Positions 1-64,000 of a DNA stretch of 64,000 nucleotides are shown here, piece after piece. This DNA comes from Salpingoeca rosetta (lineage: Eukaryota; Protista; Choanoflagellata). The notes under the pieces are model-generated. The model worked only from the letters and a program-made list of their open reading frames with translations, made no database searches and was not told the origin of the DNA. The stretch covers positions 408,724 to 472,723 of the forward strand of contig JAWQFM010000003.1 in assembly GCA_033442325.1 (NCBI GenBank). Reading direction: 5' to 3'. Both the position numbers and the translations under genes were made by a program. How positions within the stretch are numbered: position 1 is the first letter of the stretch; each line of letters begins with the position of its first letter.

Positions 1-858
1 AACTGGGCCCTCACCAGCGTCGACTTTGGCGGAATCACAGCCGTGGGGTCGTTTGTGGCCCTCCAAAGCAACTTGGGCGTCACCAGCGTCGACTTTGGCA
101 GCATCACCAGCGTTGGCGAGTACATCGTTTTCACCAACGGCAACGATCTTACCAACATCAACTTTGGCAGCCTCAGCACGGTACAGGGCTACATCAGCTT
201 CGACAACAACGGCGCCCTCACCAGCGTTGATTTCGGCAACATCGCCACTGTGGGTGACTACCTCAGCTTCGACGACAACGACGCCCTCACCAGCGTTGAT
301 TTCGGCAGCATCACCACCGTGTCGGGCGACGTCAGCTTCATGCTTAATGACGCTCTCCCCAGCATCGACTTTGGTAACGTCGCCACCGTGGGCGGCTCCG
401 TTTCCTTCGACCGACACAACTCGCTCGCCAGCGTTGACTTTGGCAGCATCACCAGCGTGCCTGGCGACGTGGGCTTCACTGTCAACATCGCCCTCACCAC
501 TGTCGACTTTGGCAGCGTTGCCACTGTGGGCGGGGACGTCAACTTCTTCTTCAACAATGCCCTCACCAGTCTTGGCTTTGGCAACATCAAGATTGTGGGT
601 GGCTCTGTTTCCTTTGACCGCCACAGCGCCCTCGCCAGCGTTGACTTTGGCGGCATCACGAGCGTGGCTGGAGACATCACCTTCACCTCCAATGCCGCCC
701 TCGCCAGCATCAACTTTGGCAGCGTGGCCACTGTGGGCGGACGCATCACCTTCCAGGACAACGCCGCCCTCACCAGCGTGGATTGCGGCGGCCTTACTGC
801 GGTCTGTGTCAACAACGCCGATGGTATCGCCCTCATCAACTGCCCTGCAGAGTGCTGA
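1..858 (+). CDS. 5'-truncated surface protein: 11 exact 23-aa receptor-L-domain/Ecm33-like LRR repeats plus a Cys-rich C-terminal cap; paralog of 32919-35306
   Basis: Frame 1 is open from base 1 to TGA at 856-858. The 69-bp periodicity is exact from 10 to 768 (consensus LTSVDFGSIxTVGGxxxFxxNxA). Ends LTSVDCGGLTAVCVNNADGIALINCPAEC. No intron in this part. Confidence 0.85.
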   Translation, partial: NWALTSVDFGGITAVGSFVALQSNLGVTSVDFGSITSVGEYIVFTNGNDLTNINFGSLSTVQGYISFDNNGALTSVDFGNIATVGDYLSFDDNDALTSVDFGSITTVSGDVSFMLNDALPSIDFGNVATVGGSVSFDRHNSLASVDFGSITSVPGDVGFTVNIALTTVDFGSVATVGGDVNFFFNNALTSLGFGNIKIVGGSVSFDRHSALASVDFGGITSVAGDITFTSNAALASINFGSVATVGGRITFQDNAALTSVDCGGLTAVCVNNADGIALINCPAEC

Positions 859-1093
859 TCGATAGATTACTTGGGCTTCTGCGATTAGCGGTCCATTTGC
901 TTGTCTTGTGTGTTGTCAGTCTAGCTTCGGTCGAGCGGTCGTAAGCGTGTGTGTGTGTGTGTGTGTGTGTGTGGTTGCGTTCGCGTGTCTGCATGAATTT
1001 GCGTTAGCGTGTCTGCGTAAGTGTTTGCATGTTTCAGGATGTTTCTTCGCTTGGCACGCTTGTGACGTTAGCGAACGTTTGCGTGTGTGTGTG

Positions 1094-1134
<41 letters not shown>

Positions 1135-1369
1135 AACTCACACGTGCCCTTTATGTTTTGAGTAGCTTGAGTTTGGTTGCCTTTCTTTCTCTTTCGTTTG
1201 TCCGTGGGCGTTGGCGATTTGTGACCAATGCACATGCGTGTGTCGTTTCCTTCGTTGTACTGCACTGCACTGATGGCACGTGTGTAACTCAATGGACGGC
1301 AGGCAGGAAAAATGAAAGTGTGCATGCAGACCGGCCGAATCATGGCGGGGAAGACGGAATAACGCGCGC

Positions 1370-1434
<65 letters not shown>

Positions 1435-1534
1435 GCAAACACAAGAACACAAGTACAGTGCACAGTCCCCAGGCGCCAAATCAAATGCACACAAAAACAA
1501 ATCCGTCGCTCACGCACGACCAAACAACATGCAG

Positions 1535-4000
1535 TCATGATGCAGGGGAGAGGAGGAGGAACGCGGAGCCATGTGCAGGAACAAAAGTCGAGAATGAACC
1601 CGTGGCCTTGCCAAGATCGGCGTGTCGCCAGAGGTCGCGCACGTGCAAGGTCGTCTTGCTGTTCCACGCGCGCTCCGGCACCGCAGAGAAGTGGAAGCCA
1701 AGCGTTTGGTTCACCATGGCGGCGTTGTGGATGACAACAGCGACCGTGCTGTTGTCGGACAGCGGGCGAGCAAGCACAATGGATGGTGGCGGGGGCGTGG
1801 TGACGCACTTGCACGTGTGCTTGCCGCTGCCATCCTCATTGCAGGTGACATCCTGCACGCCATCGCACGTGAAGATGCCGCGGCAACCGTGATCGGTCCA
1901 CATGGTCTCGTCGCCGTTGCAGCCAAATGAGACGCCCTGCACACACGGGTCGTGCGACAGCTGCTTCTCCAACGCACATGACGCCAAAGGCTTCAGGTCA
2001 TGCCGCTGCCGCTGCTGCTGCTGTTCCTGTTCCTGCTTGCGCTGTGCATGCAGGTGCATCGTGTGCCGGGCATGGCTGAGGGTGCCGTTGCCAATGGCGC
2101 GAACAGACTGCAAGCTGGCGCTGTCGTTGTACACGGCGAGAATCTCGTGGTTGAACCACACGCGCGCCATGAAGTCCGTCATGTTGCGCGGGTCTGACGC
2201 TATCAGCAAGGAGCCGCCGGCAATGGTCCACACGCTAAACTCCGACATGTACTCGTCCTCGGTCTGCCCAGGACAGCGCGTGCCCGGCGGGGAGTGCGCG
2301 CCGCAGCCCTGCCCACCGGTGAAGATGAAGTCTGGGTCTGGGAGGCCGTAGGTGGGGTTTGGGCCCCAATATGGCTGGCGGTTGTGGGCGAGGACGTCGA
2401 TGATGCTGCTGGTGCTGTCCCACTCGTCGTGGTGGTCGTGGGCGATGCGGAAGGAGGTGCCACACTTGGCGCACGTGTCCGAGTTCCAGTCGCAGTGGAA
2501 GCACAACCAGAAGTCGCGCCCCGTCTTGAGCAGCTCAGATGACATGTCGCATGACAGCTCTTCCTTGGTGTGGCCGTCCGGCAGGTTGCAGTCGTCAAAC
2601 TTGACGTAGTCCACCTCCCAGTCCTTGAATGTGGCCGCATCCTGCGCATAGTAGGGGTAGCTCCCCGTGAATGGCGAGTGGCACGCGTCCGCGCCCAAGT
2701 CTGCAGCAGAATGTGTGTGCGTGCGTGCGTATGTGTGATCGCGCGTTTGCGTATGTGTGATTGTGATTGTGTATGTATGCATGGATGAGTGGATGGGTGG
2801 ATGGGAAAGAGGGAGAGAAACATTGTGCGTGTGCGTGTGTGTGTGTGTGTGCTTGAATGTTTAGATGCGCGTATGGTGACTCGTGGTGACGGTTCCAAAA
2901 CGTGTTCTTTTACACAATGCCACGCCCCATGCCCTCGCTCCAGTGTGTTGATACCAGTGTAAAGGCCGAACTTGAAGCCCAGGTCGTGGATCTTCTTGAT
3001 GAACGCCTTCATGCCTTCAGGAAACCGGACTGGGTCACCTTTGATCTCATGTGTCTTTGGATCGCGCAGGCCCCAGCAATCGTCCAACTGCAGCGCACGC
3101 ACAAGATCCAAAAAATAAAGATGAAGACAGATGAGAGACACAGAGAGACACAGAGAGTGTGTGAGTGAGAGAGAGAGTGTGTGTGTGTGTGACAGAGAGA
3201 GAGAGAGAGACAGTGACAGAGACACAGAGACACACACATAGAGAGAGAGACAGTGACAGAGAGACACAGAGAGCCCCAACCCGATCACACACAACAAACA
3301 TGCTGACATGTTGCCGCGAAGGAACATCCAATGCAAAAAAAAAAAAACACACACACACACATACACACAAAGCTTGTTGGCGAGCCATTGCTTGCCGCAA
3401 AACACACTGACGTTGATGTGGTCGTAACCAGCTGCAAGCATGCCGCTGGCTTTGATGGTCTTGGCGACGTCCAGCACTTCATCAGACGTGCACCAGTCCA
3501 CGCCACACTTGTTTTGCGTGCACCTATGCGCATGACCACATTGTTGTGACAATGTTGAGCAACAAATGCGGGTTTGGGTGGCAAGCACACAATGCCATGC
3601 AAAATACACATTCCAAGTACACATGAGCACACCACAAACGAAAACACACGCACACGCACGAACAGCAACAACAAACACAAACACAAACACAAACACAAAC
3701 ACAAACACAAACACACAAACACAAACACAAACACACAAACACAAACACAAACACAAACACAAACACAAACACAAACACAAACACAAACACAAATACACAC
3801 AACCAACACAAACAAAAAACATGCCGCTTCACCCATGCACACCGCTTCCCATGCCATCCATTTCCAACCCACCATGTGTTCCAGCCCATTAATGGCTTGA
3901 TGCCCTTGCTGCCGGGACGCGCCTGCACGCCCACAGCAGCAGCCAGCACGACCACTGCAACCACAACAACACCAGAAGCGCGCACCGCCACCATTGTCAT
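1535..4000 (-). CDS. Secreted GH27 alpha-galactosidase / alpha-N-acetylgalactosaminidase-like enzyme; exons ~4000-3873, 3523-3412, 3087-2955, 2700-1535
   Basis: Signal peptide, then PLMGWNTW, GYDHIN|LDDCW, DPVRFPEGMK, KFGLYT|DLG, DYVKFDDC (nucleophile), FRIAHD (acid/base), PDPD, and C-terminal VRDLW beta-sandwich. GT-AG junctions keep the frame. Confidence 0.92.
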
Positions 4001-4079
4001 CTTTGCCAGTGCAGCGCAGCAGTATCGTTTATGATTCCAGTCAATTTTCCGTAACGCACGTTGCAGGACAAGGCGAAGG
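4001..4079. promoter_or_regulatory. Putative bidirectional promoter between GH27 and MFS genes
   Basis: Only 79 bp separate two divergent start codons, and the interval has no microsatellite. Confidence 0.55.
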
Positions 4080-7537
<3,458 letters not shown>

Positions 7538-8026
7538 CAACAATAACAACAACAGCAGCAGCAAAAAACTCTTGACACGCACCCGTGTGTGTCTGCATCA
7601 GCGCATTCCCTCCTCCTCACATTTCTCATTCACTCTCATTTCTCATTTCTCTCTCATCTCTCGCGCTCTCGCACTCCATTGCACTCATGGGCAAGCGCTG
7701 CTTGTCTTGAGAGCTAGCACGCCGTGGCGTCTCTGCTCGGCGTTTGACTATGGTTCTCGTATTATCCTTTTGCCTGGAAGGTTCCATGTGACGTGTGCGT
7801 TGATTCAGCAGTACACCTGTAGGTTAGGGAGACATGGCACACGCATACGATGAAATCCACACGTCAGCCAAGGCACCACACACATACTCCGATGCGCACA
7901 AACAAACAAAGCACACGCACCTGCAAGACACACACACACACAAAGCACACACAAAGCACACACACACACACTCTCCCATGCCCGCGCGCACAAGTGTGCT
8001 CACCAACACAGCGTCGCTTGAATTGA

Positions 8027-10050
8027 TTAAGAGCTGTGCACGAGCACGGCGATTTCCTGTATCATGACCCACGTTGTGTGGATTGCTCGGCTGATAATCT
8101 TCACCTGTGACACGCGGCGCTTGTGTGACACGGCAGCCTGAAGGTCCGGGACAACCACCAATGCAGTCGCGGCAGGAAGCGATGTGAGCACTGACACAAC
8201 AAGGTGTTCGTGTTCTTCACCTCCCACAGTGCCTCAGAACGCCATCGCATCTCTGTTTCTCTCTCTGTTGTCGTATTAACTTAAGAACCGGAACAACAGT
8301 GGTCTGCGCGAATAGCTTCCACAAGCGTAACTATCAAACAGTCTCACCTCTGCGATGCCTTTATCGAAAGCTGCGAGGATTGTTGATCGCGTTGATCCTT
8401 CAAACAACACATGCAGCTCTCCTAACATTTGTGCATGCAGATGATAAGGACAATTGGCAAAGGTGCGTGTGTGTGCGAGTGTGTGCGAGTGTGTGTGTGT
8501 GTGTGTGCACGTGTATGTGTGCGTGATTGTTGAACATGAGCGGACTTGCTACTACCATTCATCCTTCAAACAAGAGCGCGTACCGGCTTGGAGTCTGTCG
8601 GCGCTGTTGTGTTCCTTTGTGCCTGTACGCACACGCTGGCCAATTGAGGGGCAAAACAGATAAAAGCGCACGTCGTATTCACGTGTAAGGCAACGTGGTG
8701 GACAGCAGAAGACCAGGCAATGTGTGTGACGCACGCATGGTATTTCGACGAACAATTCCCCTCACAATGTGAATGACGCGTGCGGGCCGAGTGAAAGCGA
8801 TGGTCAGGTCGTCCCCATCTTGCACCGCCGCCGCCCAGAACCCGCTGCAGAGAGAGGGAGAGAGGGAGACAGACAGAGAGACGAGAGTGAGCGACGTCAT
8901 GAATTTGCGTGAGCACACAGCCATACACGGTTAGAAACAAAGATAGATGGGCCCCCTAGATGCGGGGCGCACAGACACACACACAGACACACACACAGAC
9001 ACACACACAGACACACACACAGACACACACACAGACACACACACACACACACACAGACACACACACACAGAGGACCACAGACGTTGGGTTGTTGTCAGTG
9101 CCTCACTGCATCAACCAAGAAGTGCCCACAACCGTGCAGTCTAACCCGGGCGCACGAAGATATGCGTCGATGGGAAGTGAGGAGAACGCTGGCGTCATGC
9201 TGCTCGTCACCTCTGTGACATCCGCAGTCGGAAAACAAATGGGTGAGGAAGGCGATCACGAGAACCGGATACCAGGGCAGCAATACAAATAAACAACGGC
9301 GGCCAAATCTTGGCATGTTAAGGTTGTCTGATACCACCAACACAGCCCACTGCACGGACACATGACCATGGAAGCTGTGTAAACAACGCACCTGCCGGTG
9401 GATTATCGGCCCTCCATCGCTTGAGGTCGTACTCCAGCTCGTAATTCGGCTCCACCGCCGTTTGTCTCTTTCCGCTGAGGGACGAGCGTGTGCCCACGTG
9501 CTGAAACAGCGGTGGCTGGCGCTGTCGGACGTCATTCTGTCAGGGCAGCGCGCAACAAACACATACTGGATTGAGTGTGGTTGTGTGTATGTGTGTGTGT
9601 GGTTGTGATTGTGTGTGATTGTGTGTACGTGTGTACGTGTGTGTGTGTGTGTGCGTGTGTGTATGTGTGTGTGTTCGTGACCTTGCGGTTCTGAATGGCA
9701 ATGTAGTATTGCAGGAGAAGATCCACCGGAGCGTCGGCATAGAATGTCTACACACGCGCATGTTGGAGGTGGGGGCAAGGCGTCAGCGACAGCAGCAGCA
9801 GCTTGCGATATGACAGAACTCCAACACAATCCCCATCCTCTTGTGTACGATTCTTGCACGCACATACACGTGTGCTCGTCTGCACTTGAACACACTCCCC
9901 TGACCATCCTGCATACAGACACAGGTTGAAGCTCACGTGAAAGAGGTGTGCCAGTGCCGGGAGGTCTGCAGAGGGAAACGCTTTGCCGATGAACCCCAAC
10001 GTACTGAATTCAAGCATCACCGCCTGCATCGTGTTGAGATGATATGTGCG

Positions 10051-10123
<73 letters not shown>

Positions 10124-11928
10124 CGTGTGTTAGTGTGTGTGTGTGTGTTAGTGTGTGTGTGCGTGTGTTAGTGTGTGTGCACGTGCGTGTGTGTATGTGA
10201 AAGTGAAGCACGCATGCATCAAAGGCGTGGGGTGCATGTGGCTGTGTGCGACTGTGCACGTGTGACAGCTGCTTGCAAGTTGCATCACACAAGACGAACC
10301 TGCGGGAATGCATCTACAAACGCGTTGAGAGCCGGCAAATAGTGTCGTGTCGCGCTCACATCATCCTCAAGCTGCAACCCGTATGCACGCGCACGTGTAC
10401 AGGCACTGCGTAAGTTGATGTCGACTGAGGGCGTGCGGTTTGCATCATCAGCTAGACAACATGCGCACCAGACATCTGCAACACGGGTGCTCTTTTCTTA
10501 CTTGGAGATATGTGGAAGCGAGACGGGCGGAGAAAGCCATGAGGAAGCTGTAATCGACGCATTGTTTCTGGCGCCAAATCGTCCGCGCCTGTGAGTCCTC
10601 GTAGTCATTCCTCTTGTGGTAGAGCTGCGGGTAATACGCATCAGGGACCTGAACCACGACAAGGTCACACGGCAGCGTCACCAAGATGGCACCCACACAC
10701 ACGCGCGCGCGTGCAGCAATCCAACAAAACGACTCACAAGCAATGCAACACACACAGCACAGCAAGTACCACACAACAAAACAACAGGACATCAGACAGC
10801 AAGGATGGACATGTTCAACTGGTTGCAGCTGAGCATACTTCGATGACGATGATACGACTTGCATGCACATGGTGCGAGAACTCTGTGGCGATGGTCAACT
10901 TCAACTGGCGGACATAATTATGGTTGTCAAGGGAGAAGTGGAAGGTAAGGCCGAAGAAACAAAGGTTCAAGGCAAGGGAAGTCAAGTACAAGATTGTCCC
11001 TCACACACACACAAACACTCACTCACTCGCACACGCACTCACGCACTCACTCACTCGCACGCACTCACGCACACTCACTCACTCTCTCACATACACACAC
11101 TCTCTCTCATTCACTCACACACACACACACACACTCTCTCTCTCACACACACACGCACACACCACCTGCACCTTCTCGCGGAGGAGAGGGTCGCGATCTG
11201 CGGCGAGGATGACGACGACGATGTCCTTGAGGAGATGCCTCTCTGGAACATCCAAGAGGCTGTGTAGCGTGTCTGTGATGTACCTCTTCTTGATGCCGGA
11301 GCGCCAGACGCTTGGAATTCCAATTGCCAGCTTCCCTGCATCATAATATCGCACGTGCACGTGACATGCATATGAACCAAGCACTCGCCAGCAGCAGCTT
11401 GCACATGGCGCCGCAGGCGAGAGAGAGCGTGTGTGTGCGTGTGTATGTGTATGTGTATGTGTGCATGTGTGTGTGTGCTTTTTCAGGTCATGTGAATGGT
11501 CCGTCAAGCCGCAAAAAGCAAGCACGCGAGGCGTCACTCACGTTTGCTTGATGGCAGCGATCCCACAGTGACGTGGTCGCTCAGGTCCATGCATCGCAAC
11601 ACTGTTGGATCCGTTGCCCAGCAACCCGTGAACAAGATGTGCGTCGAGAGTCAAACAATATGCACAATTGGCGAAGAGCGCGCCAACCAACACACACGCA
11701 CATGTGCACGCGCACACACGCACACGCACACATACACACACAAACACGCAAGCAAACGTACACACGCGTACACCCCCCTACACACGCACCGTCCTGGACG
11801 CTGGTTGGTCTCGGACACGCGCCATCCTCGCTGGTGAGCCCAGTCCAGAGCAGCACGGAACAGCCAACAACCACGATAGCCCCGAGCGCCAACAGCGCAC
11901 CCACGCGTCGCCCACTTCCTCGCATCAT
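8027..11928 (-). CDS. MGAT4-family (GT54) N-acetylglucosaminyltransferase, type II Golgi protein, about 12-13 exons (internal boundaries approximate)
   Basis: N-terminal TM anchor (MMRGSGRRVGALLALGAIVVVGCSVLLW). Exonic motifs LAIGIPSV..RYITDTLHSL, WRQKQCVDYSFLM, YLQ|LEDDV, LEFSTLGFIGKAF, PVDLLL, LFQHVGTRSSL, FWAAAVQDGD, and terminal WVMIQEI of the MGAT4 C-terminal lectin-like domain. Confidence 0.88.
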
Positions 11929-12183
11929 CGCGGTCCGTGTTTTTCGCACCAAACGCAGCGAGAAGAAGCGGGGTTCAAGCACCAGGGTGATCAATAAATC
12001 ATGCTGTTGTCCAAAAAACCAGGCAGTTTTTTTTTTTTCTTGCTTTGCTTCACTTGCTTGCTTGCATGTGCTGTGGCTGTTGCTCGCGCACACCATTTCT
12101 CGCTGCCTTGCTCAACCAACACCAACCAACCTTGTCTCTTGTGAAGACACGCACGCGAAACTTCTGATCTCCATCCATCCACC

Positions 12184-13737
12184 ATGGCGGAACCGGTTGA
12201 TGTGCGGGCGAGGGCGGTGTTCCAGGAAGCCGACAGGGACGGCAATGGCCACCTTTCCAAGCGAGAGATCAAGCGCGTCATGCAAAAGGTTAGCCACCTG
12301 TGAGAGGGTGAGGAGTACAAACTTGCTTGGAATGCCTATGTAGTTGGTGTTGCATTGTTGCTGTTGCTCCCCTCCCCGTCACCTCCATCGCCACCACTGT
12401 CCTCATGTTTGCTGTCCTCATATTGTGCTCAGAACAAGGAATTGAAGCAAGAACTGCTCGGAGACATGGGCTGGCATGACTTGTGGCAAGTCCTTGATGC
12501 TGATCAGGTCAGTGTTGCTTGCTTGCAGGCAAGCAAGGTGCAACTAGAGGTGTGAAGCGCACGCAAAGCTGTGTCTCTGTCTGTGTTTGTGCCTGCATCT
12601 GTGCCTGCATCTGTGTTTTGTTTGTGTGTCTCTGCTATTCACCCACTTCATCCACTCACTCACACACCCATTCACTCACACACACTCACACACACTCACA
12701 CACACTCACACACACTCACACACACACACACTCTCTCTCTCTCTCGATACAGAGCAAGACCATTGAACTGGAGGAGCTCGTTAACTACATGAGCAAGCGA
12801 GCCACAAACAACGCCATGCACAAGATGCAGCACCCTCAAAGTGTCCACGGCACCGCCCACCACCGCGCCAAGGTCCCGCTCACCCAAAACCAAAACGAGC
12901 TGGAAGGAGCTGTCATCTCCGCGCAATCAGCCACAACAACAACAACAACCACGGCTGGCAAAGGCCGAAGCAACGCCAACACGGGAAATGCAGCCGTCTT
13001 GCACTCGAAAACACACCGTCCCCAAGACCCCCAGGCCATGCTGGACGTCCTACACGCGGGACAGCCTGTGCTGATGACGCCCGAACAGCGCGGACGATCA
13101 AACTACTTGTCTGACGAGTCTGGCTTCTTGTCCAGTCACGAGCACACGCCAACGGGCGGCGGCAGCCGCAGCCCACAAGAACAAGAAGAAGCCCGCCACT
13201 TCAAGGGGACAGCATCCACTGCCGCAACGACGACAGCCGCTCAGGGGGAAGAGCAAGTCGATGTGGAGGATGTCAGCTTGGAGGTGCAAGACGAGACGCC
13301 GCCTCTCAACACGTCCCCCATCAACCTGCAAGCACAGCAAGCCTCGCGCAAGATGCAGTACTTTGACATTGACGACATGGGCGCAAGCGGCGCCTTCTCG
13401 TCCGCGGCTCCCTTCCGCCGCCGCGATGATCAAGATGAACACCTCATTGATACTCGGGAAGTGTCCTCGGTTGCCTCACACGGATCCTCCGAGTTCATCA
13501 ACTTCGGTCAGTCGCGTGCTGTGCCTGCCTTGTCTCCACTCGCACCCACCCCATCAGAAGCGTCAACACCAGCACAAGCACCAGCACCAGCAGCACCACG
13601 AGCAACAACAGCAACAACAGCACCAGCTCTCTCGGTGACAGCCACGCGTGACGCACGTGCCTCCTCAGCGTTAATTGCACGCTCACAACAACAGCTCCAC
13701 AGCCACCATCATCGCCACCATCATCGCCACCACCAGC

Positions 13738-13795
<58 letters not shown>

Positions 13796-15950
13796 TAGAC
13801 TGCAACATAGACTGCGGCGGTCATGGTTGCCTGGGAAATACTATGTGGTCACGCACCCTCACGCACCTTCTGGCAATGACCACCACGTGCACTTGCGCTA
13901 TGTCGATGCAAACACGCTGAACAACACGCACACCACGCACACGGGGCTTGGTTCGTCAGAGCTGGATGACTCGGAGCTGGACATGTACGAGGGCGAAGGT
14001 GCAGACACGCGCTCCCGCCACCCACACATTCGCCGCCGACATCGTGGCCGCCGCCACCGGGACCGCCGCAAGCCGAGGACCCGGCCCGTGCCACTGCTCA
14101 CCCGCGTGCTTGGCTTCCTGGCTGCCCTCTTTGTGTTGGGCCTGCACGTGGCCATCTTGGGTGCCACCGCTGTGATTGGCGCGCTCACAGGCACGCTTCA
14201 CCGCACAGAGCTTGAGGATGAAGAAGACGCGCAGCAGGAAGAGCAGGCGATGGAGGTTGCACGCGCCATGACCACCACCTCCTCAGCAACTTTGACAACA
14301 AGACTCGTCACTGAGCACCCTCCACAACAACAACACCAACAACACCAACAACACCAACAGCAGCGTCAACAGCAACAACAACACCAGCAACACCAGCAAC
14401 AGCAGCGTCAAGGCCAACGTGGTGCGTGTAACTCTGCTGGTATTGCGTGCATCTACTCCTCTGCCTGTGACATGTGTGCCTTCGTTTATAACACCCTGCA
14501 CATCTGCGGGCCTTTGCATGCCCATGTAACCAGCTGACTGAACTCACAATTTCGCTTGCTTATCTCGTGATTTTTGTTTCCGTGTCGTGCACACATGCAC
14601 TCGCATACAGGACTCTTTGCAAAGGTGCGTTCCTTGTTGGCTGTACAAGGCGCGAAAAATGTCAAAGTTCTGTGTGTGTGTGTTTTTTTCCCCCTGCACG
14701 TGGTTCCGAACCTTCTGTAAAGGCACTTGGGGGGGGGGCGTTCTTTCTCTCTGCCAATGGTTCACCTCTGCAACTGCTTGCGATTCCGAACCATCCGCGA
14801 TTACTTTGATGCACAAAGCGATCATGTGCTCACAAGCTCACACGCCGTGTGTATTTCTGACCACCTGCTTCTTGTTCGCCGCTGCCAATCGGTTACTGCT
14901 CGGTGTGCTGCACCGTCCTCGCACAACAGATTGCCATTGCCAGGGACAACTGGGTACTGGCTGCCAAGGACGCTCTCTTGTCTCTGATTGATACATTGAG
15001 CACCGCCATCATGTAAGCCCATGCTTGCACCTGCGTGTTGGTGCTATTGTGATGTGTGGCAACATCGCCCCTGCGTTGATGCTCTTGACGCTCCATCAGC
15101 ACATTGCTCTGGCTGCGTGCCGTATGCTTATGCCTTGTTCCACGTTGTTGGCATTCCGCCATCCTGCATCCTCGTAACGGTTTACAGGCGCGCAGCGCAC
15201 GTGACGCCCAACGCTGCCGTGCGACACGCAAAGCAGCGAGTGCGGTCCATCAAAGCCTCTGCACGCTCCACCGTCGCCAACATCTTCAGGTGTGTTGCCT
15301 GTGCGTGTGCGTATGTTTTTAGGCTTTTGCTTGTGCATGCACGTGTTTGTCTCTTGGGCACTCTTCAAGCCACTACCACAGCGCACAGAGTCACTGTCGA
15401 TGACAGCTCCCAAGTACATCGATGGTACTTTCATTAGTCTGTCTTTTACGTTTCGCTCGGACCCTCTCGCCAACTCACACACACACACACACATGTTGCG
15501 TTGCTTCTTGCTGGTTGTTGTCGTCGGTTGTGTGCTGTGATAGGAAAACGGAGGATCGTGTGAAACGCATGGCGGGTGCGGTTGTTGGATTCCTGTGCCT
15601 GTGCGTTGCCGTGTATGCCGGTATTCTTCTTTCGATTGGCGCCACAGTGCTCAACATTACCCGCACGGTATGTATTTTGGTGCTATGAAATTATTGCGAC
15701 ATTGTGTTCTGTGCGTGTGTGCTGTGTGTGTGTGTGTTTATGCGTGTTTGTGTGTGTGTGTGTGTATGTGTGTATGTGTGCGTGCGCGTCTGTATGTGCG
15801 CCCTCACGTTGTAAGGTGTGTATGCGCGAGACCGCAACTGTCTGGTTTTCAGCCCTTTCTGTCCTCACTTGCCTTGTCGCCTGGCCTTGCCCTTTTGCGA
15901 CTGCTGGATTGTTGTAGCTGCTGCGTGGCGGACAGCGTGCGACCGCGTAG
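12184..15950 (+). CDS. EF-hand protein with long low-complexity linker and C-terminal hydrophobic segments; 3' exon structure uncertain
   Basis: Exon 1 MAEPVDVRARAVFQEADRDGNGHLSKREIKRVMQK has a canonical EF loop. The second EF-hand is split across exons (LDADQ|SKTIELEELVNYM). A large exon ~12753-14421 carries polyQ/His and a TM-like stretch (VLGFLAALFVLGLHVAILGATAVIGALTG). Further hydrophobic exon near 15544-15667. Confidence 0.65.
13736..13794 (+). repeat. (CAA)n coding polyQ in the EF-hand gene
   Basis: In-frame CAA run within the large exon. Confidence 0.9.
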
Positions 15951-16315
15951 ACGCACGTACACACACGCATGTGCGGGCGTCTCTATATTTCAAGGACCGC
16001 CCGTCAAGTGTGCACTGCTGCAGTGGCACCTCTCTGTTCCTTTCTCTCCATAGTTACCACCTTCCGTCCCTCCTGACGTGACCTCTTTTCCCTTTGACCT
16101 CCCCGCTTTCTTTCTTCATTCCGGTTGCGTTTTTCAATCGCATGTCTGCACGGTTACAGCTTCTTATAGATGCCCACACAGCAGCAAATATTATGACATG
16201 AATGAACAGCGAACGCACATTGAACACATGGCACACATTGCAATCAAGCAGGAGTGGAACGATGTGATGTGACACCGAAGCAGTAACATCTCCAATACCA
16301 AAAGCACACACACAC

Positions 16316-16399
<84 letters not shown>

Positions 16400-16411
16400 C
16401 AGAAGCAGCCG

Positions 16412-22455
<6,044 letters not shown>

Positions 22456-22689
22456 GGGCACGACACCACAAAAGTAAATTCAGCAAGTTCTGAACATTCA
22501 TGCAAATCTTCAAACAATCGTCTCTTTGGTTAATATGCCAAGATATCGCCAATTCGGCGCAGCCACCATCTCCACACACACCAGCCAGCCAGCTCTCTCA
22601 CTCCTCGGCGCCACTGACTGACTCATCTGCTGTGCACCTCCTTCCCCCCCCCCCCCGCTTCCTTCCCTGTGTTGACGTGAGACGCGACG

Positions 22690-23825
22690 ATGCGAGCAAC
22701 TGCTGCGGTCGCGTTGGTGGCCTCGCTTGCGATGGCTGCCTTTGCTGCCGACCCAGAGCAATGCGGCCTGTACGAGTCTACTTGCCAAAACCTCGGCAAC
22801 GACAAAGTTTCGGTCAGTGCTTGCTTGTGTGTGTTTATGTGTTGTGGCATTGTCACATGCATTCGTGTGCTCGTTGTGCTGGTGCACGCATCGAGCGTGC
22901 AACTTGCCACGTGACGTGCCAGCACCAGTGCGTGCATGTCTGTGGTGGCAGCTGGATGTGTGTGTGTGTGCATCATGGGTGGGATCTGGCCTTGTTCTCA
23001 CCCAAGCGTTTTTGACAAACAAATGGCAATAGACCAGCATGGTCATCAGTGGGGCATACACTGGCGACATTCTCATTGTCACTGAGCGCTTCTCCGACGG
23101 CACTTGCAGTTCTGCGGTACGTGCACTCCACACGCAACGCGTGTTTGAAGGTTATGAGAGACACGCGCGTCATTGCTTCTGTTTTACCAGCCCATAATGC
23201 GCACCGCAGCGTTGTCCTGTGTGACCCTCATGTGCTTGTCCCACGTCCCACCCATACCAAACACTGAATGTGTGGTGCGTTTGTTGTCCTCATCTGTGGC
23301 TGGCCACAGGATGTCTCAATTCAAGCTGTCGGCCACTGGATGGATCTTGGCAACGACACTGGCGTGGTGCGTGCATGGGCGATGAGTTGTCGTGCGGTTT
23401 AGCTGCCGGTGGTGGTGGTCGTCGTGGTACCTGTTGTTGTTCATTGTGGTAGTGGATGCTCTTGGTCATTCTCGTTTTGGACATTGTGGTCGTCGATTTG
23501 GTGATGGTGTGGCCGTTGTCGTGGTGGTCATCGTTGTAGCCGTTGTCGTGGTGGTCTCGTTCTGCAACAACGCGATGCACCCCACTCTGTGCATTTCAGT
23601 GCCTTGTGGCTGAGCCTTTTGCATCGTGTCTTCCAACCTTGCCACATGCCCTCACTCCGATACGACCCTGCAGGGCCGCTACTGGCAAGTGACGTACTCC
23701 GAGGTGACGGTCACCCCAAACACGGACGCGTGGGTGCAGAAGCTGAACAACGAATGCCCTTGCACCGGCAAGTGGAAGAAGGGTCAGGAGCGCGCCCTCA
23801 CCGCCTGCGTCCCAGGTTCGCCAGT

Positions 23826-23892
<67 letters not shown>

Positions 23893-26144
23893 ACGTGCGT
23901 GTGTATGTGTGCGCGCGCGCGCGTGTGTGTGTGTGTGTTTGCACGTGCGTGTGTTTGCACGTGCGTGTGTATGTGTGCGCGTGTGTGCGCGTGTGTTTGT
24001 TTTGCTACCATTGTGTGAGTTTGTGTATCTGCCATTGTGTGTGTATTTTTCTGTTTTGGTGCACATGCCTTGCCCCCCCCCCCCTTGACACACCACCAAC
24101 GTACATGCATACATGGCATGTGTAGGCACGTGCGACACGACCGACTGGGTCGGCGGCCTTACTGGTGCCAACACCAAAGGCATCCAGATCGGCAACCCGG
24201 CATTTGGCTTCTCCTCCGTACGTAATTTGCATCACTGTATACCCCCATCGTGGCAACCCATGTGCCGTGCTAGTGATAACCCTCCCCCCTTCTCCTCCCT
24301 CTCCCAAGCTCACATGCAGGGCTTGTCGATGTTCCCTTGTTTCCCGCCATTGCGCGTGTCACCAGGCTGACGACAAGGAGATTACCATCTCGTTCCTGGA
24401 TGCGGACTACTCCACCGGCATCGGCCTCACACGGCAGGACACCTGGCAGACTGTCACACGCTCAGAAGGTGCCCCGTGGTGTTTCTGTGTATGCGTCCGT
24501 GTGGCTGTGCTTTTGTGTATGTGTGTGTGTGTGTGTTTGTGCGTGTGTGTCTCTCTGTGTGTCTGTGTGTGTGTGTAACATCGCCCTCCCTGTCACCCGT
24601 CTCTTCTCACTGCTGTCTGTTGCCGGCCAACCCACCGTGTGCCAGGGTGTGGAGCGACGACACCACGGCAGTCGTACTGCGGCGTGTGGACGCTTCGCTG
24701 CAGCCCCAGCTTCATCAGCGGCGCCATGGCCCGCACCGGCCAGTTTGTCTACGAGGGGCCCGTCGCTGATGTGCGTACGCGCCAGTGCACACAGGGCCAG
24801 CGCGCTGCTGTCTTGTGCCGTTCTTTCATTCGTGTGTGTGTGTGTATGTGTATGTGTGTGTGTGCGTGTGTGTATGTTTGTTGATGTGTTTTTGATGGTA
24901 GAGATATAACACTGTACATGCATTTGCATGCTTGATGGGGACACCTTCGTCCTCTCCTCCTTCCCTCTGTGATGTTTCCCACACACTCACCCACTCCTCC
25001 TCCCTCTCTCCCCGGCACACGCGCACACTTGTACACACGCCATGCACCTCAGCTGTATGCGTCTGGCATCTACAAGGACAAGACTACGTACTACGCCGAC
25101 TCTGCGTGCGCCACCCCCATGTTCAGCGTGGAGACGGAGGCCACCTTTGAGACCAACGGCGTCAACATCAACATTGACGTGTGTTTGGCACCCGCTTGCT
25201 CCACTGTCACCCTCGTTTGTGCACTTTGCACCGCAGCTTGCCCATGCCCAAAGTTCAATGCACACGCACACACACGTGCACACGTGCATGCACACGCACG
25301 CACGCACGCACACACACATACATGCACACATGCACACACGCACGCGCACACATACACATGCATACATGCACATGCACACATACACACACGCACACGCACG
25401 CACACAATACACACACTCTCACACCACAACAACTCGAACGCGACACCGCCGACAACGGCTACAGGGTGCGGACATGGTGAAATACAACGCGCCGTTCATG
25501 CTGGTGCGCCCGCTGACGGACGACGCGACCAAGATGCTCAAGCACGACTGCCCCTGCGGCAACCAGGACCTGTGGGCCACCAACACCGCACGCCGCCTCA
25601 CCTCGTGCACCCTCGAGCAGTGCAACGTCGACTTCTGGAACAACCAGACGCTGACAGCGGGCACCTTCCACGGCAACATGTATGCGGTGTCACGCAACGA
25701 CTCCACACCTGAGCTGCGCCGCACCCCCGTCGTGTCGACGCCGTTCCAGGCCAAGTCGCAGAGGCCCGGCGACCTGCAGGAGCCATACATTCTCTCTGAG
25801 GACACGTGCAAGTACCCTTACGACTCTGTGCTTGAGATCTGCGGGTCGTGGAACCAGAAGTGCCATGGCGTGCTTGCCGCTGACGAGGAGATTAGCCTGG
25901 TTATCACAGGCAGTGCCGGTGACCCGTCCCAGGGAGAGGTGAGGCTGCAACTCCATGCACTGTGATGCACTGTGAAGCACTGTGGTGCGTTGTGATGCAG
26001 TGGTGTCGTGTTTGGCGTGTCGTGGGTCACGTTCGTCCAACACCTTAGGAGTGGTGGTCGTGGTGGTCGTGGTCGTGGTGGTGGTGCAGCTGCAGCTTGA
26101 CTGTGTGGGCCTCTGCGCCGCAAACACTCCTTCCGTTTTCCATC

Positions 26145-26178
<34 letters not shown>

Positions 26179-26796
26179 GCAAACACACACAAACACACAC
26201 ACACACACAAACACAAACACACGCAAACACACATAAACACACGCAAACACACACACACACATTTACACGAAAACACACGCAAACACGAACACACACACAC
26301 ACACATATACACACATATACACACATATACACACATATACACACAGGGCACGGGTGTGATCACGCGGGAGCGGCTGCGCTACCAGCACGGCAGCGGGTGC
26401 TCCAGCGAGCCGTCCATGATGATCAACGACGTTGGCTACTGGACAGACATGGGCAACAGCACCACCGTCCCCGGCGCGCGCAACATCCTCATCACCTTCA
26501 CCGAGACAGTTGCAGAGGTGTTTGACAACACCTCACGGGCGCTGCTGAACAACCACTTCAACGGCTGCCCCTGCAACGGCACGTGGGAGATTGGTCGGGC
26601 GCGTGTGCTGCACAAGTGCCCGCCCAAGACGTGCCCAGACCGCTTTGGCATCTTTGGCAACGGCGCCATCGGCACGCCTGGCTACGGCATCATCCGCGAC
26701 CAGGAGGTGTGTTGGCGCTGGTGGTGCATGTAGTGTTGGTACCCGTGGCTGGTTGTCGTCTTAGGAGGTTGTGTGTGTGTGGATGTGTGTGTGTGG

Positions 26797-26842
<46 letters not shown>

Positions 26843-28969
26843 NNNNNNNNNNNNNNNNNNNNNNNNNNNNNNNNNNNNNNNNNNNNNNNNNNNNNNNNNN
26901 NNNNNNNNNNNNNNNNNNNNNNNNNNNNNNNNNNNNNNNNNNNNNNNNNNNNNNNNNNNNNNNNNNNNNNNNNNNNNNNNNNNNNNNNNNNNNNNNNNNN
27001 NNNNNNNNNNNNNNNNNNNNNNNNNNNNNNNNNNNNNNNNNNNNNNNNNNNNNNNNNNNNNNNNNNNNNNNNNNNNNNNNNNNNNNNNNNNNNNNNNNNN
27101 NNNNNNNNNNNNNNNNNNNNNNNNNNNNNNNNNNNNNNNNNNNNNNNNNNNNNNNNNNNNNNNNNNNNNNNNNNNNNNNNNNNNNNNNNNNNNNNNNNNN
27201 NNNNNNNNNNNNNNNNNNNNGTGTGTGTGTGGAGTGTGTGTGTGTGGAGTGTGTGTGTGTGTGTGTGTGTGTGTGGATGTGTGTGTGTGTGTTGCTGGAC
27301 TCTGCGTGCTTTGTGTATCATCCTTCTCCACCTCTTCCTTCTCATCGTCCTCCGCCTCTTCCTTCTCATCGTCCTCTTCTTTCATTTTGAAACCCGTCCT
27401 CACATCATCACATCACGAACACGCTGCGTGCTCCCCTCGTCTCCACGCCCTTATTCCGTTCCCTCATCTTATCGCGTTCGTCCTTGACCACCAGGACCTG
27501 TTCCGCATGTCATCGCTGCACGACAACCCAACGGACGGCTTTGACGAGTTCCTTCAGCTTGATGACTACCCCTTCCACCAGACAGAGCTCTGCCGCCCAC
27601 CGCCGCTGGAGGATGAGTATGGTGGGGTGTGGGAGCGCCCGTGCAACCCCGGTGACGCTGGCCTTGACTTCAAGGGCGTCATGGAGATTAAGGGCAACAA
27701 GTACGAGATGAGGCACACCTTCTACACCGCAGGCTTTGGCTGCCTCGGCACCGTGGCCCTCCGCTTCCTGCAGCAGGGCAAGGTGAGAAAGCAAGAGCAC
27801 AGCATGGTTTTGGGGGGGGGGGTGTGAAAAGTGATATGCCGCTGTTGCTGGTGATCGCAGTGCCCATCTCCTTGCCATTCCAGCCTGCTCCCCTCCCCCA
27901 CCTTCTCCATCACAAGTAATCAGTATCCTTCGCTCACATTGACGCCGCCACCCCCACCTTCCCCTTCCTCCCCCTCCCCCCCCCCCCACTTCCTTATTCC
28001 GAGCAGATTGACATTGGGTCGCGGCCAAACCAGATCCCCAACGGTCGGGAGCTGACGCTCAAGCCGGCCGCCTTTGAGGTCACCCCGCTCAACCAGGATG
28101 CCGTCAACGCCCTCACTCAGGAGTGCCCCTGCAGTGTTGGCGCCACAATCTGGGCCGTCAACCGCACCATCACGTACGCCTGAGCCAATGTGCATGCATG
28201 CGTCTGGGTCTGTGTGTGTTGGAATATAAAACCTGTCTGCCTCTATTTTATGTGTGTGCATGCCTGTGTCTGGGTCCATGTGTGTATCTATGTATATCGG
28301 TCTGTTTCTCTTTATGTGTGCATGGGCGGCTGTCGTGCGCGCGTATGTGGAAGTTTTTCTGCGTGTTTCTGCTTCGCCCACCTGCGTGTCCGTCTGACCC
28401 TTCATTCTCTCGTACCTGCTCGCTTGCGCGTCCTCACGCTTCCGTGCTGTCATCATGCCATGTCTCGATGGCTCTGTTGCCTTGGCCTTTGCTTCACCTC
28501 TCCCTGCAGCTTCAAGCAACCATGCCCGCCCAACACCTGCAACAACTTTGCTTTCCTTCGCCAGCCACTCGGTAACGCGAACCGCACAACACTACCTCTG
28601 ATTTGATCGCTGCGGGGGTGGGACTGGCGTCGTCCCAGCTGTGCATTTGCCGCCCAATCGACCACCACATCGCTCATGCTGTGCTGCTCCACCAACTACT
28701 CACTCCACTTCCCATGTTTGACTGTCTTCCATGTGTATTTCGCTGTGTCCACAGGTGGGCACGCCTACGGCGTGCTGCTTCGTTACGGCCAGTTCCTGCG
28801 CATGACCAAACTCCTCAGCGACAAGGTCCACGGCTTTGCACAGGTACGACCGTTCGTTCGTTTGTTTGTTTGTTCACTTTGCCATGTATGTGGGACGGGG
28901 TGTATCTTCAACTGTGCATTTGCCAGTGTGTTGCTTTACCTTGGCTGCGTTTGTTTGGCCAAGGCACAC

Positions 28970-29011
<42 letters not shown>

Positions 29012-29423
29012 CTCTCTCTCTCTCTCTCGCACACTCGCACTTACACGCTCGCACACACACACATGTACACGCTCGCACACACTGTCTGTGCCACAGAGCT
29101 TCACAGCGCAGGACTTCTACTGGGTGCTGGCCAAGTCTGCGTCAAACAAGTCGGGCAACAAAGGCATTGATGCTGGCGGCGTGCTGCTGCTCATTGCTTT
29201 CTTTGGCGGCCTGGCCTATCTCGCCGCAGGCATGGTCTTCAACTACCAGCGCTCGGGCGTGCCTCGCATCCCGCACGCGGAGTTCTGGACCAGCCTGCCC
29301 GGCCTCATCAGCGACGGCTTTGCGTTCACGCTCTCTGGCTTTGGTCTGTTTGGCCGCAGCCGCAAGTATGCGGCTATGACCAACGTCGCGGAGACAGACA
29401 CCTCCAGCTACGGCGCCCTCTAG
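22690..29423 (+). CDS. Type I membrane protein: signal peptide, four APCDD1-like repeats, ATG27/CD-M6PR-type TM and cytoplasmic tail; about 15 exons, spans the assembly gap
   Basis: Signal [19 protein letters not shown]. Each repeat starts (C/G)Gx(W/Y)xxxC and contains a V(T/R)P-like strand followed by CPC...W. Last exon (~29097-29423) reads [56 protein letters not shown]...SSYGAL. Confidence 0.8.
26843..27220. other. Assembly gap (N run) inside a (GT)n intron
   Basis: 378 N bases flanked by GT microsatellite. Confidence 0.99.
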
Positions 29424-30153
29424 ATGGAGACTTTTGGTGCCGCTGTGTGTTCCGGCCTGTCTCCTTATCCCTCCCACCTATCACCCTTCCTCCTCTCCCT
29501 TATGTTTCCACACATCGTGTGTCTCATCAAGTCGGTTTGTGTGTGTGTATGTGTGTGTGTTCATGTATGTGTGTGTGTGTGTGTTCATGTATGTGTGTGT
29601 ATATGTGCCCTAGTCGTTTTGTGCTGTTTCCTCCGCATTGTGTGTGCCTTCACAGTTCGTGCCTACCTGTGGTTTTTCGTTGTGCGTTTCCCACATCCTT
29701 TACACACGGCGTCATTGTTGGTGTTGTCGCCTGTCATTGGCTTGCTTCCCCTTGTGTGTGTGTGTGTGTGTGTGTGTTTCTGCGTGTGTTCTTGCTTGAT
29801 GTGTAGTTCTCTGACTTGTTATCCCCAACAACGACAGCTTGTGCGTGCGTGTTGCTTTTGCATTGTGCCACGACAGCAACACCATCCACGCATTGGCATC
29901 CGCCATCAGTCTTTCCATCGTCAGGTTGCGTGCTTAGCATTGTGGTGATGGTGGAAGCATTGTGTTGATGGTGGAGTGTTTCTTGCGTCAAACACACAAG
30001 ACCTACACGCACAATACACAGAGGAGAAGCAAAATGAAGCAGAGAGACTGACTCAGAGACATGAGCGAGACAGACTCAGAGGGACAGAGACATGGAGAGA
30101 CAACAAACTGACACAGAAAGACAGAGAGAGGCGGGAACAGGCAGAGGGAGCGC

Positions 30154-30208
<55 letters not shown>

Positions 30209-30303
30209 GAGCAGTCAAGGACAGAGGGTGCACGTCCATCACCTCTGATTCAACATTGGAAAGGGGTGTGCGTCAAGCGACACGCGACGCCTAGGCTAGC
30301 AGT

Positions 30304-31504
30304 TCACCATTGCAAGCGGGCGAATGCCGACTCAAACATCTCCTTCTCTGTGTCTTGACTCGCTTCCAGGCCTGTGCGTGTATGTTGGGGAATGTGAGGA
30401 GTTAAGACGAACGAAATGACATGACAGCGATGGAACACAGTGACCACGACACATCGGGCATGTGTGAATGCTGACTCACTCTCGATGAAGCCCCTGAGAG
30501 ACAGCAGCTTTGCAGAGGCTATCGCCTGCAATGTGTGTTACAGACATGCGCAGGAAAGTGTGAGTGAGCCAGGCATGAAGTCAAGCGGGCAGCAGTCGTG
30601 GTGCACACGAGCGTGGACGTACAGCGGGGTCGTTGGAGGTGAGGGTTTGAACGAGGTCATCGCACACACGTGGCGCTTCGCCAGCAGGTGCCAGGTGGCT
30701 GAACAGCCCATAGTTGTGCGCATCCTTGGCAGTGAACTGCAGAAGTGTGTTCGCACGCGTGCACAAAGAACGTGGGAGGAGCAAGCACTGAGAGAAGAAA
30801 GTGATCGTGTGGTGCCGACACAATTCAGGTGGTGAACGCACACACACACACGCATGCACACGTACATACACACACACATGCACACATACACGCACACATA
30901 CACACATACACACATACACACATACACACACGCACACGCACACACAACGATGTCATGCGAGTGCGTGTGCTCACCATACGCGCAGACATGAGTGCCTGGG
31001 ATGCGCGGTGGGCCCCAACCATGTGAATCAGGCGAGCGGCACCACCCCAGCCGGGCGTTAAACCTCGTCTCGCATGCACGAAGCGTATCCTCGCTGCAGC
31101 TTCGTCTGCCACTTGATAGTCTGTCATCTTCATATACACGCACACATACACGCGCACACGCACATAACCATGCGGGAAGCACATCACAGTCAAGCACACA
31201 ACACATGCATGGAATGCACAATACAGTAAGTGTGCGACAACTGAAGATCCATCAAAGACCAAGGGGATGTTGAAACGGTGCAACGCCACTGCAATTGTGG
31301 CCAGTCCAAGAACACTTACGGTGACGAGCTCAGAGCCACCGCCGATAGCATCGCCTTGAAGGAGCGCGATTGTGGGCACGCTGAGGGTCTTGAAACATGT
31401 GGTCACCGTCTTTGCAGAATGTTGGGCATTGGCGTTGTGAGATCAAACAAGCGGCAGCGTTGGTTAATCCGTTGACCAAACGAAATCGCCTTGGTTGTGC
31501 GTGA

Positions 31505-31562
<58 letters not shown>

Positions 31563-32175
31563 TTGAATGCAAGAGCAGGCAAGCACACAGATCGGGCCAT
31601 TGATTGCCAAGAATATGCTGTTTTAAACACAAGGACGCACAACACCTCGGCCGCGCCTTCATAACAAAACTCACGTGCATGAAGTTGAGCATGTCCTTGG
31701 CTGTGTCTGCGGTTGCATTGGCGAGAAGATTCAAGTCTGAGCCCGCGCAGAAGTGGCGCCCAGCGCCCTGAATCACGACACACGCCAGCTTTGGCTTTGC
31801 CGCAGTTGCGGATGCAGGATCTTGGAGCTCAAGACCAACAGCCGTCTGGACGGCATCCCCCAGCTCGGCCAGCATCTTGCCACACAGCGCATTTGCCCGA
31901 AGGGGGTTGTCCAGCGTGATGCGCAGCACTGTGTTGGGTGGTGTCGATGACTCCGTTGCAGCAGCAGTAGATGTACGAGCGCTCTTGCTATTGCTGTTGC
32001 TCATGTCCTTGCTCTTAGTCTTGTTCTGATCCTCGTTCCCCTCGCGCCTGATTTCCTCCAGCGTCGTTCTCACAGTCCCGCTTCCACCCAGCTGCCTCAG
32101 GCGCTCCTGTACAACTCGGCTGTCCGTGAACAGCTCCTGGCGCAGCCGCCGCACAAACGACAGCCGCTGCAACAT
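30304..32175 (-). CDS. ECHDC1: Crotonase-superfamily enzyme, ethylmalonyl-CoA decarboxylase (ECHDC1)-like, multi-exon
   Basis: ITLDNPLRANALCGKMLAEL, GRHFCAGSDL, IALLQGDAIGGGSEL, IRFVHARRGLTPGWGGAARLIHMVG. The FVH..G..P.WGG..RL signature is typical of ECHDC1. Last exon ends ...EKEMFESAFARLQW*. Confidence 0.8.
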
Positions 32176-32918
32176 TGTGTGTGTGTGTGTGTATCTGTGT
32201 GTGTGTGTGTGTGTGTCTGTGTGTGTCTGTGTGTGTCTGTGTGTGTCTGTGTGTGTCTGTGTGTGTCTGTGTGTGTCTGTGTGTGTCTGTGTGTGAAGGT
32301 TGTGGTGAGCACGTTCCGCTCAAGTGCCGATTGTTTGTGAATGTGGTGCCAAATCTTCACAACTTGACGCGCCGCTGAATCGCATTCAAGCCTTTACGCG
32401 CGCCCGTTTGAGCATTTGGGCTTGGACAGCAACAACGGCACTGCTGCCACCGCCGCTGCCACCGCCACCACCGACAACGATGAGGGACAGCCACGCAGCG
32501 CCCCAGTGACCTCACGAAGCCCCGGTGGCCCGGCCGCAACAGAGCCCCCTGCAACTGTCTAAGCGACAGTCGCAGCACTACACATGAGCCTCGCACCTCA
32601 CCGAGGCACTTGGTTTCTATCTATCTATTGATTCACTTTTCTTTCTGTCTATGAGGCGCGTGCTCTCACACACATTCACCCATGCGCACCGTTGCCCTTT
32701 GTTTTGCCGCAATTGCCTTCCCCATCTTTGAGCGCCGGGAGCAGTGTAAGATTTCAGCGAGTTTTCCCCAATAAACCCTTGAACACAACAAGACGACAGA
32801 ACACTAGGACAACCACTTTATTCAGCGCACCAGCGCATGCCTTGGGGAAGACAGCTTTAGAGCTTGACTTAAACGTGACAGCAACACATCCATCAACACG
32901 GTCAAGGCAGTCAAAGCA

Positions 32919-35306
<2,388 letters not shown>

Positions 35307-36434
35307 CGTCCTGTCCTGAGCGTCGCTGAAATCGGCCAACTTGCACGAAGCAGCAGCAGGGGAGGAAGCAGGGAGACAGGCTGTGGGTTGGGAAGGTCCT
35401 CCGCGCTGGAGGTCTATAAATGCCTCCTTAGCCCTTGGGTTGTCGCGCTATGTGACTTTGCATCATGCCAGGCGACCCCATACACAACAAACGAGCTCAA
35501 GTAACCAGCAGCGAGGGCCCTTTCGGAACTCCCGGGGTAGGGGGACTTCGCGAAACTTTGCGAGGCACACGCATGCATGGGTGCTGTGGCTGGTGCTGAA
35601 GACGAATCTGCGAAAGGAACCCTACATTCCAAACCACACACAGAGATGTAGATGCAAACACAGACACAGACACACGCGCCGATTAAGACGCACAGCAGGT
35701 ACAGCAGGGGCAGGCGCGGAAAAGCCACTCGCGCGGCACATGCACGCCACTCACTCCTCGGCTGTTGACATGACACAAAAAAGACGTCACGGAGCAGATC
35801 GCAACCTTAGGAACGTTCAGGACTTTTGGGCCTTCAATCACAGCTCTTCTTCTTAGAACGCCTCTTCCGCGTGAACATGACGATACTGTGGCGAGTTGTT
35901 TTGCAGTCACTGTCACATCACATTAGCCTTACCCAAACACCTTGTTTGTACCTGCACAAGCACCACAGTCCACACGACTTGGCCCAGGGCATAACTCTGC
36001 AAATCTAATTCTTGTCATCATGTCATGTCACATCATAAAGCAACGCAATCCCCTCACCACCCGGTTCCGATCCTCTCTGGCCAGTGCGTGAACACCGGAC
36101 AGACGGTACACAAAGAGCAGAAGACTGAGTTCAAAACACGTCCCTCTCACATTCATACACCCGAACACACATTCTCTAACACACTCACACATTCACTCAC
36201 ACTCACTCACTATTCTCTCACACTCACACTCACTCTCGCATTCACTCTCACACTCACACTCACACTCACACTCACAAGCACACACATGTTATCCCAAAAC
36301 AAAAGACGAGCAAGAGTGTCAACTCAACAACCATCACGCACCCAGCAGCCCAAACAGTAACCCCTTCCCAAGCAACCCCATACCACACACACGCACACAC
36401 ACACACACACACACACGTAAGCGCGGTCGATCAA

Positions 36435-37741
36435 TTAAAGGTGCGTGTCAGCTATGGACATGCGGCGAAGCTCAACAGGCCTGACTGCAGATTCATCCAA
36501 GACCGGCAGCTGGCCAGCAGTGATGCGAGTGCTGTCCAGTGACGTGGGCTCCTCAAAGTCTGCAGTGTCGCCACTGGCGCCCTCTTGAAGATGAATGCCA
36601 GCGCGAGAGCCATCCGCACCAGCATCAAAGCGATGTCGATACTGCAGGTGCTCGTGTTGCGCATGCAAATCCACGGTGGTGCTTGGAGACATGTTGAGGG
36701 CCGTTTCATCCACGCCTTCGCCAATCACAAGGCCCGGCGCCGCAGTCAGCGCCGCAATCAGATCGTCAAACTCAGCAGTGGTGTCGTCCGCTCGCATGTA
36801 TGCCCCACTCTGTGCCGTGTCCAACGCAAAGGAGGCCCCCGCAGAATGCGATGAAGCCTTTGCTGGTGAGAGCGATGACTGTGACGGATCATCCAGGTAC
36901 TTTTGGAACGCCATGCTCGGGGATTGCAGGTAGCGCCCGTCCTTCTTGTCCAGGACCACGACGCCGCCCTGCTCGCTCCTCATCTCCAAAGCGTCTGGAA
37001 TGCCGACTGACGCCTTGCCACTGTGCCGCTGTCGGCGCAGAGTGATCACAACAGCCGCAAACATGAACACCGCGAGCAGCCACAGCGCCACCGCCCACAG
37101 CACGAGTGCCAGGGAAGAAAACAGGGCGCCAAACAGTACAGAAAGGCCGATGACGATGTTGATGCCAGCGGACACACGCAGATTGTACAGGGCGTCAAGG
37201 GTGGAGATGCCCTCGTCCTGCTCAATCGAGAACTGCTGCGCATTGAACCGGCAGTGCGATGCTTCGAGGCGCACGAGGCCGAACAGTGTCAGCAGCACCG
37301 CCACGCTGCACGGCGCAACAAAGGCCGCATACAATCCAATCTCTTGCTGAATGAACGACCTGCGACACCGCAACGCAGAATTGAGGAGGAGTGCGTCGTG
37401 TTGGTCGATGTATGTGTTGGTGGGTGTTGTGTTGGTCGTGGGTGAGACAACGCTCAGCATGTGCTTACACCATCGTGCACGCGTACAACAATACACACGA
37501 GCAAACAAGGAAAGCAACCCCACTCACGGCATGCGCAAACGGGCAAGCACAAATGTGTTGCACGTGTTTGATTTGTCACAGCAACTACATGAACACGCAC
37601 GTGTGCTTTCAAACCAGCGCACTGCATCCATACACATATCACATCATTCACGAGCATCCCTAGTCATTCACAAACAAGCACAGACACAAACACTCGAACA
37701 AACAAACACACACACACACACACAAACACAAGCACAACCAT

Positions 37742-37808
<67 letters not shown>

Positions 37809-40800
37809 AGCATAACCATGCACAAGTACATACGGCCCTGAGTCTTACATTCGCCCGAATCGGCCAACGTCGCCGTACGTGCCCGAAATACCAGTGTCGG
37901 AAGCGTCGAGGGCAATGCCAAAGTAAATAGCGACAATGAACGCTGGCACCACCCAGCACAACACGGACCACAACAGCGCCGAGCGCGCTCGCACAATGGC
38001 CGACACGTCAACAAGGTCGGCGCAGTACTCGCGAGTGCCTGCAAGCACGGCCGCCGTTGCCAGCGCCAGCGTCACCAGGAGCAGGTAGTGGGTCAGCATG
38101 CCGGCGGCAAACGCCAGCGTCTCGTCAACACTCGCACTGCGAACCGTATAGGCTCCGATGATGAAGAGCGAGCCCGCCAGGAACAGAGACACAAACGCCT
38201 GCGCGCGGTAGGAGCTGGCGCGACCGCGGCCCCACACCAGGTGTGTCAGCAGCAGCAGCACGCACCCAGCGAGCACAACGCCCGTGCCAGCCATGACAAC
38301 CAGCGGCACAGGGTCGGTGGTCTCCTCCAAGACGCCGTAGGTGTGTGCCATGTGCGTGCAGGCGCATTCCAAGGTGCCTTGGTCTCCAGCATCAATCGCA
38401 AGCTCGCACCCGTCTGTCAGCCACATGCCCTCGTCCCAGTACGCACACCGCGGCTGGCGCACCTCCCCTGCGCCAGCACTGTCCGGGCTGAACGCAAACG
38501 TGAAGGTGTTTGTGGGGCCAAGTTCCGCCAGGTCCTCATCCGCGACACTCGCGTGCACAAGGACGCCATCAACAGCCCGCGTGCGCGCAGGAACGGGGAA
38601 CGTGTTGTCCTGCGCAGCAAAAGCAATTGCCACCAGCGTGTTGCACTGACTGTCGTCCGTTTCGGTTGTGTTTGTACTGCCGCCAGAGAGCAGCGAGTCC
38701 AGCGGCTGCAGGACATCGCCCAGGAATGGCGGTGCGTGCAGCTCAACCGTGGTCGCTGCAACAGGGAGGGATGACACGCGCCCGCTGAGCGATGCGGGCC
38801 GCGCCCGGGTCACCTCCCACGTCGCCCGTTCGCCAACAAACGAGCGCGTGCAACAACAAGAACAGCCTGCACTGCCGTCAACGGCTTCGTCGCAGTCCAC
38901 CAGCAACGCAGCGCCAAACTTGCGCAGGAGCGTGTCGATCCAGGGCTGCGGCTGCCGCTGCAGCAGCAGCGCATCCACAACGCCCGCAACGGCCTGCAAT
39001 TCAACCACAGTTGCCCTCCTCCTCCTCCTCCTCCTCCACATTCCCTCGTCGTGGCCGGCCTGACGTGGATCAGGTTGTGTATGTGAAACGGCAGATGCAG
39101 CGCCAGCGCCAGCAGCAACATCAGTCGTGCTTGATGGCACCACCTCAGCGCTAGTGCCGACGAAGGCGTCCAAGATGTTGGACAGGGCGGCGTGCATGAA
39201 GAAGAGCGAGTCTGAGCACACGCGATCTGTCTCAGCAAGTCCACTGGCAATGTCAGCGACGCATGTGGTTGAGGAAGCAATGCCGTCGTCAAGCACGACG
39301 TCTGCGTTGGACAGCCCCAGGCAGCCTTCGGGAACCAGCACCACGCACACGGTCCCGTCATCGCCGTTGCGGCTCCCAAGCGTGCCAGCCACCGTGTTGG
39401 CGGCTCCGCCCTGGCTTGACAGCTTGTCTGCAAACACGACAGTGACGCTGGCAAGCCGGCGAGCTCCGAGACGCGCGCCCTGCAGCGTCGTGTTGGATGT
39501 CACCAGCTCCACCGTGAAGTTGCCAATCAGGCCAGCGCCAAGCGCATCCGCAGACGGAATGGTGAGCGCAATGCTGGCCGCTGTCTGCCCCGCCACTAGA
39601 GAAACGCTGCCTTGTATGGACACGCTCAAGGTGTCGAAGCGGCCGCGGAAGGCGCGGTACGAGACTGCAAAGCTGCTGTCCAGGCCTCCCGAGCGCTCAA
39701 CATCGAGCACGGCCTGGTTGTTGCGAACAAGCAGCGCCACACTGCCCTCTGCAAACTGCACAACGCCCAGCGGGTCGTCGCTGGCGGCGACGGTCACCAC
39801 CACGCTGTTGGCATTGCGCGTCAGCACAACCGGTGTGTCAACAGCGTCCACGCAGGGCAGACTGCTGCGGGAAGGACACGCAAGCACGCGCACCAGCTCC
39901 ACGACAAACACCTCCTCAAACTCAGGGATGGCGTCGTCGAGAATGTCAAAAGACAGCGTGCTTGTGTTCTGGCCAGGCGCAAACGCAACCACTCCACTTA
40001 CCGGCGACACATCATCACCAACCGCATCAGTGGCGCCTGCTCCTGCTGTTGCTGTTGCTGCTGCTGCTGCTGTACTTGCGATGGGCGTTGTCGATGCACC
40101 ATTCGTGACGCTGCCTGCCACACGGATCGCCCAGGACACCAGCAGGTATCCCGATGCACCGGGAACATATGACCCGCCAGACCGCACGAGGGTCAGGGAA
40201 GCGCGTGAAGATGCCGCTGCTGTCGCCGCTGTGGACGTTGTTGATGCGGACTCGAAAACGCGAAGCCCACTCGACGCCAGCGCCGCCTCAAACCCAACCG
40301 TGCCGTCAGCAACCTCTAGAGGAATGGCAAATGCTGTGCCGCGGGCACTGTCATCAATGGCCACGCCCGAGTTGTCCGAGGACACGGTGGCGCTGGCGAC
40401 ACGCACAAGCACGGTCCGGCCCGCGACCAGGGCCACGCTGTCGCTGATATCAAGCTGGAGGCTCTGACGGGCCTGACCCTCGCTCAACGTGACAGAGAAG
40501 ACGCAGTCACTGCTGATGGTGGCGACGCCATTGGCTAGGGGACAGCTGCTCAGGTCCGCCATCTCCTGTGCTGTGGGTACGGCGGTGGCTGTGGCAGTGG
40601 TGCTGTTGCTTGTGGGTCGCGCGTTCAAATCGACCACGCAGGTGACGACGACTTGATCCACGGTTCCAAACGAGCGCAGTACGTCAAAGACGACGAAACG
40701 GGGCGCCCGCTGGGCAACCTGCACCACTTTTGCAGGGGCGCTCATACCAACAATGCCGTATGGGTCATCGCTTGGGGGCACAACAATGGTGACGCTGCGC

Positions 40801-43551
40801 GCTGTGTCATCGATGCTGCCCTGGTCCGCCACGTCCGCCACAAGCCGCGTGAGGGACACAACAAACACCTCTTGCAGCTCAGGTGTGCTGTCACCAAGCA
40901 CCTGCAGCGTGAGCACAGCGCTCTGCTGACCCTGCACAAACTCCAGCATGCCAGATGGCGGGCTGATGTCCGTTGACACGTCCTGGGATTGGGTTGTTGC
41001 TGCCGCAGAGGAGGCCGTCACCTGCCAGAACACAGACACGGCTCCGAATAGGCCAGCGCTGCGCTGGACGGTGAGCTGCACCGGCGTGGTGGCTGCAGCA
41101 GTGCCCGCGCTGGGCTCCTCAACCACGATGCTCCCTGCACCCGCAAACGCAAACCTGCCAGCGGCATCGTCACTGGCTGCCAGGACCACGCGTGTGGTCG
41201 TGCGGCCCAGCACGGCCCCGCCAAACACCTGTGTGAGGCGAACAATGAACGACTCGCTCTGCTCTGGCTCGTCGTCATCGGTCAGGGCAACAGAAAAGGA
41301 GGCCACCACCTCTCGCGACGCCAGCGTCACCTCGCCCGACTGCACGGGGAAGTCTACCCCAGCCTGTGCTGCTGCTGTTGTTGCCGCTGCTGGTGAGGAG
41401 GATGTGCCCCGATCTTCCTCCTCCACCGTCCACAGCACGGTTATGTCCCCGTGCGTGGCCGTGTCGCGCAGCAGGGAGAGGGTCACTGTGCCCTGGCTCT
41501 CCTGCGCGCTCACCACGTCGCTGTCCAGCGACACGCGCCCGTACGTGAACACGCCCTCCGTCACAGAGAGTGCCGCCGTGCTGCGAGTAGCGTCAATACC
41601 GGGGACAATCCCAGCAGCGTATGCACTTGCAGATGTGGTGCCATCTGCCAGCGACACGCCCATCAGCTCCGCGCCGAGCGTGCCGGAAACCTCCAGTCTC
41701 AGCGCCTCTGGTATGGCTGCCTGCACCCGCACCGTTGTCTGTGCGGACGCGAATGTACCCGTGCCCGTGTGTTCCCACGTCGTGGCACTCACGTCCAAGA
41801 ACAGGCTTGCCACGGGGGCCGCGTACACCAGACGGTACGAAAACGTCAGCGGTCCAAACGTGCCGCCAGCGCGGTGCACGTCCAGCACAGCCGTGCGCGT
41901 TTGTGTGTCCAGGTCTGTGACGATTGCGATGCTGCCGTCAGACACTTCGTCCCTGTTGTTGGTACTGGAGACGTTTGCTCGCTCAAGGTAGAGGGTGCCC
42001 GCAGGGTTGTCGTTGGCAACCACGACGAGGGCAACAAGCTCAGTGGCAAGGCTGACCCACGTCGCGTTGTGGAGTGAGAAGGTCAGCAGGCACACTTCGT
42101 CCCGCTCAGGAAGCTCATCAGAGGGGATGTTGAGCACAATGTCCATGCTTTCTGAGACCGACACTTGGCCTTGCCGGGGCTCTGCACAGGGCACAGCGCT
42201 GGTGGGTGTACCTGAAGCAGCTGTCCCTGTTGCCTCCTCAACGCTGCTGAGTCGCCAGCGAAGTGTCGCAGGCAAGGCCGCGGATGCCGTTGTCGGCGCA
42301 AAGCGTCCATGCTCACGTTGCAGCCTCAGCGCGAGAGCTTCGCCTTCGTTGGCAATGACAACACCTGCCACACCACCGACCGTGACATCGCTTCCAGCGG
42401 CCACCTCGGCCAGATCTGGGCTGGCGAGCCGCACAACCCCTCCAGCAGCGCTCTCCGGCACCAGCGCCGTTGCCTCGAAGGTGTCGTACGTTTGCACCAC
42501 CACGGGAGCACCAGTCGAGGGCGAGGGTACCGTTGCTTGCACTTGTGTCAATGTGATGCGCAGTCGCGAATCGGTCACCAGCTTCGCATCCAGCGAAAGT
42601 GGCAGCCGCAAGAGCGCAGCGTGCTCTCCAGCCCGCAGAATTGTCACCGGATCTGCCTGCGCAATGTCGAGCAAGCCCTCCACAACGAGGAAGCTGTTGT
42701 CGCCGCCATCGCTGCTGTATGCCGCGGAAATGTGGGCAACAATGTCACCAAATGTTCCGCCTGCTCGGGTCACGTTGATGGTGACAAGGCGGCTGACTAG
42801 ATGACGATCAGATGTTGTGACACTGTTGTTTGCCTCATTCGATGTCGTAGCCAGCGTCACCTCCGCGGTGGAGGCAACGTGAAGGGCGCCAAATGGCTCG
42901 CCACTCGCTGCGATGGTAACGCGGACCTGGCTGTTGTTGTGCAGCAATGTAACGCCAGGGTTGCTCAGCTGCACGAGCGAAACGACAAACGTCTCTTCCA
43001 GCTCGTCTTCACCGTCGGCAACGCAGAGCACGCGAATACGTGTTGATACCACACGTTGTCCCTGGGTTGAGTTGAGCTGAACGGTCGAGAGTGATACGTC
43101 TGTCGAGATGTCCGCGCGTGTGGCTCCAGCCCCAATTGGGGACAGTGCCAGCTCTGCAATCAAATCATCATAGGCATCCGGCAGCCGACGCACAGCCAGG
43201 GTAATGACTTCGCCTTCCACGCATGTGATGGCACGCTCGCCGCCCTCCGTTTCCAAGAACACGCCGCCGCGCGGGTTGTCGCTTCCAGCGATGACCAAGT
43301 CAACATGCCCTCGCTCTGCGTCAATGTGTGGAGCAGATGCGACACTGGCAACGGCGGCATCGTCGCTGCTCTCTTGTGCGGCAGGCTCGGGATGGGAGGA
43401 CAGTGTGATGCGCACCTGCGCTGCCACCTCTGCAATGTCGTCGGGGTCAATGGTTAGCACAAGCGTCTGGGTGCCTTCGCCCTCATCAAATGTCAGCATG
43501 CCGGCCATTTCGCGCAGGACATGCTGCAGGGCGCTTGCACCACCACCACCA

Positions 43552-43588
<37 letters not shown>

Positions 43589-46500
43589 TTGTGGACGCGT
43601 TGGCTACGCTACCAACAACATCTGCCCGCCAGAACACAGTCGCCGCTGCCATCACAGGGCCCGTGCGAACAACCTTCAACAAAACCCGCACAGGATCTGC
43701 ATCCTCTGGCTCTGCGTACATGTGCTGCATGGCGAGGGTCTCTTGGGAGAAGGAGAACGTGCCGTAGTACCGGTCGTTGGCAGGCGTGGCAATGCGCAAG
43801 GACCGCCGACCTGCATCGCTGTCTGCACGTGCACCATCCTCCACAGCCACAATGGTGAGGGCAAGGGCCTCCTCCCCCTCGGGCTGCTGATCGTTGAGGA
43901 ACACCAGCTCAACTTCAGCCTCCGTCTGCCCATCGGTGAACTCAATCACCGCCCGTGGCAGAAACGCGTCACCCTCAACATGCACATTCTCAAGCAGGGC
44001 AATGTCAACGCTGGTACTTCCTGCATCACCCAGCATGTGAAGGAGCCAGGGCTCGGTGTGTAGCCCCGGTGCAGCTTCAAGCGTGGATGGCAATGCCGCG
44101 CCGTTCACCCAGGCCGAGTAGCCCAGATACGAGGTGTCGATGGCAGTGACGTGGTCACCCACACTTGCCTGTGCCACGGCTACAAAGCGACTGGCCTGCA
44201 CATCATACACGTAAGCCACAACGTGGTGCGCGCTGATGTTGTTGTTGCTGCTACTGCTGTTGTTGTTGTTGCTGTTGTTGCTGCTTGCATCTTCGTCTTG
44301 TTCGATGAGCGCAAGCAGTACTGGTGAAAACGACACACTGCTGCTGCCACTGCTACTGACATGATTGAGCGAAGATACACCACGTACACCAAAGGATGGT
44401 AGGCCAAGTTGGTCCACAACTGTGTCTGCGGAGAGAACAACAATGTGTACGGGCACCGTATCAGCAGCACCACCGTCTCGTGTCGAAAGCACCTCAACCA
44501 CCACTGGCGGCATATCAGGGTCACGCTTCACGCCGATGAGAAGCGCCCTCGTGTAGTCCTCCTGAGCATCTGCCCCACCAGCAAACACGTGTGTCCATTG
44601 TGCCACGCCGGCCAGGGCCATACTCACGTCCACAGGTTCACCGCTCTCGCTGGCAGCGGCATCAGCTGTCACCTGCAACTGCTCGAGGGTGCCTTGCGGG
44701 GTCACGACAAACGCGGCCGCCGTGCCGCTGTCCGCCGACGCAACAAGCAGCAGCGGAGACAACACCGTGGTCACGACCCCAACTTCTTCTGCTGTTGCTT
44801 CTGTTCCATCTGCACCAACACTGTGGCGGACAATGCCGGATGTAGCGTGGAAGCTCGTGGGGAAGACGCCCTCAACAACACTGGTCTCTGCCAGCGCGCC
44901 ATCCTCCGTGACGCGCAGCAGCTTGATCTGCCCCGTCAACTGCCCTTCGTCGTTGTAGTCGCTGCCAACCGCAACATACGCCGTGCTGTTGTTCACCGCA
45001 ATAAACGCCGTGCACGTTGGATTGACCGTGCTGAGGGTGGCGGTCGGCACCATAAACTCGCCGTCCAGCATGTACAGGGTGGACAGGGACGCCGAGGGGA
45101 TGATGCTGTTGCGCAGACTGAAGACGGGCAGAAAAACAAACACGTTTTGTCCAACACGCCCCGTGGCCAACGACCGCACGTCTCGGTTGCTCAGCACCTG
45201 CTGGGCTTGTGCCGGTGCAACTGTTGTGGCACCAATCTCGTCAGCATTGTTGTTGTTGTTGTTGTTGGTCTGCATCGCATAGAGAACAGTCTGCTGACGT
45301 GTCGCCACGACCGCAAACAGGGTGTCGCCTTCAGCAAACGTCACCACGGCTTCTGGCTCTGCCTGCATCTGCACCTGAGGCCACTCGGCCACAGAACGCA
45401 CCCAATCTGACAACACGCCTGTGCTGGAAGTAGCTGTTTCTGCGGACGGCGATGTCACTGTCGAAAACAGTGACGATGCCGCTGCATCTGTTTCTTCTGC
45501 TGTGTCTGCGATTGCCTGCTCAGCTGTGCGTGCAAGTGAGAAGGCGAATTGGCCGGCCGCGCCGGAAGCGCCTGTGGCCGTCTCAAAGTCGAGAGCAACA
45601 TGTACAGTCACGTTGCCAAAGGCCCCGCCCTGTGCCATATCACGCACAAGCAGTGCCGAGTACACACCCGCAGCCTCGTTGACCCTGACCGTGCCATCGC
45701 CAGCAACCACATCGCCATTCATGTGCACAATTCGGAACACACCACGCGCGTTGTCGTTCTCGGCAATCACGATGCGCGTCTCATCCAAGGACCCAACCTC
45801 TGGTGGCAGGGTGTAGCTCTGTACAGCTGGTGGCACCATCTCAGCCACGGAAGTGCCATCAGCCAAAGACAGGATCTCCAGCTGTGTGATGCGCACGTGG
45901 AACGCCTCTGCCAGCTCGGGATTCGTGTCATCAATCACGTCAATGTTCACGCCGACGGCGTCGCTTGTGGCCGGCAAATCCACGAACGTGGTGAGAAGCA
46001 CAAAGTCTTCCACGGGAACTGCGCGCTGACGCGCAGGGTCTTGCATGCTGCTGATGGCTTCCAAGTGCACGCGAACGGTGCCCAGGCTGCCGGAGCCTGG
46101 CGCGCGCACAACCGACAAGCGTTGTCCCTGGCGCAGTGCTGAGTCACCCTCCGTCGTGTCAACCTCAACCTGGGACAGCTCATACACGCCAAGGGCACTG
46201 TCGCTGCTCTGCACGTTCAGCAACACTTCCTGTCTTGCGCTGGGATCAAACACGCCGTTCTCAGACACAGACGTCAAGCGTAGCACAGCCTGCTGAGCCA
46301 GCTCTGGCACTGTGTCGGAGACCAGCTCCAGGTGAATCGGCAGCCGCCGTGTTTGCGCACCAAAGAAGGTCAGTTGGCCCGTGTGTGGTGGCAGAAACTG
46401 TGCCCGGGCTTCTCCCGTCAGCGCCCAGGTGACAACAAGTTCGCCACTCGTCGCAACGTCAAGTCGCTGAACCCACACTGTTGCGTTGCTGGACAGCCCG

Positions 46501-49500
46501 CTTGTGCCCACAGCTCCATCATCGCCATTGCCAGCCACCACCGTGCCGTCATCGGCTGCGTCTTCACTCAACAGGATGGCTGCGCCAGCCGCTTCAAATG
46601 CAACGCGATCGTCGTCGGGACGGGCGACAACCGCCACCTCGCTCTGTGCTGTATCCAGCTCCCCACCGTTGTATGTCCGCAAGAGCCTCAGCGCGTATGT
46701 GTTGATGACATTGGGAACACCGTCATCCAGCAGCTGCACATCAAAGGCTGCTTGCATCACCCCAACGCCCAGCGTCACGTTGCCCTGGGCGTGGTCAAAT
46801 CGTACTGCTGGTGCATCTGCCTCGATGCCGCTGCCAGCATGCACAATCTCCCATTCAACAAGAATCTCTTTAAGGGCGGCCACGGAACGTGCGACGCTGA
46901 TGTTGAACACATTGCCTTCTGCAGCGCTGATGCGCCTGGCACTGGTGCTGTTGGCCGCGCCGGCAACACTGACCAGCCCGCCCGGGTTGTCGCTCTCCTC
47001 AACTTCCAATCGGACCGTGCTGTTCCTGCCGCTGGTCACGCTGGCCACGCCGCTGGCGTTCACAAGGGACACGTCAAACTGCTGCACAATCTCGGGCACA
47101 GCATCATCCACCACAAACACATCAAAGCTCACGCGCATCTCACCCTCCGCAAACACAACGCAGCCCTCTGCAGGCGACAGCTGCTGCGCTACCGAGACAG
47201 AAGCTCCTGTGGCGTGCGTTGTTGAGTTGTCTGTCACCGTTGACATGGTATCCGTGCTCGCGTCTGACGTGGCTTGCTCCGCAGCAACCGCCATCGCCAT
47301 CCAGCACACCGTGGATGTGCCCTTGGTGCTGACAGACCGCTGCACATCAAACTGCACGCGCTGCCCTTCCGCGCCAGCCACAACAGCGACACTGCCTTGA
47401 CTTGGTGACGTCATTGCTGGCGGTGCCGCCGCTGCTGCTGAGAGAGAGAACAGGCCATTGACGTCATCGTTGGCAGCAACACCCACAATCGTGGGCGTTG
47501 CAACACATTCTGGGCCAGCACCTGGGTGGGTGTACCCTTGTGGCGAGACAAGCTCGCATTGCACGATGTCCACCACAGCCAGCTCCAACCCTTCGGGCAT
47601 GGTGTCATCTGCCAGCGGCAACACGACGAGCGCTTCCTCTGCGCCAGACGGAATCCGTACAGTAGCTGTCTGCGTGCTGCTGTTTTGCAAATCGGCCAGG
47701 GAGATGCTGCTGATACTGTCAGTCACTGTGGGGAACGCGTGCAGGTGAATGTCGAGAACGAACAGCAGTCCAAGATCCGTGGTTGCGCCCGTACTTGTGT
47801 TTGCACTTGTCACAGTGTCTTCCTCTGTAGCTGACACGACGAGGTGACCCGCCGCATCTTGGTCGTACAACAGGCACAGGTCACGTGTGCTGCCAGCAAG
47901 CACGAAGGCAGCGCACTCAAAGTCAGCCTGCGTCAAACATGCACGCGCGCACGCGACAGCGTCTTCATCGCCATCACGGGCAGGCACCATGGCCGTGAAG
48001 TTTAGCAGCGCTTCGGTGGTGGCTTGAGCTGCCCCAGACGTGGCGTTGTTCTTGCTGCTGCAGCCGCTTGTCATGGCGGTCGTGGAGTTTGTGGCTGTGG
48101 TTGTGGTGTTTGATTCTGGGCCCATGCTAGCCGTGTCCAAGCAGATTGGAATGGTGATGGGGGACTGCGACATGAACCAGTCAAGTGGGTCGAGGGGGCG
48201 AATGCGAACCGTCACATCCACCTCGCCCAGCAGCCCCAAACTGCGGACAACGCGCAGCGCCCCACCGGCAGGGCTGTCCTCACGCACAACCTGGTTCTCG
48301 GGAATGAAGAAGCGCCCAAAGTCGTATGCGTTATCGGATGGCAATACTGTCACGTTCGCTGTCTGTGCGCTTGCACGCACGCCCGCCATGGCGCCGGCCG
48401 TGGTGGACACCACATTCAGGGTGAGCTCAAACCACTCCGCACCCTCCGGCACCTTGTCGCCGACCACTCGCGCCGTGACGTTAACCTGCCTCTCCCCAGG
48501 CTGGAAGTGCACAATCACTGAGCCGTTGCTGACCGGCACAACGGAAGCAGTCGACGTCGATGGTGAGAGCACCACTTCGTGCGATGACGTTGTGCCGTCC
48601 GCCATGGACAGCACCAGTTCAACGCTCTCCGCAGCGCCCTGATCGCGCGTCACAGTCACAGTCACCACCTCGTCCTCCGCGGCCACGTACACGTGTTGGC
48701 TTGCGTGCTGGGTGGACTTCAAGTGCCACAGCGACAGGCCAAAGAGGCCCGCGGGAAAGTCGTCTTGAGCAACAGCAATGTCGATGACACCCATGTTGTC
48801 GACGCCTTGGACCTGTGCCATGCGTGCATCCATTGTCGTGGCGGGGAGGCTAAGCCCAAGCCGCACGGTGTAGTTGAAGTTTGCAGCCGTGTCATCACGA
48901 ACTTGCACGGCCACGTCGCTTTCGCGCTGGCCTTCTTCAAACACCACCCACGTGGGTGAAATACGGAGGTTGTTTGTGTCGGCCAGCGCAAACGTGGCCG
49001 TGTCCAGGACGCGAGCGTCGTGCTGCACTCCAACAAAGACGATGCTTGCATTCACGGCTACCAGCGCCCCACCCGTGCGGACGATATGCATGGTTGCGTT
49101 GTCGCCCTCGCTCAACTCCAGACGTGACTGCGCATACTGCACAGTGCCACCAGGAAAGTCGCTGTGGGCAATGCGCAATTGCGCTGTGTCTTGTTGGCCG
49201 AGCACGCCCTTGCTGCTGGGCGCAATGCTAAGCACCAAGGTGGCGCTCTCCGCGAGCTCGGGCACAGCGTCATCGGTGATTTCCACATCAAAGTGCAGCG
49301 TGGGCTGCGTTTCCTCGCCGTGCACGCCGGAAGCAAACACCAGTGTTCCGTTTAGCCCCGTCGACACCGCAAAGTCGCCTGCAGACGCAAGCCCCGCACT
49401 CCCCATGTTCGTGTCGTTGTGTGATGTTGCACGGCTGGATGTGTCAATGGCCCACATGACCATCGTGTCCTCAAACGTCCCGGCAAACCGGGTCACACCA

Positions 49501-52500
49501 ATGCGCGCCACTTGCCCTTCCTCAGTATGGACAATGGACGAGGCAAACGCGAACCGCCCATAAGGGTCGTCGCTCTCCTCAATCACCACCACGCGCTTCT
49601 CGGTGTTGCCGGTGCTGTCCGTGGCAATGCTCAGTGCACCACCAAGCGCGTCGCTGGCAGCAACTGCTATATCGTCATTGCCACTGCTGCTGCTGCCTGC
49701 GTCAGTGCTCAACACCAGCCGCGCGTTGCTCAGGTGCACAAACACCTGCTCCTGCACTTCAGGCAACTCGTCGTCGAGAATGTCAAGCGTAATCACCTTC
49801 TCCGCCTCACCTGCAGCAAAGTCGAGTGTCGTGTGCAGACCAACATAGTCCAGACCCTCCACGCTGGCATTGGCCGTGCTGTACGTCTCCCGAACATACA
49901 CCGTCCACTCGCTCAGGACATCAGCGATGTCGGAAATGCCCACAGTGGGTTCACGTTGAAGAGCAAAGAGCGCACAAGTGAAAGTGGAGGCGGCACCATT
50001 GCTGCCTCTGACATTGCGTGTATCTGTCGCGTTGAGATCAGCGGCATTACTGGTGGTGCTGTTGCTGGTGGTGTTGGGTTGAAACCAGCCAAACGCCACA
50101 CAATCGACGGTGGCGTTGGTGATGCACATGCTTGCACACTCCTCCACTTTGCTTGCAGCTGACCAGCTTGCAACGGTGACGTCGCTGACGTCCATGGTGC
50201 TGGTGCTATTCCCGCTGCTGTCGCCTGTGGTTGCGCTGGCGTTCTGAGTCTGTGCAAGCATTTCGGCCACATCAACCATTGCCATTGGCAAAGAAAAGAG
50301 TGACATCAACTCGTCTGCCGTGTCCACATCAACGAGAACACGACCCTCAGTGCCACGCAGCCGCTGCACGCGGATGGTCGCCTGCGACGACTCCCCATCA
50401 CCGCCCTCCGCCACCCGTGAGCGAAGCACCGCAAAGGAGAACAGGCCGTACGCGTTGTCGTTGGCTGCAATGCCAATGTCCAGTGATGCTGCGGCGCCTT
50501 GCGCCACAGAGATCTCGGCACCGCGCGCAGAGAGAATGAGCAGCGAAAACGCCTCGGGCAGTTCAGGTACCGTGTCATCGACGACAGTAAAGGCGAGGCT
50601 TGCTGTGGTTTGCCCAATTTCCAGCGTCGTCGTGCCGGCCGCAGGGACAATATCGCCAGTGTCCGGCTCAATCGCCCACTGCACCACGACGCGATCGTAG
50701 GCGGACGGTCCGCGGCGCAGGGTCGCCGAGAATGCAGCGCCCTCCTTCAGCGACAGCAGAGTGGGCGGTGCCGGTGCAAACGCCACAGCACACTCGGGGC
50801 AAGAGCGCAGCACGAATGTCGCCTCGTCACGCACAACGCGGCTTTCACCCAGGCTGTTAGTGACGTTGACAATGTACACGGTCAGCCCTTGCCCGTCAGG
50901 GATGTCTGCCACGACAGAGGCACTGAGAGGCACCACCACTGTGGCGCGGTCGCTGTCAGCAGCATCGCCATCAGTTACCTCACCAAACCACCTTGCTGGA
51001 AACACCACGGTGGCACGGAAGCGGCTCAGGTCGTGTGTGGTACTGCGCTGTGCTGCTGTGGCGCGAGCAGCAAGCTGCACGACGACGTCACCGTAGTATC
51101 CGACGCTCCTCTGTACGGTCACAGTCACGTTTCCTTCTCCGCGCAGAACATCCACTGCACCCAGCGGCTGTACGAGCTCAAGCACGCCATATGCGTCGTC
51201 GCTGGAGTCCACTACCACCGCAGCATCCAGCAGCACAGTGCCCGCACCAACGACCGTCGCGCCTTCACTGCCACGCCGCGCAGGCAGGAGGGGGATGAGG
51301 GATCCAGTACCGGAAACTGCTGTACTGGATGCTGTTGTGGCTGTCAGGGACAGCGTGCCTTCCTTTGGCAGCTCAGGTACCGTGTTGTCCACCGGGGCAA
51401 GCGTGAACCCTGCCTCTGTCTGGCCGTGGGCAAGCACCACTTGCTGTGGAAACGTCAAGTCGTCCATGCGCAAGGTGGCGCTTTCTCCCTGCTTGATTCT
51501 GGAGATTTGCTCCGAGGCCGCGCCCAAGGAGACGTTCAGGTACACGGCACCAAATGAGCCAGCAACACGCTTCACAGACAGCACGGCAACGGTGTTGCCT
51601 GTCTCAGCCAGCGTAACCATGGCTCTTGTCCCGTTGGAGCTGCTATCAACACTGATTTGTGCTTCACCGCTGTTGATGCGCGTCGTATTGACACTCGTGC
51701 CATTGCTGTGGATGGTTGTGTTGACGTACTCCCACAGCAGGACGCCAAAGCGCGCCTCTTGGGGTGGCGTGACGAGAGTGGTCACGCGGGGACCAAGGCG
51801 CGGCGAGACCCCCTGTGGTGTTGTCACTACCGTGCCATCCTGCTGCTCCACAGAGATGACGGTTACGCAGAAGCGTGTGTTCTCTGCGAGCGACAATGAA
51901 AACGTGTCGGGAATGGGCACATTCGCTGATGCGACTGCCTGCCCTTCCGCAAATGGCACTTGCACAACCTCCTGCAGACCTTCCTCCGCCACGGAAACAC
52001 AGCCGGCGTTGTTGTGGTCAATGTGCAGCCGCACGCGTGCGCGAATGTCGGAGAAGAGCCCTCCAGAGCGTGCCAGTGTAAAGGACAGGTTGCGGTGCGT
52101 TGCAGATGCGATCACGCCGGCAGCAGCAAGGTCAACCACGCCATGGGGGTCGTCATTGGGAAGAATGGTCACAATGGCCGTCGATGCGTCCTGGGCAATG
52201 CTTGACGCACCAGGCGTCTCGCCCAAGGTCACCGCTGCCACTTGCTCAAGCTCCGGCACGCTGTCGTCCACAACGCGAAGCGTCAGCGTGGATGTGCTTT
52301 GGCCATCCTCAAACCACACGCTGCCATTGTGCGGTTGCAAAGAGGCTGCAGCGCCGCTGCCATCGGTGCTGACCGTGAACGGGACCGCCAGGCGCCCAAG
52401 CGTGCTCACTGTGCGCTGCACCGACAAGGTGATGGTGCGGTTTGTCTCTGCCACCGTATTCAGCCCAAGGACGAGCGACGCCGGTGCGAAGCGAAAGAGC

Positions 52501-55500
52501 CCACGCGCGTTGTCGTTTTCCGGGATGCGCACCAGCGTGTGGGTCGGGGCACCTGCTACCATAGCGTCCAGCTGCAGGTCCTCTGCTGCTAGCGTGCCCG
52601 CCCCGCTCACGACAGAGCCCAGCTTCACAACAAAGCCTTCGTCCAGCTCGGGCTGGCCGTCGGCTGCGATGGCAAACGCAACCTGCGCCACTTGCTGTCC
52701 GGGTGCAAACACCACCGTCGCAAGCAGCTCATCAACGGAGACCGGCACCAGAGACACAGCGCTGTTGCTGCTGCTGGTGGTGGTGCTGGCGGCGGCGGTG
52801 CCAGAGTTGTTATTGATACTGTCTGATGCTGTCGCTGAGAGGGAAAAGTCGCTGCCGGCAAGCGTGGGAAGAACGCGTGTTGGATTCAGGGTGCTTCTAT
52901 AGGCAGCGTCGCCGCCCAGTGGCGTGGCGATGTGCTGCTCCGTGCCGTTCACCAGCACATGCAAAGTGACCCGCATGCTGCCAAACAGGCCGCCGCGCCT
53001 GACGATGCCAACCTGGGCACGCTGACCCTCGCTCGACACAACAAGCGAGGAGAGGAGCTCGGGGCGCCCGTACGGGTCGTCGTTCTCCAGGATGGCCACC
53101 TGCAGCACGTCGCCGGCCATGATTGCTGGCTCAGCGGGCTGCGTGGCGGTCGTCTCAAGCAGCACGGGCGAGCCCAGCACAACCCACACCACTTCGGTCA
53201 CCTCTGGCACAGCGTCCTCAAGCACGCTTAGCACAAGTTGCTTGTGCGTTTCGCCGTCCTCGAAGATGACGCTGCTTGTGCTCAACAAAACGTCGCCACC
53301 GGGACCGGTGTCGGCAAAAGCTGAGGCCGTTTGGTTGTAATCATAGTTTGCATTCGGCGCTGCTGCGCCATTGTCAGGGTCACCGCCATCGTCGCTGCTT
53401 TGGTTCTGCAGCTCCCGCGCCCCAATGAGCTCCACAGGAACCTGCACAGTGCCCTCGGTGCCAAACGTGCGCGTCACGGAGATGGTGACGGCTGCCGGCT
53501 CTGACACCGCCACCGCACGGATAACGCGCAGGGTAAAGGTGCCTTGCTCCACGGAAGGAACAACGGTGCCATCAGCCGACAGGTGGACGTCAAATGGAGC
53601 CGAGGTGTCGTCGAACGCGACATGAGCACCGCTTGCACCGGTGATGTTGGCGCTGAAGAGCCCGTGTGGGAAGTCGCTTGCCTCCAGGGTGATGCTGGCC
53701 AGGATGCGCTGTGCATCGAAGCGCGCGCCACCGCTCAGCTCCGTCAGCGCAAGCACAAACTCGTCCTGGTACTCTGGGATTGTGTCGTCCTCGATGCTGA
53801 TGATGATGGGAACAGAGGCGACGCCTTGCTCAAGCACCACCACCCCAGATGTCGGGTGCAGTGCGGTGATGGTGCTAGTTAGGGCAGACCGGAGCTCCCA
53901 GCCAACCGTTGTGCGGCCCACTGTACCTTGGGCGCGGTGCACAAACACCGTCATGCTGCCGTCTTCCTCCTGAACCCGCAGCGTGAGCGAGTCGTTGCGA
54001 ACGCCAACCACCCCATACGGGTCGTCGCTGGCGAGGACTGTCAGTGCAACGGTGCCATTTGTGATGCCACTATCGCTGCTGCCGTCGTCACCGCCACTGC
54101 CATTCGCAGCATACTCCGCGTCGGTTTTGAGCCTCGCACCACCGGTGGCGTTGATCAGCCGCAGTGTAAAGGCAGCGTCCAGCTCGGGAAGCGTATCGTC
54201 AGCGACGGAAATTGCAATGGATGCTTCCCGCACACCATCCCCAAAAGTAACCACGCCACTGCTACGCACAAAGGCTGGTGGCGGTGCTGTCGTTGTCATT
54301 GTTGTTGTTGTTGGTGGTGGTGCTGGAGACTGCGGGACAATCTCCCACTGGGCCTGCACAATGCCAAAGGCGCCGCGTGTGCGAACAACGGGCACCAGCA
54401 GCGTGCTCGGAGCAATCGCCCCTGTACCTTCCTCGCCGGGCGATGGGGGTTCTGCAAGCGTAACAGAGGCACCAAAGTCGGGTGCGATGGCCAGAACACC
54501 ATTTGCATCGTCACTCGCAGGCACGACAATTGTCTTGCGCGTGCCTTGGGGCGCAAAGGCCGACTGGTTTGTGTAGCCGCCAGAGATGCTGGTGAGCGTG
54601 AGGATGTGCGTGCTCTCCAGCTCCGGCACATCGTCGGGGACGATGGGGACAACCAGTGTGGCGTTGATGGCCGCTTCTTCAAACGTCAGGGTGCCGTTGA
54701 GGGTGGAGAAGCTCGCGGCGTCACTCGTGGCGAGGTGCCACGCAACCTCCACTGCACCAAACGCACCCGCATTGCGTTTGACGACAATGCCGGCGGGTTG
54801 CTCGCCCGCTTCGGGCTCACGCACGACCACAAGCGCTTGGTCCGGCTGCTCAAAGGAGAAGACGCCCGATGCCATGTCGTTGGCGGGAATCACGACCGTG
54901 CAAACGGTCTGGTTGCCGAGGGCGGTGGCGTGGGTGAGGTCCTGATTGATGGGCCGCACGCTCTCGAGCACAAGCTGCAGTGCCTCGTCCGCCTCGGGCT
55001 CGTCGTCGTGCAGGACGGTGACGCTGACCGCCTGTGATGCCTGACCCTCCGTGAAGAGGAGTGCAGAGACGGCGTCAATGTAGTCCACCCCACGCGAGGC
55101 GGCCGCAATGCCAGGTGCGCCCGCCAGGATGCGGTAGCGCACAAGCACGCTGCCCCTTGTTGTCGTGCGCGTGATGGCGACGGACGCCGTGCGGAAGAGA
55201 TCGTTCGACGGCTCAGGCACGGAGACATACGCGGCGCCCAGCTCAAACACGCCCAGGGGCGCGTCACTCGCTTCAATGGCAAAGTCGATTGCGAATGCGC
55301 TGGGGTGCGCCGTGGAGATGACGGCGCCGTTGGTGGCGTTGCCGAGCGTCAGCGTGAACACCTGCCTCAGCTCCGGGATGTCATCGTCAGTCGCAGCGAT
55401 GACAATGTGCCCGGTCGTCTGTACGTCCTCAAACACGAGCGTGCCGCGCCAGCTGTCCAGGTTGTCCGCAGGGGACCCAAATTCCACCACGTCCGGGGAT

Positions 55501-57305
55501 GCCGATGCCAGTGCTGCCGCTGACGGTGCCACGCGCCAGTCCACGGTGACGGTGCCGTGCGTTCCCCACAGGCGCTGCACGGCGACGCTGAGCGGGTGCG
55601 TGCTGCCTTCCAGCAGACTGATGGAGGCGGTGTCTTCGAGCTGCAGCAGGCCGTTTGGGAAGTCATTGCGCGGTACGATGACCCGCGCCGTCGTGCTTGT
55701 GCCCAGCGCTGCCTGGTCTGCGCTGAAGCTGATGCTGCTGGCCCGTGTCAGCTGCAGCGCCCACTCCTCCGTAAACTCTGGGATGTCATCCGCGGCGACT
55801 TCAAACTCGAGCAAGGCCCATGTTTGGCCTGGCTGAAACCCCAGCACGCCCGATCTCGGCGCGGACGCTGTGTTGTTGGACGTTGCTGCCCACTCGAGGC
55901 GTGCCTCGCCAAACGCGGCGCCGGTGCGGGTAACGTTGAAGATGGCCACGTGCGGCTGCAGTGCGTCCTCATCGGGCTCTGCAATGACAACCACGGGTGA
56001 AGCACCGCTGCTGGCGGTTGCGGTGTTGAGCTGAAACTGGAATTGGCCGCCAGCGACGTCGCTCGCTTGGATGACGACGAGCATGGACGAGTTTTCAAAC
56101 ACACGCGCTGCGGCGGTGCCTTCGGCGGTACCAGACAGCGCCAGAGTTACAACAAAGGCCTCGTTCGGCTCCGCGACAGCGTCCGTGCTCAGCGGTACGA
56201 GGACGGTTGCCGTTGTTTGGCCCTCTGCAAAGGTGACAACCCGAGAGACAGGGGTGTAGTCCTGCGCTGGTGTTGCTGTTGCGAGGACGAGCGGGTCGTC
56301 CGCGAACCAGTCGAAGCTGCTCTGGACGGCGGCAGAGACCGCACTGGCGTCGCTGGTTGTCTCGACGAGGACCTGCGCCGTACCCAGCGCGCCGGAAGCA
56401 CGGGCAATGGTGAGGGCGGCGGCGTGGCTGGCGGTGCCTGTTTTCTCGCGCACGCCCAGCTCTGCCAGGGCGAAGGAGAAGCTGCCCAGCGGGTAGTCAT
56501 TGGCGCTGATGACGACGTCCATGCTGGTCAGGTCGGAGTTGGCGGAGAGGGAGGCGCCGCCGCTGACAACCTGGGTGAGGCTGAGCACAAACGACTCCTG
56601 CAGCTCAGGCACGTCATCGTTGATGACGGGAATGATGAGGTTGACGGAGGAGTCGCCCTGGTCGAAGACGAGGGTGCCCGATGCGAGGGCAAAGTCGTCC
56701 TCGCCGCCGCCGATCTCCCACGCCACGGTCTGCTCGCCAAAGCGGCCGCCAGACCGCCCAATGACGGCAATGAGCGCGCTGCCCTCGCTTGTGACGGTGG
56801 GCCCGCTGGGACCACCAAAGTTGATGAAGGCGATGGTGCCGTACGGATTCTCGTTGAGCGGGACGGTGACGGTGAACGCGTCCTGGGCTATGGAGACGCC
56901 GGAAACGGGCGCAAGGAGGCTGAGGCGCAAGGCGAAGGTCTCGTTGAGCTCTGGCCCATCGTTTGACTCAACCACAAACACCCACGACGCAGAGGAGCTG
57001 CCGGCAAACAGGGCAAACTGTGCCTGCATGGGGAAGAAGTCGTCAGACTCCAGCGTCTGCGTCTGGATGGGGTCGACGGTGATCTCAACAATGACGTTGC
57101 TGGGCAAGGGCTCCGATGCGGACACGAGCACGGACAGGGCGTCGCCTTCCCGCGCAACGGCGCAGTCCTCGCCCTGCGCCAAGGAGGCGCATTGCCTCTG
57201 GATGCTCAGCTGTGTTGTGGCGTGTGCGGGACTCACGACACAGAGCGCAAGCAGGCACAGCATGGCCACCACACGTGCCATCGCTGGCCACCTTTCCGCT
57301 GTCAT
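36435..57305 (-). CDS. ADGRV1: ADGRV1/VLGR1-like giant adhesion GPCR (~6,793 aa): signal peptide, ~30-35 Calx-beta repeats, EAR-like propeller region, two PAN/apple-like inserts, GPS, 7TM, PDZ-binding tail; exons 57305-37849 and 37359-36435
   Basis: Signal [21 protein letters not shown]. About 28 clear DDxPExxE.F.V.L / I..NDxPxG motifs by manual count, plus degenerate copies. [17 protein letters not shown]...CACTHM. Seven TM segments across the AT|GTAAGA...CGCAG|G junction. Tail contains EFDDLIAAL and ends [13 protein letters not shown]. Confidence 0.92.
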
Positions 57306-57367
57306 TTTGTTCTGGGCTCGTACGGGGCGCACCTGCAACCCCTTTATGGCGTACGTGTGCGAGAGAA

Positions 57368-57403
<36 letters not shown>

Positions 57404-57737
57404 AGTGTGTGTGTGGATGTGCGTGTGTGTGGGTGTGGATGTGTGTGTGTGGATGTGCGTGAGTGTGTGTGTGGATGTGTGTGTGTGTGGATGTGCGTGA
57501 GTGTGTGTGTGGATGTGCGTGAGTGTGTGTGAGAGCGATGAACAACAAGTTGACTTGAAGGCGGCGTGCAAAGCAAACAAACTAATCTCTGTGAGACACC
57601 AGCAAACCAACACACACAGAGAGACGCACGCATATCCTTCACCTTTTCAGGACCGAGGGCCTGACAATGGCACCGCAAGTAGCCTCGACTGGTGATGGCG
57701 AGGTCGCAAAGGGCGGACGTTGAAACCTTGTGCCACT

Positions 57738-57770
<33 letters not shown>

Positions 57771-57955
57771 TGGATTGATGTGCATGAATGCTCAAGGCAA
57801 AAGACACAACATCAACGGCGGGAGGTGGGGAAAAGAGAAAGGGGTGTGTGTTCAGGAGAAGGCAAATTTGACTTTATGGCTGTTGGTCAATTTTGACTTT
57901 TTGCATTTGATCGACAAACAACGGAAGGAACACAAGAAGCAAGCAAGCAAGCAAG

Positions 57956-58049
57956 ATGGTGTGGTTGTGTGGCGACGGGTTGCTGTTTGGTGTCGTGCAT
58001 GGAGGAATTAGACACGCGGATGCATGCGTGCGCGCAGCGAGAGAAACCG

Positions 58050-58115
<66 letters not shown>

Positions 58116-58189
58116 CACACGCGAACACAGCTTTGATCAATCAAGAGATGGGTCGATTGTGGGTGTTTGCTTCTCATGTGTTGTTGTCG

Positions 58190-58228
<39 letters not shown>

Positions 58229-59628
58229 GCTGTGACAAAACAGAGCCGCCACTTTCCCACCATCCGCCCTGAAGGCGATGCGCCGCTGAACACACAACCC
58301 ACCTCCGGGCCCTTTGGATGCCACGACACCCTTCGCAAAGGGTGCGTTTGTGTGTACTTGTGAGTGTGAATAAGTGTGTACTTGTGAGTGTGGACAACGT
58401 ACGTCCTTGTATGAACTCCTTATGTCTGACGTGCGTGCTTGACATGGCACGCTTTGTTTGTTGCAGGCCGACTTCTGCACGGGCCGAGGTCGCCCCCAAG
58501 CATCCTGTCGAAGTGGCACAGGCAAAGGTGAGAGAGCTTGGGGCTGTTAATGGTGTCGAGCGTTGCCGCCAGGCTCGCGCGCGGCAGGCTCGCGCTTCCC
58601 TGCCACCGCGCGCGAGCGTGTGTTTGACAAACACGTTACGTTCGCATGTCCCTGCTCCTTGCTTTGCGTTTGTTTCGTCGCAACACCAACGCTCTCCCTA
58701 GCCGCCTTTTCGCCTTGACACCCACACTCTCACCACTCACCACCACTCACCATCGCCACCCACCGACTCACCACCATCACGCGCCTGTTTTGGTTTGTTG
58801 GGTTTGGTACAGCACGAAGCACACCATGAGAAGCTGAAGATGAGCATCATGGGCGCCATCCAGGTACACCATCACACCAAGGCGTCCGTCGCCACAGGCA
58901 CACACTGTGGCTGGAGTGCGATTCCCACCGCTGCACGCACACACATGCACATGCACGGTACAGCCATGCTTACAACTGTCATCCGTCGCTTGTCATCTCA
59001 TCAATGTCACGCATGTATCTGCTGTGTTTTGTTTCCCAGGGCCCTGCTGCGCCGCAGCTCGTGAAACTGGAGCGGGCCATCTATGCACAGGTTTGTCACA
59101 CCCCGGGGGTCAAGTGCACACGAAGAGAGGAAACATCACCACCACCACAAACGGCGTTGCGGCACTTTGTGCATGTCTCAAACCACACCTGCTCACGAGC
59201 TTGTTCACTGTGCCCAACACGTGCACGTGTGCATGTGCGTGTGCGTGTGTGTGGTTGATGTGCTTGTGCAACTGCAGAACCAGCGCCTGCCGTCGCTGCA
59301 CAGCTCACACCTCGCCCTCGACGTCTCCACGGGCCGCCTGGGCGTCATGGACTTTGACGACTTCCTCAACGGTGTGACGGCGTGTCTTGTGTGTGTAGAC
59401 CGTGTGGTTGTTGTAACTGTGTGTTTGGCGCAACTGCATGTCTGTTTAGACAACCTTGCTTTTGCTGGTGTCAACGGTATGTTGGTGAATCAATGCCAAG
59501 CGAGCCCATCATCTCACACCACCCTCCCACCACGATGACGCCGTGTTGTGTGGCCAGACCCGCGCGATTCCGAGAAGATGGTGGATGTGCACACGGCGGT
59601 GGAGGCCTCGCCCGCCTTCAAGCGCTGA
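57956..59628 (+). CDS. POMP: Proteasome maturation protein (POMP/UMP1), about 7 exons; first exon probably ATG only
   Basis: Spliced translation (M)SRHFPTIRPEG...FGCHDTLRKG|PTSARAEVAPKHPVE...|...GAIQ|GPAAPQLVKLERAIYAQ|NQRLPSLHSSHLALDVSTGRLGVMDFDDFLN|DPRDSEKMVDVHTAVE matches UMP1 family motifs. TGA at 59626-59628. Confidence 0.88.
58055..58112 (+). repeat. (AG)n microsatellite in POMP intron 1
   Basis: Perfect AG run. Confidence 0.9.
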
Positions 59629-60346
59629 GCAACAGCAACAGCAGCAGCAGCAACAACAACACTCGCGCGCGCGCGCACACTCACACACATACACGCATGC
59701 ACATGCATTCATGTACACGTGAGCTGATGCATGGTGTGCGAAGCAGTTGTTGTGCTTGTGGATGATGTTTGTGTCCGGTGTTAAGGGTGAAGGGTGACAC
59801 CCTGTCGTGTTTGGGTGTCGTGCCTTGCATTGGTTTGACGGCTGGTGAAGATCGTGTGTGTTCATGTCGTTACGATGCTGCTGTGCTGTGCGCACAAGCG
59901 AGTACCTTCCATGTATGTGTGCGTGTGTATGTGGATGACGTGGTGTGTTTGCGGGTTGTAGGAGCACGCCACCCGTTGTCTTGTTCACTCCCTGTCGTAC
60001 TGGTCCATCTTCACAATAACAAACAACAAACAAACAGAACAACAAGAAGAAGAGTCAGTCATTCGTCACACACGAGGGATGCGCGGGATTGCGCGGTTTT
60101 ATACGTTCACAATTGCGCGAATCAGCGGGTGTAATGTAACATGGAACGACAACACAGAGGGGGGAAATGGAGAGGGTGTGTATGCATATGCAGTTGTGTG
60201 TGCATGTGCATATGAGTGTTATGTGCATGTGGGTGCGTATGAGTCTGCTATGTGTTGTGGAAGATGAAAGAGTGCAAAAATAAGCAAACAGTGAACGCTG
60301 GAAAGGGCACAAAAGCTGGTATGTAGTTTGTGCCTGATCCGCGTGG

Positions 60347-60389
<43 letters not shown>

Positions 60390-60440
60390 AGGGGGATCAA
60401 GATGGAATGTAGAGCTGTTGGTTTGGTTTGCTGCTGTCGT

Positions 60441-61728
60441 TCACTTGAACGGCTTGAACTCCACCCCATCCGGGGGCTTCACCTCCACCTGCAACGGCCA
60501 GCACAGCGGGAAGGGGGGGGGGAAGTAGAATGCGATGCACCAACCGTGAGCAGGCTCGAAGAAGTGGGATGGAGGAGAGAGTGGGAGAGGGGCGGGGGCG
60601 AGACAAGCACACACACACATACACACAGACACAGACACAGACAGAGACAGACAGACAGACAGACAGACAGAGACAGAGACAGACACAGACAGAGACAGAC
60701 ACACGCACAGGACAAGCATGTACGGACCTTTGACTGTTTGACCTCGTCCCAGTTTGTGCTGAGGACGGTGCCGTTGCTCTCCACAAACGATTTCATCATC
60801 GCCCGCTTCACCTCATCGCTTCCTACACACGTGGCACGATGAAATGGGGATGGGCGTGTGAGGAGATGAGGTCTGGCGGCGAAGGTGATCAAGGGCAAGT
60901 GAAGCAGCGGGCGTAGCACCCTGAGGCTATGTGCGCCAACACACACAACACCAACACACAACACAACAGCAACACAAAACACAACAGCAACACAAAACAC
61001 AACACACAACACACAACACCAACACCCATTGAGCGGCAGCGGACCGTCGCCGTAGATTTGCTGGAAGAGCTTCTGCATTGCGGCCTCGCCCTCCGGCTTC
61101 TCGGTCTTCTCCTCCTCCTCAACTTCCCGCCCTGAATAGCATCATCGCCGCAGCGGTGGCACCAGTCGCAGAGGACAATAGGCCCACGTGTTGGAAGGCA
61201 TTGAGGTGAGTGGCTGCCGTCAGTGCGAATTGTACATCACACAAGCACACTTTCACAGGCAGGCAGGCAGGCAGGCAGGCAGACAGACAGACACAGACAC
61301 ACGCAGACACACAGACACAGACACACAGACACACAGACACACACACCGAGGCGGTCCCAGTCTGCGGTTGTGCGCGGCTTTCGAGCGGGCTTTGGGGCCT
61401 GCTCTACGCTCTTTGGCTTGACAAAGTCGGACCAGTGCATGCGTGTCTTCTTCTTCAGCTTCATCTCCACCTGAGAAGCGGCAACAAGCGGCCGGCACAC
61501 CACGGCGTTGAGCAGGTGTTTTCGTTGCGGTTGAAGGCAACCGTCATGACAGACGCACATGTACATACTTACTTGCACGCACACAAACGCACATGCACAT
61601 ACTTGCTCGCACACAAACGCACATGCACATACTTGCTCACCCACACCCACACACCCACACCCACACCCACACCCACCCACGCACTCACCCACACACCCAC
61701 CCACTCCCCACACCCACACCCACACACA

Positions 61729-61772
<44 letters not shown>

Positions 61773-62546
61773 CACCCACCCACACATATCCGTGGCTCAC
61801 CTTGACTGGCACAACGCGCAAGGTGTACGAGTCGGGTTCCACGTCTGAGAAGAGGTCTTCATCAAAGAGGGCCTCTGTGCCGTCCGGCAGCTTGGCACGG
61901 AGCGTGAGGTGTGTCGACGTCAGTGTCACCTGCACATCCTCTGGCTTCAGCTTCTTCAGCACAAAGGAGACCACCACCTCCGTGTTTGACTATCACACAC
62001 AAAGCACAACAAACACGACGTGCGCACAGCACAAGCGCGGAAAAAATGAAAACAAGGCCAGCGAATGGATCACGGCGACCACAGCCAAGGTCAGCGGACG
62101 CAGCCAAGAGCGACCATGGCCAAGAGCGAGCGCAGCCAAGGGTGAAGGCATGTCCTGTTCGACGACCAGCGTTGAGCAACCCACAGCCAAGCACAAAAAA
62201 TGCACATCAAACCCCCTGAGCAACCGTCGTACCTGGTAGTAGTTGTACCGAACTGGCGCTGGCGCTGCAGCGCTGTCGGTGACAGGTGTCGTGGTGGTGG
62301 TGGCAGGTTTGGGTGTGTCAGCCTGCAAGACAAACAAACAGACACACAAACGGAAACGAAGGCGGACACGTCACCAAGCAGCAAGCTGCGGCTAGATAGA
62401 AAGAAAACCAAGCAATGAAAAAAGCCACCAAGGTTAAGCCAACAATGCATGCAGCACAGTCAAGTGTTGACACACACAGCTGCCAACCACCGCCACTCAG
62501 ACGACCGGTCCCTGCCGTATGGAACCAGCTCAAGCACCATTACCAT
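60441..62546 (-). CDS. SGT1: SGT1 (SUGT1) HSP90 co-chaperone, CS+SGS domains only; first exon probably ATG only
   Basis: VRYNYYQ|SNTEVVVSF...VK|VEMKLKK...W (CS domain) and DWDRL|G...EGEAAMQKLFQQIYGDG|SDEVKRAMMKSFVESNGTVLSTNWDEV...|VEVKPPDGVEFKPFK* (SGS domain). Confidence 0.92.
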
Positions 62547-62988
62547 TGCCGTGCGGCGGTGTGCGATGTTGTTGTGTTGCTCTGCGACACCACAAAAATG
62601 GCTGGATGTGATTGTAGAGGATTGTTGTAAATCTTTGCCGAATAAGCCGGAATCTTGTTCGCCCAAAAAACCCAGCCAGCCAGAACGAGCCAGCCACACA
62701 CACCCACAAACAAGCAACAACCACAAACACAACGCCAGGTGTCTGGTCCTTTCCGCAACCAAGCAGGCATCTTCCCGCCTCTCGGAATCGTGTCCTTGGC
62801 GTCATCTCCGCTGCCGGCCATCTGTCTGGTGGGTTGTGTTGTGTTGTGTGAAGTCTCGCAGCCCCCAAAGCAGCCCTTGAAGACGAGGTAAACGTGCGTG
62901 CGCGTGCGTGTTGGGGGTGTTGAAAGAGGACTCGAACAACCCTGGACAGAAAGCAGGAGGAGCCAAGGCCTGCACCCAAGCCCAAACT

Positions 62989-63064
<76 letters not shown>

Positions 63065-63292
63065 AAGCTGCCAATTGGAGCTTAGTTACGTTCTGACAAC
63101 GGCCAGCTGCTGTGTTGCTGGCAAGTTTCCGCGACCAAAAGGCCAAGGCCAACCAACCAGCCACCGGCAATCCAGAGCAGCAGCCCATCCGATCTACACA
63201 TCCACCCACCCACCAGCGCGACATCAGCCGAACACTCACGCAAGGGACTAATCCAGGGAGGGGCAGCCTCGCCAACGTGAATAGAGTGAGCC

Positions 63293-64000
63293 ATGAGCTC
63301 TCCCCAACGGGCACCGCCCTCCCCGCTGCAGGACGGCGAGCACATGCCGTACCGGCGCGGGCAAGACATCAGCGAATCAGAGCTGGAGGACCAGAACCCC
63401 AACATCAGCCTGCCCGTGGACTTTGAGCACTTTTTGCATGTGGGTGCGCAGAACCTGGGCGACGTGAATGTGCTCTGCCGCGATCAGCAGAAGGCGTTTG
63501 AGGAGGTGGTGGCCAGGCGCACGCGCCGCCTCCCACAGCCGCCACAGTCGCCAATGATCGACGACAAGCGCACCAACAAACCCACGCCCCGGATGCCGGC
63601 AACGGCGCCCGCAACGCCGCGCGCCATGTCGCGGCAGTCCTCATCATCGTCGCAGCAGAGCGGCCGCAGTGCCCCGCGCACGCCGTCCAGCCGCCTCCTC
63701 CGCACCATCCTGCGCAGCGACACCCCATCAAAGCGGCGCGGCAAAGAGGACACGCGACAGCACGTGCAGGAGGCCATTGAGAGCATTGAGCAGGGCCGTC
63801 TGCAGCGGCTGAGCGAGCTCCTCGAATCAGACAGTGTCGACGCCAACGCGTGCGTACCCTTCGATCCTTGCGTGTGTGTGTGTGTGTGTGTGGCTGGCTG
63901 TGCGTGTGCACGTGCATGTGCATGTTGGTGGGCGCACCTGTGTGTGAACATTGGCTGAGCTTGTTGTGGTGGGTTCTGTGTGCTTGCCTTGTGTTACGCC
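63293..64000 (+). CDS. CRIB (Cdc42/Rac-binding) motif plus start of ankyrin-like repeat; 3'-truncated, first exon to ~63848
   Basis: NISLPVDFEHFLHVG (63401-63445) fits ISxPxxFxHxxHVG. AIEQGRLQRLSELL-type segment (IESIEQGRLQRLSELLESDSVDANA) resembles an ankyrin repeat and is followed by a GTGCGT donor and GT-rich intron. Confidence 0.7.

What the first reader, a model, noticed from the sequence alone, without database searches (positions are those of the whole stretch)
1..858. Modular 69-bp repeat receptor with a constant scaffold and a hypervariable strand (VLR-like design)
Seen: 11 perfectly phased 23-aa units with a near-invariant LTSVDFGxIxxVxG scaffold and one highly variable patch (SFVALQS, EYIVFTN, GYISFDN, DYLSFDD, GDVSFML, GSVSFDR, GDVGFTV, GDVNFFF, GDITFTS, GRITFQD). 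Established: in LRR and L-domain solenoids such a strand forms the ligand-binding face, and lamprey VLRs diversify by shuffling modules of this kind. Inference: a family of variable recognition proteins (prey, pathogen or self/non-self) diversified by repeat exchange. This is an analogy of design, not a claim of homology to VLRs.
Basis: partly seen in the sequence, partly recalled or inferred. Interest (0 to 1): 0.75.

Follow-up and report, generated by a model that had tools for sequence, protein, structure and literature searches.

The report
Choanoflagellate repeat-rod surface receptor gene
This is the tail end of an ordinary, complete gene for a cell-surface protein of the choanoflagellate Salpingoeca rosetta that displays a long leucine-rich-repeat-type rod with one variable face. 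It is one of at least 46 such genes, and nothing indicates lamprey-style shuffling of repeat cassettes.

Summary
Window 1-858 encodes 11 gap-free 23-residue units plus a four-cysteine cap. They form the C-terminus of a 1069-residue single-exon gene that starts 2352 bases before the window.

- **Architecture:** Tyr/Asn-rich cytoplasmic tail, one membrane helix (type II), Thr-rich stalk, Cys cap, about 34 coils, Cys cap.
- **Fold:** a high-confidence AlphaFold model gives a three-stranded solenoid. It is closest to LRR proteins, including a solved BspA-type (Pfam LRR_5) protein.
- **Variable face:** variability sits at unit positions 15, 17, 19, 20 and 22, on the longest strand. HMM alignments place that strand on the xLxLxxN strand of lamprey VLR-A and on the GxLxIxxN strand of an EGFR-family L domain. 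The design analogy is therefore fair, but it applies to LRR proteins in general.
- **Exchange:** not supported. Every copy sits in a long open frame, there are no cassette arrays, and no other DNA in the genome is more than about 75% identical. Similar units are about 30 times more often in the same gene. pN/pS at variable positions is about 0.7-1.0, not above 1. The one hint of exchange is an old tract of about 170 bases shared with the neighbouring paralog.

This scan has already noted the family elsewhere in this genome, as TIR/SH2 "inverted Toll-like" receptors. This member has neither domain.

The parts
1..858 (+). Last 285 codons plus stop of a 1069-codon single-exon gene. The whole CDS is G000:C3:406372-409581 = L032:2372-5581, starting 2352 bases left of the window.
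   Evidence: Translation. The exact 1069-aa product is a called gene in NCBI GCA_000188695.1 scaffold GL832959.1. The upstream neighbour is a divergent STK36-like kinase, so no further 5' exon is expected.
10..768 (+). Eleven in-phase 23-residue (69-nt) solenoid units. Consensus: L-T-S-V-D-F-G-x-I-x-x-V-G-G-x-h-x-F-x-x-N-x-A.
   Evidence: AlphaFold model (pLDDT 97): three strands per unit at positions 3-5, 11-12 and 16-19.
769..855 (+). Terminal unit fused to the C-terminal cap with four conserved Cys (window residues 262, 269, 281, 285). The protein ends here.
   Evidence: C269 and C285 are invariant, and C262 and C281 are at least 90% conserved, in 22 paralog C-termini.
355..768 (+). Old tandem duplication of a three-unit block (355-561 and 562-768).
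   Evidence: TRF period 207, 78% matches. The unit pairs are 72%, 80% and 72% identical at DNA level, against a mean of 59%.
682..855 (+). Last 58 codons: less diverged from the neighbouring paralog at synonymous sites than the rest of the gene. Candidate old gene-conversion tract.
   Evidence: pS is 0.31 here, against 0.70 in the N-cap region and 0.62 in the tail (Fisher p = 2e-5 and 9e-4). There is no similarity downstream of the stop.
32919..35339 (-). Nearest paralog: same architecture, 806-residue frame. The N-cap region and the last 58 residues are conserved. The middle repeat array is shorter and not colinear.

Best explanation
Window 1-858 is the C-terminal end of a germline-encoded, single-exon gene of Salpingoeca rosetta for a type II single-pass membrane protein.

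**Shown**
- The protein has a 141-residue Tyr/Asn-rich N-terminal tail, one hydrophobic helix preceded by basic residues, and a stretch of about 80 residues that is 56% Ser/Thr.
- A six-Cys N-cap (including a CCC motif) follows, then about 34 coils of 22-25 residues, then a four-Cys C-cap at the very C-terminus.
- The coils form a three-stranded LRR-clan solenoid, lying between BspA-type LRR_5 and the receptor L domain.
- Sequence variation among coils, and among at least 46 paralogs, concentrates on the outward residues of the longest strand (positions 15, 17, 19) and the turn after it (20, 22).

**Inferred**
- The rod (about 34 x 4.8 A, roughly 160 A) is held above the membrane on a glycosylated stalk.
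- It binds extracellular ligands along the variable face. Candidates are bacterial surfaces or cues, matrix, or other cells.
- The tail passes the signal on through phosphotyrosine docking. It has nine Tyr, including YENM and YANP motifs, and a juxtamembrane K-x-[YF]-x-[LVM]-E motif shared with paralogs. Sister genes carry TIR and SH2-like domains at the same place.
- The family diversifies in the germline by gene duplication, tandem duplication of unit blocks, substitution on the exposed strand and rare conversion between paralogs. It does not use somatic or cassette-based assembly.
For: - **Gene model:**
- **Topology and stalk:**
- **Fold:** Pfam LRR_5 at 46.3 bits (cutoff 27.7, E 4.8e-12) on the 285 residues. 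Recep_L_domain at 25.1 bits (cutoff 21.8) on the whole protein. AlphaFold pLDDT 97, pTM 0.93. Structural matches: RPP1 LRR Z 20.4; InlJ Z 18.4; LRR_5 protein 4fs7 Z 17.6 with rmsd 3.3 A over 270 residues.
- **Strand equivalence:** the family profile hits the LET-23 L domain at E 2.7e-6 and VLR-A at 4.6e-5, with the alignments shown.
- **Variability:** the same entropy pattern appears in 22 units of this gene and in 240 units of 11 family genes.
- **Family size and intact frames:**
- **Signalling paralogs:** PTSG_02597, which is the C4:550k paralog, has TIR at 21.5 bits (cutoff 21.3) and an SH2-like stretch at 18.9 bits (below the cutoff of 21). A EukProt transcript shows an SH2-like stretch (read by eye; no Pfam SH2 hit), a membrane helix, a CCC cap, units and an NCPxxC cap.
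- **Germline mode of change:** three-unit block duplication here. Identical units 132 residues apart, and 69-, 132- and 327-nt periods, in the C9 paralog. Intragenic excess of similar units.
Against: - No ligand, expression, localisation or phosphorylation data exist here.
- The tail is low-complexity, and its Tyr motifs could be chance.
- Variable-face positions evolve at about the neutral rate. That fits relaxed constraint as well as ligand-driven change.
- Between this gene and its neighbour, the last two colinear units differ more at scaffold positions than on the variable face.
- LRR_5 was not listed when the whole protein was scanned, and Foldseek found no match at E <= 0.001.
Confidence: 0.6

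Rival explanations
1. Passive adhesin or glycocalyx component. The rod is a structural or sticky surface fibre, like many bacterial and trichomonad BspA-like proteins. The variable strand is simply the least constrained surface, and the tail has no signalling role.
For: pN/pS at variable positions is about 0.7-1.0, compatible with no constraint. This member has no recognisable signalling domain. The closest outside relatives are bacterial surface proteins carrying RTX, PKD, FN3 and T9SS-tail domains.
Against: Paralogs with the same caps and membrane anchor carry TIR and SH2-like cytoplasmic domains. A juxtamembrane motif is conserved among paralog tails. In the two colinear units shared with the neighbouring paralog, most variable-face residues are kept.
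Confidence: 0.3
2. VLR-like combinatorial system. Modules are exchanged among genes, or copied from donor cassettes, to generate a variable receptor repertoire, possibly somatically.
For: The neighbouring paralogs have constant ends and a non-colinear middle array. Their last 58 codons show reduced synonymous divergence. Variability lies on the strand that aligns with the VLR hypervariable strand.
Against: The open frame is complete and identical in an independent public assembly. All matches but one lie in long stop-free frames, and there are no cassette clusters. No DNA elsewhere exceeds about 75% identity. Similar modules are overwhelmingly intragenic. There is no nonsynonymous excess. Conserved ends with a variable middle are expected for any tandem array evolving by unequal crossing-over.
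Confidence: 0.03
3. Bacterial-type BspA/L-domain repeat acquired by horizontal transfer and then expanded, as proposed for trichomonad BspA genes. This concerns origin and is compatible with either function above.
For: Most outside hits at 24-38% identity are metagenomic or bacterial proteins with Recep_L_domain or LRR_5 plus bacterial surface domains.
Against: No close bacterial donor was found; the best hit is 31% identical. The caps, stalk and type II anchor are shared with another eukaryotic transcript. The profile also matches animal L domains and LRRs, so vertical descent within the LRR clan is equally possible. No tree was built.
Confidence: 0.15

Closest known systems
BspA-like / TpLRR surface proteins (Pfam LRR_5), such as the 911-gene TvBspA family of Trichomonas vaginalis (PMC2843621) and the Bacteroides protein of PDB 4fs7
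   Same: Both have a 23-residue period. The Pfam LRR_5 match is above threshold and the structure superposes at Z 17.6. Both are large paralog families with varying repeat number, low-complexity linkers to a membrane helix, and cytoplasmic tails.
   Different: TvBspA proteins with a membrane helix have the repeats at the N-terminus outside the cell (PMC2843621). Here the repeats are C-terminal and the anchor is type II. Positions 7 and 21 are Gly and Asn here; the TpLRR consensus has Pro and Cys there (from memory). Cys-rich N- and C-caps are present here.
Receptor L domain (Pfam PF01030) of EGFR/ErbB and insulin/IGF-1 receptors
   Same: Both are three-sided solenoids with a GxhxhxxN strand. 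The family profile's best PDB sequence hit is the LET-23 L domain at E 2.7e-6, and ErbB2, IGF-1R and the insulin receptor are also hit. Several paralogs exceed the Pfam threshold, up to 53.5 bits. From my own knowledge, this strand contributes to the ligand-binding sheet of the insulin-receptor L1 domain.
   Different: L domains have about 5-6 turns flanked by furin-like Cys-rich regions in type I receptor kinases. Here there are about 34 turns, no furin-like region, no kinase, and the opposite membrane orientation.
Lamprey variable lymphocyte receptors (PMC3900441, PMC11160967)
   Same: Both have capped LRR modules on a Thr-rich stalk. Variation lies on the strand that HMMER aligns with the VLR xLxLxxN strand. 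VLR-A is the third-best PDB sequence hit of the family profile.
   Different: VLR genes are incomplete in the germline and are assembled from flanking donor cassettes by a gene-conversion-like process involving cytosine deaminases (PMC3900441). Here the gene is complete, no cassettes exist and there is no recent exchange.
The 'inverted Toll-like' TIR/SH2 type II receptors noted earlier in this scan in the same genome (for example PTSG_02597)
   Same: They share the membrane anchor ending in AVPV, the CCC N-cap, the 23-residue units and the NCPxxC C-cap.
   Different: This member has no TIR or SH2 domain, only a low-complexity Tyr/Asn-rich tail.

Membership tests
BspA-type LRR (Pfam LRR_5 / TpLRR) | Match to the Pfam LRR_5 model above its gathering score | tested here: met
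   46.3 bits against a cutoff of 27.7, E 4.8e-12, three stretches, on window residues 1-285. The C9 paralog scores 110 bits. LRR_5 was not listed when the whole 1069-residue protein was scanned.
BspA-type LRR (Pfam LRR_5 / TpLRR) | Repeat period of 23 residues forming an LRR-type solenoid like solved LRR_5 proteins | tested here: met
   22 gap-free 23-residue units. The model superposes on 4fs7 at Z 17.6, rmsd 3.3 A, 270 residues, 18% identity, and on 4fdw at Z 16.4.
BspA-type LRR (Pfam LRR_5 / TpLRR) | TpLRR consensus residues (Pro after the first strand, Cys before the next unit) | tested here: inconclusive
   Positions 7 and 21 are Gly (19 of 22) and Asn (18 of 22). The TpLRR consensus is recalled from memory and was not scored with the PROSITE profile.
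Receptor L domain (Pfam PF01030) | Match to the Pfam model above its gathering score | tested here: met
   The whole protein scores 25.1 bits against a cutoff of 21.8, but no single stretch is significant. Paralogs score 30-53.5 bits. The family profile matches the LET-23 L domain at E 2.7e-6.
Receptor L domain (Pfam PF01030) | Short L domain (about 5-6 turns) flanked by furin-like Cys-rich regions in a type I receptor | tested here: not met
   About 34 turns, no furin-like or kinase domain in Pfam, and type II orientation.
Variable lymphocyte receptor system | Incomplete germline gene flanked by arrays of donor LRR cassettes | tested here: not met
   The 1069-codon frame is complete and identical in a public assembly. 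136 family matches lie in about 46 long frames, and only one place has stops. No DNA copy exceeds about 75% identity.
Variable lymphocyte receptor system | Variation concentrated on the concave-strand x positions of xLxLxxN | tested here: met
   The highest entropy is at positions 15, 17, 19, 20 and 22. HMMER aligns h16-x-h18-x-x-N21 to the VLR-A LxLxxN strand.
Variable lymphocyte receptor system | Somatic assembly by a deaminase-dependent gene-conversion-like process | not testable with these tools
   This needs long reads from clones or single cells. Deaminase genes were not searched for.
S. rosetta type II TIR/SH2 solenoid receptors (earlier notes of this scan) | Type II anchor, CCC N-cap, 23-residue units, NCPxxC C-cap | tested here: met
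   The caps and anchor align with PTSG_02597 and other paralogs.
S. rosetta type II TIR/SH2 solenoid receptors (earlier notes of this scan) | Cytoplasmic TIR and/or SH2 domain | tested here: not met
   Pfam finds neither in the 1069-residue product. The 1.2-kb upstream spacer ends at a divergent kinase gene. The public gene call has the same start.

The most novel reading that the evidence does not exclude
[quoted passage not shown] It would read ligands on the same strand that VLRs and EGFR/insulin-receptor L domains use, and signal through phosphotyrosine, SH2 and TIR modules in reverse membrane order. Arrays would be remodelled by block duplication and occasional conversion between paralogs.
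Probability: 0.2. Interest if true: 0.7.

Novelty: new variant of a known kind. Interest (0 to 1): 0.4.

Why it matters
Choanoflagellates respond to specific bacterial molecules and eat bacteria, yet few of their surface receptors are known. This gene belongs to a large, unstudied family of type II membrane proteins that carry an LRR/L-domain-type rod. Some members have TIR or SH2-like domains inside the cell. That makes the family a concrete candidate set for such receptors, and S. rosetta is a species in which gene knock-outs are feasible. The specific claim that made the finding attractive, VLR-like shuffling of modules, is not borne out. What remains is a normal multigene family with the usual LRR pattern of a fixed scaffold and a variable face.

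Tried and rejected
- **Foldseek against the PDB:** nothing at E <= 0.001, probably because the rod is straighter than horseshoe LRRs. The wide VIA-align search was needed.
- **Single-sequence phmmer against the PDB:** only 4fs7, at E 0.27. The family profile was needed.
- **dN/dS over all 231 unit pairs:** saturated. Variable positions gave pN 0.66 and pS 0.53, and pS is probably depressed by codon bias. I do not trust the apparent ratio of 1.8.
- **Three-unit duplicate alone:** 1.24 from 4.5 synonymous changes, which is uninformative.
- **Pfam hits to DUF2292, CobW_C_DAAF9, PhoQ_Sensor and PPARgamma_N:** short repeat-driven matches with no significant stretch. Rejected.
- **Possible upstream TIR/SH2 exon:** rejected.
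- **Absence of the protein:** I first read this as absence from public protein sets. One search showed the exact product is a called gene in GCA_000188695.1.
- **Fetching all paralog loci:** The unit statistics therefore cover 27 of about 46 loci.
- **Not done:** a maximum-likelihood tree of modules (69 nt carries too little signal; nearest-neighbour counts were used instead), the large representative-protein search, and a search for AID/APOBEC-type deaminases.

Full report
**What is in the sequence**

Frame 1 of window 1-858 is open up to a TGA at 856-858. It consists of 11 consecutive 23-residue units without any indel (nt 10-768). A last unit follows that runs into a four-cysteine cap ending the protein (nt 769-855). 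Tandem Repeats Finder sees period 69, and a higher-order period of 207 at 388-776.

The frame runs off the left edge. With the upstream DNA from the same contig, the open frame is 1105 codons, and the first ATG gives 1069 residues. That exact 1069-residue product is a called gene in NCBI assembly GCA_000188695.1, scaffold GL832959.1, with no Pfam family on record. A paralog in this genome is identical to the named protein PTSG_02597 of Salpingoeca rosetta, so the organism is S. rosetta. Upstream lies a divergent STK36-like kinase gene about 1.2 kb away. Downstream lies an alpha-galactosidase gene on the other strand. The gene is therefore a single exon with no hidden 5' domain.

**Architecture**

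- Residues 1-141 are polar and low-complexity, rich in Asn, and contain nine Tyr.
- One strongly hydrophobic helix starts at residue 142. It is preceded by GWKFK and ends in AVAVPV. There is no N-terminal signal peptide, which points to a type II orientation.
- A stretch of about 80 residues that is 56% Ser/Thr follows.
- Then comes a cap with six Cys, including a CCC motif, and about 34 coils.
- The first five or so coils are a divergent class, followed by an irregular linker. After that there are 22 units in perfect phase from residue 535.
- The C-terminal cap closes the protein. Two of its four Cys are invariant and two are at least 90% conserved in 22 paralog C-termini.

**Fold**

- Pfam LRR_5 (BspA type) matches the 285 window residues at 46.3 bits, against a cutoff of 27.7.
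- The whole protein passes the Receptor L domain threshold only marginally. Several paralogs pass it clearly.
- AlphaFold2, given an alignment of 22 paralog C-termini, returns pLDDT 97 and pTM 0.93. Each unit has three short strands, at positions 3-5, 11-12 and 16-19.
- Foldseek found nothing convincing.
- The exhaustive VIA-align search ranks LRR proteins first: RPP1 at Z 20.4, InlJ at Z 18.4, and the LRR_5 protein 4fs7 at Z 17.6 with rmsd 3.3 A over 270 residues. Generic right-handed beta-helices follow at Z 13-16.
- A profile of the family searched against PDB sequences hits the L domain of C. elegans LET-23/EGFR best (E 2.7e-6). Lamprey VLR-A follows (4.6e-5), then LRIG1, GPIb-alpha, Toll, ErbB2, IGF-1R and the insulin receptor.
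- In the printed alignments, our G-x15-h16-x17-h18-x19-x20-N21 lies on LxLxxN of VLR-A and on GsLxIxxN of LET-23.

**Where the variation is**

In the 22 in-phase units, entropy is about 3 bits at positions 15, 17, 19, 20 and 22. It is below 1 bit at positions 1, 3, 7, 12 and 21. The same profile appears in 240 units from 11 family genes.

The patch is therefore an alternating strand whose outward residues, plus the following turn, vary. Identical positions stack every coil in a solenoid, so these residues form one continuous stripe. This follows from the geometry of the model; I had no coordinates to measure it.

The other exposed positions (2, 3, 5, 8, 10, 11, 13, 14) are 85% small polar residues or Gly/Ala. 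The variable positions carry 30% charged and 12% aromatic residues.

**Is there exchange or diversifying selection?**

*Family size.* The family is large. There are 136 matches in about 46 separate open frames of 250-2367 codons, on at least 25 contigs. Nearly all are free of stops, and most end in the same cap. Only C4:951610-952155 has stops. There is no array of orphan cassettes.

*DNA similarity.* Nothing in the 55-Mb genome other than the gene itself is more than about 75% identical to this stretch. The one exception is a single 54-nt match at 81%.

*Unit similarity.* Units within the gene average 59% nucleotide identity, with a maximum of 80%. The closest ones reflect an old three-unit block duplication. 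Across 477 units of 27 paralog frames, pairs of at least 75% identity number 37 of 5,911 possible intragenic pairs. They number 21 of 107,615 possible intergenic pairs. Most of the intergenic pairs involve near-consensus units. Arrays therefore grow by internal duplication. The C9 paralog even has identical units 132 residues apart, with 69-, 132- and 327-nt periods.

*dN/dS.* Over all unit pairs the comparison is saturated. In 15 and 36 independent, less diverged unit pairs, pN/pS is 0.71 and 1.02 at the variable positions. It is 0.43-0.53 at scaffold positions, and neither variable-position value differs from 1. This means relaxed or mixed constraint. It is not a demonstrated excess of nonsynonymous change. 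Choosing pairs by identity biases this test, and paralogous units are not orthologs.

*One hint of exchange.* The neighbouring paralog (window 32919-35339, minus strand) shares conserved ends with this gene, but its middle array is shorter and not colinear. Synonymous divergence is saturated in the tail and N-cap regions (pS 0.62 and 0.70). It is only 0.31 in the last 58 codons (p = 2e-5 and 9e-4), and there is no similarity past the stop codon. An old conversion of about 170 bases is the simplest reading. Selection on codon usage is the alternative.

In the two colinear units before the cap, the two genes differ more at scaffold positions than on the variable face. This suggests each unit's face residues are kept, not randomised.

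**Family context**

- PTSG_02597, the C4:550k paralog, has upstream exons with a TIR domain (21.5 bits against a cutoff of 21.3) and an SH2-like stretch (18.9 bits, below the cutoff of 21).
- A EukProt transcript has an SH2-like stretch (read by eye; no Pfam SH2 hit), a membrane helix, a CCC cap, units and an NCPxxC cap. The family therefore appears not to be confined to this genome.
- Paralog tails share a juxtamembrane K-x-[YF]-x-[LVM]-E motif.
- Other outside relatives, at 24-38% identity, are mostly bacterial or metagenomic surface proteins. They combine Recep_L_domain or LRR_5 with RTX, PKD, FN3 or T9SS-tail domains.
- Richter et al. 2018 (PMC6040629) describe choanoflagellate TLRs, Kinase TLRs and soluble TIR-SH2 proteins, but not this architecture. 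Two literature searches found no paper on it.
- Earlier notes of this scan describe the TIR/SH2 members elsewhere in the genome as 'inverted Toll-like' receptors. I confirmed the shared ectodomain, and the TIR/SH2-like content of one member.

**Verdict**

It goes too far in suggesting VLR-like module shuffling.

The most likely function is a germline-encoded surface receptor or adhesin that binds ligands along the variable stripe and may signal through its tyrosine-rich tail. That part is inference.

Noticed in passing
L033 (G000:C9:1036501-1045500), frame L033:1917-7355 (-): This 1813-codon paralog carries 23-residue units that are 100% identical at DNA level 132 residues apart, and 91-94% identical third copies. 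TRF reports periods of 69, 132 and 327 nt. This indicates recent tandem block duplication in the irregular linker region of the ectodomain. Its frame starts with a 'LQCR' motif, like the exon after the SH2 domain of PTSG_02597, so it probably has upstream TIR/SH2 exons.
   Followed up: partly
protein residues 108-125 of the gene (upstream of the window; L032:2693-2746) and the equivalent places in paralogs: A juxtamembrane cytoplasmic motif, roughly P-x-x-[LI]-K-x-[YF]-x-[LVM]-E, sits about 25 residues before the membrane helix. It is shared by at least five paralogs with otherwise unrelated tails.
   Followed up: no
window 682-855 versus window 32922-33095 (-): The last 58 codons of the two neighbouring, convergently oriented paralogs have half the synonymous divergence of the rest of the genes. 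The cap itself is 91% identical in DNA. This is a possible old gene-conversion tract that stops at the stop codon.
   Followed up: partly
window 947-1432 and throughout the window: Dense (GT)n/(CA)n microsatellites fill the 3' flank and nearly every intergenic or intronic stretch; TRF returned 153 rows. Long (CAA)n, (GTT)n and (TGT)n tracts also occur.
   Followed up: no
window 37845-57548 (-): A single open frame of 6567 codons. Earlier scan notes call it an ADGRV1/VLGR1-like adhesion receptor. It was not examined here.
   Followed up: no
G000:C4:951610-952155 (-) (locus L043): This is the only family match interrupted by stop codons (one TGA, one TAA) and lying in a short 249-codon frame. 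It may be a pseudogene fragment or an intron-containing member.
   Followed up: no
P0001 (metagenomic protein, 1840 aa): The best outside hit (E 2e-73) looks like a bacterial RTX/cadherin-like surface protein. Its 23-residue units are nearly identical to one another, so its array is homogenised, in contrast to the diverged units of the choanoflagellate genes.
   Followed up: no

What the first reader, a model, noticed from the sequence alone, without database searches (positions are those of the whole stretch)
22690..29423. Four APCDD1-like domains fused to an ATG27/M6PR sorting-receptor tail: candidate lipid-ligand uptake or sorting receptor
Seen in sequence: four internal repeats that start QCGLYESTC / YCGVWTLRC / ICGSWNQKC / YGGVWERPC and contain NECPCTGKW / [11 protein letters not shown] / NGCPCNGTW / [12 protein letters not shown], plus [12 protein letters not shown] and VTP.....LN segments. 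These are followed by a TM and the tail [20 protein letters not shown]. Established: IPxxxFWxxLPxLxxDG after the TM is the signature of the cation-dependent M6P receptor/ATG27 family. Animal APCDD1 has two lipid-binding beta-barrel domains and inhibits lipidated Wnt, and choanoflagellates are not known to have Wnt. Inference: the MRH cargo domain of a trafficking receptor has been replaced by lipid-binding barrels. This would give a pre-Wnt function for the APCDD1 fold, perhaps capturing lipids or lipidated proteins. Bacterial signalling lipids such as rosette-inducing sulfonolipids are a speculative ligand.
Basis: partly seen in the sequence, partly recalled or inferred. Interest (0 to 1): 0.85.

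Follow-up and report, generated by a model that had tools for sequence, protein, structure and literature searches.

The report
APCDD1-like four-barrel receptor, Atg27 tail
A choanoflagellate gene encodes a membrane protein with four copies of the beta-barrel domain of the animal Wnt inhibitor APCDD1, joined to the membrane anchor and sorting tail of the Atg27/mannose-6-phosphate-receptor family; the combination is real, conserved across choanoflagellates and unstudied, but what it binds is not known.

Summary
Window 22690-29423 (+) is one 15-exon gene. All introns are GT-AG and the frame is continuous. My hand-built 872-aa product is identical to the annotated Salpingoeca rosetta hypothetical protein PTSG_11853.

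The assembly gap (26843-27220) lies inside intron 10. Orthologous transcripts read straight across that junction, so no exon appears to be lost.

The four repeats are true homologues of each other and of APCDD1:
- A 52-row domain profile hits only mouse APCDD1 in the PDB (E 7.5e-17, both ABD1 and ABD2).
- Both AlphaFold tandem models (pLDDT 87 and 91) have APCDD1 as their eight best Foldseek hits (E 1e-11 to 4e-15).

The transmembrane helix and tail pass Pfam ATG27, on the tail part of that model only. There is no MRH domain. The tail ends in a conserved YxxPhi motif (YGAL), as yeast Atg27 does (YSAV, an AP-3 signal).

The whole architecture is conserved in at least eight choanoflagellate species of both orders.

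Most likely it is a receptor that cycles through the endolysosomal system and carries barrels for hydrophobic ligands. Lipid binding, ligand and location are inferred, not shown. I could not obtain RNA read evidence or compute cavities. This is a new domain combination of known parts, of moderate interest.

The parts
22690..29423 (+). Whole coding region, 15 exons, 872 aa: 22690-22812, 23033-23116, 23310-23366, 23674-23815, 24126-24217, 24366-24468, 24646-24770, 25053-25178, 25465-25938, 26347-26706, 27495-27782, 28007-28173, 28510-28571, 28755-28843, 29097-29423 (stop included)
   Evidence: Hand model with GT-AG at every intron and a continuous frame. Identical to NCBI PTSG_11853. Residue-to-genome map.
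22690..22749 (+). Signal peptide, residues 1-20
   Evidence: N-terminal hydrophobic segment. Aligned hydrophobic N-termini in 13 orthologues.
22753..24467 (+). APCDD1-like barrel D1 (residues 22-200; exons 1-6)
   Evidence: AlphaFold D1-D2 model: pLDDT 91.4, pTM 0.87. Foldseek: top 8 hits all mouse APCDD1, E 4e-15 to 3e-14, next hit 8e-4.
24468..25803 (+). APCDD1-like barrel D2 (residues 201-397; exons 6-9)
   Evidence: Pfam APCDDC 22 bits, below the cut-off of 27. The same region of orthologues scores 40 and 28.5 bits. Family profile aligns it to APCDD1 ABD1. Fold.
25804..27584 (+). APCDD1-like barrel D3 (residues 398-592; exons 9-11; spans the gap-bearing intron 10)
   Evidence: AlphaFold D3-D4 model: pLDDT 86.7. 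Foldseek: top 8 hits all APCDD1, E 4e-13 to 1e-11, next hit 6e-3. VIA-align Z 13.7 over 296 residues.
27585..29129 (+). APCDD1-like barrel D4 (residues 593-775; exons 11-15)
   Evidence: Family profile aligns it to APCDD1 ABD2. Fold. Next-best structural neighbour is the bile-salt-binding barrel VtrC, Z 9.4.
26707..27494 (+). Intron 10, which contains the assembly gap 26843-27220 inside a TG microsatellite
   Evidence: GT at 26707 and AG at 27493-27494, phase 0 on both sides. Sequence either side of the Ns is (TG)n. Orthologues are collinear across the junction.
29181..29243 (+). Transmembrane helix, residues 793-813
   Evidence: The only internal segment with Kyte-Doolittle mean above 1.6. 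Part of the Pfam ATG27 match.
29244..29420 (+). Cytosolic tail, residues 814-872. Includes the membrane-proximal motif [20 protein letters not shown] (29268-29327) and the C-terminal YGAL (29409-29420).
   Evidence: Pfam ATG27: 36 bits on the last exon alone and 31 bits on the whole protein, model positions 183-250 of 261. Man-6-P_recep: 14-19 bits, below its cut-off. Motif and terminal YxxPhi kept in 17 of about 20 full-length relatives.

Best explanation
PTSG_11853 is a type I membrane glycoprotein.

SHOWN: after a signal peptide it carries four tandem beta-barrel domains homologous to the ABD barrels of animal APCDD1. These are followed by one TM helix and a 59-residue cytosolic tail of the Atg27/cation-dependent-M6P-receptor type.

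INFERRED: the tail carries two sorting elements known from yeast Atg27. One is a membrane-proximal conserved block (here IPHxxFWxxLPGLxxDG), which lies where Atg27 residues needed for Snx4-dependent retrieval lie. The other is a YxxPhi motif at the very C-terminus (YGAL; Atg27 has YSAV, which binds AP-3). The protein would therefore cycle between the Golgi, endosomes, the lysosome or food vacuole, and probably the cell surface.

INFERRED, weaker: one or more of the four barrels hold a small hydrophobic ligand such as a fatty acid, sterol or other lipid, as APCDD1 ABD2 does. The protein would then capture or ferry lipids, or lipid-bearing cargo, within the endolysosomal system of a cell that feeds on bacteria.
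For: Gene structure and identity:
- (model identical to the annotated protein).

Homology of the repeats to APCDD1:
- The family profile A1 hits only APCDD1 in the PDB, E 2.7e-8.
- The stacked 52-row domain profile A5 gives E 7.5e-17 and aligns to both ABD1 (52-178) and ABD2 (270-382).
- Orthologues pass Pfam APCDDC at 40 and 28.5 bits.

Fold:
- Two confident AlphaFold tandem models.
- APCDD1 chains are the top 8 Foldseek hits for each, followed by a gap of 9 to 11 orders of magnitude in E-value.
- VIA-align Z 13.7.
- A chordate APCDD1 cluster is the top hit in the ESM Atlas.
- Other structural neighbours are ligand-binding calycin-type barrels: VtrC with bile salt, nitrobindin, Rv0813.

Tail:
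- Pfam ATG27 above its cut-off in this protein and in 7 of 9 full-length relatives tested.
- The tail profile A3 finds the canonical Atg27-like gene of the same genome at E 1.4e-16. That gene matches Pfam ATG27 through luminal part and tail, 51.5 bits.
- Atg27 literature: YSAV 268-271 binds AP-3, and tail residues 222-237 are needed for Snx4 retrieval (PMC5940307).

Conservation of the whole architecture:
- Present in both choanoflagellate orders.
- Thirty conserved cysteines and 8 N-glycosylation sequons fit a luminal or extracellular domain.
Against: - There is no direct evidence for ligand, location or trafficking.
- Pfam APCDDC is below its cut-off on this protein itself (19-22 bits against 27).
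- In APCDD1 only one of the two barrels has a sizeable pocket, so fold homology does not predict a cavity (PMC10193966). I had no model coordinates to measure one.
- The predicted relative orientation of neighbouring barrels differs from the APCDD1 crystal (whole-model TM 0.32-0.39, rmsd 18-21 angstroms).
- Tail motifs are short, and their function in choanoflagellates is untested.
Confidence: 0.5

Rival explanations
1. A sorting receptor for proteins rather than free lipids. The barrels would recognise protein cargo, possibly lipid-modified or hydrophobic proteins such as hydrolases or saposin-like factors, in the Golgi and deliver it to the food vacuole. This would work as M6P receptors, sortilin or the Entamoeba CPBF receptors do.
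For: The tail is of the type used by cargo receptors that cycle between the TGN and endosomes (PMC2120581 for CD-MPR cycling). APCDD1 itself binds a protein, WNT7A, probably through its lipid (PMC10193966). Four tandem domains would give multivalent binding.
Against: No cargo is known. Nothing in the sequence marks a protein-binding surface. Atg27, the closest tail relative, is not itself known as a cargo receptor.
Confidence: 0.15
2. A resident, heavily disulfide-bonded and glycosylated protein of the lysosome or food-vacuole membrane, LAMP-like. It would protect or organise the membrane, and its barrels would have no specific ligand.
For: A G/S-Y-x-x-Phi motif at the extreme C-terminus is the classic arrangement of LAMP-type lysosomal membrane proteins (from established knowledge) and of Atg27 (PMC5940307). 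It is conserved here. There are 30 cysteines and 8 glycosylation sequons. ABD1 of APCDD1 shows that such barrels can lack a pocket (PMC10193966).
Against: Strong conservation of barrel-core motifs over four domains and eight species suggests more than a spacer role. The membrane-proximal retrieval-type block argues for cycling rather than residence.
Confidence: 0.15
3. A cell-surface binder or regulator of an extracellular hydrophobic or lipid-modified signal, taken up by endocytosis through the YxxPhi motif.
For: APCDD1 works at the cell surface on a lipidated ligand (PMC10193966). YxxPhi motifs also bind AP-2 (established knowledge). About 10% of M6P receptors are at the surface (PMC9988951).
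Against: [quoted passage not shown] No ligand candidate has any support in the data. The tail type is best known from intracellular cycling proteins.
Confidence: 0.1
4. An Atg27-like function in Atg9-vesicle traffic and autophagy, with the luminal domain merely exchanged.
For: The best Pfam family for the tail is ATG27.
Against: The genome has a separate canonical Atg27-like gene with the luminal domain (L002, 51.5 bits). At least three further genes share the tail, so the tail looks like a general sorting module.
Confidence: 0.05
5. A gene-model artefact: the tail exon or some repeats belong to a neighbouring gene, or an exon is hidden in the gap.
For: The gap lies within the gene.
Against: Assembled transcripts from other species encode the same collinear protein, end to end, including the tail. 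The exon 10-11 junction aligns without an indel. Phases and splice sites are all consistent.
Confidence: 0.02

Closest known systems
Animal APCDD1 / APCDD1L (Pfam APCDDC PF14921; mouse structures 8E0P, 8E0R, 8E0W)
   Same: Type I membrane protein whose ectodomain is made of tandem APCDD1-type beta-barrels. Shared sequence landmarks are GxW..C at the start, the YY..C strand, and VTP...L..C...W. APCDD1 is the only significant PDB match by sequence profile and by fold.
   Different: Four barrels instead of two. About 12-14% identity to the mouse protein in structural alignment. Eight cysteines per barrel with a CPC motif, against 12 in the whole APCDD1 ectodomain. Predicted inter-barrel orientation differs. 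A long Atg27-type sorting tail that I recall APCDD1 lacks (its tail is very short; from memory, not tested here). The organism lacks detectable Wnt (PMC6040629).
Yeast Atg27 and its family (Pfam ATG27 PF09451)
   Same: TM helix plus a conserved membrane-proximal cytosolic block, and a YxxPhi motif at the very C-terminus. The Pfam match is above its cut-off. The same genome's canonical Atg27-like gene has a near-identical block, IPNREFWASLPGLVQDGFYF, and ends in YAQI.
   Different: The match covers only model positions 183-250. The luminal MRH-like domain of Atg27 is absent and its place is taken by four APCDD1-type barrels.
[quoted passage not shown]
   Same: Type I topology. Similar membrane-proximal tail block containing a Phe-Trp pair (the role of that pair in CD-MPR retrieval is from memory of the literature, not tested here).
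   Different: The Pfam score is below its cut-off (14-19 bits against 25.4). There is no MRH domain or M6P-binding residues. It has a terminal YxxPhi motif, whereas I recall an acidic dileucine at the end of CD-MPR (from memory).
Calycin-type ligand-binding barrels (lipocalins, FABP/P2, VtrC, nitrobindin)
   Same: Small closed beta-barrel with a following helix. VtrC (a bile-salt binder) is the next-best structural neighbour of D4: Z 9.4, rmsd 4.0 over 116 residues.
   Different: No sequence similarity. Clearly weaker than the APCDD1 match.

Membership tests
APCDD1 domain family (PF14921) | Match to the Pfam APCDDC model at or above the gathering score (27 bits) | tested here: inconclusive
   This protein scores 19.1 bits whole and 22 bits on D2 alone, below the cut-off. 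Orthologues P0002 (40 bits) and P0005 (28.5 bits) pass in the same region.
APCDD1 domain family (PF14921) | Significant sequence-profile similarity to a solved APCDD1 | tested here: met
   A5 profile against the PDB: 8e0r E 7.5e-17 (65 bits), covering both ABD1 and ABD2. There are no other significant hits. A1 profile E 2.7e-8.
APCDD1 domain family (PF14921) | ABD beta-barrel fold | tested here: met
   Foldseek E 4e-15 to 1e-11, probability 1.00, about 400 aligned columns for both tandem models. VIA-align Z 12.9-13.7. These are predicted models, not experimental structures.
APCDD1 proper (orthologue of the animal Wnt inhibitor) | Two-barrel ectodomain, 12 conserved cysteines with one interdomain disulfide, short tail | tested here: not met
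   Four barrels, 30 cysteines and a 59-residue Atg27-type tail. The inter-barrel packing of the models differs from the crystal (TM 0.32-0.39).
APCDD1 proper (orthologue of the animal Wnt inhibitor) | Large hydrophobic pocket in a barrel, with lipid or Wnt binding | not testable with these tools
No ligand assay is possible.
Atg27 family (PF09451) | Match to the Pfam ATG27 model above the gathering score (27 bits) | tested here: met
   31.2 bits on the whole protein and 36.1-36.3 bits on the tail alone. Relatives score 26.7-40.7 bits.
Atg27 family (PF09451) | Luminal MRH-like domain (model positions about 1-180) | tested here: not met
   The match covers model positions 183-250 only. The ectodomain folds as APCDD1-type barrels.
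Atg27 family (PF09451) | C-terminal tyrosine-based sorting motif (YSAV in yeast) | tested here: met
   The protein ends in YGAL. YxxPhi at the terminus is present in 17 of about 20 full-length relatives. The function of the motif is not tested. The yeast motif is from PMC5940307.
Cation-dependent M6P receptor (PF02157) | Pfam Man-6-P_recep above 25.4 bits, and an MRH domain | tested here: not met
   14.2-18.7 bits, tail part only.

The most novel reading that the evidence does not exclude
The APCDD1 barrel first served, in the common ancestor of choanoflagellates and animals, as the luminal part of an endolysosomal receptor that scavenges or sorts lipids and is driven by an Atg27-type tail. 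Animal APCDD1 would then be a cut-down, surface-retained derivative, later co-opted to bind the palmitoleate of Wnt. The choanoflagellate protein would preserve the ancestral job and give a tractable model for what APCDD1 barrels bind.
Probability: 0.15. Interest if true: 0.75.

Novelty: new variant of a known kind. Interest (0 to 1): 0.5.

Why it matters
APCDD1 is known only as an animal Wnt and BMP-pathway inhibitor, and its structure (2023) showed a lipid-binding barrel of unclear origin. Here a clear relative occurs in the sister group of animals, which lacks detectable Wnt. It has a different architecture that is conserved across that group, and it is tied to a sorting tail of the endolysosomal system.

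This gives a testable hypothesis for what the barrel did before Wnt existed. It also shows that the Atg27/CD-MPR tail is a portable sorting module: at least five genes in this genome carry it. S. rosetta has working transfection and genome editing, so localisation, tail mutants, knockouts and lipidomics of the ectodomain are all feasible.

No function is shown. The parts are known and the protein is already in databases as 'hypothetical', so the value is that of a good lead, not a discovery.

Tried and rejected
Splice junctions in S. rosetta are therefore not confirmed by reads.
2. Run-level hints only. Thirteen likely-RNA runs hold 0.60-0.67 of the words of an exon-intron-exon stretch that is 0.67 exon. 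Most of them are not among the listed holders of intron 12. The lists are capped, so this is only suggestive.
3. Pfam APCDDC against the six-frame genome found nothing, not even this gene, so that search is uninformative.
4. Searches of the 5.8-billion-protein collection with the tandem profile A2 and with the tail region returned only this protein, a 235-aa fragment and one orthologue. These blanks mean little because of the word index and the length limits.
Bacterial relatives rest only on ESM Atlas leads.
6. The idea that the four domains arose by duplicating a two-barrel unit (D1~D3, D2~D4) looked possible from single-sequence BLAST. Profile-profile scores did not bear it out: D3-D4 and D1-D3 are both near 1e-34 and all other pairs are 1e-25 to 1e-27.
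7. Cavity measurement was not possible because model coordinates are not exposed.
8. A second APCDD1-like gene in this genome (see the first-stage note on a lipase fusion) was not found with the A2 or A5 profiles at E up to 1.

Full report
**What is in the window**

Between 22690 and 29423 on the + strand the three-frame translation shows coding pieces separated by TG/CA-microsatellite-rich introns. I joined them by hand into 15 exons. Every intron is GT-AG, the phases are consistent, and the product is 872 aa.

A database search seeded with an orthologue returned 'hypothetical protein PTSG_11853 [Salpingoeca rosetta]', also 872 aa. It is letter-for-letter identical to my model. The same protein is recorded on a 2.2-Mb scaffold of GCA_000188695.1. 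The genome handle is 55.4 Mb in 68 contigs.

**The gap**

The Ns at 26843-27220 lie in intron 10 (26707-27494), flanked on both sides by (TG)n. Exons 10 and 11 join in phase 0.

In the 13-species alignment the junction (GIIRDQE|DLFRMSS) aligns without any indel to transcript-derived orthologues. It also parallels the same segment of domain 4. I see no sign of a lost exon.

**RNA evidence**

Indirect hints are these:
- Many probable RNA runs hold 0.60-0.67 of the words of a stretch that is 67% exon.
- Most of them are not listed as holding intron 12.

**The repeats are real and are APCDD1-type domains**
- Within the protein, the four roughly 185-residue domains match each other by BLASTP down to E 6e-16.
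- Across 13 species, the four domain alignments match each other by hhalign at E 1e-25 to 6e-35.
- Pfam APCDDC is below its cut-off on this protein (19-22 bits against 27). It is above the cut-off in two orthologues (40 and 28.5 bits).
- A profile of the 13 full-length proteins hits only APCDD1 in the PDB (E 2.7e-8).
- A stacked profile of all 52 single domains gives E 7.5e-17 and aligns to both ABD1 (52-178) and ABD2 (270-382) of the mouse protein. It shares the GxW..C start, the YY..C strand and the VTP...L..C..W segment.
- The AlphaFold model of D3-D4 has pLDDT 86.7 and pTM 0.73. The model of D1-D2 has pLDDT 91.4 and pTM 0.87.
- For each model the eight best Foldseek hits in the PDB are all mouse APCDD1 chains (E 4e-13 to 1e-11 and 4e-15 to 3e-14). 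The next hits are at 6e-3 and 8e-4.
- VIA-align gives Z 12.9-13.7 over 296-322 residues.
- In the ESM Atlas the best structural match is a chordate APCDD1 cluster.

Whole-model TM scores are low (0.32-0.39) with rmsd of about 20 angstroms. The predicted packing of neighbouring barrels therefore differs from the crystal, where ABD1 and ABD2 sit at about 90 degrees and share a disulfide (PMC10193966).

**Cysteines**

Thirty cysteines are conserved.

In domain 4, the four species closest to S. rosetta lack both the first cysteine (CGxW) and the cysteine in the juxtamembrane segment. The other nine species have both. This correlated loss suggests that the first cysteine of a barrel pairs with the cysteine just after it. 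That pairing is an inference.

**The tail**

The only internal hydrophobic segment is residues 793-813.

The last exon alone scores 36 bits on Pfam ATG27 (cut-off 27), and the whole protein scores 31 bits. The match covers model positions 183-250 of 261, that is the TM helix and tail and not the luminal domain. Man-6-P_recep is below its cut-off.

The block NY...G.P.IPHxxFWxxLPGLxxDGxxF is conserved in 13 species. The protein ends in YGAL, and relatives end in YG[AST]L, YNTL and similar.

Yeast Atg27 ends in YSAV, which binds AP-3 and sends it to the vacuole. Residues 222-237 of its tail are needed for Snx4-dependent retrieval (PMC5940307). The CD-MPR tail likewise carries determinants that keep the receptor cycling and out of lysosomes (PMC2120581).

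A profile of the tail finds four more places in this genome:
- L002 is a canonical Atg27-like gene. It scores 51.5 bits on Pfam ATG27 through luminal part and tail, carries IPNREFWASLPGLVQDGFYF and ends in YAQI.
- L003 and L004 also pass ATG27 or Man-6-P_recep on the tail.
- L005 is the fourth place. I tested only its upstream ORFs against Pfam, and they matched nothing.

The tail is therefore a shared module in this organism.

**Distribution**

A full scan of 1.84 billion representatives with exon 10 found 42 proteins. About twenty are 820-950 aa and collinear with this protein from end to end.

Named members are all choanoflagellates, from both orders:
- Craspedida: S. rosetta, S. infusionum, S. 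helianthica, Craspedida sp. UC1 and Monosiga brevicollis (a messy gene model).
- Acanthoecida: Didymoeca costata, Diaphanoeca grandis and Bicosta minor.

Many are Trinity ORFs flagged 'complete' or sit on 2.8-3.3-kb contigs, so they are transcripts.

In the S. rosetta genome only this gene carries the domain at E up to 1. No paper in the library mentions the locus tag, or APCDD1 together with choanoflagellates.

**How it most likely works**

Shown: a signal peptide, four APCDD1-type barrels, a TM helix and an Atg27-type tail, all conserved.

Inferred: the tail drives cycling through the Golgi, endosomes, the lysosome or food vacuole, and the cell surface. One or more barrels bind a hydrophobic ligand.

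The caution is that in APCDD1 only ABD2 has a large pocket (about 350 against about 35 cubic angstroms), set by two gate loops (PMC10193966). I could not compute cavities.

The rivals are a protein-cargo receptor, a LAMP-like resident protein, a surface sensor or regulator, and an autophagy role. They are listed with odds in the Rival explanations section.

[quoted passage not shown] Bacterial single-domain clusters labelled APCDD1 domain-containing protein in the ESM Atlas hint that the barrel is older still. I could not verify this.

**Verdict**

The functional reading is plausible but untested, and the sulfonolipid idea has no support. This is a new combination of two known modules that defines a choanoflagellate-wide family of unknown function.

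Noticed in passing
G000:C21:42718-42999 (-), locus L002 ORF 1504-2019 (-): Canonical Atg27-like gene of the same genome. It matches Pfam ATG27 at 51.5 bits through luminal part and tail, carries the tail block IPNREFWASLPGLVQDGFYF and ends in YAQI.
   Followed up: partly
L003 (G000:C16:349039-349260 -), L004 (G000:C3:1943346-1943543 -), L005 (G000:C18:389822-389947 +): Three more genes with the same TM-plus-tail module. L004 scores 34 bits on Man-6-P_recep and ends in YDSL. L003 scores 28.6 bits on ATG27. L005 has a Pro-rich stalk and a Cys-rich upstream exon, and is probably the 'WSC plus tail' gene of a first-stage note. Pfam found no WSC domain on the ORF I tested. Their ectodomains were not resolved.
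   Followed up: partly
The stretch is CA-microsatellite-like intron sequence. I did not send it to any search tool afterwards.
   Followed up: no
window 22813-29096, most introns: Introns are packed with (TG)n or (CA)n microsatellites. These create long spurious Cys/Val- or His/Thr-rich ORFs on both strands and probably caused the assembly gap.
   Followed up: no
proteins P0014 (581 aa), P0021 (546 aa), P0026 (498 aa): Shorter relatives from environmental assemblies with two domain matches and the same tail or YGAL/YGSL end. They may be two-barrel paralogues or truncated contigs. One cluster mate of P0014 is 1017 aa.
   Followed up: no
protein P0071 (Salpingoeca helianthica, 1118 aa) and P0013 (878 aa): S. 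helianthica has two family members, so the family has paralogues in some species.
   Followed up: no
protein P0034 (Monosiga brevicollis MONBRDRAFT_36955, 917 aa): The M. brevicollis relative aligns only over residues 108-648 and is named GPI-anchor transamidase in UniRef. It is probably a fused or mis-predicted gene model.
   Followed up: no
ESM Atlas clusters: Single-domain bacterial proteins of 180-220 aa (Actinomycetota, Bacteroidota, Myxococcota, Bdellovibrionota). Some are labelled APCDD1 domain-containing, with TM 0.61-0.74 to domain 4. This is a lead that the barrel predates eukaryotes.
   Followed up: no
window 21196-22461 (-): Upstream, on the opposite strand, is a long ORF rich in His, Arg and Ser runs. 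It is probably the last or only exon of the neighbouring 973-aa gene seen in L012. Not examined.
   Followed up: no

What the first reader, a model, noticed from the sequence alone, without database searches (positions are those of the whole stretch)
36435..57305. Complete ADGRV1/VLGR1 (Usher 2C)-like receptor in an apparently unicellular holozoan
Seen: size (~6,790 aa), ~30+ Calx-beta repeats, an internal propeller-like region, GPS and 7TM match the ADGRV1 layout. Established: vertebrate ADGRV1 forms stereocilia ankle links and the photoreceptor periciliary complex together with usherin, whirlin and PDZD7. Inference: an ancestral Usher-type link or mechanosensing system on the microvillar collar or flagellar base. 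Surveys of holozoan adhesion GPCRs may already list this gene, so novelty must be checked.
Basis: partly seen in the sequence, partly recalled or inferred. Interest (0 to 1): 0.8.

Follow-up and report, generated by a model that had tools for sequence, protein, structure and literature searches.

The report
Choanoflagellate ortholog of ADGRV1 receptor
The gene is real, complete and expressed: it is the Salpingoeca rosetta counterpart (PTSG_11855) of the animal Usher-2C receptor ADGRV1/VLGR1, but such choanoflagellate orthologs are already published, so it confirms known biology.

Summary
Window 57305..36435 (minus strand) encodes one 6,793-aa protein in two exons. RNA-seq confirms the single 489-nt GT-AG intron. 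The protein matches S. rosetta PTSG_11855 (annotated "hypothetical protein") except for 8 N-terminal residues.

Layout: signal peptide, 28 Calx-beta repeats, a 414-aa non-Calx region, 11 more Calx-beta repeats, GAIN/GPS, 7TM, and a 200-aa tail.

The strongest ADGRV1 signatures are in the tail: EFDDLIAAL, and a C-terminus [13 protein letters not shown] against vertebrate VELRRIPIADTHL. The 7TM tree is compatible with ADGRV (94/92), but an AU test does not exclude other placements. Only the first blade of the "propeller" resembles the vertebrate EPTP domain. There is no LamG/PTX domain. The GPS reads HM|A, so autoproteolysis is unlikely.

Choanoflagellate ADGRV orthologs (aGPCR subfamily theta) were reported by Garcia De Las Bayonas & King 2025, Peña 2016 and Krishnan 2012. 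The kind is therefore already known. A role at the collar or flagellum remains untested.

The scan also holds an unchecked note of a similar ADGRV1-type receptor on another piece of this genome (s1-432417). A separate note on the tail motifs covers this same window (s1-433446).

The parts
37849..57305 (-). Coding exon 1 (6,485 codons plus 2 nt): signal peptide through TM4 and the first half of extracellular loop 2.
   Evidence: Single ORF. Translation. Identical to PTSG_11855 from its Met 9 onward.
57219..57305 (-). Predicted signal peptide (29 aa, ending ..SPAHA). The NCBI model starts at the second Met, 8 codons downstream.
   Evidence: Read from the sequence. The start codon was not resolved by reads.
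45294..57167 (-). Calx-beta repeats 1-28.
   Evidence: Pfam PF03160, E 3e-58. Iterated self-HMM. Consensus motif.
44052..45293 (-). Central 414-aa region without Calx-beta repeats, beta-rich with low-complexity N/S runs. It sits where vertebrate ADGRV1 has its EPTP/EAR propeller.
   Evidence: Gap in the repeat map. No Pfam hit. Single-sequence AlphaFold failed, pLDDT 33. Protein-language-model neighbours include EPTP/LVIVD clusters at 0.90-0.92, but recognition is low.
44892..45101 (-). A 70-aa stretch resembling the first EPTP/EAR blade of vertebrate ADGRV1 (..[13 protein letters not shown]..).
   Evidence: BLASTP to sturgeon ADGRV1, E 4e-4. hhalign against 11 vertebrate EPTP regions: probability 52%, E 1.5e-4, 66 columns.
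39426..44051 (-). Calx-beta repeats 29-39.
38322..39266 (-). GAIN domain: helical subdomain A and beta-sandwich subdomain B, ending in the Stachel strand TYGVLEE.
   Evidence: AlphaFold model built with a 55-sequence alignment. Foldseek matches include full-length CD97 (E 2e-12) and the BAI2/BAI3 GAIN domains.
38349..38366 (-). GPS core CACTHM, followed by A (P1' = Ala rather than Ser/Thr).
   Evidence: Pfam GPS, E 1e-6. Motif comparison.
37851..38303 (-). TM1-TM4 and the start of extracellular loop 2 (YGDV motif).
37360..37848 (-). The only intron: 489 nt, GTAAGA...CGCAG, phase 2, containing (GT)n microsatellites.
   Evidence: Sequence. 36 spliced RNA-seq reads in 3 runs.
36435..37359 (-). 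Coding exon 2, including the stop codon: rest of extracellular loop 2, TM5-TM7 (37023-37358) and a ~200-aa cytoplasmic tail.
36747..36773 (-). EFDDLIAAL motif, a candidate whirlin-NTD-binding helix (NBM-like).
   Evidence: Identical EFDDLI core in 12 vertebrate ADGRV1 sequences and 4 environmental relatives. An NBM is described in PMC10039067. Equating this motif with that NBM is my inference.
36438..36455 (-). C-terminal IADTHL, a class I PDZ-binding motif.
   Evidence: Identical last 6 residues in vertebrate ADGRV1. DTHL is documented as the PBM of ADGRV1 and USH2A (PMC10039067, PMC5896214).
35992..36434 (-). 3' UTR, up to the poly(A) site.
   Evidence: Read depth, and untemplated T-runs at 35992.

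Best explanation
This is the S. rosetta ortholog of metazoan ADGRV1/VLGR1 (gene PTSG_11855), a member of the published choanoflagellate adhesion-GPCR subfamily theta.

Shown here:
- A secreted N-terminus.
- 39 tandem Calx-beta domains interrupted once by a ~414-aa beta-rich module.
- A GAIN domain with a GPS.
- A seven-helix adhesion-GPCR core.
- A tail bearing EFDDLIxAL and a terminal -IADTHL.

Inferred mechanism:
- The Calx-beta chain forms a long, Ca2+-stiffened extracellular filament.
- The GAIN-7TM anchors it in the plasma membrane.
- The tail docks it to a whirlin/harmonin-type HHD-PDZ scaffold through a helix plus a PDZ ligand, as in the vertebrate ankle-link complex. That would tie the filament to the actin-based cortex.
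- Because the GPS reads HM|A (no Ser/Thr nucleophile), the receptor is probably not self-cleaved. Any signalling would then be non-dissociative.
- A location at the microvillar collar is plausible but untested.
For: Gene model and expression.

Identity to PTSG_11855.

Calx-beta repeats.

GAIN, GPS and 7TM fold.

Link to ADGRV1:
- In a word search on the 7TM plus tail, the only long database protein found was a sturgeon ADGRV1.
- The pairwise alignment runs through GPS, all seven TMs and the tail (24% identity, E 3e-12). EFDDLIAAL aligns with EFDDLIFAL, and [13 protein letters not shown] with VELRRIPIADTHL.
- Both motifs are invariant in 12 vertebrate ADGRV1 sequences. They recur in the environmental sequences closest to the query, and none of the non-ADGRV-like hits carries them.
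- Only those closest relatives carry Calx-beta repeats.
- In the 7TM tree the query clade and vertebrate ADGRV1 lie together, opposite 35 G-, E-, L- and CELSR-like receptors, with support 94/92.
- Both share a YG.V motif in extracellular loop 2 and a Tyr in the Stachel.
- The first-blade EPTP similarity sits at the equivalent position.

Literature:
- Subfamily theta is orthologous to ADGRV, with 83% bootstrap and NTF similarity (PMC12716839).
- VLGR1 is present in choanoflagellates (PMC4942974).
- The DTHL PBM and an upstream NTD-binding helix bind whirlin (PMC10039067).
- Whirlin homologs are reported in choanoflagellates (bioRxiv 10.1101/161695).
Against: - The 7TM alone is not diagnostic. 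There is no Pfam 7tm_2 hit.
- A profile of the query clade scores vertebrate ADGRV1 no better than other adhesion GPCRs. Against PDB it finds ADGRG2 at 1e-25 but not ADGRV1 9fte.
- An AU test does not reject placing the clade with G/E-like receptors (p 0.32).
- The V-like sequences all sit on long branches, so attraction is possible.
- Individual Calx repeats are not collinear with sturgeon repeats (rho 0.25, p 0.12).
- No LamG/PTX domain is present.
- The propeller is unproven beyond one blade.
- There are no localisation, binding or signalling data for this protein. I could not check the S. rosetta whirlin-like partner with these tools.
Confidence: 0.8

Rival explanations
1. It is an ortholog in sequence but a passive adhesin in function. 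The 7TM would serve only as a membrane anchor for a non-cleaved Calx-beta filament, with no G-protein signalling.
For: - The GPS P1' residue is Ala.
- The S. rosetta 7TM lacks several residues that are near-universal in adhesion GPCRs: the TM3 and ECL2 cysteines, the TM3 WM..E motif, the TM6 TW..G motif and the TM7 NSLQG motif.
- It fails the Pfam 7tm_2 model.
- Its terminal branch is long and its composition is skewed.
Against: - The seven-helix core is predicted with high confidence and matches active and inactive adhesion-GPCR structures.
- The reading frame is intact and the gene is expressed.
- Non-cleaved adhesion GPCRs can still signal (review PMC13729602).
- The alignment of TM6/TM7 at ~20% identity is uncertain.
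Confidence: 0.25
2. It is a convergent look-alike: an adhesion GPCR that gained Calx-beta repeats independently by domain shuffling and is not orthologous to ADGRV1.
For: - 7TM placement is not decisive.
- Repeats are not collinear.
- LamG/PTX is absent and EPTP unproven.
- Domain shuffling is common in choanoflagellate aGPCRs (PMC12716839).
Against: - Two independent short motifs in the disordered tail are identical to vertebrate ADGRV1, including 11 of the last 13 residues.
- These motifs, the Calx repeats and the 7TM clade all coincide.
- The first-blade match lies at the equivalent position.
- The published tree, with broader sampling, recovers orthology.
Confidence: 0.07
3. It is a metazoan contaminant or a recent horizontal transfer, not a choanoflagellate gene.
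For: None found.
Against: - It lies on a 2.24-Mb S. rosetta scaffold.
- It is expressed and spliced in RNA-seq runs carrying the same species label as the DNA holders of this stretch.
- It is only ~24% identical to animal ADGRV1.
- It has 2 exons against 90 in the human gene.
- Base composition is similar to the flanks, somewhat higher within the gene.
Confidence: 0.01

Closest known systems
Vertebrate ADGRV1 / VLGR1 / GPR98 (Usher 2C)
   Same: - Giant size.
- Signal peptide.
- Two blocks of tandem Calx-beta repeats separated by one non-Calx module whose first blade resembles EPTP.
- GAIN/GPS and 7TM.
- Tail with EFDDLIxAL, ending in ..ELRRxxIADTHL.
- YG.V motif in extracellular loop 2 and Tyr in the Stachel.

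   Different: - By the same HMM it has 39 Calx repeats (28 + 11) against 42 (26 + 16) in sturgeon.
- No LamG/PTX domain.
- The central module is 414 aa against ~250 aa, and only one blade is recognisable.
- The GPS is HM|A rather than HL/M|S.
- The TM3-ECL2 cysteine pair and several 7TM motifs are lost.
- The spacer from EFDDLI to the C-terminus is 106 aa against 44 aa.
- It has 2 exons against 90 in the human gene.
Choanoflagellate adhesion-GPCR subfamily theta (Garcia De Las Bayonas & King, eLife 2025, PMC12716839)
   Same: The paper describes choanoflagellate aGPCRs whose 7TM groups with metazoan ADGRV (83% bootstrap) and whose full-length NTF and CTF are homologous to ADGRV. This gene fits that description, and S. 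rosetta was in their survey.
   Different: The supplementary lists were not readable here, so I could not confirm that PTSG_11855 is the listed member. The main text does not discuss whirlin or the PDZ ligand.
Sponge VLGR1 and usherin orthologs expressed in choanocytes (Peña et al. 2016, PMC4942974)
   Same: Evidence in a collar-cell context: VLGR1 is enriched in sponge choanocytes. The same paper states that VLGR1 is present in choanoflagellates.
   Different: The wording of that paper implies usherin was found in sponges but not in choanoflagellates. No expression or localisation data exist for the S. rosetta protein.
Other adhesion GPCRs (ADGRG2/G6, ADGRL3, ADGRE5)
   Same: GAIN-7TM fold. 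These are the best sequence-profile and Foldseek matches for the 7TM.
   Different: They have no Calx-beta ectodomain and neither the EFDDLI nor the IADTHL tail motif.

Membership tests
Adhesion GPCR (class B2) | GAIN domain with a GPS motif immediately before the 7TM | tested here: met
   Pfam GPS, E 1e-6. The AlphaFold model shows the helical subdomain A and the beta-sandwich subdomain B. Foldseek hits include full-length CD97 and the BAI2/3 GAIN domains.
Adhesion GPCR (class B2) | Seven-helix core of the secretin/adhesion type | tested here: met
   Seven helices at pLDDT 85-95. Best PDB matches are ADGRG2/G4/G6/G1, ADGRV1 and ADGRL3, with TM-scores 0.63-0.79 relative to the target. The clade profile hits ADGRG2 at 1e-25. 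The Pfam 7tm_2 model itself gives no hit.
Adhesion GPCR (class B2) | Autoproteolysis-competent GPS (His, Leu/Met, then Ser/Thr). This is accessory, since many members are uncleaved. | tested here: not met
   The sequence reads C-A-C-T-H-M-A, so P1' is Ala. Vertebrate ADGRV1 reads H-L/M-S. Actual cleavage cannot be tested with these tools.
ADGRV (subfamily VIII) | Ectodomain built mainly of tandem Calx-beta repeats | tested here: met
   39 repeats.
ADGRV (subfamily VIII) | EPTP/EAR beta-propeller inserted between Calx-beta blocks | tested here: inconclusive
   A 414-aa insert sits at the right position, and its first ~70 aa match vertebrate blade 1 (E 4e-4 and 1.5e-4). A generic blade HMM scores at noise level. 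There is no Pfam EPTP hit, the fold prediction failed, and no homologs were found to deepen the alignment.
ADGRV (subfamily VIII) | LamG/pentraxin domain. This is a feature of vertebrate ADGRV1; I do not treat it as family-defining. | tested here: not met
   There is no gap in the N-terminal repeat map and no Pfam LamG hit. The same repeat HMM leaves a 153-aa gap in sturgeon ADGRV1, whose precomputed Pfam list includes Laminin_G_3.
ADGRV (subfamily VIII) | 7TM groups with ADGRV in phylogeny | tested here: inconclusive
   The maximum-likelihood tree puts the query clade and vertebrate ADGRV1 on one side of a 94/92 branch. An AU test does not reject an alternative placement (p 0.32), and profile scores do not discriminate. 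My sample held no named A-, B-, D- or F-type receptors and no named invertebrate ADGRV. The published tree gives 83% bootstrap.
ADGRV (subfamily VIII) | C-terminal class I PDZ ligand -DTHL | tested here: met
   The protein ends ..[10 protein letters not shown], with the last six residues identical to 12 vertebrate ADGRV1 sequences. The motif is documented in PMC10039067 and PMC5896214. Binding cannot be tested with these tools.
ADGRV (subfamily VIII) | Conserved helix motif upstream of the PBM (EFDDLIxAL; candidate whirlin NTD-binding motif) | tested here: met
   The motif is present, with the EFDDLI core identical to vertebrates. Equating it with the published NBM is an inference, because the paper's text gives no sequence.

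The most novel reading that the evidence does not exclude
The vertebrate two-part whirlin-docking tail of ADGRV1 (an amphipathic EFDDLIxAL helix plus the -IADTHL PDZ ligand) was already in place before animals arose. In S. rosetta it would couple an uncleaved, Calx-beta-based intermicrovillar or peri-flagellar link to a whirlin/harmonin-type HHD-PDZ scaffold. The core of the USH2 ankle-link complex would then be a collar-cell invention older than usherin and older than GAIN self-cleavage in this lineage.
Probability: 0.3. Interest if true: 0.6.

Novelty: already known. Interest (0 to 1): 0.3.

Why it matters
ADGRV1 is the only metazoan adhesion-GPCR subfamily with clear orthologs in choanoflagellates. 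In vertebrates it builds the stereociliary ankle links and the periciliary links that are lost in Usher syndrome 2C. A genetically tractable unicellular model carrying the same receptor, and apparently the same scaffold-docking tail, could show what this giant receptor did before sensory cells existed. That idea and the gene family's presence are already in the literature.

- a verified two-exon gene model with expression;
- a count of 39 repeats;
- the absence of LamG/PTX;
- a probably uncleavable GPS;
- loss of the TM3-ECL2 cysteine pair;
- near-identity of both tail motifs.

Tried and rejected
- Pfam on the split and the spliced 7TM gave no 7tm_2 hit.
- Word-index searches on GAIN-TM4 found only the protein itself.
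- Single-sequence AlphaFold of the central region was unusable, pLDDT 33.
- A generic EPTP-blade HMM built from 66 vertebrate blades detected nothing above shuffled controls in the central region.
- A metagenome scan for relatives of the central region was blank.
- A test for repeat-by-repeat collinearity with sturgeon ADGRV1 was not significant.
- The supplement of the eLife paper was not held, so listing of PTSG_11855 could not be confirmed. No paper text mentions PTSG_11855.
- I considered contamination or horizontal transfer and rejected it.
- The many plus-strand ORFs inside the gene are dismissed as by-products of high GC. The RNA-seq is strand-specific for the minus strand.
- The list returned contained a human ADGRV1 entry. 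I did not use it in any comparison and used only non-human vertebrate sequences.
Full report
**Observation**

The minus strand of the window holds one uninterrupted ORF from 57548 to 37845 and a second from 37523 to 36435. The first in-frame ATG with a signal-peptide-like sequence is at 57305.

At the 3' end of the long ORF a GTAAGA donor begins at 37848, and a CGCAG acceptor ends at 37360. Joining 37849 to 37359 keeps the frame (phase 2) and gives ..GRFGR-M-SFIQQ...

Three strand-specific RNA-seq runs, which carry the same species label as the DNA holders of this stretch, show this junction in 36 reads. Depth is 5-60x on the gene's strand and near zero on the other, and untemplated T-runs mark a poly(A) site near 35992.

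The spliced product is 6,793 aa. It is identical to NCBI "hypothetical protein PTSG_11855 [Salpingoeca rosetta]" (6,785 aa, on a 2.24-Mb scaffold), except that the database model starts at the second Met.

**Anatomy**

Pfam finds Calx-beta (E 3e-58 in the first third of the protein) and a GPS.

An HMM seeded on the best Pfam Calx-beta match and iterated on the protein itself converges on 39 repeats, with domain E-values from 4e-6 to 1e-28. There are 28 repeats before and 11 after a 414-aa stretch that contains none. The repeat consensus shows the canonical Calx-beta pattern, V.R.GG..G ... DD.vPE.E.F ... D.

I aligned the region downstream of the last repeat with 54 relatives. It folds with pLDDT 72.7 and pTM 0.71 into a helical GAIN subdomain A, a beta-sandwich subdomain B ending in the strand TYGVLEE, and seven long helices at pLDDT 85-95. 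Foldseek's best PDB matches are:
- full-length CD97 (E 2e-12, 606 aligned columns);
- the 7TMs of ADGRG2, G4, G6 and G1;
- the 2026 ADGRV1 cryo-EM structure 9fte (20% identity);
- ADGRL3;
- the BAI2/BAI3 GAIN domains.

**Is it ADGRV1-like?**

The tail is the clearest evidence.
- A word-index search with the 7TM plus tail, among proteins of comparable length, returned only the protein itself and a sturgeon ADGRV1-like protein whose Pfam domains are 7tm_2, Calx-beta, Laminin_G_3 and EPTP.
- Pairwise, the two align from the GPS through all seven helices into the tail (24% identity, E 3e-12). EFDDLIAAL aligns with EFDDLIFAL.
- The extreme C-termini align as [13 protein letters not shown] against VELRRIPIADTHL, 11 of 13 identical.
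- Both motifs are invariant in 12 vertebrates from shark to mammals.
- An exhaustive phmmer search of 1.8 billion representatives with GAIN+7TM (tail excluded) gave 50 hits. The top environmental fragments (P0003, P0012, P0019; also P0004 and P0007) carry EFDDL[IL] and/or -IADT[HR]L. None of the G-, E-, L- or CELSR-like animal receptors in the list does.
- Only the tail-motif sequences long enough to reach the ectodomain contain Calx-beta repeats.

The 7TM itself is weaker evidence.
- It fails Pfam 7tm_2.
- A tree of 55 GPS-7TM segments (LG+C20+F+G4 PMSF) puts S. rosetta with six environmental sequences (97/90). It puts that clade and vertebrate ADGRV1 (plus P0042) on one side of a branch, with all 35 other receptors on the other side (94/92).
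- All V-like sequences are long-branched.
- An AU test does not reject joining the S. rosetta clade to a G/E-like subclade (delta lnL 3.6, p 0.32).
- A profile of the S. rosetta clade scores vertebrate ADGRV1 (55-83 bits) no higher than other adhesion GPCRs (45-93 bits).
- Against PDB that profile finds ADGRG2 at 1e-25 but not the ADGRV1 chain 9fte.
- My sample lacked named A-, B-, D- and F-type receptors and named invertebrate ADGRV.
- The alignment does show two features shared by the S. rosetta clade and vertebrate ADGRV1 and absent from the nine other sequences displayed with them: a YG.V motif in extracellular loop 2, and Tyr in place of the canonical Phe in the Stachel.

**The "propeller"**

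The 414-aa insert lies where vertebrate ADGRV1 has its EPTP/EAR domain.
- For an EPTP identity: its first ~70 residues align to the first vertebrate blade (BLASTP E 4e-4; hhalign against 11 vertebrate EPTP regions, probability 52%, E 1.5e-4). Language-model neighbours include EPTP/LVIVD propeller clusters at 0.90-0.92, but recognition is low.
- Against or neutral: Pfam finds nothing. A generic blade HMM scores at the level of shuffled sequence. Single-sequence folding failed. A metagenome scan found no relatives.

I rate this feature as likely but unproven.

**Differences from vertebrate ADGRV1**

- There is no LamG/PTX domain. The repeat map has no N-terminal gap, whereas the same HMM leaves a 153-aa gap in sturgeon.
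- Individual repeats are not collinear between the two proteins (rho 0.25, p 0.12). The arrays have been remodelled, or are too diverged to match one to one.
- The GPS reads H-M-A where vertebrates read H-L/M-S. With no nucleophile at P1', canonical autoproteolysis is unlikely.
- The S. rosetta clade has lost both cysteines of the TM3-ECL2 pair. S. rosetta itself also lacks the WM..E, TW..G and NSLQG motifs.
- The gene has one intron, against 90 exons in the human gene.

**Mechanism**

By homology with vertebrate ADGRV1, I infer:
- a Ca2+-binding Calx-beta filament projecting from the membrane;
- a GAIN-7TM anchor and possible transducer;
- a tail that docks to a PDZ scaffold.

In vertebrates the -DTHL ligand, together with a ~20-aa helix upstream of it (the NBM), binds the PDZ1 and N-terminal domains of whirlin (PMC10039067). 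The invariant EFDDLIxAL motif 44 residues from the vertebrate C-terminus is the obvious candidate for that helix, but this equation is my inference.

Whirlin homologs are reported in choanoflagellates (bioRxiv 10.1101/161695). An unchecked scan note describes an HHD-PDZ-PDZ protein in this genome (s1-433359). I could not examine either with the tools at hand.

Where the receptor sits (collar, flagellar base or cell-cell contacts) and whether it signals are both untested.

**Novelty**

- Peña et al. 2016 state that VLGR1 "is even present in choanoflagellates" and show that it is enriched in sponge choanocytes.
- Garcia De Las Bayonas & King 2025 define choanoflagellate subfamily theta as the one aGPCR group orthologous to a metazoan subfamily, ADGRV. 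They report homology of both NTF and CTF, and cite Krishnan 2012 for earlier detection.
- The 2026 IUPHAR review repeats this.

The gene is in GenBank, so the finding is correct but already known. I did not find the tail-motif conservation, the HM|A GPS or the lost cysteine pair discussed in those texts. These are modest additions.

The scan also holds a note on the tail motifs in this window (s1-433446, confirmed here) and a note of another ADGRV1-type receptor elsewhere in this genome (s1-432417, not checked).

Noticed in passing
window 37690-37815 (inside the intron) and 57330-57548 (just upstream of the ATG): Long (GT)n/(CA)n microsatellites on the gene's strand. One fills much of the only intron. 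The other lies in the presumed 5' leader, where it reads as a THTHAH.. pseudo-peptide in frame. The reads tool skipped 37669-37819 as a repeat.
   Followed up: no
window 37849/37359 (the exon junction): The single intron interrupts the invariant YGDV....SFI motif of extracellular loop 2, a motif specific to the S. rosetta-type clade. The other 19.5 kb of coding sequence has no intron. The human gene has 90 exons.
   Followed up: partly
P0012 and P0019 (environmental relatives from Logan and JGI assemblies): These ADGRV-like fragments keep EFDDLI and -IADTHL but lack the GPS histidine altogether (C.CSVI / C.CSKV). Others in the clade have Gly or Lys at P1'. Loss of a cleavable GPS appears common in this clade.
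   Followed up: partly
window 35400-35800: Run X22 alone shows 13-16x RNA-seq coverage downstream of the poly(A) site. It lies just beyond the 5' end of the neighbouring minus-strand ORF 32919-35339, so it may be that gene's 5' leader, expressed depending on condition.
   Followed up: no
window 26001-28000: A 2-kb stretch of markedly lower GC (0.46 against 0.53-0.64 elsewhere in the window).
   Followed up: no
Same genome, other pieces (scan notes s1-433359, s1-433368, s1-432417): Unchecked first-reader notes describe an HHD-PDZ-PDZ scaffold fused to a WH2 tail, a Calx-beta/EAR plus cadherin receptor with a PDZ ligand, and a second ADGRV1-type receptor. Together they would make a candidate Usher-type module set in S. 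rosetta.
   Followed up: no

What the first reader, a model, noticed from the sequence alone, without database searches (positions are those of the whole stretch)
36435..36780. Cytoplasmic linear motifs nearly identical to human ADGRV1 (EFDDLIxAL and VELRRxxIADTHL-COOH)
Seen: [12 protein letters not shown] (~36780-36745) and terminal [13 protein letters not shown]. Established, from recall: human ADGRV1 contains EFDDLIFALK and ends VELRRIPIADTHL, a class I PDZ ligand for whirlin/PDZD7/harmonin. Inference: two short motifs in a disordered tail have been conserved over a very long time. Conservation extends well beyond the 4-residue PDZ ligand, and the EFDDL motif suggests a second conserved, poorly characterised partner. 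RRMS also creates a possible PKA site next to the PDZ ligand.
Basis: partly seen in the sequence, partly recalled or inferred. Interest (0 to 1): 0.75.

Follow-up and report, generated by a model that had tools for sequence, protein, structure and literature searches.

The report
Choanoflagellate ADGRV1 tail keeps whirlin-docking motifs
The last exon of the Salpingoeca rosetta relative of the human Usher-syndrome receptor ADGRV1 encodes a disordered tail that keeps the two short motifs which dock the mouse receptor onto the scaffold whirlin, so this docking code probably predates animals; the gene family and both motifs were already known separately.

Summary
On the minus strand, [12 protein letters not shown] lies at 36744-36779. 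The protein ends [13 protein letters not shown] at 36438-36476, with the stop at 36435-36437. The window is Salpingoeca rosetta and the gene is PTSG_11855, a 6785-aa protein with Calx-beta repeats, a GPS site and seven membrane segments. It is the published choanoflagellate orthologue of ADGRV1. RNA-seq reads confirm the 489-nt intron that joins the tail exon in frame.

PDB chain 9fte_A (ADGRV1) and vertebrates from sharks to birds carry EFDDLIFALK and VELRRIPIADTHL. Both matches exceed chance in shuffle tests.

The second motif is not an unknown site. In mouse numbering it falls inside the "NTD-binding motif" (aa 6240-6261). Wang et al. 2023 showed that this helix binds the N-terminal harmonin-homology domain of whirlin.

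Nine unnamed environmental ADGRV-like sequences share the layout, seven found through GAIN/7TM similarity and two as relatives of one of them. Eight carry both motifs and one carries the helix with a different class I end. Named receptors of other adhesion-GPCR families among the same hits lack both.

A whirlin-like gene lies 1.56 Mb away on the same contig. Only its PDZ parts could be confirmed by computation. No binding test was possible.

Verdict: a new member of a known kind, of moderate interest.

The parts
36438..36476 (-). Extended C-terminal PDZ-binding motif [17 protein letters not shown]. The class I core T-H-L occupies the last three codons. The stop TAA is at 36435-36437.
   Evidence: It has 11/13 identity to vertebrate VELRRIPIADTHL. 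pLDDT rises to about 70 here in an otherwise low-confidence tail.
36456..36467 (-). RRMS (Ser6779, position -6): a basophilic-kinase (PKA-type R-R-x-S) consensus next to the PDZ ligand.
   Evidence: Sequence. All ten non-vertebrate tails with a DT-type end have S/T at -6 or -7 with R at -8/-9; vertebrates have Pro at -6. Phosphorylation was not tested.
36747..36773 (-). EFDDLIAAL: the core of the amphipathic helix homologous to the whirlin-NTD-binding motif (NBM) of mouse ADGRV1.
   Evidence: AlphaFold2 places the only helix of the tail at P0001 6672-6684, which is 36741-36779. The mouse NBM is aa 6240-6261.
36438..37037 (-). Cytoplasmic tail of about 200 aa (P0001 6586-6785), predicted disordered apart from the one helix.
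   Evidence: Hydrophobic-segment scan. AlphaFold2 mean pLDDT is 56 over the last 136 aa.
36438..37359 (-). Coding part of the last exon. It holds the third base of a split Met codon, TM5-TM7 and the tail.
   Evidence: RNA depth is 15-65 across it.
37360..37848 (-). Intron of 489 nt (GTAAGA...CGCAG) that carries a long (GT)n microsatellite.
   Evidence: Sequence. The joint is seen in 36 reads of three RNA-seq runs and in one contig of a fourth run.
37849..57281 (-). Giant first coding exon (6477 codons plus 2 bases). It holds the signal peptide, many Calx-beta repeats, the GPS site (...[13 protein letters not shown]...) and TM1-TM4.
   Evidence: Pfam gives Calx-beta at 3.4e-69 and 1.1e-21, and GPS at 1.1e-05. 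P0001 is 100% identical.

Best explanation
The stretch is the 3' end of the Salpingoeca rosetta ADGRV1/VLGR1 orthologue (PTSG_11855). Its roughly 200-aa tail is predicted to be disordered and carries two short linear motifs inherited from the common ancestor of choanoflagellates and animals.

(1) An amphipathic helix, EFDDLIAAL, with the hydrophobic pattern F-x-x-L-I-x-x-L. It is homologous to the NTD-binding motif of mouse ADGRV1, which docks into the hydrophobic alphaA/alphaB cleft of the N-terminal harmonin-homology domain of whirlin.

(2) An extended class I PDZ ligand, [14 protein letters not shown]. It is homologous to the ADGRV1 ligand that binds the first PDZ domains of whirlin and PDZD7.

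Together they would give two-point docking of the receptor tail onto a whirlin-type HHD-PDZ scaffold, most likely at the actin-filled microvilli of the collar.

Shown here: the motifs, their homology and family-wide conservation, the predicted helix, and expression and splicing.
Taken from the literature: the mouse binding data, and the presence of whirlin in choanoflagellates.
Inferred: that the S. rosetta tail binds the S. rosetta whirlin-like protein, and where in the cell this happens.
For: Gene identity.
- Calx-beta repeats, GPS site and seven hydrophobic segments.
- 100% identical to S. rosetta PTSG_11855, and 24-25% identical to fish ADGRV1 at E about 1e-200.
- Orthology is published (PMC12716839; PMC4942974).

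Motif homology.
-, with statistics.

Mouse function of both motifs.
- PMC10039067: deleting the PBM only weakens whirlin NPDZ12 binding (Kd about 1.4 to 9.5 uM). Deleting the NBM abolishes binding to the whirlin NTD.
- PMC10238197: the deafness allele Y6236fsX1 removes the last 63 aa, which hold both motifs, and loses whirlin binding and ankle-link localisation.

Family-wide conservation that does not depend on the tail.
- phmmer with GAIN+7TM+tail against 1.84 billion representatives gave 60 hits.
- The top-ranking ADGRV-like hits P0126, P0128, P0131, P0136, P0143 and P0174 carry both motifs. P0127 carries the helix motif and ends -SAL. The shark ADGRV1 carries both.
- The named hits among the 20 looked up are ADGRG, ADGRF, CELSR or uncharacterised proteins, and none of them carries either motif.
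- Two further relatives, P0192 and P0193, carry both.

Structure.
- AlphaFold2 predicts a single helix exactly over [13 protein letters not shown]. Confidence reaches about 70 only there and at the C-terminus.

Expression.
-.

Partner.
- A multi-exon locus on the same contig (G000:C3, about 2,030,180-2,035,100) has three PDZ domains by Pfam at exon level. Read by eye, it also has two HHD-like helical exons in the whirlin order HHD-PDZ-PDZ-HHD-PDZ.
- Whirlin is reported in choanoflagellates (bioRxiv 10.1101/161695), and whirlin HHDs are reported across Opisthokonta (PMC8048344).
Against: - No binding was tested or modelled for the S. rosetta pair.
- The whirlin-like HHD1-PDZ1 region is split over five exons, and no stored protein id for it could be obtained.
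- Exon-level searches recognise only generic PDZ similarity. Scribble and PSD-95 score above whirlin, PDZD7 and harmonin. The HHD-like exons give no PDB or Pfam hit.
- S. rosetta has at least 126 PDZ matches, so another PDZ protein could be the ligand's partner.
- The spacer between the two motifs is about 100 aa in S. rosetta against about 40 in vertebrates.
- PMC10238197 assigns the mouse PBM to whirlin PDZ2, whereas PMC10039067 assigns it to NTD-PDZ1, so even the mammalian geometry is unsettled.
- The nine environmental sequences carry no taxon name.
Confidence: 0.7

Rival explanations
1. EFDDLI acts mainly as an acidic dileucine sorting signal, [DE]xxxL[LI], read by AP-1/AP-2/AP-3 adaptor complexes. 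It would control endocytosis or delivery of the receptor rather than scaffold docking. The two roles need not exclude each other.
For: EFDDLI fits [DE]xxxL[LI] exactly. So do the vertebrate motif and P0126, P0127, P0136, P0174, P0192 and P0193. The motif lies in a disordered tail, as such signals do. The consensus itself comes from established knowledge, not from a tool.
Against: Three orthologues break the consensus: P0128 (GFDDLL, no acidic residue at -4), P0131 (EFDSQLF) and P0143 (TMEDLL). All three keep F/M at the first position and L seven residues on, with a hydrophobic pair between that is shifted by one place in P0131. Conservation extends past the dileucine to x-A/S/T-L. AlphaFold2 predicts a helix, whereas dileucine signals bind in an extended form. 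In mouse, deleting this stretch abolishes whirlin NTD binding.
Confidence: 0.12
2. The motifs are homologous to the vertebrate ones, but in S. rosetta they serve a different partner set. This could be another of the many PDZ proteins, or another alpha-alpha-hub domain such as PAH, and the whirlin connection would then be an animal innovation.
For: There are at least 126 PDZ matches in the genome. The whirlin identity of the C3 locus could not be confirmed beyond its PDZ domains. The HHD2-like exon resembles PAH-type clusters only weakly (score 0.86).
Against: Both halves of a two-part code that fits one scaffold (HHD next to PDZ) are kept together in most ADGRV-like sequences found. That is hard to explain if the partner changed. 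Whirlin is reported in choanoflagellates.
Confidence: 0.13
3. The resemblance comes from chance, convergence, contamination or recent transfer from an animal.
For: Short motifs can arise convergently. Over the whole tail, phmmer gives only E = 0.028 against the PDB.
Against: Shuffle tests. The motifs are collinear within orthologous proteins. The rest of the gene is only about 24-26% identical to vertebrate ADGRV1. The gene sits in a 2.8-Mb S. rosetta contig, has the local GC content and (GT)n repeats, and is spliced and expressed. Several other divergent lineages share the motifs.
Confidence: 0.02

Closest known systems
Vertebrate ADGRV1 (VLGR1/GPR98) cytoplasmic tail: NTD-binding motif plus class I PBM, the ankle-link (USH2) complex with whirlin, PDZD7 and usherin
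   Same: The protein family is orthologous: Calx-beta repeats, GPS site and seven membrane segments. The tail is disordered. EFDDLIxAL is 8/9 identical and VELRRxxIADTHL-COOH is 11/13 identical, and they come in the same order.
   Different: The spacer is about 100 aa against about 40. S. rosetta has Ser at -6 (RRMS) where vertebrates have Pro (RRIP). Outside the motifs the tail is unalignable, whereas vertebrate tails are about 80-97% identical throughout. Pfam finds no LamG/pentraxin or EAR/EPTP domain in the S. rosetta ectodomain. Binding was not tested.
Cadherin-23 internal NBM helix bound to the harmonin N-terminal domain (PDB 2KBR)
   Same: An amphipathic helix in a disordered cytoplasmic tail docks into the alphaA/alphaB cleft of a harmonin-homology domain, and a PDZ ligand on the same tail gives a second contact. 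PMC10039067 superimposes the two.
   Different: The receptor family and the scaffold paralogue both differ. Sequence similarity of the helices was not computed here.
Choanoflagellate aGPCR subfamily theta, the ADGRV orthologues (Garcia De Las Bayonas and King, eLife 2025)
   Same: This gene belongs to that published group. Both the N-terminal and C-terminal fragments were reported as homologous to metazoan ADGRV.
   Different: The main text of that paper does not mention whirlin and has no discussion of a PDZ ligand or of tail motifs. Its supplements could not be read.

Membership tests
ADGRV1/VLGR1 (adhesion GPCR subfamily V) | Very large ectodomain built from many Calx-beta repeats | tested here: met
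   Pfam Calx-beta at 3.4e-69 (7 stretches listed) and 1.1e-21 in the two halves of the 6567-aa ORF.
ADGRV1/VLGR1 (adhesion GPCR subfamily V) | GAIN/GPS autoproteolysis site directly before a 7TM domain | tested here: met
   Pfam GPS at 1.1e-05. Seven hydrophobic segments follow it, and the context is [13 protein letters not shown].
ADGRV1/VLGR1 (adhesion GPCR subfamily V) | 7TM region related specifically to ADGRV rather than to other aGPCR families | tested here: inconclusive
   Pfam 7tm_2 is not detected. phmmer of GAIN+7TM+tail hits shark ADGRV1 at 1.5e-07, but ADGRG-, ADGRF- and CELSR-like proteins score similarly. Published phylogeny gives 83% bootstrap for orthology.
ADGRV1/VLGR1 (adhesion GPCR subfamily V) | LamG/pentraxin domain and EAR/EPTP repeats within the ectodomain, as in vertebrates | tested here: not met
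   No PF13385 or PF03736 hit in S. rosetta (precomputed Pfam), while the fish orthologues have both. These may be vertebrate additions or too divergent to detect.
Class I PDZ-binding motif | [S/T]-x-hydrophobic residue at the free C-terminus | tested here: met
   ...D-T-H-L followed by TAA. The terminus is confirmed in the annotated protein and is covered by RNA reads.
Class I PDZ-binding motif | Actual binding to a PDZ domain | not testable with these tools
   The partner's PDZ1 is split between exons. No complex job was sent.
HHD-binding motif (NBM) of ADGRV1/Cad23 type | Short amphipathic helix in a disordered tail, with conserved hydrophobic positions | tested here: met
   AlphaFold2 predicts one helix at P0001 6672-6684 with pLDDT about 70. 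All nine environmental sequences and the vertebrates keep F/M at the first position and L seven residues on, with a hydrophobic pair between, shifted by one place in P0131.
HHD-binding motif (NBM) of ADGRV1/Cad23 type | Positional homology to the experimentally defined mouse NBM (aa 6240-6261) | tested here: met
   With 9fte_A numbered as 5884-6298, EFDDLIFAL is 6249-6257 and Tyr353 is Y6236.
HHD-binding motif (NBM) of ADGRV1/Cad23 type | Binding to a whirlin-type HHD in the same organism | not tested
   HHD1 of the S. rosetta whirlin-like locus is recognised only by eye. There is no PDB or Pfam hit at exon level.
Acidic dileucine sorting signal [DE]xxxL[LI] | Consensus kept across orthologues | tested here: inconclusive
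   S. rosetta, the vertebrates and six environmental sequences fit. P0128, P0131 and P0143 do not.

The most novel reading that the evidence does not exclude
The two-part docking of ADGRV onto whirlin (helix into HHD1, C-terminus into PDZ) arose in the common ancestor of choanoflagellates and animals. There it would anchor Calx-beta link fibres between collar microvilli, making it an ancestor of hair-cell ankle links. In that ancestral state the PDZ contact would be gated by a basophilic kinase acting on the conserved R-R-x-S/T at -9 to -6, a switch that vertebrates lost (Ser to Pro).
Probability: 0.3. Interest if true: 0.65.

Novelty: new member of a known kind. Interest (0 to 1): 0.45.

Why it matters
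ADGRV1, whirlin, PDZD7 and usherin form the ankle-link complex. Losing it causes Usher syndrome type 2, and the human deafness allele Y6244fsX1 removes exactly the segment that holds both motifs.

Both docking motifs are intact in a choanoflagellate and in several other non-vertebrate lineages. This indicates that the receptor-scaffold interface, and not just the two proteins, is older than animals and under strong constraint.

S. rosetta can be edited genetically and has a simple microvillar collar. The function of this interface could therefore be tested there without a hair cell. The site that differs from vertebrates (RRxS against RRIP) suggests a regulatory step to look for.

Tried and rejected
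1. Complex prediction was not sent. The S. rosetta whirlin-like HHD1-PDZ1 region is split over five exons.
 - the word search only sees proteins of 0.55-1.75 times the query length;
 - the longest stop-free stretch holding a real exon is 262 aa;
 - a metagenome scan with the PDZ1 exon returned bacterial RseP and an unrelated PDZ piece.

2. Exon-level recognition of the HHD exons failed. There was no PDB hit and no Pfam family. The ESM Atlas gave only PAH_ZNF598-type clusters at 0.86, which is a lead at best.

4. The word search with an eel tail listed vertebrates only. It found 336 hits and showed 120 of them.

5. The word search with P0143 gave two more unnamed relatives and no named invertebrate.

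6. Supplements of the eLife GPCR paper are not held.

7. A second tail copy in the genome was not found. The only other hit, on C9 at E = 0.08, is uninformative.

8. Chance, convergence and contamination were rejected.

Full report
**What is there.**
- On the minus strand, a 6567-codon open frame (37845..57548) is followed by a 362-codon frame (36435..37523).
- Pfam finds many Calx-beta repeats and a GPS motif in the large frame.
- The large frame ends at a GTAAGA donor and the small one is entered at a CGCAG acceptor. Removing 37360..37848 (489 nt) joins AT|G into a Met codon and keeps the frame.
- RNA-seq reads from three runs (14, 18 and 4 reads), plus one contig of an older run, show exactly this joint. 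They cover the last exon at depth 15-65, and their orientation indicates a minus-strand RNA.
- The word search identifies the protein as Salpingoeca rosetta PTSG_11855 (P0001, 6785 aa, 100% identity). Fish ADGRV1 are the next full-length relatives, at E about 1e-200.
- Checked exon by exon, P0001 equals exon 1, plus Met, plus exon 2.
- Seven hydrophobic segments follow the GPS site. The last exon holds TM5-7 and a tail of about 200 aa.

**The observation.**
- [12 protein letters not shown] is at 36744-36779. The protein ends [13 protein letters not shown] at 36438-36476, followed by TAA.
PDB chain 9fte_A (ADGRV1) reads QEFDDLIFALKTGAGL and IVELRRIPIADTHL. PMC9274004 uses the mouse peptide VELRRIPIADTHL.
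- Shark, eel, bird, lizard and lungfish proteins are identical at both motifs. I did not fetch the human protein.
- Against shuffled tails, the EFDDLI-region alignment scores 62 versus 31 +/- 5.4, reached by 1-2 of 2000 shuffles.
- An 11/13 match anchored at the C-terminus did not occur in 200,000 random draws.

**What the motifs are.**
- -DTHL is the published class I PDZ ligand shared by ADGRV1 and usherin (PMC10039067).
- The second motif also has a described partner. Wang et al. 2023 found that removing the PBM from the mouse tail (aa 6239-6298) only weakens binding to whirlin NTD-PDZ1-PDZ2.
- They found that a helix of about 20 residues upstream, the NTD-binding motif (modelled with aa 6240-6261), sits in the alphaA/alphaB cleft of the whirlin N-terminal harmonin-homology domain, as the cadherin-23 helix does in harmonin (PDB 2KBR). 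Deleting it abolishes NTD binding.
- Chain 9fte_A numbers as mouse CTF 5884-6298 (construct in PMC10238197). Its Tyr353 is then Y6236, and EFDDLIFAL is 6249-6257, inside the NBM.
- The deafness allele Y6236fsX1 (human Y6244fsX1) deletes the last 63 aa, which hold both motifs. It loses whirlin binding and correct localisation.

**Is it a family trait?**
- To avoid selecting by the tail, I searched 1.84 billion cluster representatives with GAIN+7TM+tail (P0001:6000-6785). This gave 60 hits at E <= 0.001.
- Seven unnamed environmental sequences and the shark ADGRV1 carry the motifs:

| Sequence | Rank | Helix motif | C-terminus |
|---|---|---|---|
| P0126 | 2 | EFDDLLYAL | FDMRRVTIADTHL |
| P0127 | 3 | SEFDDLIFNL | ends soon after in -SAL, itself a class I end |
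| P0128 | 4 | GFDDLLYAL | FDLRRVSIADTHL |
| P0131 | 7 | EFDSQLFTL | VRLSQIADTRL |
| P0136 | 13 | [11 protein letters not shown] | NNRLSIADTHL |
| P0143 | 20 | MEDLLKTL | KRRISIKDTPL |
| P0174 | 51 | [11 protein letters not shown] | ITRLSIADTHL |

- Of the 20 hits I looked up, the named ones are ADGRG-, ADGRF- and CELSR-type receptors or uncharacterised proteins. None of the named hits carries either motif.
- Two relatives of P0143, on contigs of up to 1.5 Mb, read EIDDLLYTL / EIEDLIYTI and KRRISIADTHL.
- Crude BLAST groups the environmental sequences into at least three lineages. P0143 is nearer to vertebrate ADGRV1 than to S. rosetta, at 122 versus 49 bits.
- P0174 comes from a 4.7-kb contig with one uninterrupted frame.
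- None of these sequences has a taxon name, so the range across named phyla is still open.

**Structure.**
- AlphaFold2 on the last 136 aa, with these tails as the alignment, gives a disordered chain with mean pLDDT 56.
- It predicts one helix, residues 23-35, which is P0001 6672-6684 ([13 protein letters not shown]).
- Confidence of about 70 is reached only there and at the C-terminus.
- This fits NMR and CD data showing that the free mouse tail is disordered (PMC9274004).

**The partner in the same genome.**
- A first-stage note (s1-445035) pointed to a whirlin-like locus 1.56 Mb downstream on the same contig.
- I fetched it as L003, which is G000:C3:2026000-2035999.
- On the minus strand it has many small exons. 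PDZ1, PDZ2 and PDZ3 are seen by Pfam at exon level.
- Two helical exon groups lie before PDZ1 and between PDZ2 and PDZ3. By eye they resemble harmonin-homology domains...LNDHEKVQLQHALTEF... / ...LDTPQKRDLLRPLRFLIP..., and ...YLHGRLPLKDMARYLLAQL....
- Computation did not confirm the HHD reading. The PDZ1 exon hits generic PDZ domains ahead of whirlin, PDZD7 and harmonin.
- The literature reports whirlin in choanoflagellates and whirlin HHDs across Opisthokonta.
No complex prediction was sent. This is the main gap.

**Mechanism and rivals.**
- Best reading (0.7): the tail docks at two points onto a whirlin-type HHD-PDZ scaffold, an interface inherited from the common ancestor of choanoflagellates and animals.
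- EFDDLI also fits the acidic dileucine consensus. Three orthologues break that consensus while keeping the helix's hydrophobic positions, so I rate it as a possible secondary role (0.12).
- A different partner in S. rosetta cannot be excluded (0.13).
- Chance, convergence or contamination is effectively excluded (0.02).

**The kinase site.**
- RRMS places Ser6779 at -6.
- All ten non-vertebrate tails that keep a DT-type end have S/T at -6 or -7 with Arg at -8/-9.
- All vertebrates examined have Pro at -6.
- This is a real pattern and fits a PKA-type consensus. Nothing here shows phosphorylation.

**Novelty.**
- ADGRV orthologues in choanoflagellates are published, as are whirlin in choanoflagellates and the mouse NBM and PBM.
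- I found no paper stating that the choanoflagellate tail keeps both motifs. The eLife 2025 catalogue does not mention whirlin and has no text on a PDZ ligand.
- An earlier agent of this scan reached the same reading (s1-432417). I had reached it before seeing that note.
- My own-genome search finds only one copy of this tail. That note therefore probably describes the same gene.
- Verdict: a new member of a known kind, moderately interesting, and testable in a tractable organism.

Noticed in passing
G000:C3 about 2,030,180-2,035,100, minus strand (L003 4180-9100): A whirlin-like gene made of many small exons, in the order HHD-PDZ-PDZ-HHD-PDZ. It lies 1.56 Mb from the ADGRV gene on the same contig. 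Only the PDZ parts are confirmed by Pfam; the HHD parts are read by eye.
   Followed up: partly
window 36456-36467, and the tails of P0126, P0128, P0131, P0136, P0143, P0174, P0192 and P0193: S/T at -6 or -7 with Arg at -8/-9 is present in every non-vertebrate ADGRV-like tail that keeps a DT-type end. In all vertebrates examined it is replaced by Pro at -6 (RRIP). This may be a lineage-specific loss of a phospho-site next to the PDZ ligand.
   Followed up: partly
P0127 C-terminus: In one environmental ADGRV-like protein the helix motif (SEFDDLIFNL) is followed after nine residues by the end of the protein, -TSVSAL. This is a different class I PDZ-type terminus with almost no spacer.
   Followed up: no
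window 37849-57281: Pfam finds no LamG/pentraxin or EAR/EPTP domain in the S. rosetta ectodomain. There are two Cys-rich stretches, one with a weak PAN_1 hit (E = 0.007, below the cut-off), and long Thr/Ser/Ala low-complexity runs.
   Followed up: partly
window 37669-37819 and 36380-36425: Long (GT)n microsatellites lie in the intron and directly after the stop codon. The reads tool skipped both as repeats, so the 3' end of the mRNA could not be placed.
   Followed up: no
window 32919-35339, minus strand: The neighbouring 806-aa open frame has a run of about 110 residues that is almost entirely Thr. It is followed by many repeats of about 22 aa ending ...LTS[VI][DN]F.... No Pfam family reaches its cut-off.
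   Followed up: partly
window 36597: G>C in 3 of 30 reads of one RNA run (X22) only. It is probably a minor allele or an error.
   Followed up: no
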